Assembly (NCBI GenBank): GCA_036172245.1
Contig: JAYWIR010000018.1
Span: 3,224,001-3,288,000, forward strand
DNA: 64,000 nucleotides
Reading direction: 5' to 3'
From: Raillietiella orientalis
Taxonomy: Eukaryota
Shown: positions 1-64,000 of the stretch, piece after piece
How positions within the stretch are numbered: the first letter of the stretch is position 1
Layout: each line of letters starts with the position of its first letter
Made by a program: the position numbers and the translations under genes
The notes under the pieces: generated by a model
The model's input: the letters and a program-made list of their open reading frames with translations, nothing else
Databases searched by the model: none
Told to the model about the DNA's origin: nothing

Positions 1-29
1 GAGAGCTTTGCTGCGAGGGTTCATAGCCA

Positions 30-430
30 GGATTCGAACCGTCAACCTTCCTTTCGGCATCGAGAAAGTTCCCCTCTCTGGTGCCGAGACGGCTTGCAAG
101 AGCCATCACGCCACTCAAAGACGAAACATCGTTGAGGGAGATCCTTAGGCCGGACGGTTCACCGACGCGATTCGGACCCACGACCTTCGCCCCCGTGCCA
201 ATTCCGCTGGGTTCCAGTTTCGCCGATGCTTGCCGCCTAGGCGTATTGTCCTCCGGTGCTTCGGCTGCAAGGGTGATTCCGAGGTATCCAGCAGAGGGAA
301 CGTCTGCTGTGCTGGATGTTGGGAGCCTCATCCGTCTTGCTCAGCAAGAAGGATTGCTTCCATCTCGTGCAGGCCATCGTGGTCCTTGGGATCTCTGAAT
401 CCTGATGACCTGACGATGATCGAGAGAGGG
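30..430 (+). mobile_element. Degenerate fragment, probably LINE (L1/Tx1-like) ORF2 distal region; inverted paralogue at ~3912-4208
   Basis: ORF PRRLARAITPLKDETSLREIL...PRYPAEGTSAVLDV recurs almost identically on the minus strand at 3912-4157. Its assignment to ORF2 rests on loose similarity to the 17.8-18.1 kb region. Confidence 0.55.
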
Positions 431-2934
431 CACTGAGGCACTGTGCCGCCTCTTGGGTTGTTGGAAGCGGAAACAGTGTGGTTGCAGCATTTTCCTTCTT
501 TCTTTCCTTCTGCATGCTTTAGAGAATCCTGACACCATTGCCACCAAAGTCATCGACTCCGCAATAGCTATCGGCGTCATTATGGCCAAGAATGATTGCA
601 GAACTGACAGTGCCGCCTCAGTGTGTCCAAAATAGTCGAGGCGAAAGCTTTGTCACACATAACCACGATACCACGACCTTCCGCTCGGCACCAGAAGCGA
701 AAGATAAGCAGACTTTCCACTGTGTCAAGTCTGTTTCCTTGCCCTAAGGTTATTGGTCTTTTTTTGCCGACCTGACTATCTGGAATCGAAGAATACCGAG
801 GGTGTCGTGGCCGTTGAGTCGAGTGTGTGTTCCAGCTTTGCCAGATGTTGTGTTCTGAGGCTCGTCTCCTCTCAGAAGGACCGTGTGGAATAACCTCGGA
901 CACTGCATGGCGGACAGCCGAAACAGTGCATAGAACTGGGTTGCCAGGATGAAGCGCTGAGCGACTCAGAGGAAAGTTGAGAGCCCGAGTATTCCGAAGA
1001 GACTCTTTTCCACGGTGAACTGCCTTAGGACCTGCCTGCCCTATGCCCTGCCTCGCTTCGCCGCCCAATCCTCTCCGAGGCGGGCCGCTCAGCCGGTATT
1101 TTTTAGATCGTATTGTCGGGTGCCATGCTGGTCGCACACTCTGATGTCACGATGTTCCGTGCGTGTTCACAGAGAGTGCTTCCCCGACCTTTTTTGCGAA
1201 CACTCTCCTTTGGGAGCAGCGACACCCGCACCTCAGCATCGTCGAGGAAAGGCATGGGGCACCAGATGGACGCTTCTGGTGTTCTGGTGCCAGCTACCTC
1301 TCGCCGCAGAGGGACGCTCGAGAGACGCGCCGGCTTCAATTCACTTACCCTCCATTTTTAGATCGCATGGTTGGGCGCCATGCTGATCTCGCACGTTCAA
1401 GGAGGAGCGGCGAAGGAAGAACAGGATCAACTGATCTTTCAGGGGAGCTCAGGCATAGGTCTGAGCATCAGCGGTAGGCTCCCCAAGATCTTGGGATCAG
1501 AAGCGCGTCGTGAAGTCCCGCAGAATGAGGCATCCCTCCCTCACAGGTGTGCAGACTTCACGAAAGCTCATGATTCAGCATTCCAACATGCGGCTCAGCA
1601 GGGTCGCTTACTAAACACACAATCCGGGTGGCTGTACGGCTGCAGCAAGCTGTTCCCACAACAGTCGAGGATTTGGTGCCGCTCTTCCGCACCAGGATAG
1701 TCGGCTTGGAGATGCTGGAAGACGAAACATTTGCGATGAGCAACTGCAGAACTTTTGAAGAAATGCGACGCAACCCGGCTGCGTTTCATCCCAGACTGAT
1801 TGTGTGGTTTCGTATCGCCATTTTAAATTCGGCAGGCGGGTTGTCATGAGCGCCGGAGACGAGCGAAGGGCAGGTCGCTTCTGAAGGAGATCCTAGAGGG
1901 ATCTAGCTCACAACGGAAGTGGTTGCTTGGGAGGTAAAACCGCGTTTTTGCGGTTTACACCGGAAAAAACGCGGTTTTACACCCGGCATCACTCTTTGTT
2001 CGCTTTCACGTGCTGTTTAACTTCCGCCGGGAGGCTCTGCCTGTTCTCAGCCTGGGAGTGGTTCCCAGACGCAGCGCGTCTAGGTGGGATAAGCCTCGCA
2101 CGAGTAAAGCAAGATCCCAACCACGACCCGTGGCCCTCAGCAATCTGGAAATTTCTTGAAGCGGAATCGAGAGCCATCGTCAACGTGATTCCCGCTTGAT
2201 CCTTTCGTTCACCATTAGCGTTTTCTGTGGGCAACTACGTGTCGCCCTTGCTCATGAGCAAACAACTTCTTTCTTCCTTAAAACGTACGTTCTAATTTAG
2301 AAAACCGGACAAGAGGAAGGGAAAGCGAGTGGAGATGACCGTGAGGAGACCTTGATTTTTGTTCAAAGAAAAGGACGCTGATCGACAAACTGTGCTTTCA
2401 GAATTTGTCACCATCCTCACCTCCAAGAAACATCCTCAAGTCCGATGACCTCATGGAAAAAAGGAAGGTTCAGCAGTCCTCTTCGCATGTTCTACTGCTG
2501 CATTCTGGGAACCTCCTTCACCTCACCGCATCCACGGAACCGGCCCGCGTTCGGCAGAGACCACTTTTTTGAACGGGATTTCAACTCGCATCCAGCATCA
2601 CCGACAAACCGCATTTTTCTATTTGTTTTTTTTACCAGATTAAACGTTGGTCTTGACAAACTGATTCCTGCATGTCATTCCGGAGGGTTTGGTACAAAAT
2701 CCCGAGAATCAAAATTATGAAAGATCATAAAAAGTAAATATACATCTTCATTATGCACATAAATAAGTATATTTATATAAAAATAATATGTATCATAGAT
2801 ATTACTAAAAATAACATCTAAATATATCATTAAAAATAATACCTATGCTTATTATGTATATCAATATACATATTCATATATGGATTCTTATGCATATTGA
2901 TAATTATTTATATAGATACATATTATTAATAATA

Positions 2935-3370
2935 ATGCTGCATGACGGGGGCAAACAAAAAGCAGGGGGCGGCGGAGTGGGCCGCAAAAGCGTTCCACAC
3001 TGCAGCCCGTTCCGGCAGGTAAAACCTGCCCTTGGGAAAGGGTCGAGCGCCATCTCTACCTTTTGGAGACGACCGAACCAGGCTTCTGCGAAGCAGAAGT
3101 CCCCAAACGGAACGCCCAGGTGCTTGATGTACCAGCCCGTGGGGGGCCCCAGGCAGATCCAGTCCGGCCGCCCTACCCACGCTGCACCGACTGCAAGCAC
3201 GCACGGTGCAGCCCTGGTAAAAGTCGGAACTCAGATGCCCCAGACGAGTGTCCGGGATTGAAAGGTGCCCCTCCGGGTCCTTTTAGGAACCAAGGATCTG
3301 GTTTTCGGTTTTCCTTGCGGATCTCCTCCGTTTGTAAACATGGACCCATCATCGCAAACCATGGAGCTAG
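2935..3370 (-). mobile_element. L1/Tx1-like LINE fragment, end of RT domain
   Basis: GRFYLPERAAVWNAFAAHSAAPCFLFAP matches GKFYLQKRAAVWKAFAGPLLRSVLLFSTP at 37.2 kb and the 17.2-17.35 kb region. Confidence 0.8.
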
Positions 3371-3379
3371 TTAAAACCC

Positions 3380-3760
3380 CCCTTGGGGGGCTGCCTCTCC
3401 AAAGTGACAAGACGTGCGCCTCTCCCTCCAGGGAGTGACCCTTCAGAGAAATTAGGAAGCATCCTTTTGGGATCTTTTTCAAAAGAAACAGGGCACCGTT
3501 CCCTTATGGATTCCCTCCAGAGAAGAAAAGGAGATGACTCCCCTCTGGAAAGAACAAGGAAGAGGTTCCTTTCGGGATTTCCTTTGGAGACGACCAGAGC
3601 GAGGGTTTCCTTTCAGATTCCCTTCCAAGAGTGATAGGAACGGACTCGTTCCTCCGGAGTCTTCCTGGATTTATAAAATGGTTTCCTCCAAGGCCACTCT
3701 CTGTAACTTGAAGAGTTCCTCAAACCCTTGATTGACGTGGACAGCTTGAAAAGTTTCGTG
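3380..3760 (+). repeat. Copy of unclassified GGAA/TTCC-rich repeat module
   Basis: Shares CCCTCTGGAAAGAA and the peptide (S)GFPLET with copies at 12.8, 13.9, 23.5, 26.3 and 43.2 kb. Confidence 0.6.
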
Positions 3761-3911
3761 AGTCCCCCCTAAGGAGGCGACCGGTTTTCCAGTAGTCCTT
3801 GAGTACCAAGAAAAAGAAAACTAGGAAAGAGAAAAAGCTGGAAGGAAAACAGCGAAGACAGAGAAGAGCCCAACAAGGTTTTCAAATAGCTGAAAGCAAT
3901 CCTTCTTCCTC

Positions 3912-4208
3912 CTAACATCCAGCACAGCAGACGTTCCCTCTGCTGGATACCTCGGAAGCACCCATGCAGACGAAACACCGGAGGAAGATACGCCTAGACG
4001 GCGAGCACGGGAGAAACTGGAACCCAGCTGACTTGGCATGGGGGCGAAGGTCGTGGGTCGCAATCGCGTCGGTGAACCGTGGATTTGGCCCGAGGATCGC
4101 CCTCAACGATGTTTCGTCTTCGAGTGGCGTGGTGGCTCTTGCAAGCCGTCTCGGCAACAGCGGGGGGAACTTTCTCGATGCCGAGAGGAAGGCTGACAGT
4201 CCGAATCT
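3912..4208 (-). mobile_element. Inverted paralogue of the 30-322 fragment
   Basis: The reverse complement aligns by eye to 30-322 with scattered substitutions. Confidence 0.7.
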
Positions 4209-5779
4209 TGATCAGGAAACGCCCTCATCTCACTATGGAACGTCTCCGCTCGAAACATACCACCTGCAAAGCTAATGGATCTAGGTAGGTCGGATGAAAC
4301 GATAAAATCTGGGGAAAATGCTGCTCCTCCGTGTTATCTTTTTGTGCAATCGCGCATCTTTCATTCAAGGACGTAAAGAACGCCGGTATTGATGAGAAGA
4401 ATACTGTGAAAGGAGATAAGTAGAAGACGTGAAAGAGGAAAGAGAGATATATTATGAGATTTTCAAGAGCTAAAGACAAGATGCAACCTGTACGCGGGCG
4501 TCTCAGGCAAGTCCGCATCGAGGTCATGAGTAGCCGTGTGAGCGACATCTCCGAGCTCATCGCTGCACCGAAGCTTCCCATCCCGCCGGAGCAGCGAGTG
4601 CCTACGACAGTCGCCGGCACCAAGCACGTGAGGACCGGAGGTGCAATTCCACTTCTTCTGCCCAGACAACCGGCATAGAACGTCCACCTGCAACACATGG
4701 AAAGGCGGCTCCGAAATAAAGTTCCGTGCAATTGCTCCGGATAACAGAGAGACCGTTTCTCGATCATTTACTCGCGTCATCATCATCGCCTTCTCCATCA
4801 TGATCATCAGGATCACTATCACCGCAAGCATGGTCTCCGTCGTCATCGTTATTGTCACCATCATCCCTCCCATGCCGTCGCGTTTTGGGCGCGTCTGCTT
4901 AGTCATGGTGAAAAGCATCTTATTCACGCTCGGCTGCCTAAAAGGACTGTTAATGCAAGGTATAGACAAAGGATGGAAGATCATTTCCCCTCCTTCAGCG
5001 TGGCGACCCTCACCGTATCTGGTCATGAGGAAGATTCTGGAGTCTTCAGAAGGGCTGCTAATCACGGTTGGTTACTCAGCCAATGCCTCCAGAGTACGTC
5101 ACAAGAAGTGCTGGATGATGGCACATCGTCTTTCTTGTAGATGTGCTCCGCTCGGCGCCGATGGGTCTTCAGCTCTTTGGGAGTCTTGTCCCCTTGTCCT
5201 GGAGTTCTCCGGATCACTCTGCGATTTCCAACAAAGGGCTCGTGCTGGCGCTAGCACTTCTCTGGAGGAGCCACTCCTTGGTCCCCTCAGGAAGAGCAAG
5301 ACAGGGTCTCCCGCAACCTCCGCAGGCGACTGTCTGCGCGACGAAGCGCTCTTCTGCCTAGAGAAGTCGTCTAGTCGGGTTGCAGCTCTCCCGCCTCAGA
5401 GGCCACCTCTTCTTCTGGTCCTGAAGAGGGAGCAGCGACTCGACCGATGCCCCGGCGCACGTCTCGAAGGTGCTGCATCTTCGAGCACGTCTCCTCTTTC
5501 CCGAGTTCTCACGCCTCCAGATCTTTTATCATTTCTCCCTCTGCCGAAATCTCCACTGACCCACGACGACCACTCTCGGCGACGCCAGCAGCCTTACGGA
5601 GGAGCGGTGTGGCAGACCTCGATACTGCTTCTTCTGGAACCGCCTCGGAGTTCCACGAGGCACAAGAGGCTTCCGATGGGACGACGCGCCTTTAGTTCTG
5701 CAGCACCCAATCGGTTCGACAGAGGATATAGGCTATCTGGAGGCCAGTGGTTCCCGGTATTCCCCGTTCTAACCTGCCG

Positions 5780-7020
5780 GTGTCGAGTCTTCCAGAAACT
5801 GTGCCCCAGCTACTGGCGCAGAGATAGAGCGAGTCTTCTCATACCATGCACTTGCTACTCATCCTGTGCACGCCATTCCCAGTGGACATTGCTCGTACGG
5901 GGGTCCCTCTCATGGTGCCAGCTGGCGTACCGGGAAGACAGCTGCTACGTGGGCAGGCTGGTGGGCAATCGTTCACAGGTACTGCTGCCGTGTTTTCTCC
6001 GGCGTGCGGCAGGAGGGCAGCATGCGTGCTTGGAGACTCTGTCGGTAGCGCCGGAGACAAGTGCGACTGCAAGAAAATTCATTCGGCAGCCACGAGGAGG
6101 ACGGCGTGCAGCTGTGCAGCCGGTTTCGGGAGATCTCTCCGGCCTCCAACAGGTCCCCGGAGAGAACCTCCGGGTACAAGCTCTTCCTGAACTTTTTGCT
6201 CAAGAACTGCGACCACCCCGCCGGGCCTGCTGGTCGGAAACTCTGACTCTCGCCGATGTTCCAGCTCCGAGACTTCGATGCGCCCCTCAGTTGCAGCTTG
6301 GCTCCTGACGGATGACCGAAGAAAACCACGAAGTTCTAACAAGACGAGCGCGAATTCCCGAACATCAGGTGCCTCACGACCCCTCCCCTCCCCCTCCTCC
6401 CCTTTCTCTGACCCAGCTCTGAGTGACTCACAAAAAAGAAAAGAAACAGTCACCGGTAAGGAGGTCTCAGTGAGCGGATGGCCATTTTCTTCGCATTTCT
6501 GAAACAGATATTTCCGCTCAAGAAGATGGTAAGGTGCGCCAGCAGCCAATTTGCAGGAAACAGCACTTCTAAAATAATCACCCTGCTAGACATCAACGGA
6601 ACCTGGCAGGACTATCGTCTCTGCTGAGCCCCAGCGGTCCCAAGACGGCTCGCGCCAGGACGGCTACAAAAGATGGAGGGTGCTCCCTTCAATCCGTCGT
6701 AGGAGGGCGGGCTCACGTTCGGAAATGCCTGTCACAACCAATCCCCTTGTCACTCCCGGAGGGACTCCGTCCCCTGCGCTACTTCCTCAGGCATCCTTGG
6801 GAAGCGGTGATGCTGGACTCGCCGAAGAGGTCGACCCTGGCCTTTGCACCCCTCGCCACAGCGCTCTCTGCCCTGAGGTAGAGCGACGAAAGCCGTCTAC
6901 CGCCTACCGGAGGGGTTCCTCCCCACCATTGCAGGGAAGAGGAAACCCTGGAGGCTGGAAGGTAAGCCAGCTGAAGGGTGCCGACGCTCCGCGTATCCGG
7001 TCGGTGGGACTGTCTCTGTG
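5780..7020 (+). mobile_element. Degenerate LINE ORF1-like and endonuclease remnants
   Basis: Decayed zinc-knuckle-like CCRVFSGVRQEGSMRA near 6.0 kb. LDINGT (GDFN-like) and NPGGWKV (GxxxWKLN-like) at 6.6-7.0 kb. Confidence 0.35.
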
Positions 7021-7102
7021 AAGGGAACTTCAAAGTGTCTCCCCCGAGGAACTTGTGGTCTCTCCCCAGTGCTTGAACACCCAGTGACGTTCCGATGACG
7101 CC

Positions 7103-8972
7103 TTTTACCCTGATTTGCCGGGGCATCTGTTATTATAAATATATTATAAATTTGTTATAAATTATAAATTTTTTATAAATGTTATTATAAATTTGCACCT
7201 TTTTTCGTGTGTGGAGATCTCCGTCTCACGACGTGCTAAGAAAACGCACACGAACACAAGGAACCTGCCGAGTTGCCAACACATGAACCCAATGTTCCAC
7301 TTTGGTGGCGAGGAGGAAGGGATAAACCAAGAAAATAAAAAAATAAACAAAAAAAAAAAGGATGGAAAGTTTATTCAGAGGGGAAGGAAAAGGAGGTTAG
7401 GGGAGGGGATCACTGTTCGCTTCCCGATGTTTATTTCCTGTCCAGGATGTTGGCAAGTTCAGTGCGTTTGTCGCCCAGGTGGGGCCACCTTGCGGCGATC
7501 CTAATGAGGATTTTCGCCGAGTGGATGGAGTCTCTTCCATTTTGTTCTCTTCTTGTATGGAGCCCCAGGATGCGGTCATCCCGCTCACGCAGCAGAGAGC
7601 TGGCAGGCACGCGGCTGGTGGCAGTGCATTTCGCACGGAAAGGCGTTTTGCAACGTCCCTGAGACGTAACCGGAGTGGCTTCGATGGTGTTCTCACGGGG
7701 GTCGGAGGACAGCCCAGTCAAGAGGCAGGTGCGGGAGGGTCTCCCTTTCCCCGGATCTCAAACAGAAACGCTTCTCACTGAACCCGGGTTGACCCTCTCA
7801 CGGGTTTAATGGTGAAGGGGCTCTTTGCATGGGGCACCCCAATGCGAGACCAGCAGCGCTGACTCCTCTTACTTTGGGGAGGGGTGGGGGGGAAACGAGT
7901 TATGTCCGTAAGGATAGATGCTGCGGTTCTTCACAGCGAGGCGGCCTCTCTCTAGGGGCGTTCATTGCAACGATCAGCTGGATCCTCTCCATCGTCATGG
8001 CCCACCAGGTGCTGCAGTCGCAAGCGGTACCTAGAGAGGTCGCCAGGATTACAGCCGACAACATAAAGACGGCTGCCAGGTGGTCTCATCTTAAATAAGT
8101 GAGGAATATCCCCGGCATTCAGAGCCGGTTCTGAAAAGAAGGAACGACCAAAACCAATGACTTCTGTTCCCCCCTCCCCTCCCCCATATCTACTTGAAAA
8201 ATTTTTTTTTTCAATGTTTCTTTGGTCCTCACTCTCCCATTTTGGAACTTTCAGAGTGCCCAACCAGCTTGTCGGGGATGTTCTCCCTTGAACTTCTTTT
8301 CCCTTAGTCTGGGAACGTAGTTCCTAGATGGTGTGCTCACTTTCTCTGAATAAACGCCCCAGATCGACCGGGTTGACTCAGAAGCGGAGGAGGCTGGCAT
8401 CAATGCTCCTGCATCAGGACGACATCGCTTGTGATCTGCGGTGGCTCTTCGTGCCGGACGGACTCTCGACCTTCGCAGTGATCGCCACATGTTGCGTCTG
8501 CGCCATCGTTACGGTCCGTCATGTCTTGCAGATGCAAGTGAAGCAAAGGGAGGTCACCCGTGTGGCAGCCGTCCACATGAGGCTGCGAGGTGACCTCATC
8601 TGGGAGAGGAAGTCAAGGCGGGGATCGCCGGCATCCAGCGCCGGTTTTGAAGTGAAGGAACGGCGGACACCTTATCCTCACTCACCCTTTATTTATTTAT
8701 CAACTGTCGCCTCCCACCGGTTCCGGGCATTTTCCATTTTTTGTTTCTTCTCTAGAAGGGACGGAGCAAACCAAAGACCCGTGTCACCATCCTCCCCACA
8801 CGGCTATTCCCTTATTGTACCTCCATTCCGCCTCGTACGTTTAGATATCCCGACTTGAGTGTCGGTAGGTCCTCCCCTTGATCTTTTGTCTTCGACTGGA
8901 CTTGGACGTGGTCTTGTTTTGTCTTCAACTGGTTCATTTTTATTAAGTAAACACCCCAGCTTGACCGATTGT
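7103..8972. mobile_element. Cluster of LINE 3'-end fragments (ORF2 C-terminus, T-rich 3'UTR, terminal motif)
   Basis: Terminal motif at 7103-7133 (-), 8349-8374 (+) and ~8947-8972 (+). Peptides REVARITADNIKTAARWSHL and REVTRVAAVHMRLRGDLI match the nested copy at 16.15-16.35 kb. Confidence 0.7.
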
Positions 8973-11900
8973 TACGCCGATGGCGCCATTTCGGAGCCAT
9001 CGACACTCGAGACCAATATCACGGAAGGCTTCCGTTGTCACGACTGGCATGTGTGCAGCAGGCAAGTCGGCACGCCACGTATCTGCACCGAAGGCGCAGA
9101 TCGTTTTATTCAAACACCCTTACCATAATGCGTGGCGTAGGTCTTCGGCTCGTCTCCAAACAGGACCGATAGGTGGAGACGGAGCTCTCGTTTCGGAAGT
9201 GTGTGTCCCACCATTCCTACAGGCAAGAAAACTGGCCACAGCGTTCGAAAGACGAAGAGATGCACTCCTTTCGATGGCGTGCATGGCGACGATGCTGACT
9301 TCCTGAGGTGGAGAATGAAGATGAAATCTCGGAAAGAGGACAGTGGGAGGACAGCTTGGCACCGGTGCTGTATCGCGGAAGCTCTCCACAGCGAGCTGAC
9401 TTTTATTTCCCAAAGCGAAGCAGACATGACTGAATGTATACGGACTTAAACACATGAATTTTTTTATATTTTTTGACAATTCTGGCTCCATTATTTTCCT
9501 TAAATGCCCTTCCCATAATACAGATTTTCAATTCTTTGTTGATAATCGAAACGTTTAGAGTATTCTATCATTCAAAGAATACTTTTCTAACACTTTCATG
9601 GTATCATTATAATTATTGTATTCAAAATCGGATGTCACATGAAAATAGTTCACCAACAATTAATCAATTGATTAAAATAAACTTTATATTAAAAAATGTT
9701 TTTAATGAAATTAAAATATTTTTTTCTCACCCAGTACGTAAGAGTTGAGTGCTGCAAAAAATCCCTAACATTTGCAGCAGTAGCAGCTCTCGCACCATCC
9801 CATCAATCTACATCATTATCTATCAAATTTGAATGATGATCTTTCTGTACTACTACATATTCGACATGCTCTTGGAAAAGTGTTTCCGGCAGTTCGCCCG
9901 GCATTCCCCTGCACGAGGCAAAGGGATCTCTCCCGTAATTTTTGGCAAGATGCTGTGCCGAGTGCAATCTCGCCTCATGAAGGATTCATCCTCCGCGCCG
10001 GAGCTCCATTTTTCGTGTGCTTGTGCGTTCGTGTGGACACGCATTAATATGCATAGGGACTCCCCTTTCTTCAGGAGACGGAGCAAGGAATCCCGCTTCC
10101 ACATTCCATTAAGAGCTGTTCCTCTGAATCGCCCAAGCGATCCTTTAAAGCAGACAGTCCAATTAACGAATCGGTCGTCACAAATCGTGTAATTAACTTC
10201 CGCATCCCGATAGAGGAAAGCTGCCGTCGAGCAGATGCCGTTCCGGAAATCAAGCGGACGAGCTGCAGGGGTTGCTATGCGATTGTTTGGGGTGTTTACC
10301 CTAAACAATCGCAACCCCTGCGGTGGATGAACAGGGGTGCCTTACAGAGTAGAAAAGGGGAACTTTCCGGAGCGCTTCAGGAAGATGCTGCGAAAGCGTT
10401 GTGATCGCTGCTCGTCGCCAGTCGCGGATCGGACGGCCTGTCTGACGGACGGATGAGCGCCTGTTCCCTAGGAACGCCTGCAGCCTCAGACGATGACACG
10501 GAGCGCTCATCGGGCAGAGCAGCGCGAAAACGCCGCGCCGAGTGAGGAAGTTGAGGACCAACGTGGGAGGAAGGCATACAAAGTAACATCCTGAAAGGAG
10601 GGATGAATGCAGCCACTGCGGCTGCGACGCCGATGCTTGCGGCTCAATAGTGAAAGAATCCGGTTGCTAGGTTGCGAGTCGAATGCGCTGTAGGAATTCT
10701 CAGGTCCTTTTTTTTTTTTTTCTTCTTCCAGTTCTGAGAATGCGGAGAGTACCCTAGCTAAGGGCAATCGGGGTTCCCTCGTCCGAAATCGCCTGAAGCG
10801 CTTCAGGAAGTAGAAAACGGAAACAAAGCACAAAGATGACTCCAAGAAAAACACCTCTTCGTGGCTGCTTTCCACGGAAATCTGGGTCCATCCGTCCTAA
10901 CCGAACGGATGACATGTCAAGCACAAGTTAACACCACATGAAGAACGTAAATTATTCATGGCTGAATATGGGATAAGGCAGGGAGGACGATAGCGCAGTT
11001 CCGGACCGGATAGCAATTGGAGTAGGCATCGAGCCGTCCCACTCCACTGTACATGTGACCTGACCCGCTTCAATTCGACTTCATTCAAAAGTTCGTGGAC
11101 GAAACAGCCCAAGCAGCCATACATTTTTCAACAGCGAGGGCGACAGAGCCAAAAGTTTTCCTTTGGATCGATAAATCATCAGCAAAACCCGGAAACTCTT
11201 GTAATTTTTTTTTAATGAAAGCCAAAATAATAAATAATATTCCGCCCCCCCCTTTTTTTTCCACACACACAGAAAGGTGAAACAACGACTATTCTACCAT
11301 GATGGCGTTTGGGATAATCCTTTATCTATTATAGAAAAAACGATCGCATCATCCCATGGGGCTCGTATAACTCATCCTTCGCGTTATACGGGAACTCACT
11401 GTGTACCTGATAACGTATTCAGCAGAGAAATAAAGGTATGTTTTGGTTCACGACTACCCCGAATAAACGTATGATGTACCGTACTATGGTAGGGAGAGCT
11501 TGAATGCAAGGCGAATATATAATAAATTATAAAAATTGATGTAAACACAATATTCATAAAACTGATCGAAAGTGCAATAAATGCGTAAAAAAAAATTGGG
11601 CTGTAACTTTTAATGCTTCGTTTTTTGTATGCAGCTCATTATATAACAGACTGAGCAATGATGGAATGGTATACTCCATGCTCCGAGGCATCCATTTCGT
11701 GACTGGAGTTTGGTTTTTGATTCGGCTGCATAAAAATCGAGAATTCGTTGAATTGGGGCGTTTCGTTTACAGAAGAAGAGAGGCTGCCCGTAGGGCAAAC
11801 ACGTGCACTGGATGCGGCATCGAATCTCGAAAGTAATGATGATGACGACGACGACGATGATAGTGGAAATGGTGGTATTAAGTGTTTGGCTGCGCAAGTG

Positions 11901-12759
11901 ATTTGAATTAATGAATAGAAAGAACCTTTGTCAACTGTGCTTCAGTAGTTGCAGTTTAACATTCATGGGAGTTCAGTTTGAGAAGGAACACACAAGCCCG
12001 TTCTGCCATGATCCCCGGAAGAGAAACGACTGGCCACGCATAACGGAAAAAAATCGATACAATAACCATCTACTCCCAAGGTGAGGACCCGTCTCACCCA
12101 TGGTACACTCAGTATACACCTGCCGAGCATCGTACAACCCTAAAATTCCTGAAGCGCGAACAGAAACCGAAATCTGCATTATTTTTTTTTACCAAAGCAG
12201 CAAGGTATGGCGGACCACTTCTTGTTCAACTTGAATTTCTCAACGGGGACTGCTCCAGCATGCGCTTGGAGTCTATCTGGATGGAACTTTTCCAACCAGA
12301 AGCGTGGAGCTTGCAATTTCGAAAGCATCTCGTCTCTTCGAGGACGGATGGACTGCGCGCTCTTTGAAGCCGGGTTCGAAGGGCGTGTCCGTTTCGGTTG
12401 GCCCAAATAAAAGCTCCGAAGCCATCAATATCCAATCGCAAAGAAGAAATGAGAATCGATGAAAGACTGGGGTTCCTTTTATTTTAACCGGCAGCATCTC
12501 TTTTGTTTCCTTTTGAGAAGATCGGAAAATGAGATTTCAGCTGTAATGCGAAGCGCCAACTCACCGCCAAAGGGACGCCATCACTTCAACATGTGATCCC
12601 ACCTGAGATTAAACAAGTGGGTAGTCAGAAAAGCGCTTGTGTCTCTTTTCCTTTTGAAGGCCACTCGTAATCTCACTCGAAGACTCTTACTGCAAATAAT
12701 GGGAATCCTTTTGGGTTTTGCTTTCGCTGCTTTTATTCCAGCTTTCTTTTTTTGGGGGT

Positions 12760-12960
12760 TCATCCAGTGCTGAAGAACCATCCGCTTCCTCAGGGAGGAG
12801 GGGCTCACAAGCTCTTTAATGCTGTCTACGCCAACCGAGGGGATCTCAAGTTATTGGGACCACCCTATGAATCCAGGAATGCTCCGGAGGAAGGAGTCCG
12901 CTCCTCTTGTGCTTGCTTTAGAGAAAACCCTGAAGGGACTTTCTTCACAGGAGCATCGTT
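12760..12960 (-). repeat. Copy of unclassified repeat module (distal part)
   Basis: Closely similar to 26225-26420 (GAACCATCCGC.TCCTCAGGG...CACCCTATGAATCCAGGAATGCTC). Confidence 0.75.
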
Positions 12961-13079
12961 CCCGGCTATCGCAGCTTTCGCGTTGCGCGCGACGACGGTG
13001 GCAGCTTTTGCTAAGGCACAGGGAACCTTCGCACGAGTCTTCTTCATCAGAGAAGTACATCAAAGTCATCTATCTGCCA

Positions 13080-13525
13080 TCAGATGAGCTTTACGCACGC
13101 ACGCTTCAGCAAGCCATTCGCGCTTCGAGACAGAAGAATGCTCTTCTTGCCGTCCTGTGCGTAGAAGCCACTCGGGGCGTACAGGTTGGTGACGATCAGG
13201 TCGATGGAGTCTGACCACCTAAGGGTTAGCTGGCCGACTCTACCCGCAGACGACACGTCACCGCACATCCCGGGAGGCGGCCGCGACAGATGGCTAAGCG
13301 ATTCCGCTGGACTGCGAGGTGCCTCATTGCCATAGTAGCCGCCCTCCCGAGATCTGTTCAGTCTCCTGCGCTTGTTCTGTGGATGTGGCTTGGATTTTCT
13401 GCAACAGCACAAAGTCGAAGGACCACAAGGTGGCGGCTACGGCCCGCCTCTTGCCGTCGTCGCATAGCCCGTTGGCGTTCCAACAGGGGATCCGCAGACA
13501 ACGGCGAGAGGCGATTCCCAGCATT
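13080..13525 (-). mobile_element. L1/Tx1-like APE endonuclease N-terminal fragment
   Basis: IPCWNANGLCDDGKRRAVAATLWSFDFVLLQKI and WSDSIDLIVTNLYAPSG; paralogue of 14581-14970. Confidence 0.85.
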
Positions 13526-13829
13526 ACTGCTGGGGAAGTGGCATGTCCACCCCACCTGAGCGGGCGGCAGGTTTTCGGGGACGGCGGACACTTGAGACAC
13601 CTGGACGGCCTCCATCTTCTCCATCCATTCCATGTCGGGGCGTAGGACGTTCTCGGGCGACGAGTCCCTAGTGCCTAGGCGAACTCTTCCCCTTCAACGG
13701 GTTGGTGTGCCTCCGACGAGTCTTGGACTGGCGTCCAGACTTCAGGCGATGTGCTGCTGCGACGGAAGATGCTTTTTCGGCTTTTACGTCGTAGTCCGAA
13801 ATCTCAGACTTCTTCGTAGAGAGCGACAC

Positions 13830-14225
13830 TGATGGAAACTGGATGCCTCCGCTGACTGGAAGGGATTGCAAGTCGACCCTCTGGGGCCTTTCAGAAATCG
13901 AGTAGCCCTTCGAGGTTCCCCTCAGGTTGTGAACAGGGGGCCGTACCATGGAGCTAAATGATTGGGAGTCGGAGAAGTTGGTCGGGAGTTGCCTCTCCAG
14001 AGTGCAAGAAGCGCGTTGCTCCCCTCGGGGAGCGCCGTTCAAAGAAATTGTGAAGCGTCCCTTCGAGGTTCTCGTCGGTGGAGGAGGAAAGAAGGAGTAG
14101 TTCCCTTGCGGGTTTCCTTCGAGATGAAACGAATGACCTCATCCGAAGGACCAAGGACTCCGGAGAGAATATAAGAGAGCTGCTCCCTCCGAGGATCCCT
14201 CTGGAAAGAATATGGAAGACAACAG
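13830..14225 (+). repeat. Copy of unclassified repeat module
   Basis: GVGEVGRELPLQSARS...EEERRSSSLAGFLRDETNDLIR is nearly identical to the minus-strand copy at 26.4-26.65 kb. Confidence 0.75.
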
Positions 14226-14580
14226 GGTGTGACCACAGAGAAGGGAAAAACTGTGGTGTCACTTCCCGATCGTCGCGGCAGGTGAGGTGCGAAGCGCTCG
14301 AGCGTCAATCAGACTCCGAAACGGAGTCTGACGCAACTGCCAACCGGCGTATCACACACGCGGAGGCGGCAGCGCGCTGGCTAATGCCTTCAGGCGCGAG
14401 GCGCATGCCGCGAGACTGAGAGCTCACCCCGGAGCGCCAAGCAACGACACCGGGAGACGAGCACTCGATTGCGTGCATCACCTCGGAGGCCGGTGGCGAC
14501 CGCACCCTCCAACCCGTCGTGCTGCTGACTGCCCGCTCGCCCGACGAGGTGAGCAAAACGGCCCCAATTTCCCAGCCGTG

Positions 14581-17500
14581 ATGCGAGGAATCGAGTGTTC
14601 TCGTCGTCTGTCCGTCGCGTGTTGGAACGTGAACGGTCTGCAGAACGACGAGAAGAGGCGATTGGTAGCGAACGCCCTGCGCCCCTTTGACCTCGCGCTC
14701 CTGCAGGAGATTCACGTAATCTCCGACGAACAGGCTGCGGAAATCGAGGAGCGCACTGGCGGTGCGGCGACCCACACACGGCGGCGTCGCGTTCCTCTCA
14801 AGAGGAAAATTGGCGGGAGCGGTGCGTGGCATTCGATTCGACGATGATTGGCTAGTGGGCCAACTTGTTGTCAAGTGGTCCGAGTCCATCGATCTCGTCG
14901 TGATGAACATCTACGCGCCGAGTGGCTCCCGCTACCTCGAAGAAAGAATTGCACTCTTCGAGGAAGTGTAGAGCTACTGGCTCAACACCACCGGCCCCCA
15001 AGTGGCGCACCTCGTCGCAGGGGACTTCAATGTCCACCTGCTCTCTGATGAATGGAGCTGCCCGAGGGAGTTCTTGCTGGACATCGAGATGTGCGCGTCA
15101 GTGCGCGCTGCCAACTTGATGGTCGGTGTACCTGAGATGCCAAGATCGCCGGATCACATCTTCCTCGATGACAACCTATATTCTCGTGTGAGGAGGAGAG
15201 AAAGATTGCCGTCCGAACTTTCTGACCATCACAGGTTGGAGTTCGAGCTCCTTCCGCCAGGCAAGGGGCCTCCGTTGAACAACTGGAGGATGCTGGAGGA
15301 CTGGCTTAGCCATCCAGAGGCGGCGGAACATCTCCGTCAGCACCTTCGGGACTTCGTCATCCGCGAACGGAAAAACATCGCCAATCTCGCGGACTGGGAT
15401 TATTTCTTCAAGAGATCGGTCCGCGAGTTATGCGAAGGGTTCCCCTTGCACCGGCTTCCACGCGGCTTTGGAGAAGGCGTCTCCAACAGCAGGAGTTTCC
15501 TGCAGGAGCGCACCATTTCGAGACGCGCGAATGTCAGCCGGCTTGCGGAGTACAAGGCCAGAGACGAGAGCCAGGTCTGGCATTCTGGAGCATCTTGTTT
15601 GCTCGACGAAAAGGGCCAGGAATGCTCAGCACCAGCCGGTATACACCGCATTGTAAAACGCTTTTACTCATCGCTGTATGAGGAAGCGCCAAAGGAAAAT
15701 ATCTTTTCCGAGATACTTCTGTCTCAGGATGCTCCCGTCGTCAGCGAGGAGGAACGCGCACGTCTCGACGAGTCCTTCACAGAGGAGGAAATTTCGTCCG
15801 CCATCGCGGGGTCCAAGAGACGAAAAGCGCCAGGCGAGGATGGGCTCCCCGCGGAGTTTTATCAGTGTTTCGCGGCGGAGCTCACCCTCCTGGTGCTTAG
15901 TCTCTTGTCGCTGATGAGGTTTGAACCCGGTCACGCCGGGACGTTTATTCATGGAACAAACCACAGACTTGAAGGGATACGTATCCCTCCAAGACACAAG
16001 AAACTCCCATACAAAAAGTTCAACCCGGAAAAACCACCTGTACGCAGGCCGTCTTCGAAAAGAAGGGAACGGAGGGAGGGGACACAAAATAAACCCAAAA
16101 AGAAAGGGAGGATGGGGACAGGGATCTTTGGTTTGAAACGTTCCTCTTCTTTCTAGAAGCGCCGCTTGACGATGGCGCTTTCCCAGACGACTTTTCTGGG
16201 AAGATGAGACCACCATGCAGCTGCCTTCATAAGGTTGGCAGCTATCCTGGTGGCGCCCTTACGCTGCGAACTTCCTTCGATCTTACGGCGGGTCGTCACG
16301 ATGAAATGGATGCAACAGGTTGTTGCGATCACATCGCCCTTCTTCATTCCGCCTTCGCTGAGGAAGCGTCGCAGCAGGCTTGTCGCTGATGAGGGATTCG
16401 GGGGATGTGCGAGGGTGCGTCTCTTGCCGAAAGGTGGAGACGCACGCCATCTGAACAACTGGAGTCTGATCACCATGGTAAACTCGGACATGAAGTTGAT
16501 CTTCAAGCTGTGGGTTGTGCGGCTAGGGAGGATCACCGAGTCCTTGGTAAGCCCGGAACAAACTTACGCTGTTCCCGGGCGGTCCATGGACGAGAATCTT
16601 CTGTTCTCCCGCTCGCGCAGCGCAGCAAAGTCGGGCAACGGCCGCTACCGCAGGCAAAAGATATCGGCACAAGCGGCAGGATGGTACGCCGGGTGCCTTG
16701 GCGGTCACAGTCGATCTCCACAAGGCGTTCGACTGTGTGAACCAGGAACTCCTATTGGAGTTTCTGGAACTCCTCGGTCTCCCAGCACAGCCTCTTAACT
16801 ACTTGCGCTCTGGCCCCACGCGCTCACCTGTATTGCTTTCAGTGGCTGCCACGGTATTCCCAGGGACATCCGGCAGGGCAATAGTTTGATCCTGTTGCTC
16901 TTCAGCATCTTTGAGTTGATGCAGAGGGCGTACAGGCTGACGCTGGAGTATCTGCCTAGCTCTTGCTCGGGAACGCCTGCCGTGGCTGCCTATGCAGATG
17001 ACCTGCTTCCTCTGCTCCCCAAGTCCACCCCTGCGTCCAGTGTCGAAGACCTGATTCGTCGGGGAGCGGGCGTGAGCGTGAACGGGAAGAAGAGCGTGGT
17101 CGTTCCTGTGGGTGCGTCGTGGGAGGGCAGTCCGACTGGATCCGCCTGGGGATCCCAACGAGCCGGTACTTCAAGTACCTTGGCGTTCCGTTGGGAACTT
17201 CTGCCAGTCAGAAGCCTGGTCAGGTCATCTCCAGAAAGTGAAGTCGTCGATCGGTCCGTTACTGGAAGGAACCGCCGGAACGGATCGCGGTGTGGAACGC
17301 GTTCGCGGCCCCCCCCCTTTTCGGCCCCCTGCTTTTTGTTTACCCCGTACCCCGCGAGATGAAGAAGAGAAGGGACCAAGGACCTCCTGCGCATCGCTCT
17401 GTGGGGCAGCGGAAGGCCTCGTGTGCCTCTGCAGGACTTGTGCGCTCCGCGTCGGGACGGCGGTCTTAGCCTCCTGACGCTGGAGCGCGTGGAAATTCAG

Positions 17501-18768
17501 CTGCGATGGAGAACCTTGGCCATCGCGGAGAAGTACTGGAGCACCCATTGGTGCGTTCCGGCCCGCCTCCTCACCACACATGTATCCAGAGCGGGAGGGC
17601 TCCCCTCTTTTCTTCTGTGCTCCAGCCGAAAAATAAGAAGATGTGGCCTTCTTCTCGGACGCATGGTCACCCTGGCCAAGGAGAATGGCTGGATGGCCTG
17701 CAGCCCGCCAACTCCAGAGCATGGCTGGAAGGAACAGTTGGCACGTAGGTGAATCTGAACCAGAAAAGTGGTGAATCCTGGAACCGCCTGCGAACCGGCA
17801 TCTATACCCGCTGCACGCTGCGGAACATGCTCGAGTGTCCCTCCAGAAGCATGACCACGGCGGAGACGACCCCACTGACCACGGCACTGCCCTTCTTGAG
17901 GAGGGTGCTCAGCAGCAGCCGAACGCCGAGGTGGCAAGTCTCCTGCCGAATAGCGCGCAAGGAGAAGCTGTTAAGAGATTGGACCACGAGGAAACTGGCT
18001 GACGCCGCGACCCCGAGCGTCCTTCCGCGAGGAATTCAGAGATGTAGCGAGCTGCTGGGCATCCCGCCGGATGACCTAAAGTGGCCCCCGGTATTCAGAG
18101 ACACATCCACCCTCCCCCTCAAGTGGCAGGAATCGGCGCTGCTGCTGTTGCAATGGGGTCTTCCCTGCAACACGCGCCGCCACCACTGGATGTTGGGGAA
18201 GGTGGCATAGAAGTGTACAGTGTGCGGGGAGAAGGAATCCCTCCCCCACCTATTAGTGGACTGCGCTGCCCTCCGACCCTTGTGGGAACGTTTTGCTACG
18301 ACCCTCCGGATGCCTGTCGGCAGTCCTCCCAGAGACGTTGTGAGACTCCCTGCAACCAGCCTCAGTCCTGGCAGCGCTCTGCTGCCTCCGAGGGATTGTG
18401 GCTGCGTGGAGCGCAGCCAACAGAGGAAGCAGCGATAGGGACCATTTCGTACACGCGGGTCGCTACCTGCGAATCGAGATCGGATAATCCCATCTGGGAG
18501 CTATGACGAGGGACCTCGAGGGCATCCTGGAAAGGATGGTCTCTTCCTCCAGCGGACTGTGATCCCTTCCCGGCCCTCAAAAGTGTTTCTTTTTTTTGTT
18601 TCCTTTATTTTTTTGTGTGTTTTTTCCCCCATCCCCCTCCGCTGCCGAGGAGTCTCGAGCCGGTCTGCGAACCGGCTTCCTGGCAGGCCCCTTGAACTAT
18701 TGGCCGTAGCGGGGTCTAGTACCGCAAATATACTGTGTTTAGAAATAAACGCCCCGGCGTGACCGTGT
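14581..18768 (+). mobile_element. L1/Tx1-like non-LTR retrotransposon, near full ORF2 (APE-RT-Cys/His), pseudogenised, with 3'UTR
   Basis: Motifs in the expected order: CWNVNGL, LLQEIH, GGVAFL, NIYAPSG, AGDFNV, SDH, KAPGEDGLPAEFY, LLPKGGD..LNNW..ITMVNSDMKL, SPEQTYAVPGRS, VDLHKAFDCV, AYADD, FKYLG, GGLSL, KCTVCGEKESLPHLLVDC. Multiple stops and frameshifts. Ends AATAAACGCCCCGGCGTGACCG. Confidence 0.93.
15920..16378 (-). mobile_element. 5'-truncated LINE 3' end nested in the RT of the 14.6-18.8 kb copy, with 16-bp TSD
   Basis: Perfect direct repeat CTTGTCGCTGATGAGG at 15904-15919 and 16379-16394. The insert ends AATAAACGTCCCGGCGTGACCGGGTTCAAA. Confidence 0.9.
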
Positions 18769-18769
18769 G

Positions 18770-20083
18770 GGAACTCCCCAGGTGGTCTTCATGGAAAAGT
18801 CATGGAGCATTATCTGGTGCCAAACTTTAGATGTTCTCGTCCGGCAAGCCACCGGTAGCGTAGGACTCGCGTCCTTCCTTGCGCGCCGTCCATGCAGTCT
18901 CATCCACGGCGGACTGCACCTGCGGCAGGTGGCCACGCTGGCGAGGAAAAACGGATGAATCTCGTGACGTTCCGCGAACGGTAGTGCCCGGCTGCAGGAA
19001 ACCGTGCGCATATGAGCGAGGATCCAGGAGCCAGGAGCGGAACAGGTACAACGCTTCCTGTACGCGCGTAACAACAACTGCATGCTCCGGGAAATCCTGG
19101 AAGATCTCGTGAAGAGTGCGTGTGCAAGCAGAACCTCCCTCGCCGCCGCGCTGCCTTCCCTTAGGGAGCATATGGATAGCAGCAGCCTTACAACTAGATG
19201 GGAGGTTACTGTGGAAATCTCCAAAAGGAGGAAAGGGCTGGGCGAGCGGAAACGGGCGATCTCATCTACTCTGCGATCCAGATTTCTGAACCTCGTGGAC
19301 GTTTGCACTGGAACATGCTACTAGGTATTCTGGAGGAAGGCCTTCAGTGACCAGTGCTGGTGAACTCCCCTTGAAGTGGCAGCAGTCGGCAACGATGCTG
19401 CTGCACCGGGGCCTCCTGTGCAACACCCGCCGGCATCTGTAAACACAGGTGTTTGTGAACCCAAACTGTGCGGGAATGGTGTGGGAATGCAAGGTGTGGG
19501 AATCCTTCCCGCACTTCCTAGTGGACTGCGTTGCCCTCCGACCCCTTTGGGGACCCTTTGCCGCCACCCTTGGAACCTCCGGTGGCAACCCCAGAGACGT
19601 TGTAAAGCACCTCTTCCTAAGTGACGATCTCACGTCAGCCGCATCCCTAGCAGCAGTATGCTTCCTACGAGGGATCGTGGCTACATAAAGCAATGTCAGA
19701 GGAGGCCAGAACGACAGAGGCGCCATCTATTTTGCTGTCCTCTTCATGAGGACAGCGTTCAAGATGGCCCTATCTGAGAGTCTTGAAACAGGAACTTGCC
19801 GACATCCTTACAAGGATGCAAAGGGCGCCCTCCAGCACACAATGATCCCTTCCCGAACCCCCCCCCCCTCCTCTTTCTTTCTTTTTACTGTCTTTTTCTG
19901 TTTTGTTTTCTTTTGTTTTTTTCTTCTTGTTTGTCTCCCTTCCCCTCTGCTACCGAGAACCCTGCTGTTCTGCGTGCCAAATCCCGGCAGGTTCCTTGTC
20001 CTTTTTATTAGTAACGTGGATCAAACGTCCTGCCTCAGATATGTAGGTTTATTTTATAAATAAACGCCCAGCGTGACCGGGTA
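18770..20083 (+). mobile_element. 5'-truncated L1/Tx1-like copy (ORF2 C-terminus and 3'UTR)
   Basis: LPLKWQQSATMLLHRGLLCNTRR and ESFPHFLVDCVALRPLW parallel 18.1-18.3 kb; terminal motif at 20059-20083. Confidence 0.85.
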
Positions 20084-20089
20084 TTGCTT

Positions 20090-20720
20090 CCAAAGCCCGT
20101 GGGCCATACAGACCCATCTTGCGGGGGGGGGGGACTGGAAACCCACGACGCACCAACTTCTCGGCGTCGATCCTCCACGTGGAGATTCGTACTTGCAATG
20201 ATTCGTACTTGGTACCACGCGCGGAGACTGGTACCAAGAATATTTTCCAGTGCCTCTTCATGCGTTACACCCTGCCGCCAGCCGCAACTCTAGCAGTTCT
20301 CTGTTGTGTACGCGGAATGGTGGCAAGCTGGAACACCAGAAGAAGAGACCACAACAGCAGGGATGCCATCTATTAGACGGAAATCTTCTTGAGGACCACT
20401 TCCCGATAGCCCCAACTTTAAGAAAACAATGCAGAACTTGTCAGCATGCTGAACAGGATGCATAGGACGCCTCACGGCAAATAGTAATCCCATCACCACC
20501 CCTCCTGCCCAAAAACATCCCCCCCTCGCTCTTTTACTCTTTTTTTTTTTTTATGGTTTTCCCTCCTCCTTCGCCGCTGGAGCGAACCTCATCGGTCTGC
20601 GTACCGGTTTTGACAAGTCTTTCGCGCTTGTTTGAACCTAGTGTTCTTCCACAATATTGTAAAAAATAGCGACTTTATTATAAACTTTTGCAGAAAATGC
20701 CCCGACAAATCCATGTGACA
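20090..20720 (+). mobile_element. 5'-truncated LINE 3' fragment
   Basis: KNIFQCLFMRYTLPPAATLAVLCCVRGMVASWN..RRDHNSRDAIY, T-rich UTR, and variant terminal motif AAAATGCCCCGACAAATCCATGTG. Confidence 0.75.
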
Positions 20721-23399
20721 AACCTAAAAGAGGAAGTCAAGAGAGAAATGGATAGCATCCGCCGCCGGTTCTAGGAGGAACGAACAGCCGAGACCAGTGA
20801 CCCCTGTCCCTACCCTCTCTTCTCTATTTGTTTATTTGCTGTCCCCTTCCCTGCCATTCCGGACTGCTCCAGCAGCCGACGTGCTTGTCGGTGAATCCCT
20901 CTCACGAACTGTTGATTTTTTTTTTTTTTCCAGAAAACGTCACTGTGTGGTAAAAACTGCCACGAGATGGCGACTGCTCTGGCTGATTGTCCCCAGGGAG
21001 AAACCCCTCTAGAGGTGGGCAGAGACCCAAGACGTTCGTCGAAATTTTTTGCTCTTGAATTTCGGCTTGTGGTTCTTTTGAGTCGCCTAGTTGACGAGGA
21101 CGACGAAGCGCTCCCGAGCGCCATCCAGGGTGCCAATTGTCCTCTTGAAGGAAAGAGATTCCTCATTCTTCTGTGCTGCTATTGACTGCACTAGTGTTGT
21201 CCAGTGTTATCAAGTGGCAACGATGAGATCAGGGTGGCTGGAGTGGGGTGCAGTCTTCAAGGCGGCTCAAGAAGTACTCGTCGAAAGTGCCTGCTTTGGC
21301 TGGTAGGGTACAGATGAAGGTACATTGCAATAGACGGAAAGAAATGGGGTTGACAGAGAGAGGTGAGATAGGGACGAGTAATCCGCACAGTAGGTTTGGT
21401 GGAGCGATCAAGATTCGGGAGGGGAAGGTGTGGTCGGGAGAGGTCAGTGAAACCAAACCGTCCTGGAGGCTCTCGAGCGCTCGTTCCGGAGGCGGTAGAA
21501 TGACGGTGACGCCGCTCGACGGCTGGTCCTGCAACTTCCTCTTGTCGAGGCGCCGAAAGTCCTGAGCTCTGAGTGAGCGCTGACTGCGAGCAGCTGCGGA
21601 GACCCCAGCCTGTTGCCTCTCGAACGGGAGACGGGCAGCATGCCTACGGGGCGCAAGGATGTGGCCGGGAAGCGTCGGGGGAAGGCGGAAAAGCAGTGAC
21701 TCGTTTGGTCCGCGATGGACGAGGATTCGTGATGACTTCGGAGGAGGAACGCGAAAAAGGGAAGGCGTTCCCTGGACAACCTCAAGGACGTCCGCCACGC
21801 GAGACGCCGGCCGAGCGTGCTCGCGCTGCTTGATGACGTCCCTGATGCGTCCCAGGAGATGCCGCGACCTTCGATCGCTACGTGTCGCACACTGCCTCCC
21901 GGAGATCCGCGTTCCCTGTGTCTTCCCAAGGAAGCTATAGTCCACAGACTCTAGGGTAGGGCTCCTAATGCTCGGAAGGGGAAGAGAAAAAAAAAAAGCT
22001 TACGAAATCCCGCCCCGCTTCCTGTCGGAACAGCAGGGTGCATTATCCATCAGCTTCCTGATCGATTCCCGTGAGAAGTTCTTCAATGAAATACAGGAAG
22101 CTTATCGGGAAGAGATGAGGCTAATCTTAGCATGCCCCTGAACATCTGCCCCGGTCGCAGGCTGCCTCCTCCCCTCTCTCCGCGTTTCTTTTCGCTTTTC
22201 CTGGCGCCGTCTTGCGCATGGCCGAACGCGAAGTCCTGGAGACTCCTCCTCCTCCTTCCCTCTCTTCCAAGAAGCTTTCGATCAGCGCCTCGGAGATCGT
22301 CGCGCGGAGACAGCGCCATCTTCATGAGGGATTCGGAACGCGGGGAAGTCCTGAGCAGACGCGGGAGCTGCCTGCGGGCCAATGGCTTCAGGAGAGGGAG
22401 TGCGACGCGCAGCGTTCTCGTGCCTTCGTTCGGTGCGATGCCTCTGGGATCTCCCAGCCTCGTGGCCAATGGGTACGCCACACCGCACCCTTCGACGACC
22501 GATAACCAGAGAAGCTGCTACTCCCTTCCCAAAATCCTTCTCCTGCTTCTCCCATCTCGACCTCCGAGAGAAGACACTTCGCATTGCCTACAGTCGAGCG
22601 CAACAGCAGAGGTTTTCCCTCTCAAGATGCGTGGCAACGCCGCATGACACCTCCGTTGACACGGTGTCCGGGGAATGGACTCAGGGGACTCCCTGCGTTT
22701 CATCCTCGCCACTTGTGGCCACCAGCGTCCCGCGGTGGCGATGTGGCTACGAGTCTGGTCCAGAGTCGCTTCTGCTCTGCTCCCAAGAGCAGCCCGTGAT
22801 GCGATCGGTGCGCGCCGAGACTGCGGTCGCCTCAGGTAACCTTCCTCTTCTTCACGAGAGGTCGTGCCGTTCGGCGTCGGCATCAGTAGCAGCCAGCAGC
22901 CCTGTGGGGCAGGAAGGGAAAGGAGAATGCGCCTCTACTTTTTCTCTGGCTTCCGCTCTGAGGAAAATCGGCTGCTCCGGCGCGCTGTCCACCTCTCAGG
23001 CATTTTTGACTGCCCTTCCGGGGTGCTTGAAAACTCGTTCGGTAGCGGTGCTTTCACCTCTAAGGGTCACCTGCAGAGGTTAGCAGACGACCCCTCTCGG
23101 GCATCAGGGAAATTCCTGTGCGGTTTCTTTTCGCACAACTGGCCGTCCTTGATCCGGTACCGATGACGATGAGGAACTTGTAACGCCGCTTCCCACGGGA
23201 CAATGGATTACCGTTGCACTGGCGGAAGCTTCCCCAAGGTCGGAGCAACAGCGGAACGCACCGTTCGGGCTGCCGTCCGTGCTCATACCGATGCGCGCCC
23301 TCTGACCCGGTGAAGCAGATGCCTCCTCTCCCCATCCCCTTCTATCCGACGTCCCACCCCCACCCCAAGTGCCTGGCCTGGATCTCCTCGTTGCGGCAA

Positions 23400-23730
23400 G
23401 CGGGTGGGTCTGCCTCTCTGTAAAGGGAGGGGTCCGCGGACGCGGCTTTCGGCGCAGGAGGGATGTGAATTGCAGCGGAATTTCTTCTTAAGAACCCACT
23501 CGTTCCTCCAGACTGTAAGAAGCGCGCTGGCAGGAGGCAGCAAGGAGCGAATCTCCCTTTCCGGGGGATTCTTCTGGAAAAAGAATTCCTTTTCCGATTT
23601 CCTTCAGAGAAGAAGTGAGGAGTGACACTCCCCTCCGAACCCCTCTGGAAAGAATGAGGAAGAGGAATCCTTCGGAGACAACCAGAGCAAAGTGACTCAG
23701 GGAAGATTTGGCCTCGGCATTGGCCACCTC
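23400..23730 (+). repeat. Diverged copy of unclassified repeat module
   Basis: CCCCTCTGGAAAGAATGAGGAAGAGGAATCCTTCGGAGACAACCAGAG matches the reverse complement of 43350-43410. Confidence 0.6.
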
Positions 23731-24929
23731 GAAGAAGGGAGTAGCGAGTCCTTAGCAATCGCGCTTTATTAGAATGATTCCATTCCAGTCTTTCTCACCG
23801 CGCTCCTCCTCCGTGCTTCCTTCCGAGATCCCGCATCCTCTCGGCAGCCGATGCTGGACCACAGCGCGCTCGTACGGAGTAGCAGATGGGAGCGCGCATG
23901 ACCCCTCGCGATGACCTTTAGGTGTCGTAACCGGGATGTAGTAGCTGCAACGGCGCAGAGTCCAGTAAGCCAACCGACCAACAAGCCCCGCAACCTTCCG
24001 AGAGGTGGGAAGCACGCGGGAGGGGAGGGGAGTAGGAGGCCATGATCCTCCTCCGCCTGCGTGCGTTTTCGGTGCGCCTTCGGTTCGGGAACGCTGTTAT
24101 TGTTGCACCCTAGGTGGTCTGCAGAGAGAGTGGTCTGACCGCCACCAGTCGAGCTCTGCCTTTAAAGTGCCCGCCGTACCTGAGGGCGGCTCGGAAGAGG
24201 TTCCGACGGACCCTGTCCGAGCACCCACGGATTTTGGAAGAAGGCGCCGATTGGAAGATTCACCCACCGCCCACTGTAGCACAAGCAGGCTACTGGACAC
24301 GTGCGATTGCGTCCGAAGACATTCTGCACGTCTCCAGCGGAATTCTGCAATCCAGCAAACAGACTTTTGATCTGAGCTGGTCCCTTTCATTGCCAGGGCT
24401 CCAACCTATCTGACCGGGACCCGGAGAACTTTGACAGACGGGTGTGCGCAAGGCACCCTCTGATTCTTGAAGCTATATCGGCCGCTTTTGAGACATCCAT
24501 TTTTGACAGGGAACAGGAGCCATACCCCTCCACTCAGGGGAGCTAAAATTCTCCTGCCCAACTGTCCTCCTACTGTCCTCTAAAATCATTCAAGGGTCGC
24601 GCGGGCTTGTTACCCGGCGTTGGGGCTGCTTCCCGGGTGAGCTCGTTCGTCGAAGTTGCTTCCTGCGGACGGGTTCGCGGTTCACGGCCACGCCATGAGT
24701 CCCCCTTTCGGCCGGGCGAAGTTGAGTAGCGTCGTTATTGGTGAGCACCTGAATGGATGACCGCCTGGGAACCTCGGATGCCGTGTTGATTCCTCCTTTC
24801 ATCAGTGAGGTGGGAGATCCCCTGCAAGGTTGCCGCAGCCCTCGATGGCCGCAAGACGAGCGAGCTGGTGGACGCCGCCGCTCCTCGTTTCTAAGCAAAG
24901 GAACTCTTTTGGTGAAGGGACCTGCTTGG

Positions 24930-25840
24930 TTTATCACCTGGTCATGCCGAGAAGTTGATTATAAAGAATAAACATACTTGTGTGGGGCCATCAGCCCTAC
25001 ATTGTCCGGAAATGCTCAGAACCTGCCGAGTAACTAGCACGCAGGCCGGCGAGGTTCGCCTCGGCAGAGGAGGGGGAGGAGGCAAACAAAAATAAAATTA
25101 AAACAAAAAAATATATGCAGTAAATTGGGAGGGTTAGGGAAGAGATCACCGGGAGCTGGAGGGCGTCCTCTGAAAGTTTTATCCGAGTATGCAGCAGGTA
25201 GGGCCATCTTACTGCCGTCTTTAGAAAACTCAGAGAGAGGCAGATGGCATCCCTATCTTGCCATTCTCCTCTCGCATAACTCTAGGCCGCCACAATCCTA
25301 CGTAGGCAGCAAAGAGTTGCTAGGGATGCGGCAGACGAAAGGGAATCGCCCAAAAAGAGGTGCTTCATCACGTCCTTGGGATGGTCCTTTGATGCTCCAA
25401 GGACTGTTACGTAACGTAACCACAAGGGCTGGAGAGCAACACAGTCTTCAAGCGGGTGCCGGAGGGATTCCCATTCCCTGCAGCTGAAACAATTGGCCCC
25501 GGTCCAATGGAAGCGGAGGGAGTTGCACGGGGGACCCCACTGCAACAGCAGAAGTGCCGACTCCTGCCAATTCAGAAGAGTCCGGTGGTTCTTCAGGCCT
25601 GGGGTCACTCAGGTCTTCTAGCGGATTCCCAGCAGCTCACTCCAATGCAATAGTCCCTTGGGTGGGGCACTTAGGGTCCCAGCGTTGTGGGCTGACCCAT
25701 ATAGTTCCCTCGTCTTCTGAGTGATTTCGCAACTGACCTCGCATTTGACCAGCTGGTTAGTGTCCAGGTGCTCCCTCAGAGAGGGCAGTGCCGACCCTTG
25801 CTTGAGGTTCCTTCCAAACGACTCGTGGTCCTTCACCTAT
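24930..25840 (-). mobile_element. 5'-truncated L1/Tx1-like copy (C-terminus and 3' end)
   Basis: LLNWQESALLLLQWGPPCNSLRFHW..CFSCREWESLRHPLEDCVALQPLW; variant terminal motif at ~24930-24962. Confidence 0.85.
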
Positions 25841-26219
25841 GTGTAGGCACTACAGTGCTGTTTTTCTTGCGGAAACAGGATGCTCTGCTGCTTCCGAATT
25901 GAGGATTCTGGTGCAATCAGAGCAGACACCTGGTTTCCGGGTAAGTTGCTTTACTGAACTGTTTCAGTTGCGGGATCATCGAATTGTTCCTGCATCTCAT
26001 GTTGGACTGCACTGACCTGGAGGACATGTGGCGGAGACTCGCCTCGGCGGTTCGTCTCTACACTTTGATCTTAGCCAAAAAGCCAAGAAGCGAGCAGCTG
26101 GTAGACACTACCATGGGCTTGCTGCGGCGATCTCTCACCGCAGACGCTTCTGTGATACAAGATCTGTTGCCTACGCGCCATCGTCACAGCCCGTTTTGTG
26201 GTGGCGTCTCGCTTGCAGC

Positions 26220-26700
26220 TAAGGTTCATCAAGTGCTAAAGAACCATCCGCCTCCTCAGGGAAGAGGGGCCCACAAGCTCTTTAATACTGTCCACCCACC
26301 CGAGGGCATCTCAAGTTATTGGGAGCAACCCTGTAAGTACCACCCTATGAATCCAGGAATGCTCGGAGGAAGGAGTCCGCTTCTCTTGAGTTTGCTTGAG
26401 AGGGAACCCCGAGGGGACTTTCTGCCATATTCCCTCCGGAGGGATCCCCGGAGGGAGCAGCTCCCTTATTCTCTCTGGAGTCGTTGGTCCCTCGGATGAG
26501 GTCATTCGTTTCTTCTCGAAAGGCACCCTCAAGGGAACTACTCCTTCTTTCCTCCTCCTCCGGCGATAACCTCGAAGGGACGCTTCTTGCACTCTGGAGA
26601 GGCAACTCCCGACCAACTTCTCCAACTCCCTGAGGACAGCTACCTGGCGGTCTCGCCTGCAGGAAGTCTCCATGAAAATCGTCACCATCGACAGCCGCTT
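26220..26700 (-). repeat. Copy of unclassified repeat module
   Basis: RELEKLVGSCLSRVQEAS...RELLPPGIPPEGIWQKVPSGFPLKQTQEKRTPSS, shared with the other copies. Confidence 0.75.
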
Positions 26701-27449
26701 CTAGGAAGAAAGGAACGTGCCTTACCCCTGTTCCTTCCCTCCAGTCTTCTTGATTTATTGTCCCCTCTCTCCCGTTCCGGACTTCCCTAAACACCGGCCT
26801 GCGTGCCAGTGGTCATCCACAGCAAACTTTCCTTTGTTTTCTTTGTTGTTGTTCTGTACCTGTACTCAGGAGTGACTCAGGGTCCCCCTGATTTGTCGTT
26901 AATTTATTTTCAAATAAAGTCCTGCCGTAGCCGGGAGCAAACCTATGGACGGGCGAAACCTGCGACTTACGACTTCCCCACGGCGGAAAGTTCTAGCTTC
27001 CCCTCCCCCCCCATCTGTGGCAGCAGTACTGGAACACTCTCCAACGGCGTTTGCAGGAATTTCCTTTCTTACTCTTTCACGATTCCCCGTGGTCTTTCCC
27101 TGACGACACCGTTCCTCAGCAATACGGAAGAGGCCGCGGTTTACAACTCGCAGCCAGCTCATGTTCGGACGCGGCTCCTATTGAGCCACAGATAAGCTTC
27201 TTATGGTTTATTGATTTTTGTGCATTTGACGCACTCTGTACCCCTCTGATGTGATTCAAGATGTTGCCATGTCCTGCCATCGGTTCGTCAGCTTCCCTTG
27301 CTTTCTGCGAGATCCAACGGAGAAAATGTGGGGAAAATGGTGGATGGGTCCTACAGAAGGCACCACGAGTGGGTGCGAAAAAAACAAAAACAAAAACGAA
27401 ACATCTGAGAGTTGTAGGAAACTGAGCAGAGTCATGCGGATCTCGCGCA

Positions 27450-28355
27450 AAGAAGGTGTTCTCACGTACAGCGGAAGCGAACCGATCTGCACACATGAGA
27501 GGGGCACGAGAGAGGCGCTTGCGACACGATGCAAGATTTGGAACCGAAGGGACAAAAAGATGACGTCGAGTTTCCCGATGCGCTCCTGGATAGTTTCCCA
27601 CGGCTGGATGAATGGATTCTCGAGATCATCTGGAACTTTCTAGTCCAATGAAAAGCTCGGAACATCATACGTTCAAGCAGAAGACTCCAATTAAAGGCAT
27701 TCGAGATGGAGAACTTCAGCTGTGTTCGTGCATTATTTTCTTCATCTGATATGGTAGAATAAACAGAAGCCTGTCTGCCATGCGTCGTCTTCTTCTTGGG
27801 CTGCAGTTGTCATGCGTCCAAGACGCAGACTCCAGGAAAACGTCAGGCAATCTTGTCGCCGCAATGCGTAGCGTGCTATCGGTCCCAGAGTTGAGATACG
27901 GCCAGTCCCGATCTCTTGGGTTTCAGGTTCACAAAAGCCAATTTTTCCTTTTCCTTCCTTTATGCTGTACGAAGGACTCGTTGAGTTCTCCCGTCCAACT
28001 ACCTTAACCGAGATGCCAGCACTGGGCACATGCTCATAGGAAAATGAAGGGGAGATAGAAAAGTCAAGTTTTTTTTGATACAGAGCAGTTGCCATCACCT
28101 AGCAGAACCATTGCTGAGGGGAAGCGAAAAGACTACAATGAGAAAGGCACCTTGCCTCCTCCCCACGATGCATTTTGCAGCAGCTGGAGCAGCGGGTTCG
28201 CTACCGATTGAAGTCATACAGCTGATCCATTTGCTTCTGACTAGAAAAGAGTTCGAGCCACTGTACTTCCGGTGCTCATTGCACGGATGCCTTTTCTCTC
28301 CATTGCGAATGCTTGGACAGTTCAGGAAGACGCGTTCCGCCCCATCTGAAGTATT
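27450..28355 (-). mobile_element. Possible RTE-like LINE endonuclease remnant
   Basis: TSDGAERVFLNC (NxNGxRLxxFC-like) and FLVRSKWISC (IDxxLVxxRW-like); heavily decayed. Confidence 0.3.
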
Positions 28356-28358
28356 TCG

Positions 28359-28918
28359 TTTTTCACCCGGTTGTCCCTTGGCATTTATTATCAAGAATAA
28401 TGAGAATACATTTATGTGGTAAGACACTGCGTTCTACGACGTGCTTTGAGCCTGCCGAAGACCGGTACACAGACAAGCGAGGTCCGCATCGGCAGCGAAA
28501 GAAAAGGGAAAACCGAAAACAAAACTAAACAAAAAAAAAGAAAAAAGAAAGGTTTCATTTGGGAAAGGGAAAATGAAGGAGTCGAAAAGGAGGAAACAGA
28601 GGAAGAGACCACTGCTTGCTTTAAGGAGTCATCTGAATCCTGTGCAGGATGCTGACAAGTTCGGTCCGCATGTTGCCCAGGTGAGACCATCTCTTGGCGA
28701 TCTCCAAGAAGATCCACTGCCAGTGGATGGCCTCTTTTTCATTTTGTCCTCTTCTTCCTGCGTACCAGGCCATCCCTATCCCGAGAAGATTGCAGAGAAT
28801 TTCAAGGGACGCGGCTGGCGGCAGTGCGGCACGCCCGAAGAGGTGTCTGAAAATGTTCCTGGGGTCGCACACCGGGATGCCTAGGGTCCTCGCAAGGCGA
28901 TCTCAAAGGGATCGGAGG
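28359..28918 (-). mobile_element. 3' part of the L1/Tx1-like copy that is interleaved with the virus
   Basis: RSL*DRLARTLGIPVCDPRNIFRHLF...EAIHW..; terminal motif AATAAATGCCAAGGGACAACCGGGTGAAAA at 28359-28389. Confidence 0.85.
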
Positions 28919-29362
28919 AATCAGGATTTCGGAATGAAGGTGTCATATAGAAACATGTTGATGTTTCAATCGGCGAGTTTACCTGAGCATTTTGGAGATA
29001 TGTTCAATTTAAATTACGGAAGTGTATCGAATCGTATAAGCGGTTTTGAGGAAACTCCTGGTTGTTGGACTCGGTATTTTGGTGTTCGTGGTATTCGTTG
29101 GTACAGTCGTGGATTTGTTGTGGATAAGAGGACACGAGGAACTGTAAATGTGGAGTCTATGAGTCGTTGTCCTTGGGTGGATGCTGGTGAGGGTGCGACT
29201 TTGGACTATGAAAGTCGTATCCAAGTTCGTTGTGGGCGTTTCCACATAATGAAGCATATGTCTGGTGTTGATATACCAGATGCTTTGAAAGCAGACTGTA
29301 GCCGTGGTGTGTGTCCAAAAAATGGTCGAATGTTAAGTGGATATACCCAATATTTTGTGTAA
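28919..29362 (+). pseudogene. cap: Endogenous CRESS DNA virus capsid protein, C-terminal 147 codons
   Basis: Open frame NQDFGMKVSY...WTRYFGVRG...SRCPWVDAGEG...TQYFV*. The RYF and PWxD motifs recall circo/cyclovirus-like capsids. It converges on the Rep 3' end, is followed by AATAAA, and is GT-skewed unlike its flanks. Confidence 0.7.
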
Positions 29363-29417
29363 CGCACAAATACTATGTTATGTTTAGAACACCCAGAGAT
29401 GTTGGGTTGTACACATA

Positions 29418-29438
29418 AATAAAGTTAATTCTTTTATT
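29418..29438. terminator. Convergent poly(A) signals of the viral 3' intergenic region
   Basis: AATAAA on + at 29418-29423, after the cap stop, and AATAAA on - at 29433-29438, after the rep stop at 29488. Confidence 0.7.
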
Positions 29439-29487
29439 GAGAAGCTGGGGAGGAGGAGGGAGACAAAGCTGACAAGGAGGAGTCAGG

Positions 29488-29738
29488 TCAGTCGCGGGCT
29501 TGCGCTGTACTAGGGCTTGAAGTGCAAGTCCAAGGGAGAATGGCTCCTTCTTCATTCATCATCCAATCAGTGAGACGATTTGCATCATGACTGGAAATAT
29601 TCCTGACAATCCATCTATCTGATGACATTTTTTCGTAGTTTGGCTCCCAATCAGCAAATACAATTATATGAGGGGGTTGAAAATACTTGATTGACCCTGA
29701 TATTTCGAGTGCAAGATAATTCCATTTTTGAGGCTTTC
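29488..29738 (-). pseudogene. rep: Endogenous CRESS virus Rep, C-terminal SF3 helicase part
   Basis: ESLKNGIILHSKYQGQSSIFNP/HIIVFADWEPNYEKMSSDRWIVRNI...ARD*: motif B', motif C (VFAN-type) and Arg finger (DRW); one frameshift near 29670. Confidence 0.9.
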
Positions 29739-30220
29739 ACAGTCTAGAAGCATGTGCGGGAGAATCTCCCTGATCCCGCACCTGTCGCTCCGCGCACCTA
29801 CACGCCCCCAGGTCCGATGATGAAGGCGCTCTTTGCCTGGGAGAATCCCATGCGCTATCAACAACGGCCACTTCTGTCTCTTGAGGGGAAAGATGCCACT
29901 GTCCAGCACTCTAAAGACCATTTCACGCCTTCCAGAAGGGTTGTAAGCAGATCCCCCAGTCCAGGTGTTCTGCTCCACCAAAGCAATCATCTTACAAAGT
30001 GAGGTATTTCGTTGGGAATCCAGGAAGTTTATCGCATCAATCGAACTTCATAGATTGCCCCTTGCACTTCCGCTCTCACTCTTTGCACCCTCAAAAGCGG
30101 ACATCCTGTGCAACATCAAGTCAAGACAACTTTTTGACAGAAAGCTTCCCTACTAGCAGGAGTTATGCACGGTGACTATTCATGGTTCATCTTCTTACAT
30201 GAGGACCAGAGGACCACTCC
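29730..30220 (-). mobile_element. L1/Tx1-like segment lying between the two viral pieces
   Basis: FPLKRQKWPLLIAHGILPGKERLHHRTW...DRCGIREILPHMLLDCESL is the family's C-terminal Cys/His region and joins in frame to 28914 when the viral piece is removed. Confidence 0.85.
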
Positions 30221-30947
30221 TCTATGATGATTATCTTTTGGCCTGCATACATGTAGGAAGCATCTGCTTTTTTGCAGTTATTGAGGTATAGGGTGTCGTA
30301 TTTTAGGCAAATGTCTTTTGCGATGGTTGTTTTTCCGGAGTTTCCTTGGTAATCTGTATACCAATGGATGCATCTGTCGTTTGCATCTTTGGATATTATT
30401 CCTAATAAGTTTTTTTGCCATAATTGAAGTAGTTTTCCTTCCATAGCGTCTGTTTGGAAATATTTTGTAAATCGGATGCTGTCAGTTATGAATAGTCTAT
30501 GTTTATCGTATATTTCGGGTTTTTCTCGCCACATCCATCTTTCTGTTTTTCCTTCTAGTATCCACTGTTGTATCTGGAAGAATTTTTTGTGGTATATGTA
30601 TTTAATTTTAATTTACCTGTTTATGAACTGATTGTTTTGATTCTATTTAGAGTGCTCCATATGTCCATGGGTTTTGGTCTTCTCTTTCACAGTATTGCTC
30701 GGGTGTTCCTCTGCTTGGTTCTGGGTGTGCTCTCTTGAATTCTTGTAATTTTTTAAAGTTTTGGTATGGTTGTAGCTTCGTTAAGCTGGAAGTATCCCTG
30801 TATGTGTTTCGTTCCTTGGATTCCTATTTCTTTAACTAATATAGCATATGAACATTTATCTTGTAGCCACTTTTCGATGTTTTCTTCTTCACATGTTGTG
30901 TAGTTATTCACTGTTAAGCACCAGTTGTTTGTCACAGCATAAGGCAT
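30221..30947 (-). pseudogene. rep: Endogenous CRESS virus Rep, HUH endonuclease plus Walker A/B
   Basis: Motif I WCLTVNN, motif II KHIQGY, motif III region AHPEPSRGTPEQYCERE, Walker A RCIHWYTDYQGNSGKT, Walker B start QKIIII. At least two frameshifts and in-frame stops at 30.6-30.75 kb. Confidence 0.95.
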
Positions 30948-30980
30948 CTTGTTTTGGGTGGGTGGGTTTGAATCTTCTTC

Positions 30981-30987
30981 TTATATA
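30981..30987 (-). promoter_or_regulatory. TATA box upstream of viral rep
   Basis: TATATAA on the minus strand, about 34 nt upstream of the rep ATG at 30947. Confidence 0.6.
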
Positions 30988-30998
30988 GTGCTTATCTG

Positions 30999-31028
30999 GG
31001 TCAAGAGGATTGTATTACCCTCTTGACC
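30999..31028 (+). other. CRESS virus origin of rolling-circle replication (stem-loop)
   Basis: Perfect 10-bp stem GGTCAAGAGG/CCTCTTGACC with loop ATTGTATTAC. The nonamer TTGTATTAC (31010-31018) differs by one base from TAGTATTAC and lies between the divergent rep and cap starts. Confidence 0.93.
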
Positions 31029-31034
31029 TTGAGC

Positions 31035-31175
31035 ATGTTAGGACGTGGTGCGAATCGTGTTAGCAAGATAAGGAGGCGCCGAGCTATCGCTCGGCGTCGC
31101 AGGATTAATTTTTTGAGACGTCGTACTTATATTCGTTATCGCAATTATTCGAAGTATAGTTGGTCTGGTCTGTAG
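31035..31175 (+). pseudogene. cap: Endogenous CRESS virus capsid, Arg-rich N-terminus (truncated; not in the ORF track)
   Basis: MLGRGANRVSKIRRRRAIARRRRINFLRRRTYIRYRNYSKYSWSGL*, starting 6 nt after the origin stem. Confidence 0.85.
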
Positions 31176-31400
31176 TCTCAGTGAGACACACTGAAACCTC
31201 ATAGCGAGCAGGTGGAAACCTATTGCAAACTGGCCTTTTGGGCCGTGTAAAGACTTCCCTGGCAACGCGGCACTCGCGACCCGCAGTTTGCCGTTCCTGC
31301 TCCAAAGATTGCAAACTGGCCGCACCCTTAGAATTCTGTCCATGCTGCCCTGTTCTGACGCAGAGACGCTTTGGAGTGCATTTCCTTAGATTCAAATGCT
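31165..31400 (-). mobile_element. Possible RTE-like endonuclease N-terminal remnant
   Basis: RVAREV...ARYEVSVCLTET resembles ARELxRYxIDIAALSET. Confidence 0.35.
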
Positions 31401-34299
31401 AGTCATTGCCTTTGAAAAGCGAAATGAAAGGATAGAGGCGGCAGCTTGCCATCTCCAGAGGTCGCTCATGTTTCCCAGCAGGCGACTTGGAAGTCGTTTC
31501 TGACTCAACAGATGATTTCTCCTTACGGACGTGATATCATTATGCCTTTCTAAGTAGATCCGCATTCCACTCTATTCTACTCATGAACATAAACAGCCGA
31601 CCATTTGCCCATTTTGACCACTCGTGCGGCTGACGATCGTCAAGGAGACAGCTGAGGAAGATCTCCTCTCTCTTTGTCTTTTCTTTTGTTCTCTTTTCTG
31701 ACATGAGCTGTACATTTTGTCGTTCTAACAGCCACTAATCGGAGCATCCTTCTGCATCCTCCTGGAAGTGGATGTACATAGTGATACTGGTCAGGCTGCA
31801 TAGATTTCTCGCAACCATTTTCATAAAAGTTCAGGATTGCGCTATATGAGATAGTTCTCAGAATGCTGCGTTCTCATTCCCGTGGAGCTATTAACAGTAA
31901 GTGCAGAAGGACATTAAAAGAATACAAACATCGGTCTCGGATCGATGGAATGTGGCACACGTGAAAGAAGAAATTGCGCTAGCAGAGAAGGAAGAAGGAA
32001 GAGGGGGATTAAACGAATTGCTTTGTCTTCCCCTTATCAACATGTCTCATTGAACCTCACTCTTTAACCATCCCTGCTCGAAAACCAAAACTTGGAAACT
32101 CTCTGAGCACCGAGTTAATTGCTTCATCCTTTCGTCACGACCTTTTTGCGGCCAAGAAATTTTGCTTGTAATCTGGAAGGGCTTCAAGTTGATGGTCGCT
32201 CTGTACATAATGCAATGGCCTTCGGTCGGGTAAATGGTGACCTGCTAAAATGACGTGAGAGATGAGGATGCATCGTGTAAGCACCACGCATCTTCTAGTT
32301 GATTAGGTGATCCAAGTAAATCATGCTGGAGATCTTGCAATTGAATTGCATATCTCCACACAAGATCCATGCAAAGAAGCTGCTGCATCGATCTTCGTGC
32401 TGAAAACGCGCATGTCATTAAAAATCCTTCTTTAGAATATTGTGTGGTCTCTATCCTTCGAAAACGGAGATTTGTTGCCATGGATATTCTGCCTTTGTGA
32501 TGTATTCATCAACAGCAAATGCAACGTGCAAACAGAATAACGATTTTCGCGGACGCGTGTTGACTGCGTGTCAGCCTTCGACCTTGTGCGCGGCATTGAG
32601 CAAATCTGAGCACACTTCCAGCAAAAACACATCACCAGCACATGTTTGCAGCTGCGACAGTCATGAACTAGGAACGGAAACCAGAAAAGGAACCATTCCC
32701 TGGAGGCAACACCATTTCCTATTTCGATCGTACCGCGCCGAGGCTACGTGGTATCGAACTCAGACCGAGTTCCTACTATAGTGAACAGACAACGCCAACC
32801 CATCCTTCATTCCCACTTGCCACCTTCCAGGAATACAAGCGAGCGTCACCGTCTCCGCGTGCCTCGCATTCTGCCGTCCGCATCACTAACACTATCATTC
32901 CCAAGACGAACGCAACCATGGAACATCGCTCGGCCACACAGTGCTCTCTTATCGCATGGACAGGAGCTCACTGAGTGAGTAGTGGGGACTGCAGCCGAAT
33001 CCGATACTGTGCACGCAGATATTCCACGGGCAGTAAGCAATTGTTGTGAGCCACAGTGGCCACAACTCTTACCACTCCCGTCGCAACCCTCTGAGGATCA
33101 ACTTGCTCCAGATCCACACATTCAAGGTCGTCCGTGGGAACGACGGCAGAGCAATAGGCTGGTCGAAGGATGCAGCCAGAAGGAAGACAAATTGCGGATC
33201 TTTCTCGGCGACCTCAGCCACCAGGACTCAGTCCACGCCTCTCGTATGTCCGAGCACCCACGCAGCGTACTCAACGGACCGCAGTCACGGCCAGCCACAC
33301 GCCACTCGACCCTTTCACCACAACCACCGTGGAACAACGCCCTCCTCCTCCTGTCTTCCCCCTTCCATTTCACGTCGACACGGGACTGCGGTTCCTGAGA
33401 GTGATCCATCCTGTCTCGATATACTCTCCCGGGAAACTGGACGTACGAGTGCGCGCGCTTCCCTTCCCGACGCGCTCTGCTCCTTTCCCGGGAATTTTAA
33501 GCTTCCTCAACTTGCCGTTATCCGTTGGATACCGGGAGATGCTGCAACGAACGCTATTCGGGAGCACGGTTGCTTCACCCTCCACAGGCGCGCGCGTGGC
33601 GGCGCAGCGCGAGCCAGACGCTTCCTTCCGCCGGGCCGCTTCCTGCACTGTTTCCAAGCATCCGGAAGGGAAGAGTGCGGCAGCCTGCGCTGGCAGCCGT
33701 ATGGGCGTGGCACCCGCCAGTGTCGTGAAGCCCGTGGACACCGCAAGAAAAGCATCGACGTCGAGCTGGCTGCGCCGTGGAATTCCAAGTCCGCTTGCCT
33801 GCGGCGCTGACGCTAAGGGCGGCTCTGGAATCGGCCACGGCGAGGCCGCCACGCGCGCGCCTGTGGAGGCCGGCGGCCCCTAATCAGGAGTGGACCGTTC
33901 GCGGCTGGATCTACAGGGCAGCAGGGTGAGTCCTCTCCCTGCTTCGCTGGCACCTCGCAGGAAGAGAGCCAAGTGGTCCCCGATGATGTGGCGTGGTCGA
34001 ACCTCTGCGATGCCTCCCCCACTCCCTTGTGGAAGGAGGGTGCAGCCACGGTTCTCGAGCAATTTTAGAACCAAGGAAGGAAGAGCAAAAAGAGGAAAGC
34101 TAGAAGGGAGCGAAAAGCAGCGCAGGTAAAGAAGGACCCCATCAAACACACTGGTGGTTTCAATGATTGGCCTGTCTCCGGGTCCAAATCCCCTCGCAGG
34201 TTTGATGGAATGGAGAGGCAGAAACTCCCAGTGTTTCAAAGCAGCCTTATCTTTATACGAGGTTGCCGCGCCTTTCCGCTTTGTCTGCTGGTGCAGCTA

Positions 34300-35400
34300 C
34301 TGAACCCAGAGATTCTTTTTTTCTTCGACACCACCAGGAGACAAGGATCGTGCCCAGTGGGACGACGCCTTCACAACTGAGAGGTAAGATCGCGCTGCAG
34401 CGGCTCGAGTGAGTCCACTCGTGCCCGAGGTGTTCGCCATGAGGAGCAGAAGATGCCCCAGGACTTGAAGCTGAGATGCAGCGCGAGGTTCATCCTCGAT
34501 CCAGAAGCTCCGCCGCATAGAAAACTCATGTTAAATATGCGTGCGGTCTGGAATGACCTTCCTCCTCCTGCATGTTTGAAGCGCTCAGCCTCCCTCCGGC
34601 ATCCGTCCTGCCATAGGCTTCCCTTCTCTCTAACCATGCACTCCTGACAACCGCCGGTGGGTCCGTCCCCCAATCCGTAGGCCTTGGTGGTCCGTTGGTG
34701 GCTCCTGTAGGCGCCTCTCCGGCACCCAAAGCAGCTTGCTTCGGGTCGGACCATCGACCCAAAAAAGTCAGCAGCGTGAAAAAGCAACTGCCTGCAAGGA
34801 ATTTGCCGTCCTCGCCGGAAGGATCGCTGCCCGCTGATCAGCAGCCCTGCTGATCCGTTCGCGCGTGCGCTTTTCTAGCCGCCCTGTCTGTCGGGTTGAC
34901 CTATTTTCTGGAGTGCTGCTTAATGAGCCGCCCCGGGCAATGTCTTTTCCGCTTTGCCGAATATTCCTAACAGCCGGTAGCCCACTGAGGCAGGAAAGAC
35001 GCAGTCCGATTCCTCCCATGGGAGCAGCGACCTAAGTGCATCATGGTGACTGCCTCGGCCGGGAAGGGACGTTCGGTCGACTCCGGTAAGAACAGACCAG
35101 GGGCCGTTTCTTCCGTCACCCCTTGCGCTTCGCTGGAGTCCGCCACGGAGAAGTCGCCTCAGTCGATCCCGGAGGTGGTTCTCCAGACTCGTCTTGCCTC
35201 CTGGCTCTAAGTTGCCATGGTGGCGCGCCTTTCTTGTCTCGGCTTTTTGGCGCGAGCCCTGGTAGAGGTCACAAGGGGCTCATCCCCTTACAATCATCCA
35301 GTATCTAATAGATTTTCATCCCGCAATCACAGAACTCTTCCTGGTCACGAGAGCTCAACTCCGCAGCCACCTTTCAACAAGGTGGGAAACGTTGAAGAGA
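34300..35400 (-). mobile_element. Degenerate L1/Tx1-like ORF2 fragments
   Basis: PEGG*AL (GGLxL-like) region similar to 17.4-17.6 kb; otherwise decayed. Confidence 0.4.
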
Positions 35401-36289
35401 TGCTGAGCGGCTTTCCATGAGCGCTCCCACGCACACCGAGGTCCGCCGGCATCGACGAATGCGAGGTTCGGGAAACACCAGGTCAGAAACTGTGCGACTC
35501 TTCTCGGCACCCATGACCGGGTGGTCTCTTGAATACGCTGGTCGCTTCTTTCTCTGGCCCTCTCGCAAAACACGCAGACCAGAAGGTACCACCTCCCCTT
35601 GAGTAGCGATTTAAGGAAAACCACCAACCACTCTCACTCAACCACTAAACACTAGACATCGCCACAACCACTACCTCCGTGCCTCACGATTAAGCTAACG
35701 ACAAACATCTCGTGGTATTTGCCGCCCATACCACCGTGACATCCGAAGCTGACCTGTTCCTACGTGCCTCCACCTATGTTTTCACCCAACATAGAATGCG
35801 CCCCCCGAATTCGTGGGTTCACTCTAGGAACGTTCCTACCCTCAGGCAGGGGAAGCAGAATCAGACCCACCTTCCATGCCACGCAATCAGTGCAGAGGTC
35901 GCGGCCATTGAGCATAATTCTCGAGGCGATCAGTAAGCTAGAAGGTCTCACTTCATTCTTCCTCCACGGAGGAACAGGGCGCTGGGCACATTGATCCACG
36001 TAACGAACACCAATACTACCATGAATCGCCCCAACCTCAACCCGAGAGCACACCCCTGGAAGGAGAAAGAAGGGAGCGGAAAAAGTGCGGGTCCTGACCC
36101 TTGCCATCGCTTTTGTCACAGTTCTATCCACCCCTCGGAACAGAAGCGGAAGCGGACAGTCGGCAAGGAGGGGGACCTTGTAGCAGGAAAGAAGAAACTA
36201 GCAGGTCGTCGCTAGAGAGGCAGGTGGAAGCGACGCAGCGTCAACTGGTATCCTCGATGAAGGGTTGCTCCATTCAGCAGAACGCCTGA

Positions 36290-38667
36290 ACATTCTGCCA
36301 TCACCTGAAACGGCGAACCCTCCCATCCATGTGTGCACCTACCTTCTGGATGGCAGATTCTCAATTAAAGGATGTCAAACGAAGTTGCTTGCCAGACTCT
36401 GGGCTGACCGACTCGGGCGGGTAGCTGAATCCGTGTTCAGCCCGGAGCAGACTTACGCAGTTCCCGCATGAACCATGGAGGCCAACTTGTTCCTAGCCAA
36501 CACCTGGTGGCAGTTGCAACAGGGCAAAGCACAGGCGGATCAATAGAATCCTGGATTCTCCTGTGAGCAGGAAGGGGAAGACCAAAGAGAAGAACCGTCA
36601 TCCTTGCAGTCGATTCGCGAAAAGTTTTCGACGACATCGACCAGGAACTTTTTCTGAAGATACTGGAGCACATGGGATTTCCGTTCGTCTTCTTAGACTC
36701 TCTGCGCTCCTGCTGGCGTTTTGCGTATACCCTTTTTTTCAACGGCCGGTACATGTACAGTGAGCCGGTTCGGCGTGGCATAAGGCAGGGTGACAGCCTG
36801 AACCTCCTGCTCTTTAATATCTATTTCGAGTTGGTGCTGAGAGCATATAGGGAGACTCTGGCAACCCTGCCCAGCTCGTGTCCAGGCATGCCGCCCATGT
36901 CAACCTATGCAGACGATCTCTTGCTGCTGCTCCCCGAGTCCACCCCGGCTTCTGCTCTCGAGGAGTTATTCGAGTTGTTCAGCCGCGGGATGGGCTTCGA
37001 GGTCAACAGGGCGAAGCTGTGCATCATAACAGTTGGTGCGGCGCGGGCAGGACGGCTGGGCTTGATCTGCTTGAGGTTCCTCACAAGCGGGTTCTTTAAA
37101 TACCTAGGCGTTCAATTGACAGACTTTTGCTTAGCAGAAGTCTGGTCCGACAGTCTCCAAAAGGTGGAGTTGGCGATCGGCCCGTTCTGGGACGGCAAGT
37201 TTTACTTGCAGAAACGGGCCGCAGTGTGGAAGGCGTTCGCGGGTCCCCTCCTTCGCTCCGTGCTTTTGTTTTCCACGCCATATGCCAAATAAAGAAAAGG
37301 ACAAAGGGCCTCCTAAGAAAAACACTGTGAAGCACTAGGAGGCCGCGCGTCCGTCTCAAAGAATTGTGCACTCCACTTAGAGACGGTGGACTAGACCTCG
37401 TGACTCTGGAGCGCATGGAACGACAGCTACGATTCCGGAAACTCGCCCTTGCGGAGAGTTATGGACAACGCTATGATGCGTTCCCATATGCCTACTCGCA
37501 AGTAGAGTGACTGGCCGCGAAGACTTGTCCTCGATCCTTGTGGCTAACGAGCGCAGTCTGAACCATTGTGGTTTTCGCTGCGTGATTTGGTTACCCTGGT
37601 GAGGGAGAAGACGTGCATCAACTGCCTCCCCGCGAACTGCACACCCTGGCATCAAGAGTTTGTTTCTGACCGGACTAAAATCAACGGCAACGGCGAGTCG
37701 TACTATTCCAGCCTCCGTAGAGGCTGGAACGCTGCACACTCCTGCAAGAGATTGTTTCGAACTCACGGAAACTTTTGTGGTAATCATTAACCCCACTTGT
37801 CTTAGTGCCTCCATAAGAGACGTGGACAACTCGGGAGCAAGCGGACGCCGCAATGCCGAGTGTCCCGCCTAAAGGACTTGTGCGCAGGGGAGAGCTGCTC
37901 GGCATACCCCCGAAGGAGGTGAAGTGTCCTCTAGAGCGTTGGGACAGTAGCAACCTCCCCTTGGAGTGGCAAGAGACGGTGTGGCTAGCTTTGCATTGGG
38001 GACTCTTTTGCAGGGCATCCCTCTCTTACTGGACTCGTGGGAGTGCGGATGACAGCTGTTACAAACTGCGGAAAAAGGGGAGCCTTCCCTCATCTGCTAA
38101 TTGAGTGTATCGAGCACCGACCCATGTGGAATCCACTGTCGTCGATCCTGAAAATTCTGGATGGCGAACCAAGAAACATTTTCCATCGCCTCCTAATGCG
38201 AAACGCTCTGACAGCAATCATGGGCGGGGCAGTTTTGTGTACCATATGCGGAATCCCCACAGAAACGTCTGCACCCATGCGAGACCACAACAGCGGGAAA
38301 TCCACTCACTGGACGGTCATCTCCATCGAGAAAACTTCCCTATCAGGCCGGCTACAAACTTCGCGACCAGCAACTGTCAGCATCCAAAACCGGACGAAGA
38401 GGAACACGCGCGGCAAACAGTAATATGTTGTCTGTCCAACGTTTCCCGGAGAACATTGCTCTCCGTTTTTGCTTTAGTTTATTCTTGTGTTTTTACTTTT
38501 GCGGATTAACTCCCTCATCGCCAGCGGAGAAGACTGCCGGTCCCAAAGGACAAGTGCTAGGAGACAGGCGGAACCACGTGTTATGCCTGAAAGAACTTAA
38601 AGAAATTATTATAAAATATCATTTCCAAAATTTTGATACAAAATGCCCCGGTATATGCGAGTGAAAG
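36290..38667 (+). mobile_element. 5'-truncated L1/Tx1-like copy, RT through 3' end
   Basis: KLLARLWADRLGRVAESVFSPEQTYAVP, AVDSRKVFD, GIRQGDSLNLLLFNIY, TYADDL, FKYLGV, DGGLDL, LPLEWQE, PHLLIEC; terminal AAAATGCCCCGGTATATGCGAGTGAAA. Confidence 0.92.
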
Positions 38668-39293
38668 ATCATTCCGCAGCACATATCCTTCGAAAACACG
38701 TAACCGCGCAAACAACTTCACTAACAAGTGTTCGTACGCACAGGCAATGCTAACGCCGCTTCGATGGAAGAAACTCTGTGCATCCTGTGAAGCACGCTGG
38801 AGAGCACTTCAACGGATCTTTACGGGTTCGGCCATCCCTCTGCGATTTTCGAAACGCAAAAGGGAGCAGGGTGGCACCGGTCCTGCCACCTTCGAACTCT
38901 CCCCGCATCACGACGTTCGCTACGGCTATGCTCTAAGAAGCAGCTGCATGAGCGCCACACGAACGAAACACTCCGGCGAAATCGAGATCACCCACACCGT
39001 CGGGGCAGCCGTGGACTCAAAACTTTCGCAGCGACGGACAGACCTGCTGACGGTAGGAACGCGATGAGGAAGCAACCATCCGAGTCAATTACGATGAAGC
39101 ACGTCAACCGTGCACGTCAACCGGAAATCAAGTACGGGCAAAGCGTTTCCGCACGAGGGTTCGAGGCGAGACCGAGCCAGCCTCCGAAGATTCAGGAAAG
39201 GTTGGCTTATCCTGCCTGTGGGTGCTCGGCAGCGTGACACGGGAAGGAGGACGGGGGCGATTCCCCCGCTTTCGAACTTTTCCGCACCTCTGA

Positions 39294-39660
39294 GTGCCCA
39301 TAGGAACGTGCCAAGCTCCATCCCATGCTCGCAGCAGCAAATATCAGCCTCGGGTCGTATCACTGGGTCCGCCCTGGTGTTTAAACGGACTGAACGACGA
39401 GGCCTTGCGTGCTGCCCTTCCGACCTGCTGCCCGTACAGCACCCGGCCAACTCCGAGCCGCGTTCACAGCATCAAGAAATTTTCAAATGGGCATGCGTGT
39501 TTGAGGTGGAAAAATGCAGCTCGGAGGCGGATCCGCGTCTCGCCACACCTCGTGATACGTCCTGAAACTGGGATGCTTGCGACGAGCACGAAACATCACG
39601 AAGTGAAATTCCTGCACATTGAAGCGTGCGAGCAGGGAAGAAGGAATGAAGCTGAAGATC
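39294..39660 (+). mobile_element. Possible Ty1/copia RNase H remnant
   Basis: ARSSKYQPRVVSL resembles SWxSKKQxVVSL and STKHHEVKFLHI resembles RTKHIDVKxHFI, in the right order. Confidence 0.4.
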
Positions 39661-41499
39661 GGTCATGTTCATGTGCGTGCCTCGTATATACTTACGTGTG
39701 TACCTCACGCGCATCATTCAAATCTATGCGTAGGTGCATAAGGATTCGGAAATGCAGGAAAAGCTGCGAGGCAGCCTCTGTTGCCATCCTTCCCGCGTTC
39801 TGAAGAATGCGAGAAGCTGCGGCGGATGCGAATTGGTGCCCTGAGAAACCCGCTGGCCAAGGCGAGGTGCCGGTCGACCGCACCGCCACAATGCGCTGCT
39901 GATGGACGTAAAGAAGCATTGCCCACCGTCCAGCGAACGGGAATGCTTGGCTTCTTTCCGCAGTTCCTTATTGCGCGCCCGGACGTGGCGCATCCATCAG
40001 AATGGTTGCCGCCAAGAAAGCTCAAATAAGGAAGACCTGTGTGATAGGGTGGGAAGAGCTTGTATTGCCGATTGCTCTGCACCGCGACGTGCAGCAGATG
40101 AGGGACGGCAACGAGCGGGCGGAAAGTGACCGCGCTGCCTGCTCGCACGAGCGGTGAGCGCATGCGAGGCGAGCACACGAGCTGGTCCCTGTTTGGCGCC
40201 ACGGGACTTCTGGCAGCGTTCAGCTGCAACTCAGAGCCCAGCAACGGCAGTCGAACGCATTTTCGCTGCACGAGCGCGCGGCGGACCGACGCCGCGTCTT
40301 CTTGCAGAGGAACCCCGCAGTCGGCAGTGCACGATGGGGCGGCTTCAACAGCACTTTCAAAGTGCGCTCCACACGTTGCGAGCGCTGGCTGCAGGCGTGC
40401 GCGGCTGCAACCAGCAAAGGCAGCACGCGCGTTCCGCTCCGTCGTCAGCCTTTGTGGCGGGCCTCTTCGTGGGACCCCGCAACAGGGCTTCGATGGGCAC
40501 GATGCTCAACAGCGCCCTTCCGACCGACTGTTGGCGGACGGGCAGCAGCCGACGGAGCGACACCTCGGTGGCCCGTCTCCCACGGTTGGCTGCCGAGCTG
40601 TGGCGCGGACGCGGCGAGGAGACGACCTGGCGCAGTGGGCGCTCTGGGTGACCTGGTTGCTCTTCTGGGCGGCTTTTTCTTTTTGTCTGTGCGGTTTCCG
40701 CTTACTGGTGCGTGGTTGCTGCTTGCTTGTTGCGAGACTAGATGATCGTTGTTCCTGTGCTACGGAGCGTCTACAGCTGATGGTGAGCTTGCGGGCACTC
40801 AGGGGATGCCTTCCTGTTCGCACAATTCCAAGTCGGAAGTCCAAAGGAGGGCTTCCTTTCCGGTACGTGCACCGTCCTTGCAATGGAAATAGCAAAACAG
40901 GTTTTCGCTGCGCTGTCTTCCGGAATCAGAAATACAGGGGATGATGGAGCGCATAAGCAGGCGAACCTTCTTCCAAAAAGCCATTCGATTGTCTGGCAAG
41001 AATCGGTCTCCGTGGTCACCGCGTTGGTTGCCAAATTTTGACCACGCCCGTCTCTTGGCAATCTTCCGCCACTCAAGCTATTGCTTAGCCTTCGTGTCGG
41101 GCCTCGCTAGAGTAGTACACGCGATTGATGGGTCTGTCGCGCTTCCTGTAACCTCTTGGTGACTTTCTTGTCTCTCGGCACGCTCGTGGGCCTGACAGCT
41201 CTTCAGCGTTCCTTTTTCCTTGCTTGCGCTACCCCGTGGCGGATGCATCGTTGCGCGCAATGTTGGCACGCAGACTCTTCAACGCAGACTCTTCTCACGG
41301 TCTGCTTTGGCTCCTGTTCCGTCCGTTCGCAATGGGATGCAAACCTCTCTATTCCTCCACGTAGTCTTCGATTTCCTTGCTGCTTGACTGACTTCTGCTT
41401 GCTTCCAGCCCACGGAGCTCGCTCTCATCCGTTCTTGGGGGCTCGACTCTTTGCGTGGAGCCTGCCTCTAGCTGGGTGTGCTTTCTCCGGTGCAGTAGG

Positions 41500-42650
41500 T
41501 TGAGAGCGCTTCACATGACCTACCCGGTAGTTGCTTTCTCTCCAACAGCACTGTCCACAGTCCATCGGAAAAGTCTGCGCGGCAAGCGACGTAGGGACTC
41601 GTCAGTCACTTCAGCACTGGGCGCTGTGCCGGTGGGCAGGGGATGGCGATCGCGGATTGATAGAGTAGACTCGCCGCTCTTTTGCGCCGTCTCTCTCCGC
41701 CAGCGGCCTTTCTGGTGGACCTTCCTTCTCCGTGAGCTCCCACGTGACGGACGAAGCCATGCGGGGCAAACTGTGGTCAGGTTTGCCTCCATAATTCCAA
41801 GCTGGAAATCGCGATGCATCAAAGTCCCGGCAGATCTCCAGATTGAATTGATGAGTTTGTTATATCGTTGAAGCGAACACGTAGTCTGTGGGATCCGTGC
41901 ATGTGTAAGGAATGCGTACTGCGCAGATTTCAACAGGCATACATGCTTGTGATGCACATCAATAGATATACATGTTTCCATTGCTTTACACATCATCGTG
42001 CAAATCTATTTCAGCATGTGTGTGCATATACATTCATGCACAGTCACCTTCGGATTACAATCAAGAATGTGTTGATTGTATAGGAATCCAGATTTCATTA
42101 AATTTTACAATGCATGTTAAGGTGGTTTCGAATAAAAGGATACATATGTGTTCATTAAATATTCCAAGGAATATGTTTCCTGTGTACACACCCCTATGTA
42201 TTAGCATATGGCATTGAACATACTTTAAAGATTGCAAAAACGAAGCACAAGTATGTGTATTGATTGTGTATGTGGATGTGTGCGTTTCCGTATAAATCAA
42301 TACACAGGATAATATGCACTATTGGAAGAAATGTATACATGCGTTTATACATGTACGCGCTTTTCCTGGGGATGACATGATTCTCAATAAAAGAATGGCT
42401 CTTGATATCCGTATGTTGATGGCTATGTGGATGAATATGTCTGTTCCAAACATCAGGAGAAATGATCGCATTGGTCAGTTTCAAATACGAATATGTATAC
42501 TGTTATGGATAGTAGCATGTTGATGAATGTACGGATTCATATGCAAGTCTGTGTTGACCTACGCATGTATTGATCTAATTCTGAATTGGTTTGAATGTAT
42601 TGTACAGATACATATTCTGGAGTTTACAGATAAAATATAAGTATACTTAT
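41500..42650 (-). mobile_element. Possible Ty1/copia gag-protease remnant
   Basis: Decayed zinc knuckle RKVHQKGRWRRETAQK followed by WTVDSA (WxVDSGA protease motif). The upstream part is strongly TG/CA-rich. Confidence 0.4.
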
Positions 42651-43149
42651 TCGGGAGATGAATGAAAGTGCAACATATCACTCATAGGCAACGAATACAC
42701 CAATAGCGAACGATGAACACTGTTCTCTTCGTTTGCAAATCCGTTGGCTGCCGCCGTTTCCTGAGAAAGGTTCCTTGAATGAGCGTTCCAAATCACGGGA
42801 CAACCGAAGCGAAACCTCCTTTTTCCTTTTCTTATGAACTTGTTTGCACTTCAATTTTTTCCACTTCCTTTCGTTGCCACCAACATTTTTTATTTATCGA
42901 AATTTGAGAAACGGGGTTGATTGTAAATTAATTGGAATCAATCTCCTAGCAAAGAGGCTCCTAGCAAAGTTTGATGGGGTGCTCCTTACACGTAATAAAA
43001 AATTCTATTTTGGGAGTGCTGCATTAAGCTACGGATATGTATGCAACAGCCTCTGTGCAGTTTCATCTGCTGCTAACAAGACGAAAAGTCGCCACTGGCC
43101 TTTAGGATGATGGAATCCTTTGGGGGTTCTGTTTTCTTTTGTATTCGCT

Positions 43150-44006
43150 GTTCACCTCAAGAGCCGTCGTTTGCCTCGCGGCGCACGTGGCTCTTTAACA
43201 CTGTTCCACGCCATCCGCGGAGGGTGCGTGTAATTCTTCAAGATAGGGGGCACCCCAGGGGGAACGGTCCGCTCTTTGATTCCAGGAAGGACTCGGAGTC
43301 CGGTTCCTCTCACGCTTAAGGAAGGATCCCTCCGGGAGGGGGAATCACACCTCCACGCTGGTTGTCTCCGAAGGATGTCCCTTCCTCATTCACTCCAGAG
43401 GGACCCCCTGATAGGAGATGGTTCTCTCCATTTCATCTTCTCCAAAGGGAACCCGGAAAGGATCCGCTCGTAGGAATTGCTTCTTCGGAGGGAACCCGCA
43501 AGGGAACCGCTCCTGTTCACTCCTCTGACGAGAACCCCGAAGGGACGCTTTCGAAATTCAGAAGGGGTTCTGCAGCTTCCCGCAGGGGGGCTCGCTCTCG
43601 CTTGCTTCCTTGCACTCTTTGGAGAGGAGGCGACTTGGAGTGTCCCCGCCGCAACAGGGGGGGATCCGCTCCTTTAAACAACTGGAGAGGTGCCTGTGAA
43701 GGCTCCTGCTCCATCTTGAACGAACCAAAGGGGTCCCCCCGGTGTGGGGGGTCCGCTCTCCGTTGTACGACCGGAGGGAGAACTCCCCACTCCTTGATTT
43801 CTGGAAGGATCCGAAGGTCCACTCCCATTGTTCCGGCCTTCAATCGGGAACCTCCGGTTTTAACCGCTTCCAGAGCCGCGCCCGAATGTTTGTAGGCCAA
43901 CCATCGCCATCTTCCAGGAGGAACTCAGGACCCACCGACGCAGTGGCGTCAGTTTCTGCCGGCGTATTCGAACCCGCGACGCATGGTACCACGTTCCGCT
44001 GCATCA
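43150..44006 (-). repeat. Longest copy of unclassified repeat module, with possible Pol III A/B-box head
   Basis: SPPLQRVQGSKRERAPLREAAEPLLNFESVPSGFSSEE, related to the other copies. TGATGCAGCGG at 43996-44006 and GGTTCGAATAC at 43964-43974 lie at its 5' end. Confidence 0.6.
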
Positions 44007-44699
44007 GTAGGCCTTCCTTATCAGTTGCTGCACTTCTGTTCATAGAGATCTTTAGTGCACATGGCATCCATATCCCGTTCAGCCCTATCTTCTTGCTCTA
44101 ATAGCGATGCTCTTCTCCCGTCGAACAGCCATAACAGTCTCTTTGCCTTCATGCAACGATTGTCTTCTATTGTGCCACTGTCGCGCTCGTCAGCAAACCT
44201 CCTTCCTCTCTCTAGAGTAAAAGTCTTCCTTCTGTTTTCGTGGACAAGGTTTCTCCACATCTACGACAGTTTCTCTCAGATTATTCGCGCTAATCATTCC
44301 AGCCTCACCCACCGCCAATCAAGTCTGTTCTGGCAACGGGGACTTTAGGAATGGCACTTAGGAATTCAAACAGCATTCAGTCTCTCATTGGGACACTCTG
44401 ATAGAAACAACCATCATTTCCACCTTCTTTCCCTTTACTCCTTGCTCCGAGGTTCGAACGAGGAATATGGACAGCTTTTGCCATCGATGCTACTTGAGTA
44501 AGGAGATGAGATCCACCGCTACCTTCTCTGCTATTTGAAATTGCAAACCCTTACGCTAAAAAGAGCATTTCACCTCACGCTTTCTGCTGTTCTTCAGATA
44601 CTGCACTGAGACATCTTTCCACTCTTGCAGCACGAATCCTTCAAACTGGTCACTGACTGCGAAGACATTCACACTACCATTGGCTACATCAATACGAAA

Positions 44700-45350
44700 A
44701 CTTCATCTCTTCCTGTCCTATTTCTTTTGTAGCATCACACCCTGCTTCACTTCAATCCTCTAGAAACAGTACTGATCAGTGGTTTCTCTATCGACGAAGG
44801 CATGGGGAACTAGCTGAGCAGGGAAAGGATACGCACCCTTCTTTGTGCCTTTCAAGGAGGAGAGCAAGGTCAACCACTCGACCGTATTTGTAAACATGAA
44901 CTCATGTTCTCCCACAGCAACTGGGAACTCCTTAAGCACTGTATATCATGAAGAGAGACACAAAAGCAGTCACCGTAACCACGAGCAATATTCTTGGAGT
45001 TCCTATCAGAATATATTCATCTGTAATAAAAGCGCTCTCCACTCAATTCTATACAAGTTTCGTAAACCTACAATTCGCTGAATCAGCAACAGGAAGCTTC
45101 TGGAGTAATCAACAGGGATAAAATGTGATTGTTTGTCCAAGGTCAGCAGAGTTCTGCACTTCCTGGTTGGTGCAAATTTCCAATCGCTGAGATCATGTCA
45201 CCAAGTCAAAACACGCTTGCTTCCCCGTGTATACACGCACTCAACTGGAAGAATCCCTGAATTCTTGTTTGGTGAACTGCACGAAATAGATTTTAAAATT
45301 CAGGATACAGATTCCGTGAATCCTCACCATCTTTAAATTCACCTGCAGCT
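44700..45350 (-). mobile_element. Possible RTE-like RT remnant
   Basis: Frameshifted GTK.GC.ILSLL (GVxQGCxLSPLL-like), VTAFV and xGF traces in the right order. Confidence 0.25.
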
Positions 45351-48300
45351 CATCCTTCTGTCAGAGACACGCTATCTTCGATGAATTCTCTGGCCATTTC
45401 TACTTCCATTTCTAGCTTCTCATCTGGTAATGCCAATACCCACCCCTCCAGTCTTTGGTCCTCTCTTCTCCATTATCTTCCACCCAATTCAACCATCCGG
45501 CCTCTTCGGGACGCGAGCCGCCACAGAAACTGGACCGTTCACCTTGTCGATCGAGCCAGATGCAGCTACCTCAAGCACTCGACTCTCAACAAGCGAAATG
45601 CTTCCGTAGCTTGCGATTGCACCCTAACACGAACGATGGGTCCAATTTGCAGCAGAGATAGATGAAAGAGTCGTATATTGCAGCAGGGACTGAGTTTATT
45701 GCATGGTGCTTCAGATTGTGACGTGCAAAAGAGGCGGCGCAGAAAGTGACGACGAATGGGTGCCGTGCAGCCAGTTCTCCCTTCAGGAGACGCTGCAAGG
45801 CGAGCACGGTTTCTTCCTGTTTCTCAACACGGACTCTGCTGGCAGCGTGCAGGTGGGGCACTGGACGGCCTGGACCGCCTTTGGTCTACAAGCATGAGTC
45901 AGAAAGGCATCTCGCTCGCCCGCTGCCTGGTCCTCGGGCAAAGACGTGCTTTGGAAGTCAGCTGAATGCAAGGCACTTTCAGGTTCCTTGCTTTTGGCCC
46001 TCTACTTCTTTGTTCGGCCGCGTTTTTCGACATCAGCTGGCTTGTGTGATTTCGTCCTTGACTGGCTTTTTTCAAATGAGTGTGGTTGCTTCTTGTGCAC
46101 GGAACGGACATCAAACTTCCTCATCCACTCCGTACTCGGGCCTCAACAGTGGTTCGCAGTGCATTGCTAATTTTGCTGAGGAGATTCTTCCAATTTTTTG
46201 CGGTGAAGGCCAGCAAAACAGACTCTAAGTACGACAGCCGATATTACCAGAGTCCCGAGAATCCTAAAGTAGTCTGTATTCGCCAGCAGGCTGGTTAATG
46301 AGGCCTGCATCGGGGTGGCATGGAAGGAAAACGAGCAGTACAAATCCAAAAATGGAGCTATCTATGTGGTGTAAAAGCAAAGAGAATCACTGGTAGGTAC
46401 CTGGGATCCTCTACATCCGAGAAATATGCATCCCTTGAAGTAGCTTGGCCACCTTTGCTCTTGTTCGAGCATTCCAATTCTGCTCAGCTGCCGACAGATT
46501 CGCGCGAGCGATCCCAGAGATAAAACTTTTCTTCCCTGTACCCGAGGGCAATCAAGGTTCGTAGCCCTGTACGGTCAGCAGATCCTTCGTCAGCAACCAT
46601 GTCACTGGACGCGCGTTGAGCTGCCGAGGTACGGTTCCCGTTCACGATCTGCGAGCCTGCTTGGCTCCCTCTGTGTGAGACTCGGGTCACCACAATATAC
46701 AGCGCACAGACTAAAGACACCAAATACAAACGTCATCTTTCGTCCACGCTAGAGCGGGGTAGACAGGGACGGCAGGCAAGGCGGATCGTCGGCTCAATCT
46801 GATATGTTCGGCATGCATAAGCTGAACGTTAGCAATCCGACCAGCGTTCCAGACAGCACCCACTCAGCACCAAGTCGCAGAGGCGCTCCGATGGCAGCCA
46901 TAATCTCCACCATCGGGAACGGCTGTTAGAAGAGTGCCCGTTTCTCTTAGCCAATAGTAAAAGTGCAGCTCCCAAGCAACTGTAGATGAAAGATGAGTCC
47001 CAGAAGACCATTGTATGAGGGGATGACTCAGAATCCCGCAAGAGCAGGACATCGGAAGGGGATGAGCTCTCTTGTCTGAGGTAATCCAGAACACAAGATG
47101 CCCCGATATAACAGACTTGATGCTCTGCCGCAGCTCTCACACATGGCCGACTTTGCGCACGAGCAGTAAGGAAAGACTAAGGGAAGACGGAAACTGAGAT
47201 GGGATTCTTCCTAGTTGAACACGGCCGGCCGCAGCACATCAGGGTGCCTGAAGAGGGTGTGCGACTGCAAGAAGGCTCTGGTATTGTGCACATCCTCTCC
47301 AAAGCCAGAGGGTAGAAGAACCAAAGGAATGCGTTCAAAGAGCTCTCGGACAAGAAATTTGTGGGTCTTTGAAGTGGATCTGGATGTAGTCTCTGCAGTC
47401 AGCATGCCAAGTACGACATAGCAAAGCAGAATGCACGGGTCTGCGAGACACACTTGAGATTTCACTTGGAAATTGAGGGTTAATTTGTAAAATGCAATGT
47501 TGCTTTTTCAGGTTCTGCTGGGGTGGATGACCTAACTGCTACCGAGCGGAACCAAGATGAAACTGAGCAGCATCAAGTGAGACCTGTTTGAAAGGATGCA
47601 AAGTCCAGGGTGACCTTTAAACACCTGACTGTACCCAGAGAAAAGGTGGCTGCAAGACGAAAACAGAACAGGAAGCTCCTAGGATGCACGCTAATGCCTA
47701 CACATTACTCAAGCATGAGAAGACAGGCCAGAACCATCTACATGGTGTGTTTAAGTGATACCGTGTGTTCGGAAGGGTTTATTTTGGCACTGGAATGAGA
47801 TCGATGTGCTGTGCACAAGCTGTAAGCAGCAGTTGGTACTCCACAATACCCTCAAAGAATTTCATTACACGAATTCTGCGTAAAGAAACCAGCAAAGTTG
47901 GTCTGTTTCTGTTCACACATACTGCAGTCCAGAATGGCGTAACGGAAAAGCAGACACCTGATCAGGTGTCTGTACCATCCAAGTGTGTGAACAATTTTCC
48001 CTAAACGCAATAAGAATGAAGTGAGGTTTTACAACCTGATACATCCGCTGGAAGTTTTGTGCTATCACATATCACAAAACAGGTGAAATAATACGGAGCC
48101 TGGAACATAGAAGGAATCCATAATAATAGAAAGGAAATTGAATAGCAATGTATAACTCCTGGTATTGTACATAAGCCTCTCTATCCAAACAGAATAAGAT
48201 TCAAATAGTAATAGTTTATCACCTGGTAGCTGAAACAACCTCGTTCCCATCTAATCTGACTGCAAGCATCCAGTATTCTTTTAGGGAACTTCTTTTCGGC

Positions 48301-49182
48301 ACCATCCAGACACTGGACTGTAAACTAGGAAGAAGAATTTTGCAAGGTGTGTGCAAAAAGCGAATCTGAGCTCCACTTGGTCATTTAGAAATCAATAAGG
48401 CAAGACTGGAGAGTCTTGAATAAAGTAAATCTGTAAGTAAAAACTCTATTGCAGTTAATGTGTCCTGAAATGAAAAGTAAAAACAAAAAGCAATGATGGT
48501 GGGAATCTGGAAATGAGATAAATTCTGCTCGCAGGTTTCAAGATGAGTTGAAAGAGAACCTCTGTGAATAAACGAAGCTTCTATTTGGATCTCACTGTGG
48601 ACTAAAATGTGATTAAAGCAATTCGAAAATAATGGATCTGATGTTCAGTTCCCTCAATTTGAAATGGCTGAGATCAGACAAAGGTGACCCTCGTTTGTGG
48701 CAAAGAACACATTCATTACAATGATCTCAGCTTTTTATAAGTCTGGTAAACTGTTAAAAAGTGATATGTAGACAAGAAACATTGATGAACTCGCAGTAAC
48801 AAATATTTTTCCATAAGCTTACACTTCAATATTAAAAATGTAGTTTTACAGTATTCTAAGTCACTAGAACTTTCAGGACTTTCAGGATTGGCTAATCAAG
48901 TACTTTTACTTCTAGAAGTTATCAAAAAAAAATTGGGGCTGAACAAAGTATTTGTGTGAGTAGAGCTTTGAAAGCATATGCACATATAACAAAACTGTAA
49001 TGAACTGGCTTGCAAAATCACACTTCTTTGTAAGTACAAAACATCATGAATGACTAGAAAATAAAACTTTTCTCAGTATTTATTTTATACTGATATAAAA
49101 TAATGTACGCGTTCTTATTGATATTGCTCACAAAAAAAATCCTTATCTAACACAAAGAATGATGAACAAAGATGATGGAATA

Positions 49183-52100
49183 TCAAATTTTGGGCACTTT
49201 TGCATTACTTTCATTAGATGCATCTTCACCAGCTCTCTTTTTACCTTTTAAAGTATTTCTCTTTTCTCCTTTTTTAACTAAAAAGAAAAACAGAAATGTT
49301 TTTTGAAAACATGCATTACAGGCTCCTTACAGAGTTTCTTTTTAGTTCGAAGCTTTAATTGATCTTGCTTCGCTTTTTCCAAAAATACTTTTTCTTCATC
49401 ACCTGTTAACACATTAATATCAACTTCTAAATCACCTACTGTGATTTTATCTCCAAATTTTTCAATCACCTATAAGTTTGATATGACAGTTATTTTCCGG
49501 AACAAACATATGAGATTATATAAATTCACTTGAATTCTACAATTATCTAGCAAGAGTTGCATCTTACTGTTCTGATATTCATAAATACACTATCAATGCA
49601 AACATTACACTTTTTGCAGAATCCTGCTTAGATAAACGAACCCAGGCTTCACTGTCACCACATTTGAACTCTACAAAAGCAACTTGTACATCTGCTTCCG
49701 ATATTTTTGATTTTATGTCTTCTCTAGTTGTAGTATTGTTAGCAGGAAACCCCTTTAAGTGAAGAACTGTTCCAGAAGGTAAAGAAGAAGTATATTCAGG
49801 CTTCAGCTCGATTTGCTAGCAAAATCATTTGAAATTAATGTCCTTCGGAATTAAGCATCAAAGAAAATATACTTTTTTTTAATTTTTAATTTGCAAAATG
49901 GTAAGGTTAATAATGACAAGTTCCTTACCAATTGAAGATTACCATACATGCATGGCAACTGTTTAATAATAGATCAATTTATGAAAATAAAGCTATTAAT
50001 TTTTTTTTGTAAACATTCGCTTCTCATTTACTACAATAATACAATTACTATGATACTAGTCTAAGTCACCTGATTTTTTTTTATTTTCCTATTATTTTTC
50101 CCACTTTTATAAAGCAACCTCTTTTCTTCAATACGAGTTTTCCTGAAAAGGGCTACTAGCCAGCTTTCAAGTTATTTCTTCTCATTACCACCATTTCTTC
50201 TCAATATCATTATTAAGAAATTTGACAGATGCATTTTGCAAGAATTTTTCGGCTGCTTCTGGTGTTCCAAACAAAACCAAAACAGATCCTTTGAATATCC
50301 ATTTCTGCTCAAGTTTGTTGAAAAACTTTCTCATCTAGGAAAAGAAACACACATGAACAAAACCGACTATTCCAATACATGTTATACCCGAACATTTTCC
50401 ACATTTTCAAATGACTGAAAAAACTCCAACAACACATCAATATCAATCTCTTCTTTTGGAAAACCTTTACAATACACTGTCCTATTAAGAATGCTAGTCT
50501 TATATTCTTCATTGAATTCAGGAAGTGGTTTATCCTTTTTGCGTCTAATTTTTGTTCCATCACTGTTTACCTACATATAAGTTTTCTGTAAGCTTCTATT
50601 AGCAAATCGTGTGTGAAAAAAAAAAAGCTATTCAGAAAATTCCGTGAGATCATGTGGTTCCTTTTTAAAATAACAAATACTTCAAATAAGAGAGATCAAA
50701 GGTACTCTTATTACCTTATGGGATAATAACTGTATAATTAATGAACATATAATTCCTTTTTGTACTTCATAAAGCACGTACCCAAAACAATAATAATAAA
50801 AGTACCTAACAAAAGCACTATCATATAAGTGCCCTGAATAAAAAATTCAATTTTTGGTAAAAAATCATAATCACAAAACATCATTAAATGTTAAAATTAG
50901 GATTTTACATTACATTACACCACATTTTTAAATTACATCACTTTTTACACACAAAGAAAAACTTCATAACTTTACATCAAAACTTGAGTTTCATACTTCA
51001 ACGAGGTCACTAGTTTGTAATGCAGATCCAATCACTTCAACATCTGTAGTGATAGACGCCAATCTGCGGAACTTTATCATTGTATTCATTGGAACCCAAC
51101 CATCTTCATTTTTGATCAGGTTTTGCATGAATTTATCTCTTGATAGGTTTACATCACCAAAGTAGTACTGGAATGGTAACACCAAAATGCATGAACTGGA
51201 TCATGAGAAACATTTGTTTAAATTAAGAATTGTAATTTTTCTTTCCAATTCATGTAAGAAAGAAACTAAAAACTCAGGGATAAACATACTAAGTTTTCCA
51301 CTGTTAAGTGTTTTAAACAAGAAAACAATGAAATTAAATAGCAATCAATAGTGATGCTATTTCAACTGAAATTTTCACAACCAGCAAAAGCAATCAATAA
51401 ATACAGAACTGAAAAAATTCAAATTTATTTCAGTGAAGCAATGTCCCCTTCAAGCATGCAAGATTCAGTAAGCAACAAATCACTGTGAAGAGCATAAAAT
51501 CAATGGCCACAGACCAATGATTTGTTGTAGAGTTTTATAAAAATTACAGACTGGGCAACTAAACACTATAACAATACATGTGAATATAACTCCATTTAAT
51601 ATTCATTATAATCTAAAACCAAAACACTCGACGTGTAATTTTCAACAACACTAAACATGTTTTCGAAATACTTTGTTCACTGAATATTTCAACATTTATT
51701 CTTGCACTTTTTGAGAATTTTTTTTTTTTTGTATGTGAAATGCATCGATCCTAAAATTATACACGTTAAAATTTTGTTTTCAAAAATCAATAACTTTCAC
51801 TAAGTCCTTCACATTCATGAATATGAGAAATGGACTTTCCAAGATGCAATGGTCTGATCATAACAAAAACAAATGAAAAACTGTGACTGAGTAATTAAGT
51901 ACTTGCAAAAGTCCTGTACTTTCTGTAACCAAAGTGCATTTTTTACTTTGTAAGACATTCAAAAAACTTCTACTGATCATCAAGAACAAAGGCATTGGCT
52001 GTTAGCAGCTCACAAGTATAATTTACAAAGAAGAATATGAAAGACAAATGTAATACTTCAAAGGAATATTTCCGAGTATCAAAGAACAAAAGCCACTGTG

Positions 52101-53315
52101 ACAGTATTTGAGTTTTAAAAGTTTTCATCATCTTCATGTGTACATGTATTGTGTGATATCCTTTGCGAAATTGATAATTCACAAACTAAGGTGCGTTACA
52201 ATGACAGTGAGGAAATCACATTAAAATCTACGAATTTGCAGGTATGCAGCATCAGACACAAAAAAATGAAACAGATGGTTGAATTCCACAGCAAACAGAA
52301 ACATCTATTTTCCTATGATTTCACACTTTAATGTTGTAAAAAATAGCAACGCATCCAATCTAGAAATATTAAAAACATTGCTTTTAAAGTTATAATTTAC
52401 TGCACATCAATCATCAATCATCAAGAAGTAATTAATCAATCTAAGAGTAAACTCTTTAAAAGGATGTCCTGCATGAGGAGATAAAACTAGACTGTGCTTT
52501 AGAGAGAGATTACACTTACATAAAACTGCTACAAGTTAGAGTTCAAGTGAACTATCATAGAACAAATTAGAAATGCAGATATGTGTATTACACTTAGGTT
52601 ACTTTCAAAAAAAATCCTTAAACAGGCTACAAACTTTATTTGCAATTAATGATTTTTAATGAAATTCCACAAGGCTTTGGGCTCAATTATGACCTCAAAA
52701 TTCACACGTTTGCTTATAACTAACGGAGAGTAAAATGACCTTTTGTTTAATGCATCAAAAATAGCGAGTTTTGAGAGTTCAGGGCAAACTTAAGTATTCC
52801 AACATAATAAAAATAACAGACAATTCTTCAGCACCTTTATAATTTAATTTGGACTTCTGTTTACTTCAACTATTATTAGGAATAGCATACTAGTAGTAAT
52901 TGCAAGAACTCAGGAATTATTAATTACAGGAAAAGTAATAAAGGCCTAGAAATTGACCAGAAACTGTTTTCTTCTTTATCATAACTCTCTGCATTAAGGA
53001 TACAAATCGGGTATTTAACACTTGAAATGAAACCCATATCATTTCAATTTCATTTCAAGTTTCTTCTTTTTTGGACAAAGTGATGAAGAAACAACATGAT
53101 ATTACAATTGATGTGGGCGATATTTTGGGCAAATTTTAAACGGTGTTCACTATATATATCTACTATGATTGTATATTAAAATGTAAGCAGATTTTAACAA
53201 ATCAAACGCATACTCATTAGTTTTTTGTTATTTTACCCAAATTTTACCAATGACATGAGAAGCATGAATACAAAACTTTTACCTCTATTTGTTTTCGAGC
53301 CGCTTGCGCTGCCAT
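49183..53315 (-). CDS. SSB: La autoantigen / SS-B homologue (La motif, RRM1, RRM2, basic C-terminus), ~348 aa, 8 coding exons: 53315-53283, 51167-50997, 50570-50388, 50334-50189, 50142-50070, 49815-49609, 49469-49331, 49277-49183
   Basis: Spliced translation MAAQAARKQIE|YYFGDVNLSRDKFM...GWVP...F.RL|VNSDGTKIRR..KPLPE...NRTVYCKGFP|MRK...FKGSVLVLF|...GTVLHLKGF...TREDIK...VAFVEF..GD.EAWVR|...VLTGDEEK.FL|...GKKRAGED...KVPKI*. All introns are GT-AG and phases are consistent. The exon 4 donor could be 3 nt earlier. Confidence 0.95.
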
Positions 53316-56300
53316 TTCTACTTCATCGAGCAAGAGTCTCTGAAACACGTGAGATGAGACTCGATACTTCAGTGCTACTCTATCACATCTACATATGAAT
53401 CCTTAATACATGCATCATAAAATTTTGAGAAATGTACTTCATCCACTCCATTTCAAAAATTTCGCAATAGAAATGTTCAATTCAATTCGGAATTTCGGAT
53501 AAAGCAAATCTACAAATTTTTTCTGAAATGAAATTAATTTTATTACTATTTGAAAATAAGAATTTAGGTAATAAATTTATCTATTTCTGAAGTTTTTATT
53601 ATAGCTTTCCTTTCAGTCTGGAAGTAGGAACTTTCTCGAGTAATTATTTTATCTTCTTTTTAGTCACACAGAATTTTCACTCATGATGATGATGATGACC
53701 TTTTTATGAATCTTGAGTTTGCAATGAAACAGACAAAATAGCATATGTATTTAATAACAGAAAATTCCAAAATGTTCAATGATTGTAGCGTTTTTTTGCA
53801 ATATGCATGCAGATTAAGTTGAATGTTATTCATATCATTTCGTGAATACCTTAGTTTTATATGCTTTCTTTCTTTCAAGAGCTTGACTATAAGTACTTGT
53901 TTTTTATAAGAACGAATATCATGTTTCGGAATAATGAATACCATGGACATGCCTGCCTTAGCGTGTAATCATAAGGCTAATTGAAAATAACATACTTTCA
54001 AACAGTCTGGTGAGGAAAACTACATTGGTTGTCAATGAAAGCATTACATGATACATATGAGACGATACCATATAGTCTCCCTTCAAAAAAAGGGCATGTG
54101 TAAATAATGATATTGTCATTATGCATTTATGATGAACCTGGAAAATAAGTCCAAAGATATTTACAATGAGTAATCATAAGATTCATAATCATAGAGAGAT
54201 GTTTTAAGGCTTTCATCGTAGTTAACAGATGTTTTGTATATAATTTTTTGAAAGTTAGACTATTTTATATTACATACGAATGACACAGGAATCAATGGCC
54301 ATTATGTATTCGGAGCAAAAAGTAAGTTTGCATTTCCTTGGAAACTCCAATCAGAAAAGAAGTGCATATGGTAGATTCAGATATAGTTGTCCATATTTTT
54401 TTCCCCGTTTTCCCTTAATGACTCATATATTTAATAAACAAGCACATTTGAATATAGTTAGACATTATTAAATGCAATAATAATATTCTTCCACAGAGTA
54501 AGCATGGAGGAATTATGAAATAATATTAACAGTTACAAGGTCTCATAATAGCTGCGCTACATTGATGGAGTCTTAGAACCTTAGCATGAAAACTAACGGT
54601 ATTAATTTTAGATTCACAAACGATAAAACCATCAATTCTTTCATAAGGATCCATTAATTGCCTACATGTAGACAATTTTTCTACTTGATGGCTTAGTAGC
54701 TAAATTATTTGAATAATTACAGGTGCCTATACTTGAAAAGCATTGCTACAATAAATAGAGGTTTTTCGTTTGCGTTATGCAATAGAAGATGGACAATAAT
54801 ATGCTGTTATGAAGAGAAGAATTTTAAAATTTTTCATAGTTTTAAAGGTTTTTTGCATTGCTTTATTCTTGATGTGGGATTTTTATATTTTTCTTTGTCT
54901 GAAGACTGTTTTAATTCTCTGCACAATTAATCTAACAGACCTCTGAAGGCAATTATAAATAAGTCTTCCGTTTAAACCTGTCTTTCGCAGATGAAGTCTC
55001 TGAATAAAAATACGCTAATGTTTCTGCAATTATGAATGGAAAAAAAAATCAGGAATGAAAACGTATGTGGGATCTGTAGGCGATGAATTCCGTGATGTAA
55101 ATTTTGATGTGAAATCAGAATTCAAAATTTTCTTAAATTCATTAATAGAGAACGAAGTTTTCTTTAAACGAAGATTGCCAACTACGCGACCATTTCTTAC
55201 ACAAAAATTCTCATACACTACAATACGTTATTGCAAATGAAGAAATCAGGTTATTATTTTTAGAACTCTTTTTAAAAAAGAGCATTTTGTATGTTTATGA
55301 AGCTTTCATTTACGGATACGAGAAACAGCTACTTAGGTACGCACACTAGTCGTTAAGTAATTATTTAATTTCGCATGCTTATTATACTTGATTCATCGAA
55401 TGAAACAAGTCTCTATATGCTTTAATCTCAGGTGGTCGCATTCTAACATTCGTACTCATATGATGTACCTTGAGGGTACCAGGAAATATTCAGTTTTTCA
55501 GATAGATCATTAAAGATTTTCTATGCTTGCAATAATAGTGTGATTAATTTTCATATGCATGAGTTTTAAAATGAATTTCTTAAGCACCTTAGCTGATGAG
55601 AGCATTCTGTTTTGGGGACTCTTGCACTCAGAAAAATTATTATTTATTTTAAGTATTATAATTTTTTTTACAGTTGTGTAGGTTCAATTCACAATAGTAT
55701 TGTCATAATAGCTGTATTGAATAAATTTGTATGGATTGGAGTGAAAATTTCTGTTCTTCATTTCATTCTTTACTTGCGTAGAACTTCTCCTTTTTCCACA
55801 TTTTCATTTCACAAATGTTTTTTACTTTTTTTTTCTTTTTTCTTTCAATTAACAAATGTTGACTCGTTACAAATTCGATCTTTACGTGCTCTGCGTGAGC
55901 GGAAAATAGTTTGTGTAGCCAATTGTAGGTGTAGTAAGTGTTGTTAGATATAGTGAAAATCCTTCCAAAGCAAAGCAATCAGACTAGTAAAATGACTTCA
56001 GAAATGAAAGAAAGCATTACATTCATAATTGTTAAAAAACCCAAATTTGGAAATTAGTTTTATTGAATGTGGAATGTGTATTATGTAGGTTTAACTTATA
56101 TTCTCTGTCTTTGCATGTTTTTCCAAAAGTAAGATCTCATATTCCTATTACATTATTCATGGAAAAATACTTGGGTGTTTGTGGATGCATGTATACGCAC
56201 ATATATCTACACATATGTATTTGTATCTGTATTTATTTTCACCATGCATCATTGTATGTGCAGTTATAGTTTTCAATGTTTGACAAATACTTGGTGCGTA

Positions 56301-56764
56301 AATGTTTCAACAAAATTTGTTCACTTCCTATGGATCGCCAGATAAGCAGTCGTTCTTTCTTGGAATCTTGCAAATATTGTGGCATAAGCGTACGCTGTAG
56401 TTATGTTTGAAATTAATTATTGAAAAAAGTCTAAAAAGTTGAACTGATTTTTAAAATGCAAGTAGCGTTAGTTGTAGGATTCGTTACTGCTTTTGGAGTA
56501 AAATCAATGCTTTGCAATACTGACATTATGCATTTAGTGTACTGTAATGTAATATATCAATTAATGTTATATTAAGTAATATTACACCATAATGATGTGA
56601 TTAGATTCAAATTTTTAATTATAAATTTGCATTTGTTATACAGTACTTTTTCTAGACAAATGAAATGATTGCTTTTGCTCAGCTCTTGGAAACATCTGTG
56701 AGGCTGTTGATTATTAAAGTCTGGAGACATGCCACCTGTTTTTTTAAATTTTTGTTTTGAAAAG

Positions 56765-56960
56765 TGGAATAGACCAAGATTCTATTCTTGAACGCTTATC
56801 AGTTATGTCTGGAAAATGTTTTTCCATTTCTAGTTTGGATGATTTGCTTGATGCTTGTCGTGAAGATGCTGAAGATTTGCTTCTTAATTTGGGATTTGGA
56901 TCTACTCAGTTGTCAAGCTTGGAATCTCGAATTCCAGCGCGTTTTCTAAAACCTTCAAAA
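56765..56960 (+). CDS. Internal exon of a KRAP/SSFA2/ITPRID/Tespa1-family protein (IP3R-binding domain)
   Basis: SISSLDDLLDACREDAEDLLLNLGFG....LESRIPARFLKPSK matches the family pattern S..LL....DPEE.L..LGFG......IP.RF..PS. Flanked by AG and GTATGA. Other exons were not resolved. Confidence 0.8.
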
Positions 56961-59551
56961 GTATGATATACTCAGTTTCTTTACTATTTTAGTTATTATT
57001 ATGTCGTTTTTTTTTTTTTTACTTAGTTCATGAATGAAATTCCAAAAAGTTCCAATTTCACAAAGTATGCCTTGTAAGTGTCTGCATTTATTTTAAAAAT
57101 TTAGATGACTTTCTTTTTGAGATTATAATTTTCAATTTGTTTCTACTGTTATTGTTTTGTTTTTTCTTAAAGCATTCAACTCTTAAAATCAGGTTTCAGG
57201 AGGAAACACATTGGTGCATAAATTGAATTTTGCAATTGGACTGTTTGCCTTATGTTCCTGAGAGTCATACATATGCACTCTGTTTAACTTGTCTACCATT
57301 TCTGTCACTGTCTAGTTAAATTATTTATACATCTGACATCATTTTAGTACATGATTACAGCCATTATGTTTCATGTTGATCATTATGCACATGCAGTTGT
57401 TGGTACATCTAATGAAATCAAATTTCTTTATGTTAGATTGCATAAAGAACATAATTACTTCATAAAATAAAAAGCAAGGTATCCTATTTCATAGGAATGT
57501 CATGCTATATTTTGAAGGTTTTCAGTTTTACTTTTGCTCCAATTTAAAAAAAAAATTATCCATGTATTTTCATTCTTTGTTAATTGCATCCATAATGCAA
57601 AAGAGTATTACAAGCAGTATTTGCATTGTATCATGCAAACATTAAAGATTACTTTATTGGTTGTCAAAATAAATTCTTGAATGTTCTTTGAGCTCCTTGT
57701 TTCCTTCCTCCTTATTGTAAATTACTCTTATTTAAATTCAGGTTTGTTTTTAAAAGTGAGAATTCAGGTTCGCAATTGTCTTAATGCAAAGTTACATGCA
57801 GACAGCGGCGTGGTATTGGAGGTTATAGAATGTTATTAACAAAGCAAATGTATCATTAAAAATAAAATTTAATTGCAACATCTTACTCAACACAATTATT
57901 TTATTGATTTTCACTTGCAGTTTCCTTGAAGTTTATTTTGAATAAAGGCTGTGACTCAGTGGTAATAAAAATTTCAGTATTTAATAAATATTGCAGTATA
58001 ATACTAGTTGTAGAGGGTTGTACACATGTGGTTCCATCGTAGTTACTCCAGCTTTTACTTCTTGATTTCAGATCATTTCCCTGCATTGGAGATTATTTTC
58101 GCGATTCTGAGTACCTTTTGCCATGAGTTACATAGGTATTTCGTACCATCTTCAACAAAATTATTTTTCTGTATCTTTAAGTTTCCCCTTTCTAATTTTT
58201 TTTCTTCGAAGAAATGGATGAAGGTTTTTTTAAAATTATCCAGTAAGTTAAAATCTGTTTGCAGTAAAGTGTTTTGCATTTAAGTAGAGGGCAAAAATTT
58301 AAACGCACGTTGCGTTACAAATCAATATGATACACACTTTATATCGATTGATTGGAGTTTTTAAGAGTTCGGAAATTGCGCCCATTCGTTCAATTGGGGA
58401 TTAATTTGCAGTGAGAGTACGGAAGTCGAGAGTAGCAAAGCTTGTACAAGCCAGTGAGAGTACAATAAATAGTAGTACTGGCAAAGCTAGTTCTACAATT
58501 TGTTGTTAACCATTACAGTATATGAACACATTTCATATAATTCTCTTCCATCCATCGCTCGAAGATTCGTCTAAATAATGTTTCATTAGATGTGATAGAG
58601 CATGGATTCGATAGAATGCGAGTTTACAGCAGTCATTGAGGATTGAATGTGTTCCTCCGAAAAATTATGTACGTGTTGGATTTGATGTATTTGCCTTTTT
58701 TTTTAAAAAAAAGAAAATGGTTGCTATTTTTACCATCGGCTTGCTTAAGTAATGGATCGTTTTTAGAATTACGTTTTTTTGGAATAACGTAATTTTCCTG
58801 AAAGTGGCTGCGGACTCTAGTTCAAAAAAATCAAGGACACGGAATGTGGCTGAAGTGGCTAGACCTTGAAAACAAATGAAGGCACTGAAGATAATAGTTT
58901 CCTTATTATGAAATCCTGTGCTTAGCATGAAGTACGAAAGTTTTTAGGGATGATTGATCTTCTAGAAATGGGATAGATTCTTTGAAGGAAGAGGATGTGA
59001 TCAACATTTCCGGAAAAATTATATTGTCGTAAAGAAGAATCATGAGAGTTTAGAATCAGTTTGAAATCTAAGAAGGAGTAATTGGACACAGCTTGGTGGT
59101 GTACGGTAATCGAGAGCAATAGTTGAAATCTCATTGTGTCAGATTCTGTGTGGCTTCTCAGTTTGTGAATCAGGAGAAAAGCAATCCCCCCTCCCCCCCC
59201 CCCCAGAAGTTAGGGTTCACACTTTGATTCGTAAAAAGCAGGATTTACCCCTAACAGGTGGGGGGGGGGGAATCCGTTAAATGAGTTTTCAGAAAATGGA
59301 GAGGAACAGAATCCAAGAGAAACGAATTTCCGTTTTCATAAAAAAAAAAAGGAAAAAAGAAAATACCCAGAATCGATGAGTCGGAACTCGATTCGAATTT
59401 CATGGATGTCCAAAGGAACAACCAATGGATGAGAAATCGGGAAGAAAGGAACAGATGGAAAATCGATTTTTTTGGAAATTCTGAAAATAATAATACGATT
59501 GTGGACAGAGAGAGTGAAGAAAGAAGGCAGTCATTCTCTTTCAGGAATCAT

Positions 59552-59569
59552 CACACACACACACACACA
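59552..59569. repeat. (CA)n microsatellite
   Basis: Visible directly. Confidence 0.9.
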
Positions 59570-61017
59570 TGATCTGGAAAGGAGTCTGAATATTCGGGAT
59601 GAACGTCGAATAAAATTTCGAGTAGCATTCGAAGACAGTAAACTGACTAGCAAGACGGTGAGTATCGCTAGATATTATTTCGATTTTTGGTGTAGGAGAG
59701 ATGGGTTCGAATGCATGGAAAAGAGTGATAAGCCGGAATAGACGCTTTTTCAAGGCAAGCAGCGATCTGCAGTATCTCAACGTTATGTTCCCAGATTAGG
59801 GACCGTTCTGGTGTCGATGTACTATGTCATCCTCCCCTTGTGCGTTCACACACCCCAAGGAACTCTGGTAGGACCGGAAGTGGAGTTTTCAGCGACAGAA
59901 GATGAAAGGTTCTTTAGCACAAGGTTGTAGAATGAGAAGGAAGCTTGGTCGGCTTAGAGAAACCTATCTAAGATAGACATTGTAGGCAAAAAAGGATGGG
60001 CTTGTCGTTTTCTTCGCGGAAATTCCATTTGCCACCGAATCTGATTCGTTACCTTCTCATTTCTACCTGCTTCGGCGGCACACAGTTAAAATGGGAGGAA
60101 TGCGGAGGATCAGATCATATTAATTTCCCGGAATTGAAGTCAAAGAAAAGGAGGGAAGAAGAGTTCCGTTTTATAGGTCAACTCGCGAATCAACGCCAGA
60201 ATTGACAAGTAATTGACTCGGTTATGGTGATGCTAACTACGATGAATCAAGGAGGGTGTAGCACGAAACCATCTGTTGAGGACGTGTATGAAATACGTTG
60301 ATTTCGTACGGCTCGGTAAATCGGCTCTGTTCGATTCTGTGTATAAATTTCATTTTGCTGCATAGTGTTGGTGCTGCAGTTTTATTGGTTTCAGTAATTG
60401 ATTCCATTTTACTCGCAGTTTGGTGAATAAAATATAAAGCAGGAAGACACATTTTCCAACAGCAGGAATTATAGAGCAGAAGCTAGAATTGTTCAAATGG
60501 AACGAAAATTGACAAAAGTCGAAGAGCAATTTTTTACATTTAGTTATATGGTAAATAAACACTTTGAATTTTTCCCTTTTCGCTTCAAAGTGAAACAAAC
60601 ATTCTGTTATGACGTTTTAAGATACAGTATATCTTTTATAGATAGTGTTATGTTATCAGTGCAAAGGACTCGTGTAATACGGAACGTATCCCCCGCTTAA
60701 TACGTTGTATTCGTCCTTCCCTTCTTTTTCTTGTCCTGAACGAAGCTTACGGAAATTCTCTTACCTTTAGTGCTCGAGCTAATTAATCTTCCTTTTGGCT
60801 AATCAGATGAAGCACTTTGTATGTTATTGAAGTTATCTGTATTGTCACTTTCTCGCAAACCATTTGTATATAAAGAAAAAGGGAAAGTGATTCAGGATTC
60901 TAAGTGCTAATTAATGAATAGTGAAATCATCATTTTTCAAGAGTATTCGAAAATAATACGGAAAGCATTTTATGAAATACCTTCTGGAAATCAGACAGTA
61001 TTACATTATATGGATAT

Positions 61018-61057
<40 letters not shown>
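61018..61057. repeat. Compound (CA)n(TA)n microsatellite
   Basis: Visible directly. Confidence 0.95.
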
Positions 61058-63399
61058 CCATTTAGAAGATTTTATTTTTGTACTTGTCATTCGTTTGATA
61101 TGTTTTTGTAATTGTTCTGTTAATGTGTGTGCTTCATTCTAGCTTAAAGGAAACGATCTCGATGAATTTCTTAAAAAACAGGAAGAGACGGTTGATCTGC
61201 TGTCATCGAAATCACATGGATATCGTGGCCTTTCAAGTAATTTTAAATGATCACGCGAGAGCTGTCTTGTGCAGGGATGAAAATGTTCATACTATAAAGG
61301 TCCGGCATCTGAAATCCACACACACTTACATTTGACAGTTCTGTGCCTTACTGTTCTCCCTGTTAGTGGTTCAGAAAGGATTTTGCGATCCAGAGTTATC
61401 CTTACGAAAACCAGGACCAGTGAGTTCATTTAGGCGAGGCCTGCATTATATAAGAACACATTTCTTTTGCTTTGAAGTTGAATATGCAAGGAATAATTAT
61501 GGTCACTTTATGCAAACAATGCATGTGTAAAAAAAATTAGTCATTGAATGAAGTGATGCTGGAAATTAAAGACTTGGAACGTATAGTCAACTCAAATCTA
61601 GTAGTACATATATTTAAAGGGCGAAAACTCACTTCAAATAAACTTTTTTTTTGCAAGGCTGGTATTTTTATTTTGTCATTTTGGCTGAAGTGTTAATGCG
61701 CTCATTTAGAGTCCAGGTTCTCTTATTACATTGGATAAGAAGAAACGTGTTCATATTAAGGGAAAAAAAAAAAAAAAAAAACCTCGTTCCTGTGAAATGT
61801 GAATGTCATCTCTCATTATAGTTCAGTATTTCCACAAAGACTGTACCTGAAGGCGTCAAGATTTAAAATGAAGTGAAAACGCATCTTGGAACCCCTCAAG
61901 TCTGCTAATTTAGTCTGCGCCATGAATGTGTCAGAACAGTCATAAGAGCTACTCTCGACTTTGGGATGGGACTCTTGAGATTTGATGATGTGTGCGGTAT
62001 GGAAGAAAATCATGTGCACTAGATCAAGTCTGCTTGAAGATGTAGCAGTGATTTCTTCATTTGAATGAGATGTTGCGTAAAGGGAATTGACGCTTAGTAC
62101 TTACAGTGCGAATCCAGAAATCATTTCGGAGAATTAAAAAGAAATAGGTGGAACAGTCGAAATTTCAAAGAAAACTCCGGAAATGCCGGTTTCAGGTGCG
62201 CATTTGGAATGTCTTCTTTTTTCTCAGCCACATCGATTTTTGAAATAGTGACTATTAAACAAAGATTTCCCATGATGACGAATAAGAGAAATGCCACGGT
62301 ATGTAACAAGGGACTCGAGTTTTTACGAAGGAAGACCAATGTAGAACTTAAGGAATGCATGGATTAGATGATTGGGTCAGATCAGTGAAAAGTGCTCTGA
62401 TTAAGTATTCATTTCATTTGTATCCCTGCAACTGGCATGGTAGTAAAGACCTGAAATGCTCGAGAACAGTCCCATCAACATGAGGCACATTTCACCTACA
62501 AAAACAAGCCATGATGCAAGAGATTCGTGGATAATGGAACGTGAGTGCTCTGCAAGATGAACTCGGAAGACAAGGATCCTACCAGAAAAGATTGGAAGAA
62601 CATGCCATGCAATGTAGTAAGATGTGTGATAATGCAGGAAAGAATGTCAGAGATTCCACACATTCAATAAAATAGTGAAAGAATCAAATTAGGAAGTAAG
62701 TTTGTCAGTACTCGGTTTTGTTTTGTTCACTCGTGGACATGTATAATAAACGATTTGCTGGCAGACGAAAGCCGATACTTATTGCCTTTGTGAAACGAAC
62801 AGACAAACGTTAAATAGCTTTCTTCCCCACCAACTCCAAGATTCCATCATTGCAGAAGTGCACGAAACACATCATGTTGACGACCCCAAGTAATGTTTCT
62901 TAAATCCAATTCAGTGAATTCAAATCTGGAACTTGATTTGCGAACAGAGAAAATGAAGTCCTTAGGAAAAGAAGCACACATCACGGCATCCTGCCTATGT
63001 TTTGAATCTCCCAGCAATCCTTCTGTGCACAGCTTTTCTGAGATGATCAATGTCGAAGGCATGCTGCAACTAATTGTTCCATCTTATGGAGAAATTCGTC
63101 AATACTATTCAAATGATTCCGGGACTGATGTAGAAATGGCCGACCAGACTGTGGATGATCTAATGACTTGCCTTGAGAAATTTGTTCATGAGGATTTTAA
63201 TCATGCATCAGCGGTTTTGACACATTGTACGAAATGATCTGTTACGGGCGTTCGTTCTTTAAATTGTAGCTGACGGACATCAGGTTTACTTAGCATATAG
63301 TATTGCGTAGTATACTAGTATATAGACACGGTTGTGCAGTCTTTTCGGACGAAGAATATTCCCTACACAGATGTCCGATAAGGAACCAACATGACATGC

Positions 63400-63960
63400 G
63401 AGACGAGATGCTTCCTACACTGCAGAATAAGGCAGGGATTCCTTCGATAATTGATCTGTTGGAGTGGCATCTCTGCATCCACTGAAAGTAAAGCAACTGA
63501 GGTTGCCTTCGGACGCAAGTGTTTTGAAATCACACTTGCAGGTTTCTTTTAGACGAGCACGAAAGCCAGAGCGGCAACATCGAAATAAACGAAAATGTAG
63601 AAATATTCTAGAATGAAGCTTACCCAAGCCCAGCTGCAATATGCTTCCAGTTTGTCTGCCGAGTAGGTTTTTTGTTTGTCTGGAAGCTTCAGATTTGAGC
63701 ACTTATACATCTGAGTTTATCTCTCAGAGGAGAATACATCTGTCATGTCATTTTCAGTACGGCGGAAGTATTCGACTGTGTAGCGAAAACACTGTTCCGA
63801 GTTGATTGTGGCATCACAAAACCGATCCTCTCGGCTCCGCTGGCAGACTGCTGTTTGGTGTGTGGGGCGGAACGATCTTCGAAATTAGGGGGATAACAGA
63901 GTAGATTTCATGAATTTTCTGGAAAGGTCATACATATCGAGTAGGCAATGTTAAGAAATT
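63400..63960 (-). mobile_element. Possible pogo/Tigger-like DDE transposase remnant
   Basis: KIVPPHT/TAVCQ resembles IPPxTTxxCQPLD; only this motif is recognisable. Confidence 0.2.
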
Positions 63961-64000
63961 GATCATCTTGCCGCTGGCTTCGTTACCTTTGGCCGATCCA

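What the first reader, a model, noticed from the sequence alone, without database searches (positions are those of the whole stretch)
28359..31175. LINE and virus interleaved, each resuming where it left off: possible RT template-switch capture
Seen: the order from the LINE 3' end is LINE (28359-28918), virus (28919-29729), LINE (29730-30220), virus (30221-31175). Removing the first viral piece restores an in-frame LINE reading, PHMLLDC-ESL-RSL(W)DRLARTLGIP, matching DC-AAL-RPLWERFATTL at 18.26 kb. GAGG sits at both junctions (28915-28918 and 29730-29733). Removing the middle LINE piece leaves a collinear Rep, IIII...ESLKNG, lacking only a short stretch (roughly 15 codons by comparison with related Reps). 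The ESL codons fit both the LINE and the Rep consensus, so they may be microhomology. A single insertion of either element into the other does not produce this pattern. Inference: the LINE RT, extending from the 3' end, jumped LINE to virus to LINE to virus, integrating a DNA-virus genome. The template would be the complementary strand or a read-through RNA crossing the origin. I found no convincing TSD around the whole unit.
Basis: partly seen in the sequence, partly recalled or inferred. Interest (0 to 1): 0.88.

Follow-up and report, generated by a model that had tools for sequence, protein, structure and literature searches.

The report
Endogenous ssDNA virus interleaved with LINE
A decayed, nearly whole genome of a small circular DNA virus sits in a host chromosome as two pieces on either side of a 490-base host segment that begins with an old retrotransposon fragment, and this layout is better explained by DNA repair or replication copying than by the retrotransposon's own enzyme.

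Summary
The A-B-A-B layout is real. A Cressdnaviricota genome (Rep with HUH and SF3 helicase parts, origin hairpin, putative Cap) lies permuted as V1 (28919-29729/38) and V2 (30221-31175). Rep lacks exactly the modal 14 codons between the pieces. The LINE reading resumes across V1 with a 4-nt GAGG overlap, checked against four other LINE copies in the window.

The middle piece is only partly LINE. Similarity stops at 29903 and the open frame stops at 30047. An exact 10-mer abutting the LINE 3' end (28351-28360) recurs at 30004-30013. This is a candidate target-site duplication enclosing only LINE plus V1, which would leave 30014-30220 as host flank with V2 outside the LINE insertion.

V2 is also bracketed by a short repeat (TCT). 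The viral part carries the origin, genes of both senses and a possible retained intron. The strand a LINE reverse transcriptase would need is the non-encapsidated one.

My best reading (about 0.5) is one DNA-level event, either two-template copying or double capture at two nearby breaks, with the LINE a bystander. LINE reverse-transcriptase template switching stays possible (about 0.2).

No genome or reads were available, so assembly and empty-site tests remain open.

The parts
28351..28360 (.). Left copy of the exact 10-mer GTATTTCGTT, abutting and overlapping the LINE 3' terminus. Candidate target-site duplication.
   Evidence: Empirical null: 96 of 2000 random boundaries have a >=10-mer within 2 kb, and 249 of 20000 have one within a 340-nt interval at this distance.
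28359..28918 (-). LINE 3' part (L_down): the end of ORF2 (28621-28917, with one in-frame stop where other copies have Trp) and the 3' UTR up to the family's shared 3' terminus.
   Evidence: tblastx to copies at 19.5, 20.2, 38.1, 25.2, 18.3 and 7.4 kb; 3' end alignment; codon comparison.
28915..28918 (.). GAGG, first copy of the 4-nt repeat bracketing V1.
28919..29362 (+). V1, part 1: the C-terminal 147 codons of the putative capsid gene plus its stop codon, an open frame.
   Evidence: No homologue was found. The assignment rests on position, opposite sense to Rep and continuity with the Arg-rich N-terminal piece.
29363..29487 (.). V1, part 2: the intergenic region between the converging 3' ends of Cap and Rep.
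   Evidence: Sequence read; ORF ends.
29488..29738 (-). V1, part 3: the Rep C-terminus. It reads ESLKNG..SKYQG, then a frameshift near 29695, then KYFQPPHIIVFADW..SSDRW.. to the stop at 29488-29490.
   Evidence: tblastn of 150 Rep relatives.
29730..29738 (-). Nine ambiguous bases (codons E-S-L) that fit both the LINE reading and the Rep ExxKNG motif. They include the second GAGG (29730-29733).
   Evidence: codons of LINE copies A, B, C, E against the locus; Rep consensus.
29739..30003 (-). LINE ORF2 part (L_up). Similarity to other copies is shown for 29727-29903. The frame stays open to 30047.
30004..30013 (.). Right copy of the 10-mer GTATTTCGTT. Candidate target-site duplication marking the 5' truncation point of the LINE.
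30014..30220 (.). Segment of undetermined origin, probably host flank of the LINE insertion. It has stops in all three minus-strand frames and no similarity to any LINE copy. An 8-nt tandem duplication (GAGGACCA twice) lies at 30201-30216.
30221..30947 (-). V2, part 1: Rep from its ATG (30947) through the HUH motifs and the SF3 helicase Walker A and B (..IIII, then the E/D codon at 30222-30220). Defects: a frameshift near 30750-30790 and an in-frame TAA at 30647-30649. A possible 43-nt GT..AG intron lies at 30574-30616.
   Evidence: Pfam Viral_Rep.
30998..31029 (+). Origin-like hairpin with an 11-bp stem and the loop ATTGTATTAC (31009-31018) on the + (Cap-sense) strand.
   Evidence: DNA fold -11.6 kcal/mol, z -4.4. 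Comparable xxGTATTAC hairpins occur in 7 of 11 related viral contigs, 2 of them also antisense to Rep.
31035..31175 (+). V2, part 2: the Arg-rich N-terminal 46 codons of the putative capsid gene (15 Arg), ending in TAG at the junction.
   Evidence: There is no Pfam match.
31176..31178 (.). TCT, repeating the first three bases of V2 (30221-30223). A 3-nt repeat bracketing V2.

Best explanation
This is a decayed endogenous copy of a roughly 1.8-kb circular Rep-encoding ssDNA virus (Cressdnaviricota).

The viral genome is opened in the capsid gene and again in Rep. Its two pieces lie in the same orientation on either side of a 490-nt stretch of pre-existing host DNA. That stretch consists of the 5' part of an older, 5'-truncated LINE insertion (28359-30003) plus about 207 nt of the LINE's target-site flank.

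I infer one DNA-level event in which the LINE was a bystander. There are two versions:
(a) A repair or replication polymerase alternated between the host template and the viral circle. Each template stayed tethered by the stretch of nascent strand already paired to it. The two returns used 3 nt (TCT/AGA) and 4-9 nt (GAGG, up to GAGGCTTTC) of microhomology, and copying of the circle ended once the circle was complete.
(b) Two fragments of one doubly broken viral molecule were captured at two staggered breaks 490 nt apart.

Shown: the anatomy, the contiguity of both partners and the short repeats. Inferred: the order of events, the polymerase and the template strand.
For: LINE boundary:
- An exact 10-mer lies at the LINE 3' boundary and again at 30004-30013. 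Empirical chance is 0.048 within 2 kb (96 of 2000) and 0.012 within the relevant 340-nt interval (249 of 20000).
- Independently, the LINE frame has 0 stops in 106 codons (29730-30047) but 5 in the next 58 (Fisher p 0.005). All three frames are closed in 30048-30220.
- LINE similarity stops at 29903. No RT or LINE similarity was found at 31176-33600, apart from two short weak segments at 32777-32812 and 33641-34075, and none of the 12 minus-strand ORFs tested between 31041 and 34874 matched a Pfam family.

Short repeats: each viral piece is bracketed by one, GAGG for V1 and TCT for V2.

Nature of the viral part:
- It is genome-like, not transcript-like. It has the origin hairpin, convergent Rep and Cap with the intergenic region, and 43 extra bases with GT..AG ends where relatives have none.
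- The pieces add up to one genome (811 + 955 + 42 nt), with no overlap between V1 and V2 and an in-frame Cap join.
- The nonanucleotide is on the + strand. By the usual rule for these viruses, recalled knowledge, the abundant single-stranded circle is then the + strand. It could template a nascent minus strand, which is the opposite direction to LINE first-strand synthesis.

Germline residence rather than contamination: Rep carries one stop and two frameshifts.

Precedent: microhomology-mediated break-induced replication and end joining are proposed for integration of another small circular DNA virus (passages of PMC7470373 read).
Against: - The 10-mer is a single observation at p about 0.01-0.05, found after looking. 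The four other LINE 3' ends tested gave no duplication to compare with.
- This LINE subfamily is only about 40% identical in protein to the other copies. Lack of similarity in 29904-30220 is therefore weak evidence, since 29904-30003 is not detectably LINE either.
- Continuity of 30220 with 31176 in the uninserted host could not be tested. No genome is held.
- Two of the four junctions (28918/28919 and 31175/31176) show no microhomology.
- Exact closure of the viral circle in Cap is unproven because Cap has no detectable relatives.
- Version (b) needs the right fragments in the right orientation, roughly 1 chance in 8 by my own counting.
Confidence: 0.5

Rival explanations
1. During target-primed reverse transcription, the LINE reverse transcriptase copied the LINE RNA from its 3' end. 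It then switched to a viral template, back to the LINE RNA within 4-5 nt of where it had left, and again to the viral template 42 nt beyond its exit. This wrote a whole DNA-virus genome into the chromosome. A variant places the switching in second-strand synthesis, between the first-strand cDNA and the virion circle, which have the same polarity.
For: - The LINE 3' terminus is intact at about 28359, as expected for target-primed insertion.
- All four pieces are collinear on one strand.
- The LINE resumes with a 4-nt overlap and Rep resumes 14 codons on.
- Up to 9 nt (GAGGCTTTC) fit both partners at the return to the LINE.
- Double template switches by LINE enzymes are in print (abstract of PMC2104539).
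- A 7-mer, GAAGTAT, lies at 28348 and 31151 and could be a duplication around the whole unit.
Against: - The 7-mer is near chance level (about 0.4 expected matches in the region compared, my calculation). It sits 4 nt off the LINE end and inside the Cap frame.
- The better candidate duplication, the 10-mer, excludes V2.
- 30048-30220 does not look like LINE ORF2.
- The template would have to be the non-encapsidated strand, or a genome-length unspliced read-through RNA whose start and end happen to meet at one point in Cap.
- The published chimeras are fusions of transcript copies, and I saw none that returns to the first template.
Confidence: 0.2
2. Several steps. First a simple integration, for instance the viral circle recombining with the LINE at the shared CCTC or GAAAGCCTC, or a LINE inserting beside an endogenous viral copy. 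A later three-breakpoint rearrangement then exchanged neighbouring segments, either by local transposition of one segment or by tandem duplication followed by two deletions.
For: - The shared 4-9 nt at 29730-29738 is what a circle-into-LINE crossover would use.
- The locus is old enough to have gathered one stop and two frameshifts in Rep.
- Tandem and rearranged endogenous circovirus copies are known (passages of PMC6372831).
Against: - The later breaks would have to restore both partners almost to the base: LINE within 4-5 nt, Rep with exactly the modal 14 codons lost, and Cap pieces without overlap.
- No leftover duplicated segment of virus or LINE exists in the window.
Confidence: 0.12
3. 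Artefact. A chimeric assembly, or chimeras made during whole-genome amplification, between host DNA and a contaminating viral circle.
For: - The assembly could not be checked against reads or a second assembly.
- Viral G+C (0.38-0.42) differs from the neighbouring DNA (0.46-0.53).
- Circular ssDNA is strongly favoured by strand-displacement amplification (recalled knowledge).
Against: - There are four junctions within 2.8 kb inside a 64-kb N-free window, and no shared repeat longer than 10 nt that could mislead an assembler.
- Rep carries a stop and two frameshifts, as a long-resident copy would.
- Both partners resume in register, which random chimeras would not do.
Confidence: 0.08

Closest known systems
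Endogenous circoviral / CRESS-DNA viral elements, including those fused to LINE-1 in carnivores (Dennis et al. 2019, PMC6372831; passages read)
   Same: A germline copy of a Rep-encoding circular ssDNA virus lying beside LINE sequence. Near-complete genomes can be integrated: that paper reports tandem full genomes in cyprinid fish.
   Different: In that paper the LINE link is embedding of the element followed by copy-number growth through retrotransposition. Here there is one copy in the window. It is split by a host/LINE segment with both partners resuming in register, and the Rep is only 25-49% identical to its nearest relatives, which come from metagenomes.
Bipartite and tripartite chimeric retrocopies made by LINE reverse-transcriptase template switching (Gogvadze et al. 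2007, PMC2104539; abstract read)
   Same: The LINE 3' part lies at the 3' end, all parts have one orientation, and more than one switch is allowed.
   Different: Those are fusions of different transcript copies bracketed as a whole by a duplication (14 bp in the fungal case). Here the partner is a whole viral genome with its origin and genes of both senses, the synthesis would have to return twice to a template already left, and the best candidate duplication does not enclose the whole unit.
Integration of small circular dsDNA viruses by end joining or microhomology-mediated break-induced replication (Merkel cell polyomavirus, Czech-Sioli et al. 2020, PMC7470373; passages read)
   Same: A DNA-level route in which viral and host DNA serve in turn as templates, with short microhomologies on one side of the junctions, giving complex virus-host-virus layouts.
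   Different: In that paper the complex ('Z') pattern amplifies kilobases of flanking host DNA in tumour cells. Here nothing beyond 3-4 nt is duplicated, the host segment between the viral pieces is single-copy, the virus is an ssDNA virus, and the copy is a decayed one in a genome assembly, taken here to be germline.

Membership tests
Cressdnaviricota (Rep-encoding circular ssDNA virus) genome | Rep N-terminal HUH endonuclease domain | tested here: met
   Pfam PF02407 Viral_Rep, E 5e-8, 33.5 bits against a cut-off of 26. The stretches CLTVNNY, HIQGY and YCER align with motifs I-III of relatives. The motif names are recalled.
Cressdnaviricota (Rep-encoding circular ssDNA virus) genome | SF3 helicase with Walker A and B following the endonuclease in one protein | tested here: met
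   556 proteins at E<=1e-3. G, G and K of GNSGKT are invariant in a 27-sequence alignment. Pfam RNA_helicase matches only at E 0.048, below its cut-off.
Cressdnaviricota (Rep-encoding circular ssDNA virus) genome | Origin hairpin with a nonanucleotide loop between the 5' ends of Rep and Cap | tested here: met
   11-bp stem with loop ATTGTATTAC, z -4.4. It lies between the Rep ATG (30947) and the Cap ATG (31035). Like hairpins occur in 7 of 11 related contigs.
Cressdnaviricota (Rep-encoding circular ssDNA virus) genome | Capsid gene | tested here: inconclusive
   An open frame of 46 + 147 codons with an Arg-rich start. There is no sequence relative, no Pfam match, and the single-sequence fold was unusable at pLDDT 30.5.
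Non-LTR retrotransposon (LINE) insertion | Homology of the locus pieces to ORF2 of a family that has a reverse transcriptase | tested here: met
   28612-28917 and 29727-29903 match six other copies. Copy C carries Pfam RVT_1 at E 1.7e-13. Copy A has a weak Exo_endo_phos match, E 5.6e-4, below the cut-off.
Non-LTR retrotransposon (LINE) insertion | Shared 3' terminus, 5' truncation and target-site duplication | tested here: inconclusive
   The 3' terminus is shared. There is no RT upstream. The candidate 10-nt duplication has p 0.012-0.048. The other copies gave none.
LINE reverse-transcriptase template-switch chimera | The partner is a copy of an RNA (transcript-like limits, processed) | tested here: not met
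   The partner holds the origin, both genes in opposite senses, the intergenic region and 43 extra GT..AG bases in Rep. Only a genome-length unspliced read-through RNA would fit.
LINE reverse-transcriptase template-switch chimera | One target-site duplication bracketing the entire chimera | tested here: not met
   Only a 7-mer at 28348 and 31151, near chance level. The 10-mer encloses LINE plus V1 only.
Microhomology-mediated template switching / break-induced replication | Microhomology at the switch points | tested here: inconclusive
   3 nt and 4-9 nt at the two Rep-side junctions, and none at the two Cap-side junctions. Numbers this small cannot be told from chance.

The most novel reading that the evidence does not exclude
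The retrotransposon machinery itself wrote a DNA virus into the germline. While inserting this LINE copy, its polymerase alternated between the LINE template and a circular viral DNA, either in first-strand synthesis or in second-strand synthesis on the cDNA. It returned twice to the place it had left on each template. That would be a direct route from LINE activity to endogenisation of a non-retroviral DNA virus.
Probability: 0.2. Interest if true: 0.85.

Novelty: new variant of a known kind. Interest (0 to 1): 0.45.

Why it matters
How small ssDNA viruses enter germlines is mostly inferred from bare Rep fragments. This is a nearly whole genome whose four junctions are still readable. Both partners resume in register, so the locus records the joining event itself.

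If population or sister-species data show the empty site, this one locus can tell polymerase template switching from end joining. It can also test directly whether a LINE enzyme can capture a DNA virus.

As it stands, it is one unusual integration structure with an unresolved mechanism. It is not evidence for a new pathway.

Tried and rejected
- Whole genome: none is held for this window. So no LINE subfamily consensus, no other viral copies and no empty site could be sought.
- Public sequencing runs for 28300-31300: none was listed, so no reads were laid.
- Earlier notes of this scan, by place, by sequence and by words: nothing.
- Word-indexed protein searches found nothing for the Rep helicase piece, the Cap piece or the LINE piece 29730-30047.
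- Viral contigs with the Rep piece: none. An alignment of 27 Reps was too poorly conserved for a scan. With relative P0003, 11 distant viral loci were fetched. None encodes a Cap like this one.
- Metagenome contigs: no relative of the LINE piece or of the Rep piece.
- Solved structures by sequence: only chance nanobody matches.
- AlphaFold on the Cap piece alone: pLDDT 30.5, unusable, so no fold search was run.
- Target-site duplications of the 3' ends of copies A, B1 and D: none found.
- Permissive tblastx and blastn of 29904-30220 against the window: only chance-level hits.
- Considered and dropped: the viral circle integrating by one crossover; a LINE inserting into an integrated or episomal virus; a chimeric viral circle carrying the host segment and recombining homologously with the locus. 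Each predicts a different order of pieces or a second copy of the 490-nt segment, and neither is seen.
Full report
**What is there**

The window is N-free eukaryote-like DNA of about 55% G+C, with many decayed non-LTR retrotransposon copies. No genome is held for it and no sequencing runs were listed. Everything below therefore rests on the window and on protein libraries.

**The virus**

The Rep gene can be followed on the minus strand:
- It runs from an ATG at 30947 through a Pfam Viral_Rep match (E 5e-8).
- It continues into an SF3-type helicase piece, 30223-30612. That piece finds 556 proteins at E<=1e-3 among 1.84 billion representatives. The few named ones include a Cressdnaviricota replication-associated protein.
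- Rep continues at 29738 with ESLKNG..SKYQG and, after a frameshift, KYFQPPHIIVFADW..SSDRW, down to a stop at 29488-29490.

Other viral features:
- An 11-bp hairpin with loop ATTGTATTAC lies at 30998-31029 (z -4.4).
- An Arg-rich open frame starts at 31035 on the + strand, and a second open frame of 147 codons runs 28919-29359. Together they make a plausible but unproven capsid gene. No relative, Pfam match or usable fold was obtained.

The two viral pieces therefore form one ambisense genome opened in Cap. They total 811 + 955 nt, plus 42 nt that are missing.

Rep is damaged by a frameshift near 30750-30790, an in-frame TAA at 30647-30649 and a frameshift near 29695. It also carries 43 extra bases with GT..AG ends (30574-30616) where relatives have none. 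This could be an unspliced intron. No other Rep-like sequence lies in the window.

**The register of the virus**

Of the 150 listed relatives, 133 have matches on both sides of the middle piece. In 69 of 150 both anchor residues could be placed. Of those 69, 50 have 15 residues between the last Ile of Walker B and the Glu of ExxKNG. The remaining 19 are spread over 13-31 residues, with one outlier at 233. The locus keeps one of these codons, so the modal 14 codons are replaced by 490 nt.

**The LINE**

- The family is a non-LTR retrotransposon. Copy C has Pfam RVT_1 at E 1.7e-13, and copy A has a weak endonuclease match below Pfam's cut-off.
- 28612-28917 and 29727-29903 match the ORF2 C-terminus of six other copies at 30-50% protein identity.
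- The 3' UTR ends at about 28359 in the terminus shared by the family.
- Across the viral piece V1, copies A, B and E read D-C-(A/V)-A-L-(R/Q)-P-L-W. The locus reads D-C-E-S-L, then V1, then one base and L-R-S-L-stop.
- So the LINE is contiguous if GAGG (28915-18 and 29730-33) is counted once. Alternatively, E-S-L is viral and the LINE has lost five bases.
- The nine bases 29730-29738 fit both partners. Copy C shows that this LINE position varies, and Glu is nearly invariant in Rep.

**The exception: the middle piece is not all LINE**

- No similarity to any LINE copy is detectable beyond 29903, even at permissive thresholds.
- The LINE frame is open for 106 codons (29730-30047) and then has 5 stops in 58 codons. 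All three frames are closed there (Fisher p 0.005).
- The exact 10-mer GTATTTCGTT overlaps the LINE 3' boundary at 28351-28360 and recurs at 30004-30013.
- In this window, 96 of 2000 random boundaries show a 10-mer or longer within 2 kb. Only 249 of 20000 show one within a 340-nt interval at that distance.

Taken together, these suggest an ordinary 5'-truncated LINE insertion (28359/61-30003) with an 8-10 nt target-site duplication. V1 then lies inside it, and 30014-30220 is host flank. V2 would lie about 207 nt outside the LINE insertion.

This is moderate evidence and was found after looking. The other LINE copies gave no duplications for comparison.

**Junctions**

- V1 is bracketed by GAGG. 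V2 is bracketed by TCT (30221-23 and 31176-78).
- The two Cap-side junctions show no microhomology.
- An 8-nt tandem duplication lies next to the junction at 30220.
- Around the whole unit there is only a 7-mer (28348 and 31151). It is near chance level, lies inside the Cap frame and sits 4 nt off the LINE end.

**Polarity**

- The nonanucleotide loop is on the + strand, antisense to Rep. The same holds in 2 of the 7 related contigs that show such a hairpin.
- By the usual rule for these viruses (recalled knowledge), the encapsidated circle is then the + strand.
- A cDNA growing from the LINE 3' end is also + sense. It would therefore need the complementary strand, or a genome-length, unspliced, read-through Rep-sense RNA whose two ends happen to meet in Cap.
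- A nascent minus strand copying host + strand and virion circle in turn needs only natural single-stranded DNA. It would also stop of itself when the circle is complete.

**Explanations**

One event in which synthesis alternated between two templates explains why both partners resume in register. Each template would be held by the part of the nascent strand already paired to it.

With the evidence above, I place the event at the DNA level in a locus that already held the LINE (0.5). Within that reading there are two versions:
- microhomology-mediated template switching;
- capture of two fragments of one broken viral molecule at two staggered breaks 490 nt apart.

The rivals are:
- a multi-step rearrangement (0.12), which must restore both partners almost to the base and leaves no intermediate trace;
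- an artefact (0.08), which is made unlikely by the decay of Rep and the in-register junctions but remains untested.

**Comparison with what is known**

- Endogenous circoviral elements fused to LINE-1 and amplified with it are in print (PMC6372831, passages).
- LINE template-switch chimeras with one or two switches, bracketed as a whole by a duplication, are in print (PMC2104539, abstract).
- Three literature searches that returned results listed no report of a virus and a host segment interleaved with both resuming in register. These searches cover open-access text only, and I read no supplements.

I rate this a new variant of a known kind: a complex integration of a CRESS-DNA virus. It is interesting mainly because the empty site would decide the mechanism.

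Noticed in passing
window 48000-58000: A block of about 10 kb at 0.28-0.35 G+C, set in DNA of 0.5-0.6 G+C. It holds no ORF over 115 codons and nothing gene-like.
   Followed up: partly
window 14300-18780, 19300-20090, 20200-20650, 36500-38550 (+); 7100-7750, 24990-25420 (-): Six further decayed copies of the same LINE family, about 40% identical in protein to the locus copy. They share a 3' terminus with a CCGG-type hairpin and no poly(A). Copy C keeps an RVT_1 match.
   Followed up: partly
window 26418-26611 and 14028-14222: A roughly 190-nt repeat in inverted orientation, 70-78% identical when translated. One copy lies just upstream of LINE copy A. It may be a LINE 5' region or another element.
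   Followed up: no
window 30574-30616 (-): 43 extra bases with GT..AG ends in the endogenous Rep, at a place where relatives are continuous. Removing them would rejoin the two frames. This may be a very short intron in a CRESS-virus Rep.
   Followed up: partly
window 30201-30216: A tandem duplication of the 8-mer GAGGACCA, four bases from the junction with V2.
   Followed up: no
protein P0001: The best-scoring Rep relative holds two tandem copies of the helicase half in one 354-residue protein. Its source labels it as a hypothetical protein of a Methylococcales metagenome bin. It is probably a mis-binned or concatemeric CRESS sequence.
   Followed up: no

Follow-up and report, generated by a model that had tools for sequence, protein, structure and literature searches.

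A probable endogenous cressdnavirus copy interleaved with a LINE retrotransposon in an animal genome

Background

What kind of replicon leaves a Rep-like gene, an origin-like stem-loop and an arginine-rich reading frame side by side in an animal chromosome, and by what route would it have got there? We analysed a window of 64 kb from Raillietiella orientalis (the window being the whole stretch of DNA under study, 64,000 nucleotides). The locus is best explained as a decayed, nearly unit-length endogenous copy, presumably dead, of a small ambisense virus with a circular Rep-encoding ssDNA genome (CRESS; phylum Cressdnaviricota). We put the probability of this account at about 0.8, taken jointly for the CRESS origin, the capture of two viral halves at breaks in a LINE, and later decay. 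Its strictly proven content is a Rep, an origin, and two ORF pieces without family assignment.

On the plus strand, the order of the pieces is LINE piece B, virus half 1 (V1), LINE piece A, virus half 2 (V2) and host DNA (Table 1). Surviving viral DNA is estimated at ~1.78 kb (818 + ~961 bp), close to the ~1.76 kb of the original prediction, and the features which that prediction had listed (Rep motifs, stem-loop, TATA box, AATAAA pair and both ORFs) were all found where it had placed them.

Table 1. Viral, LINE and unassigned features of the locus, in order along the plus strand
Feature	Position	Strand	Description
LINE piece B	28351..28919	-	ORF2 tail past the Cys-His motif, with the 3' end of a non-LTR retrotransposon resident at the locus; flanks the virus on its left
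Putative capsid gene, 3' part	28919..29362	+	147 open codons, TAA stop at 29360-29362
Viral half 1 (V1)	28920..29737		~818 bp; 3' part of non-Rep ORF, convergent poly(A) signals, Rep C-terminus; virus-like composition
Convergent AATAAA pair	29418-29423; 29438->29433	+; -	
Rep C-terminal piece	29488..29736	-	IIVFAD and SDRW motifs, composition
Arg-finger position	29622-29611	-	SDRW
Motif C position	29667-29650	-	IIVFAD
LINE piece A	29738..29980	-	ORF2 Cys-His region; directly upstream of piece B in intact copies
Block U	29981..30215		Family not assigned; host/LINE-like composition; contiguous with piece A, parts the two Rep halves
Viral half 2 (V2)	30216..31175 (left end approximate)		~960 bp; Rep N-terminus through Walker B, promoter/origin region, start of Arg-rich ORF
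Rep helicase piece	30217..30573	-	Walker A and Walker B motifs
Walker B	30234-30217	-	IIIIEE
Walker A	30345-30325	-	GNSGKTT
Candidate GT...AG intron	30574..30616	-	43 nt; read from the sequence
Rep HUH nuclease region	30647..30947	-	Motifs I, II, III; PF02407 and PDB 7kii matches, frame reading
Rep motif III	30694-30677	-	YCERED
Rep motif II	30806-30792	-	HIQGY
Rep motif I	30920-30903	-	CLTVNN
TATA element	30980..30988		TATATAAG on Rep strand, TATATAG on the other; ~33 nt before the Rep ATG
Origin-like stem-loop	30999..31028	+	10-bp perfect stem, 10-nt loop
Nonanucleotide	31010-31018	Strand of Arg-rich ORF	TTGTATTAC
Putative capsid gene, 5' part	31035..31175	+	46 codons, 15 Arg and 2 Lys; ends at the host junction

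The Rep gene

The N-terminal part of the minus-strand gene, which starts with an ATG at 30947, is solidly identified from its sequence as a Rep nuclease. The Viral_Rep family of Pfam (PF02407) matches 30753-30980(-) with E 5e-8 (33.5 bits against a cut-off of 26), and the best solved relative is the HUH nuclease of duck circovirus Rep (PDB 7KII, E 3.8e-5 over 51 residues), followed among PDB structures by a nanovirus Rep with E ~0.09. The 7KII alignment spans only motif I (xxTxNN) and motif II (HxQG), the rest of the domain lying here in another frame. In CRESS Reps, the motifs have the consensus forms uuTuxx (I), HuQ (II) and YxxK (III); all three are present in the expected order, as in an HUH domain of the Viral_Rep type, and motif III has R in place of the usual K. 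The Pfam match above its cut-off and the circovirus Rep structure bear out the proposed derivation from a CRESS-DNA virus.

The helicase part is a putative assignment, made by motifs only: motifs I-III, Walker A and B, motif C and the arginine finger follow each other in canonical order over three frames. The superfamily 3 helicase profile PF00910 gives E 0.048 (14.6 bits, below the cut-off of 21.5), and nothing is gained when the LINE block is read through with X at stops (E 0.11). No match to the helicase piece was found among PDB sequences; its AlphaFold model (pLDDT 38.4) is unusable, and the C-terminal piece alone matches no Pfam family. The last ~45 codons of Rep (29440-29580) are GC-rich and host-like in composition, with no match within the 64-kb window.

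The gene is readable only across three frames, being interrupted by a frameshift (near 30750-30765) and by a TAA in frame (30647-30649). The original prediction had drawn rep as one gene from 30947 to 29488 on the minus strand; the motifs are at those places, but the span is divided among three frames and has a non-viral block inside (see below). If the 43-nt candidate intron were removed, the helicase frame would follow in phase on that of motif III, so that splicing of the ancestral gene is possible.

Origin and transcription signals

The stem arms (30999-31008 and 31019-31028) enclose the loop ATTGTATTAC. Folded as DNA, the stem-loop has -11.6 kcal/mol (z -5.06), with none of 200 shuffled sequences folding equally well, and it is one of only three perfect stems of such kind in 64 kb. 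The nonanucleotide TTGTATTAC occurs once in the 64 kb and agrees with the consensus NANTATTAC at 8 of 9 positions, T at position 2 being the deviating one. Like a CRESS origin, the stem-loop lies next to rep, at 52 nt from the Rep ATG, and the arginine-rich ORF begins 7 nt past the stem. Within the integrated copy, this origin is intact and internal. Its 24-mer is absent from IMG/VR and from the metagenome collection. The origin stem-loop between divergent ORFs, with poly(A) signals that converge, makes up the ambisense layout that had been proposed.

The putative capsid gene

On the opposite strand to rep are the two pieces that we take to be the remains of a capsid gene. The right-hand piece is the arginine-rich start; CRESS capsid N-termini are usually marked by such a stretch beside the origin. 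The left-hand piece, an ORF of 147 codons, converges on rep and has an AATAAA 56 nt past its stop. The ends of the two pieces are arranged as expected if the circle had been opened inside the non-Rep gene, in agreement with the original prediction, and such circular permutation is consistent with a circular source genome. Part of the capsid gene is missing, and the copy is therefore shorter than one genome unit.

The capsid label itself draws its support from position, orientation and the arginine-rich start, with none from homology or fold. Lack of a capsid-like profile or fold for the 28919-29362 product had been named as a refuting outcome; profile searches were negative and the fold model was uninformative. 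HMMER search with this product against 1.84 billion representatives gave 0 matches, and its single-sequence AlphaFold model has pLDDT 30.5, i.e., unusable. Pfam, PHROGs and NCBIfam have no credible match for the capsid ORF pieces, Circo_capsid included; the capsid candidate has 0 matches among PDB sequences, no pattern match in IMG/VR, and a best score of 0.77, below usable, in Atlas. Because neither a homologue nor a fold was found, the identity of the gene is only putative.

These negative results, for 28919-29362 and 31035-31175 alike, are what one would see if the source had been a capsid-less Rep-plus-origin replicon or another mobile element, with flanking ORF pieces that are not capsid; capsid-less 'circular molecules' are recorded among arthropod CRESS genomes by Rosario et al. 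2018 (PMC6186406). We consider this unlikely. There are 15 arginines in 46 codons beside the origin, the 147-codon frame is open, has an AATAAA of its own and converges on rep, and the capsid proteins of Cressdnaviricota are known to diverge past sequence detection (Dennis et al., bioRxiv 10.1101/207399). A disordered N-terminus also serves as the criterion for capsids in Rosario et al. 2018 (PMC6186406).

Interleaving of virus and LINE

Newly found here is that ~475 bp within rep (29738-30215) are non-viral, that the first ~240 bp of this block are LINE ORF2, and that viral and LINE pieces are interleaved. The ORF2 sequence inside rep runs on directly into the LINE of the left flank (28351-28919). 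Piece B matches six other copies in the window by blastn (e.g., 28483-28919 = 7296-7709, E 6e-37) and also by tblastn, and alignment of the six copies places the LINE 3' terminus at about 28350. Piece A matches by blastn (29740-29953 = 18263-18049; 29740-29887 = 7715-7879) and by tblastn (E 2.5e-10 to 18091-18276). In one other copy (c36, ORF 37989), residues 10-40 match piece A and residues 44-144 match piece B.

In each of the four LINE copies that cover this position (c7, c18, c19, c36), the B- and A-matching sequences are adjacent, 3-7 nt apart, and V1 is thus a clean insertion in the LINE. The LINE piece, in turn, splits rep cleanly and leaves ~5-8 residues open from Walker B to the WNYLAL stretch; in circoviruses, the spacing between Walker B and the matching stretch is 6 residues. 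Virus and LINE each cleanly interrupt the other. Composition switches at every junction, the viral part being very unlike its flanks: a Markov score for composition turns LINE-like at about 30215 and below, and the change on the other side comes after about 31200. Block U has no match within the 64-kb window, and neither the LINE nor the composite showed a flanking target-site duplication. Of the near-complete, permuted linear copy first proposed, the arrangement of ORF ends stands, but the copy consists of two abutting viral pieces that alternate with two contiguous LINE pieces.

Mutual interruption, together with the intact internal origin, speaks for true integration by illegitimate recombination and against a chimera with free virus; it is an unusually clear piece of internal evidence that the integration is real.

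Course of integration

Double-stranded viral DNA would have suffered two breaks, one inside the capsid gene and one in rep, the latter falling between Walker B and motif C. With order and orientation kept, both halves may then have been taken up at two breaks that lay ~480 bp from each other within or beside a resident 5'-truncated LINE copy, which would give the order host X / V2 / LINE U+A / V1 / LINE B; a single template-switching repair event could yield the same order. Nicking by Rep at the origin would have played no part, since the origin is intact and internal. The frameshift and the stop would have been gained later, and the locus probably has no coding function today. Integration through breaks in cap and rep, and not at the origin, bears on how ssDNA viruses become endogenised.

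A simpler sequence of events, in which a 5'-truncated LINE retrotransposed into the rep of an already integrated viral copy, suits the block in rep as such, which is LINE ORF2 in a single orientation with a V2-side end like that of a 5'-truncated copy, in a window with plentiful LINE fragments. Target-primed insertion, however, has to include the 3' end of the LINE. In this locus, the LINE goes on beyond V1 (28351-28919) and not beside piece A; with its 3' end across V1, nested insertion needs an extra rearrangement with ends at existing junctions. No target-site duplication was found for it either, and we hold this course to be improbable.

The LINE machinery might instead have made the whole composite in one target-primed insertion, its reverse transcriptase changing template from LINE RNA to viral nucleic acid of Rep sense and back. 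LINE and Rep have the same sense strand, alternating colinear pieces of two templates suit serial template switching, and Dennis et al. (bioRxiv 10.1101/207399) describe circoviral elements of carnivores that sit inside non-LTR retrotransposons. Against this, V2 includes the origin, the promoter region, antisense capsid sequence and the unspliced candidate intron, and so was not a mature mRNA; the switches are not at template ends, and no target-site duplication surrounds the composite. Such capture appears very improbable. The least credible of all is misassembly or contamination, with the host contig artificially joined to sequence of a free virus or of one that infects a parasite or a food organism: the composition of the viral part is indeed very different from that of the flanks, but the four virus/non-virus junctions have no shared sequence that could have prompted a mis-join, the two LINE pieces that bracket V1 fit together to within 3-7 nt, rep has both a frameshift and a stop, and the copy, with the capsid gene partly missing, is less than one unit.

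Relatives and known systems

Word-seeded protein searches with the three Rep pieces (E<=0.001 or 0.01) yielded 69, 3 and 726 candidates, none of which was confirmed. Rep patterns had 2, 77 and 5 matches in the scans of IMG/VR and metagenomes, none of them confirmed, and the phage collection had no Rep match. No relative was found in any collection searched, in keeping with the original view that the virus is probably unsampled. Membership in Circoviridae would show as Circo_capsid and a close Rep; neither a Circo_capsid match in Pfam nor a word-seeded Rep match was obtained.

If captured and decayed as proposed above, the copy would derive from a genome of ~1.9-2.0 kb, in which one strand carried an HUH nuclease of Viral_Rep type, fused with a P-loop helicase, and the opposite strand a gene with an arginine-rich start, probably capsid. 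Between them would be an intergenic region of 87 nt with the TATA element and the nicking stem-loop, TTGTATTAC being on the capsid strand in a cyclovirus-like 'type II' layout; the 3' ends of both genes would have convergent poly(A) signals, and rep perhaps a 43-nt intron. The cycloviruses (Circoviridae), as described by Rosario et al. 2018 (PMC6186406), are alike in having an ambisense genome of ~1.7-1.9 kb whose capsid-coding strand bears the nonanucleotide ('type II'), in that some of their Reps are interrupted by introns, and in the arginine-rich start of the capsid, which is putative here. Their nonanucleotide, however, is TAGTATTAC or similar (PMC6186406), not TTGTATTAC, and the present Rep is too divergent for significant shared 5-residue words; the likeness is one of layout, not of membership.

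CRESS-derived elements are already common in animal genomes. Vertebrate endogenous circoviral elements (CVe) are, like the present one (with Cap putative here), germline copies of small ambisense Rep/Cap ssDNA viruses; according to Dennis et al. (bioRxiv 10.1101/207399), most derive from rep and have decayed through stops and frameshifts, some have non-LTR retrotransposons as flanks or lie within them, a few hold both rep and cap, and full genomes in tandem occur in cyprinid fish. Unlike CVe, the present element has no word-seeded match in Circoviridae for Rep or putative Cap and no Circo_capsid match in Pfam, and the copy is single, less than one unit, and split in two by a LINE.

The whole-genome CRESS integrations of Entamoeba and Giardia (Kinsella et al. 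2020, PMC7493932) likewise have rep and cap (the latter putative here) integrated together in a eukaryotic chromosome, and were used to tie a virus lineage to its host. Those elements have sampled exogenous relatives, with 73-84% nucleotide identity, and protist hosts, whereas the present element has an animal host and yielded no relative in the collections searched. Integration mediated by Rep is assumed for them (PMC7493932); in the present element, the origin is intact and internal. According to the original statement, endogenous CRESS elements are most often recognised as Rep-only fragments; near-complete integrations that hold rep together with cap are rare, yet some have already been published (PMC7493932; bioRxiv 10.1101/207399). 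Since CRESS elements are common in animals and rep and cap integrations have been described, the present find adds to a known class.

What the element contributes is the gene layout, origin, signals and most of the coding sequence of a cressdnavirus absent from the searched collections, and a tie of that virus to an animal germline. More speculatively, it could be the sole trace so far of a family-level new lineage of animal cressdnaviruses whose capsid has no detectable relative, the alternation of virus and LINE being the product of a single event on several templates, with two genome halves copied or ligated into the germline by the machinery of retrotransposons or of break repair. We regard this conjunction as unlikely; if true, it would mean a route of ssDNA virus endogenisation distinct from Rep-mediated integration, and the element, within a block rich in LINE fragments, could feed a small-RNA defence against the living virus.

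Host setting

LINE and host flanks lie on one molecule with the viral DNA, in which rep has a frameshift, a stop and an interruption, as in endogenous elements. Only one viral copy is visible; the host flank on the far side of V2 (flank X) has no match within the 64-kb window, and Rfam reports no family in the window. RIP was considered as an explanation for the AT-rich stretch of the window and rejected, as the indices do not fit. LINE fragments are abundant in the 64 kb. A guess at the host from reverse transcriptase matches in Atlas pointed to Streptophyta or Bacillariophyta on 1-5 records and was set aside as too vague. The animal host that had been proposed is upheld by exons for La, xRRM and KRAP_IP3R_bind domains in the same window (La 3.5e-18, RRM_3 1.6e-8, KRAP_IP3R_bind 1.6e-9), the metazoan-type genes being located 18-26 kb from the element.

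Interleaving of virus and LINE

The endogenous CRESS virus copy at 28919..31175 is divided into two halves, V2 (30216..31175) and V1 (28920..29737), which alternate with pieces of a LINE. The block inside rep, from ~29738 to ~30215, has a higher G+C content, is LINE-like in Markov comparison, encodes on the minus strand the Cys-His motif found in the many LINE ORF2 copies of the window, and matches 18091-18276 with E 2.5e-10. The left flank, 28351-28919, belongs to the same LINE family (e.g., 28483-28919 matches 7296-7709, E 6e-37). In every LINE copy that spans the junction, the flank-matching and block-matching parts adjoin (see Table), and the alignment allows a loss of at most 3-7 nt of LINE sequence. 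Since these parts adjoin, and the LINE 3' end is placed near 28350, the order on the LINE/Rep sense strand is host flank X, V2, LINE pieces U (29981-30215) and A, V1, and LINE piece B, the left flank. V2 carries the ori, the part of Rep that reaches to Walker B and, in antisense, the start of the putative capsid gene; V1 carries the rest of Rep, beginning shortly before motif C, along with the poly(A) signals and, in antisense, the end of the putative capsid gene. About 5-8 residues are open between IIIIEE and WNYLAL, and the circovirus spacing of this interval is 6, so the viral halves abut within roughly ten nucleotides. V1 interrupts the LINE cleanly, as the LINE piece does rep. Neither U, the portion of the block nearest V2, nor the right flank X has another match in the window.

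The 3' ends of this LINE family, compared in the 28351-28400 region and in copies at about 18700, 19990, 20650, 7300 and 24930, have no poly(A) tail; the conserved 3' terminus includes AATAAA and, after it, a short inverted repeat rich in G+C, with a T-rich tract upstream. The two longest copies are 14300-18800 (+), with an endonuclease trace at 14332-14844 and also GDFN/SDH-type motifs, and 35500-38700 (+), with RVT_1 at 36567-37292 and then a Cys-His tail at 37989-38423.

Features of the viral element, junctions in other LINE copies, and host exons
Feature	Position	Strand	Remark
Rep start ATG	30947	-	sequence reading
Rep CLTVNN	30920-30903	-	first frame, from ATG
Rep HIQGY	30806-30792	-	same frame as CLTVNN
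Rep YCERED	30694-30677	-	after one frame change
Rep GNSGKTT (Walker A)	30345-30325	-	after second frame change
Rep IIIIEE (Walker B)	30234-30217	-	same frame as GNSGKTT
Rep IIVFAD	29667-29650	-	past block of different composition
Rep SDRW	29622-29611	-	past block of different composition
Rep frame end	29488	-	sequence reading
AATAAA	29438 to 29433	-	50 nt past Rep stop
AATAAA	29418	+	after TAA of 147-codon frame
147-codon frame	28919 to TAA at 29360-29362	+	sequence reading
TATA element	30980-30988		between Rep ATG and 31035 ATG
Perfect 10-bp inverted repeat	30999-31008 and 31019-31028		between Rep ATG and 31035 ATG
Arg-rich ORF	ATG 31035	+	46 codons, 15 Arg
LINE junction, copy c7	7709/7715
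LINE junction, copy c18	18270/18263
LINE junction, copy c36	residues 40/44 of one ORF
LINE junction, copy c19			15-nt gap
La domain exon	50994-51200	-	La-type gene, 49281-51200
RRM_3 (xRRM), split	49582-49815 and 49281-49469	-	La-type gene
KRAP_IP3R_bind exon	56748-56963	+	PF14722, E 1.6e-9

Mode of integration

A single event is the account with the fewest coincidences, and we give it about even odds; integration itself is far firmer. In this account one viral duplex would have broken into two halves, which joined the chromosome at a pair of breaks some 480 bp from each other, within or next to a 5'-truncated LINE already resident there; once captured, the halves would keep order and orientation by chance in 1 case of 8. 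Repair synthesis alternating between host and viral templates would be an equivalent route. Serial models with two or three rearrangements fare worse than a single event, as new breakpoints must fall exactly on older junctions. Simple nesting, in which the LINE retrotransposed into rep, fails because a retrotransposing LINE brings along its own 3' end, and here that end lies past V1. Against a mature mRNA intermediate speaks the content of V2, where a candidate intron is still unspliced and both promoter region and ori are present. Target-site duplications were looked for around the LINE and around the composite, and none was found. CRESS integrations are assumed by Kinsella et al. (PMC7493932) to proceed via Rep nicking at the origin; we reject this route here, since the element keeps an intact ori away from its ends, and its junctions fall within cap and rep.

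Rep

All features of the original prediction (motifs, TATA element, stem-loop, AATAAA pair and ORFs) were found in their places, and the core of its interpretation is supported; as an observation it is borne out except for the capsid label and the continuity of rep. Its view of rep as one gene holds for the order of the motifs but not for continuity, as they are spread over three frames and broken by the LINE block. Fragment 30753-30980 matches Pfam Viral_Rep (PF02407) with E 5e-8 and 33.5 bits, exceeding the curated cut-off of 26, and its top solved-structure match is 7kii (E 3.8e-5), the duck circovirus Rep nuclease domain, with nanovirus Rep structures ranking behind at about 0.09. The expected helicase profile, PF00910, matches below threshold (E 0.048, 14.6 bits; cut-off 21.5), its alignment running from Walker A to Walker B as it should; translating across the LINE block, with stops written as X, did not raise this score, a PDB search with the helicase fragment gave no match, and its single-sequence AlphaFold model (pLDDT 38.4) is unusable. 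On these results, sequence homology establishes the nuclease half of Rep, and the helicase half is assigned only from the order of its motifs. At 29440-29580, the closing ~45 codons of Rep and a 3' untranslated stretch form a GC- and purine-rich tail with a host-like composition score and no match elsewhere in the window; this tail may belong to the virus or be a third foreign piece.

The rep gene is damaged in three places: by a frameshift near 30750-30765, by the in-frame stop TAA at 30647-30649 and by the LINE block. The frameshift sits in an A-rich run, and may therefore be a sequencing error. A 43-nt GT...AG stretch (30616 to 30574) is a candidate intron, whose removal would bring the motif-III and helicase frames into phase; Rep introns are on record in cyclovirus-like genomes (Rosario et al. 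2018, PMC6186406). Both putative capsid pieces remain open. Given how few lesions its roughly 1.5 kb of coding sequence has collected, the viral copy seems younger than the LINE copies in the window, which have about 60% identity to one another. Surviving virus amounts to ~1.78 kb, close to the predicted 1.76 kb, and the window holds no further viral fragments. By comparison with usual capsid sizes, we estimate that some 100-200 nt of the putative capsid gene may be lost.

Origin and putative capsid gene

The loop inside the 10-bp inverted repeat is ATTGTATTAC. Folded as DNA, the stem-loop reaches -11.6 kcal/mol (z -5.06), and none of 200 shuffles folds equally well; only three perfect stems of this type, the ori stem among them, are found within 64 kb, where the nonanucleotide TTGTATTAC occurs once.

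Searches of Pfam, PHROGs and NCBIfam with the putative capsid pieces returned no credible family. Among 1.84 billion representatives, no protein matched the capsid-labelled piece at E<=0.001, nor did any PDB sequence match it; its Atlas score, 0.77, is under the useful range, and its predicted model has pLDDT 30.5. It is on anatomy that we call the two ORF pieces a putative capsid gene: the Arg-rich start adjoins the ori, the 147-codon frame is open with its own poly(A) signal, and the gene runs opposite to rep. Its N-terminal piece lies at the right and its C-terminal piece at the left, as originally predicted and as a circle broken within this gene would leave them. Leftward, the putative capsid frame runs on without a stop for 78 codons into antisense LINE, and the resulting 225-codon chimeric ORF (28685-29362, +), which has internal ATGs, is probably due to chance.

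Relatives and precedents

No piece of the element gave a relative. Of the 69, 3 and 726 candidates raised by word-seeded protein searches with Rep pieces, none scored; scans of IMG/VR and metagenome collections gave pattern matches, none confirmed, and the ori 24-mer is absent from both. As these Rep searches depend on shared 5-residue words or 8-residue patterns, they tell only that no close relative is sampled, in agreement with the prediction of an unsampled virus. By layout the element, at about 1.9 kb, is like the cycloviruses described by Rosario et al. (2018, PMC6186406): it is ambisense, has its nonanucleotide on the capsid strand and a putative capsid start rich in Arg, and may have a Rep intron. 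A search for the Circoviridae capsid family (Circo_capsid), however, gave no match, and the likeness to cycloviruses is one of layout.

The element is a case of an already described class of integrations, as whole CRESS genomes are integrated in Entamoeba and Giardia (Kinsella et al. 2020, PMC7493932), and Dennis et al. (bioRxiv 10.1101/207399) report four vertebrate cases with rep and cap, full genomes in tandem in cyprinid fish, and elements embedded in non-LTR retrotransposons in carnivores. What is unusual is how complete it is, how isolated it stands in sequence space, and that it is interleaved with a LINE.

Host setting

Across the left 47 kb of the window, G+C is about 55% and LINE fragments abound on both strands (RVT_1 at E 1.7e-13); the endonuclease trace was the sole match among 146 ORFs. 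A sharp break separates 1-47000 from 48000-58000, and from 48 kb onward G+C is ~30%, with host exons. RIP as the cause of the AT-rich part is rejected, as the indices do not fit. Four of 91 ORFs scanned there had matches: La (E 3.5e-18), La-type RRM_3 twice (1.6e-8 and 5e-4) and KRAP_IP3R_bind. The last, a family not known outside animals, most clearly points to a likely animal host, and the predicted tie to an animal host fits all these exons. The intron between the two RRM_3 exons is AT-rich and about 130 nt long.
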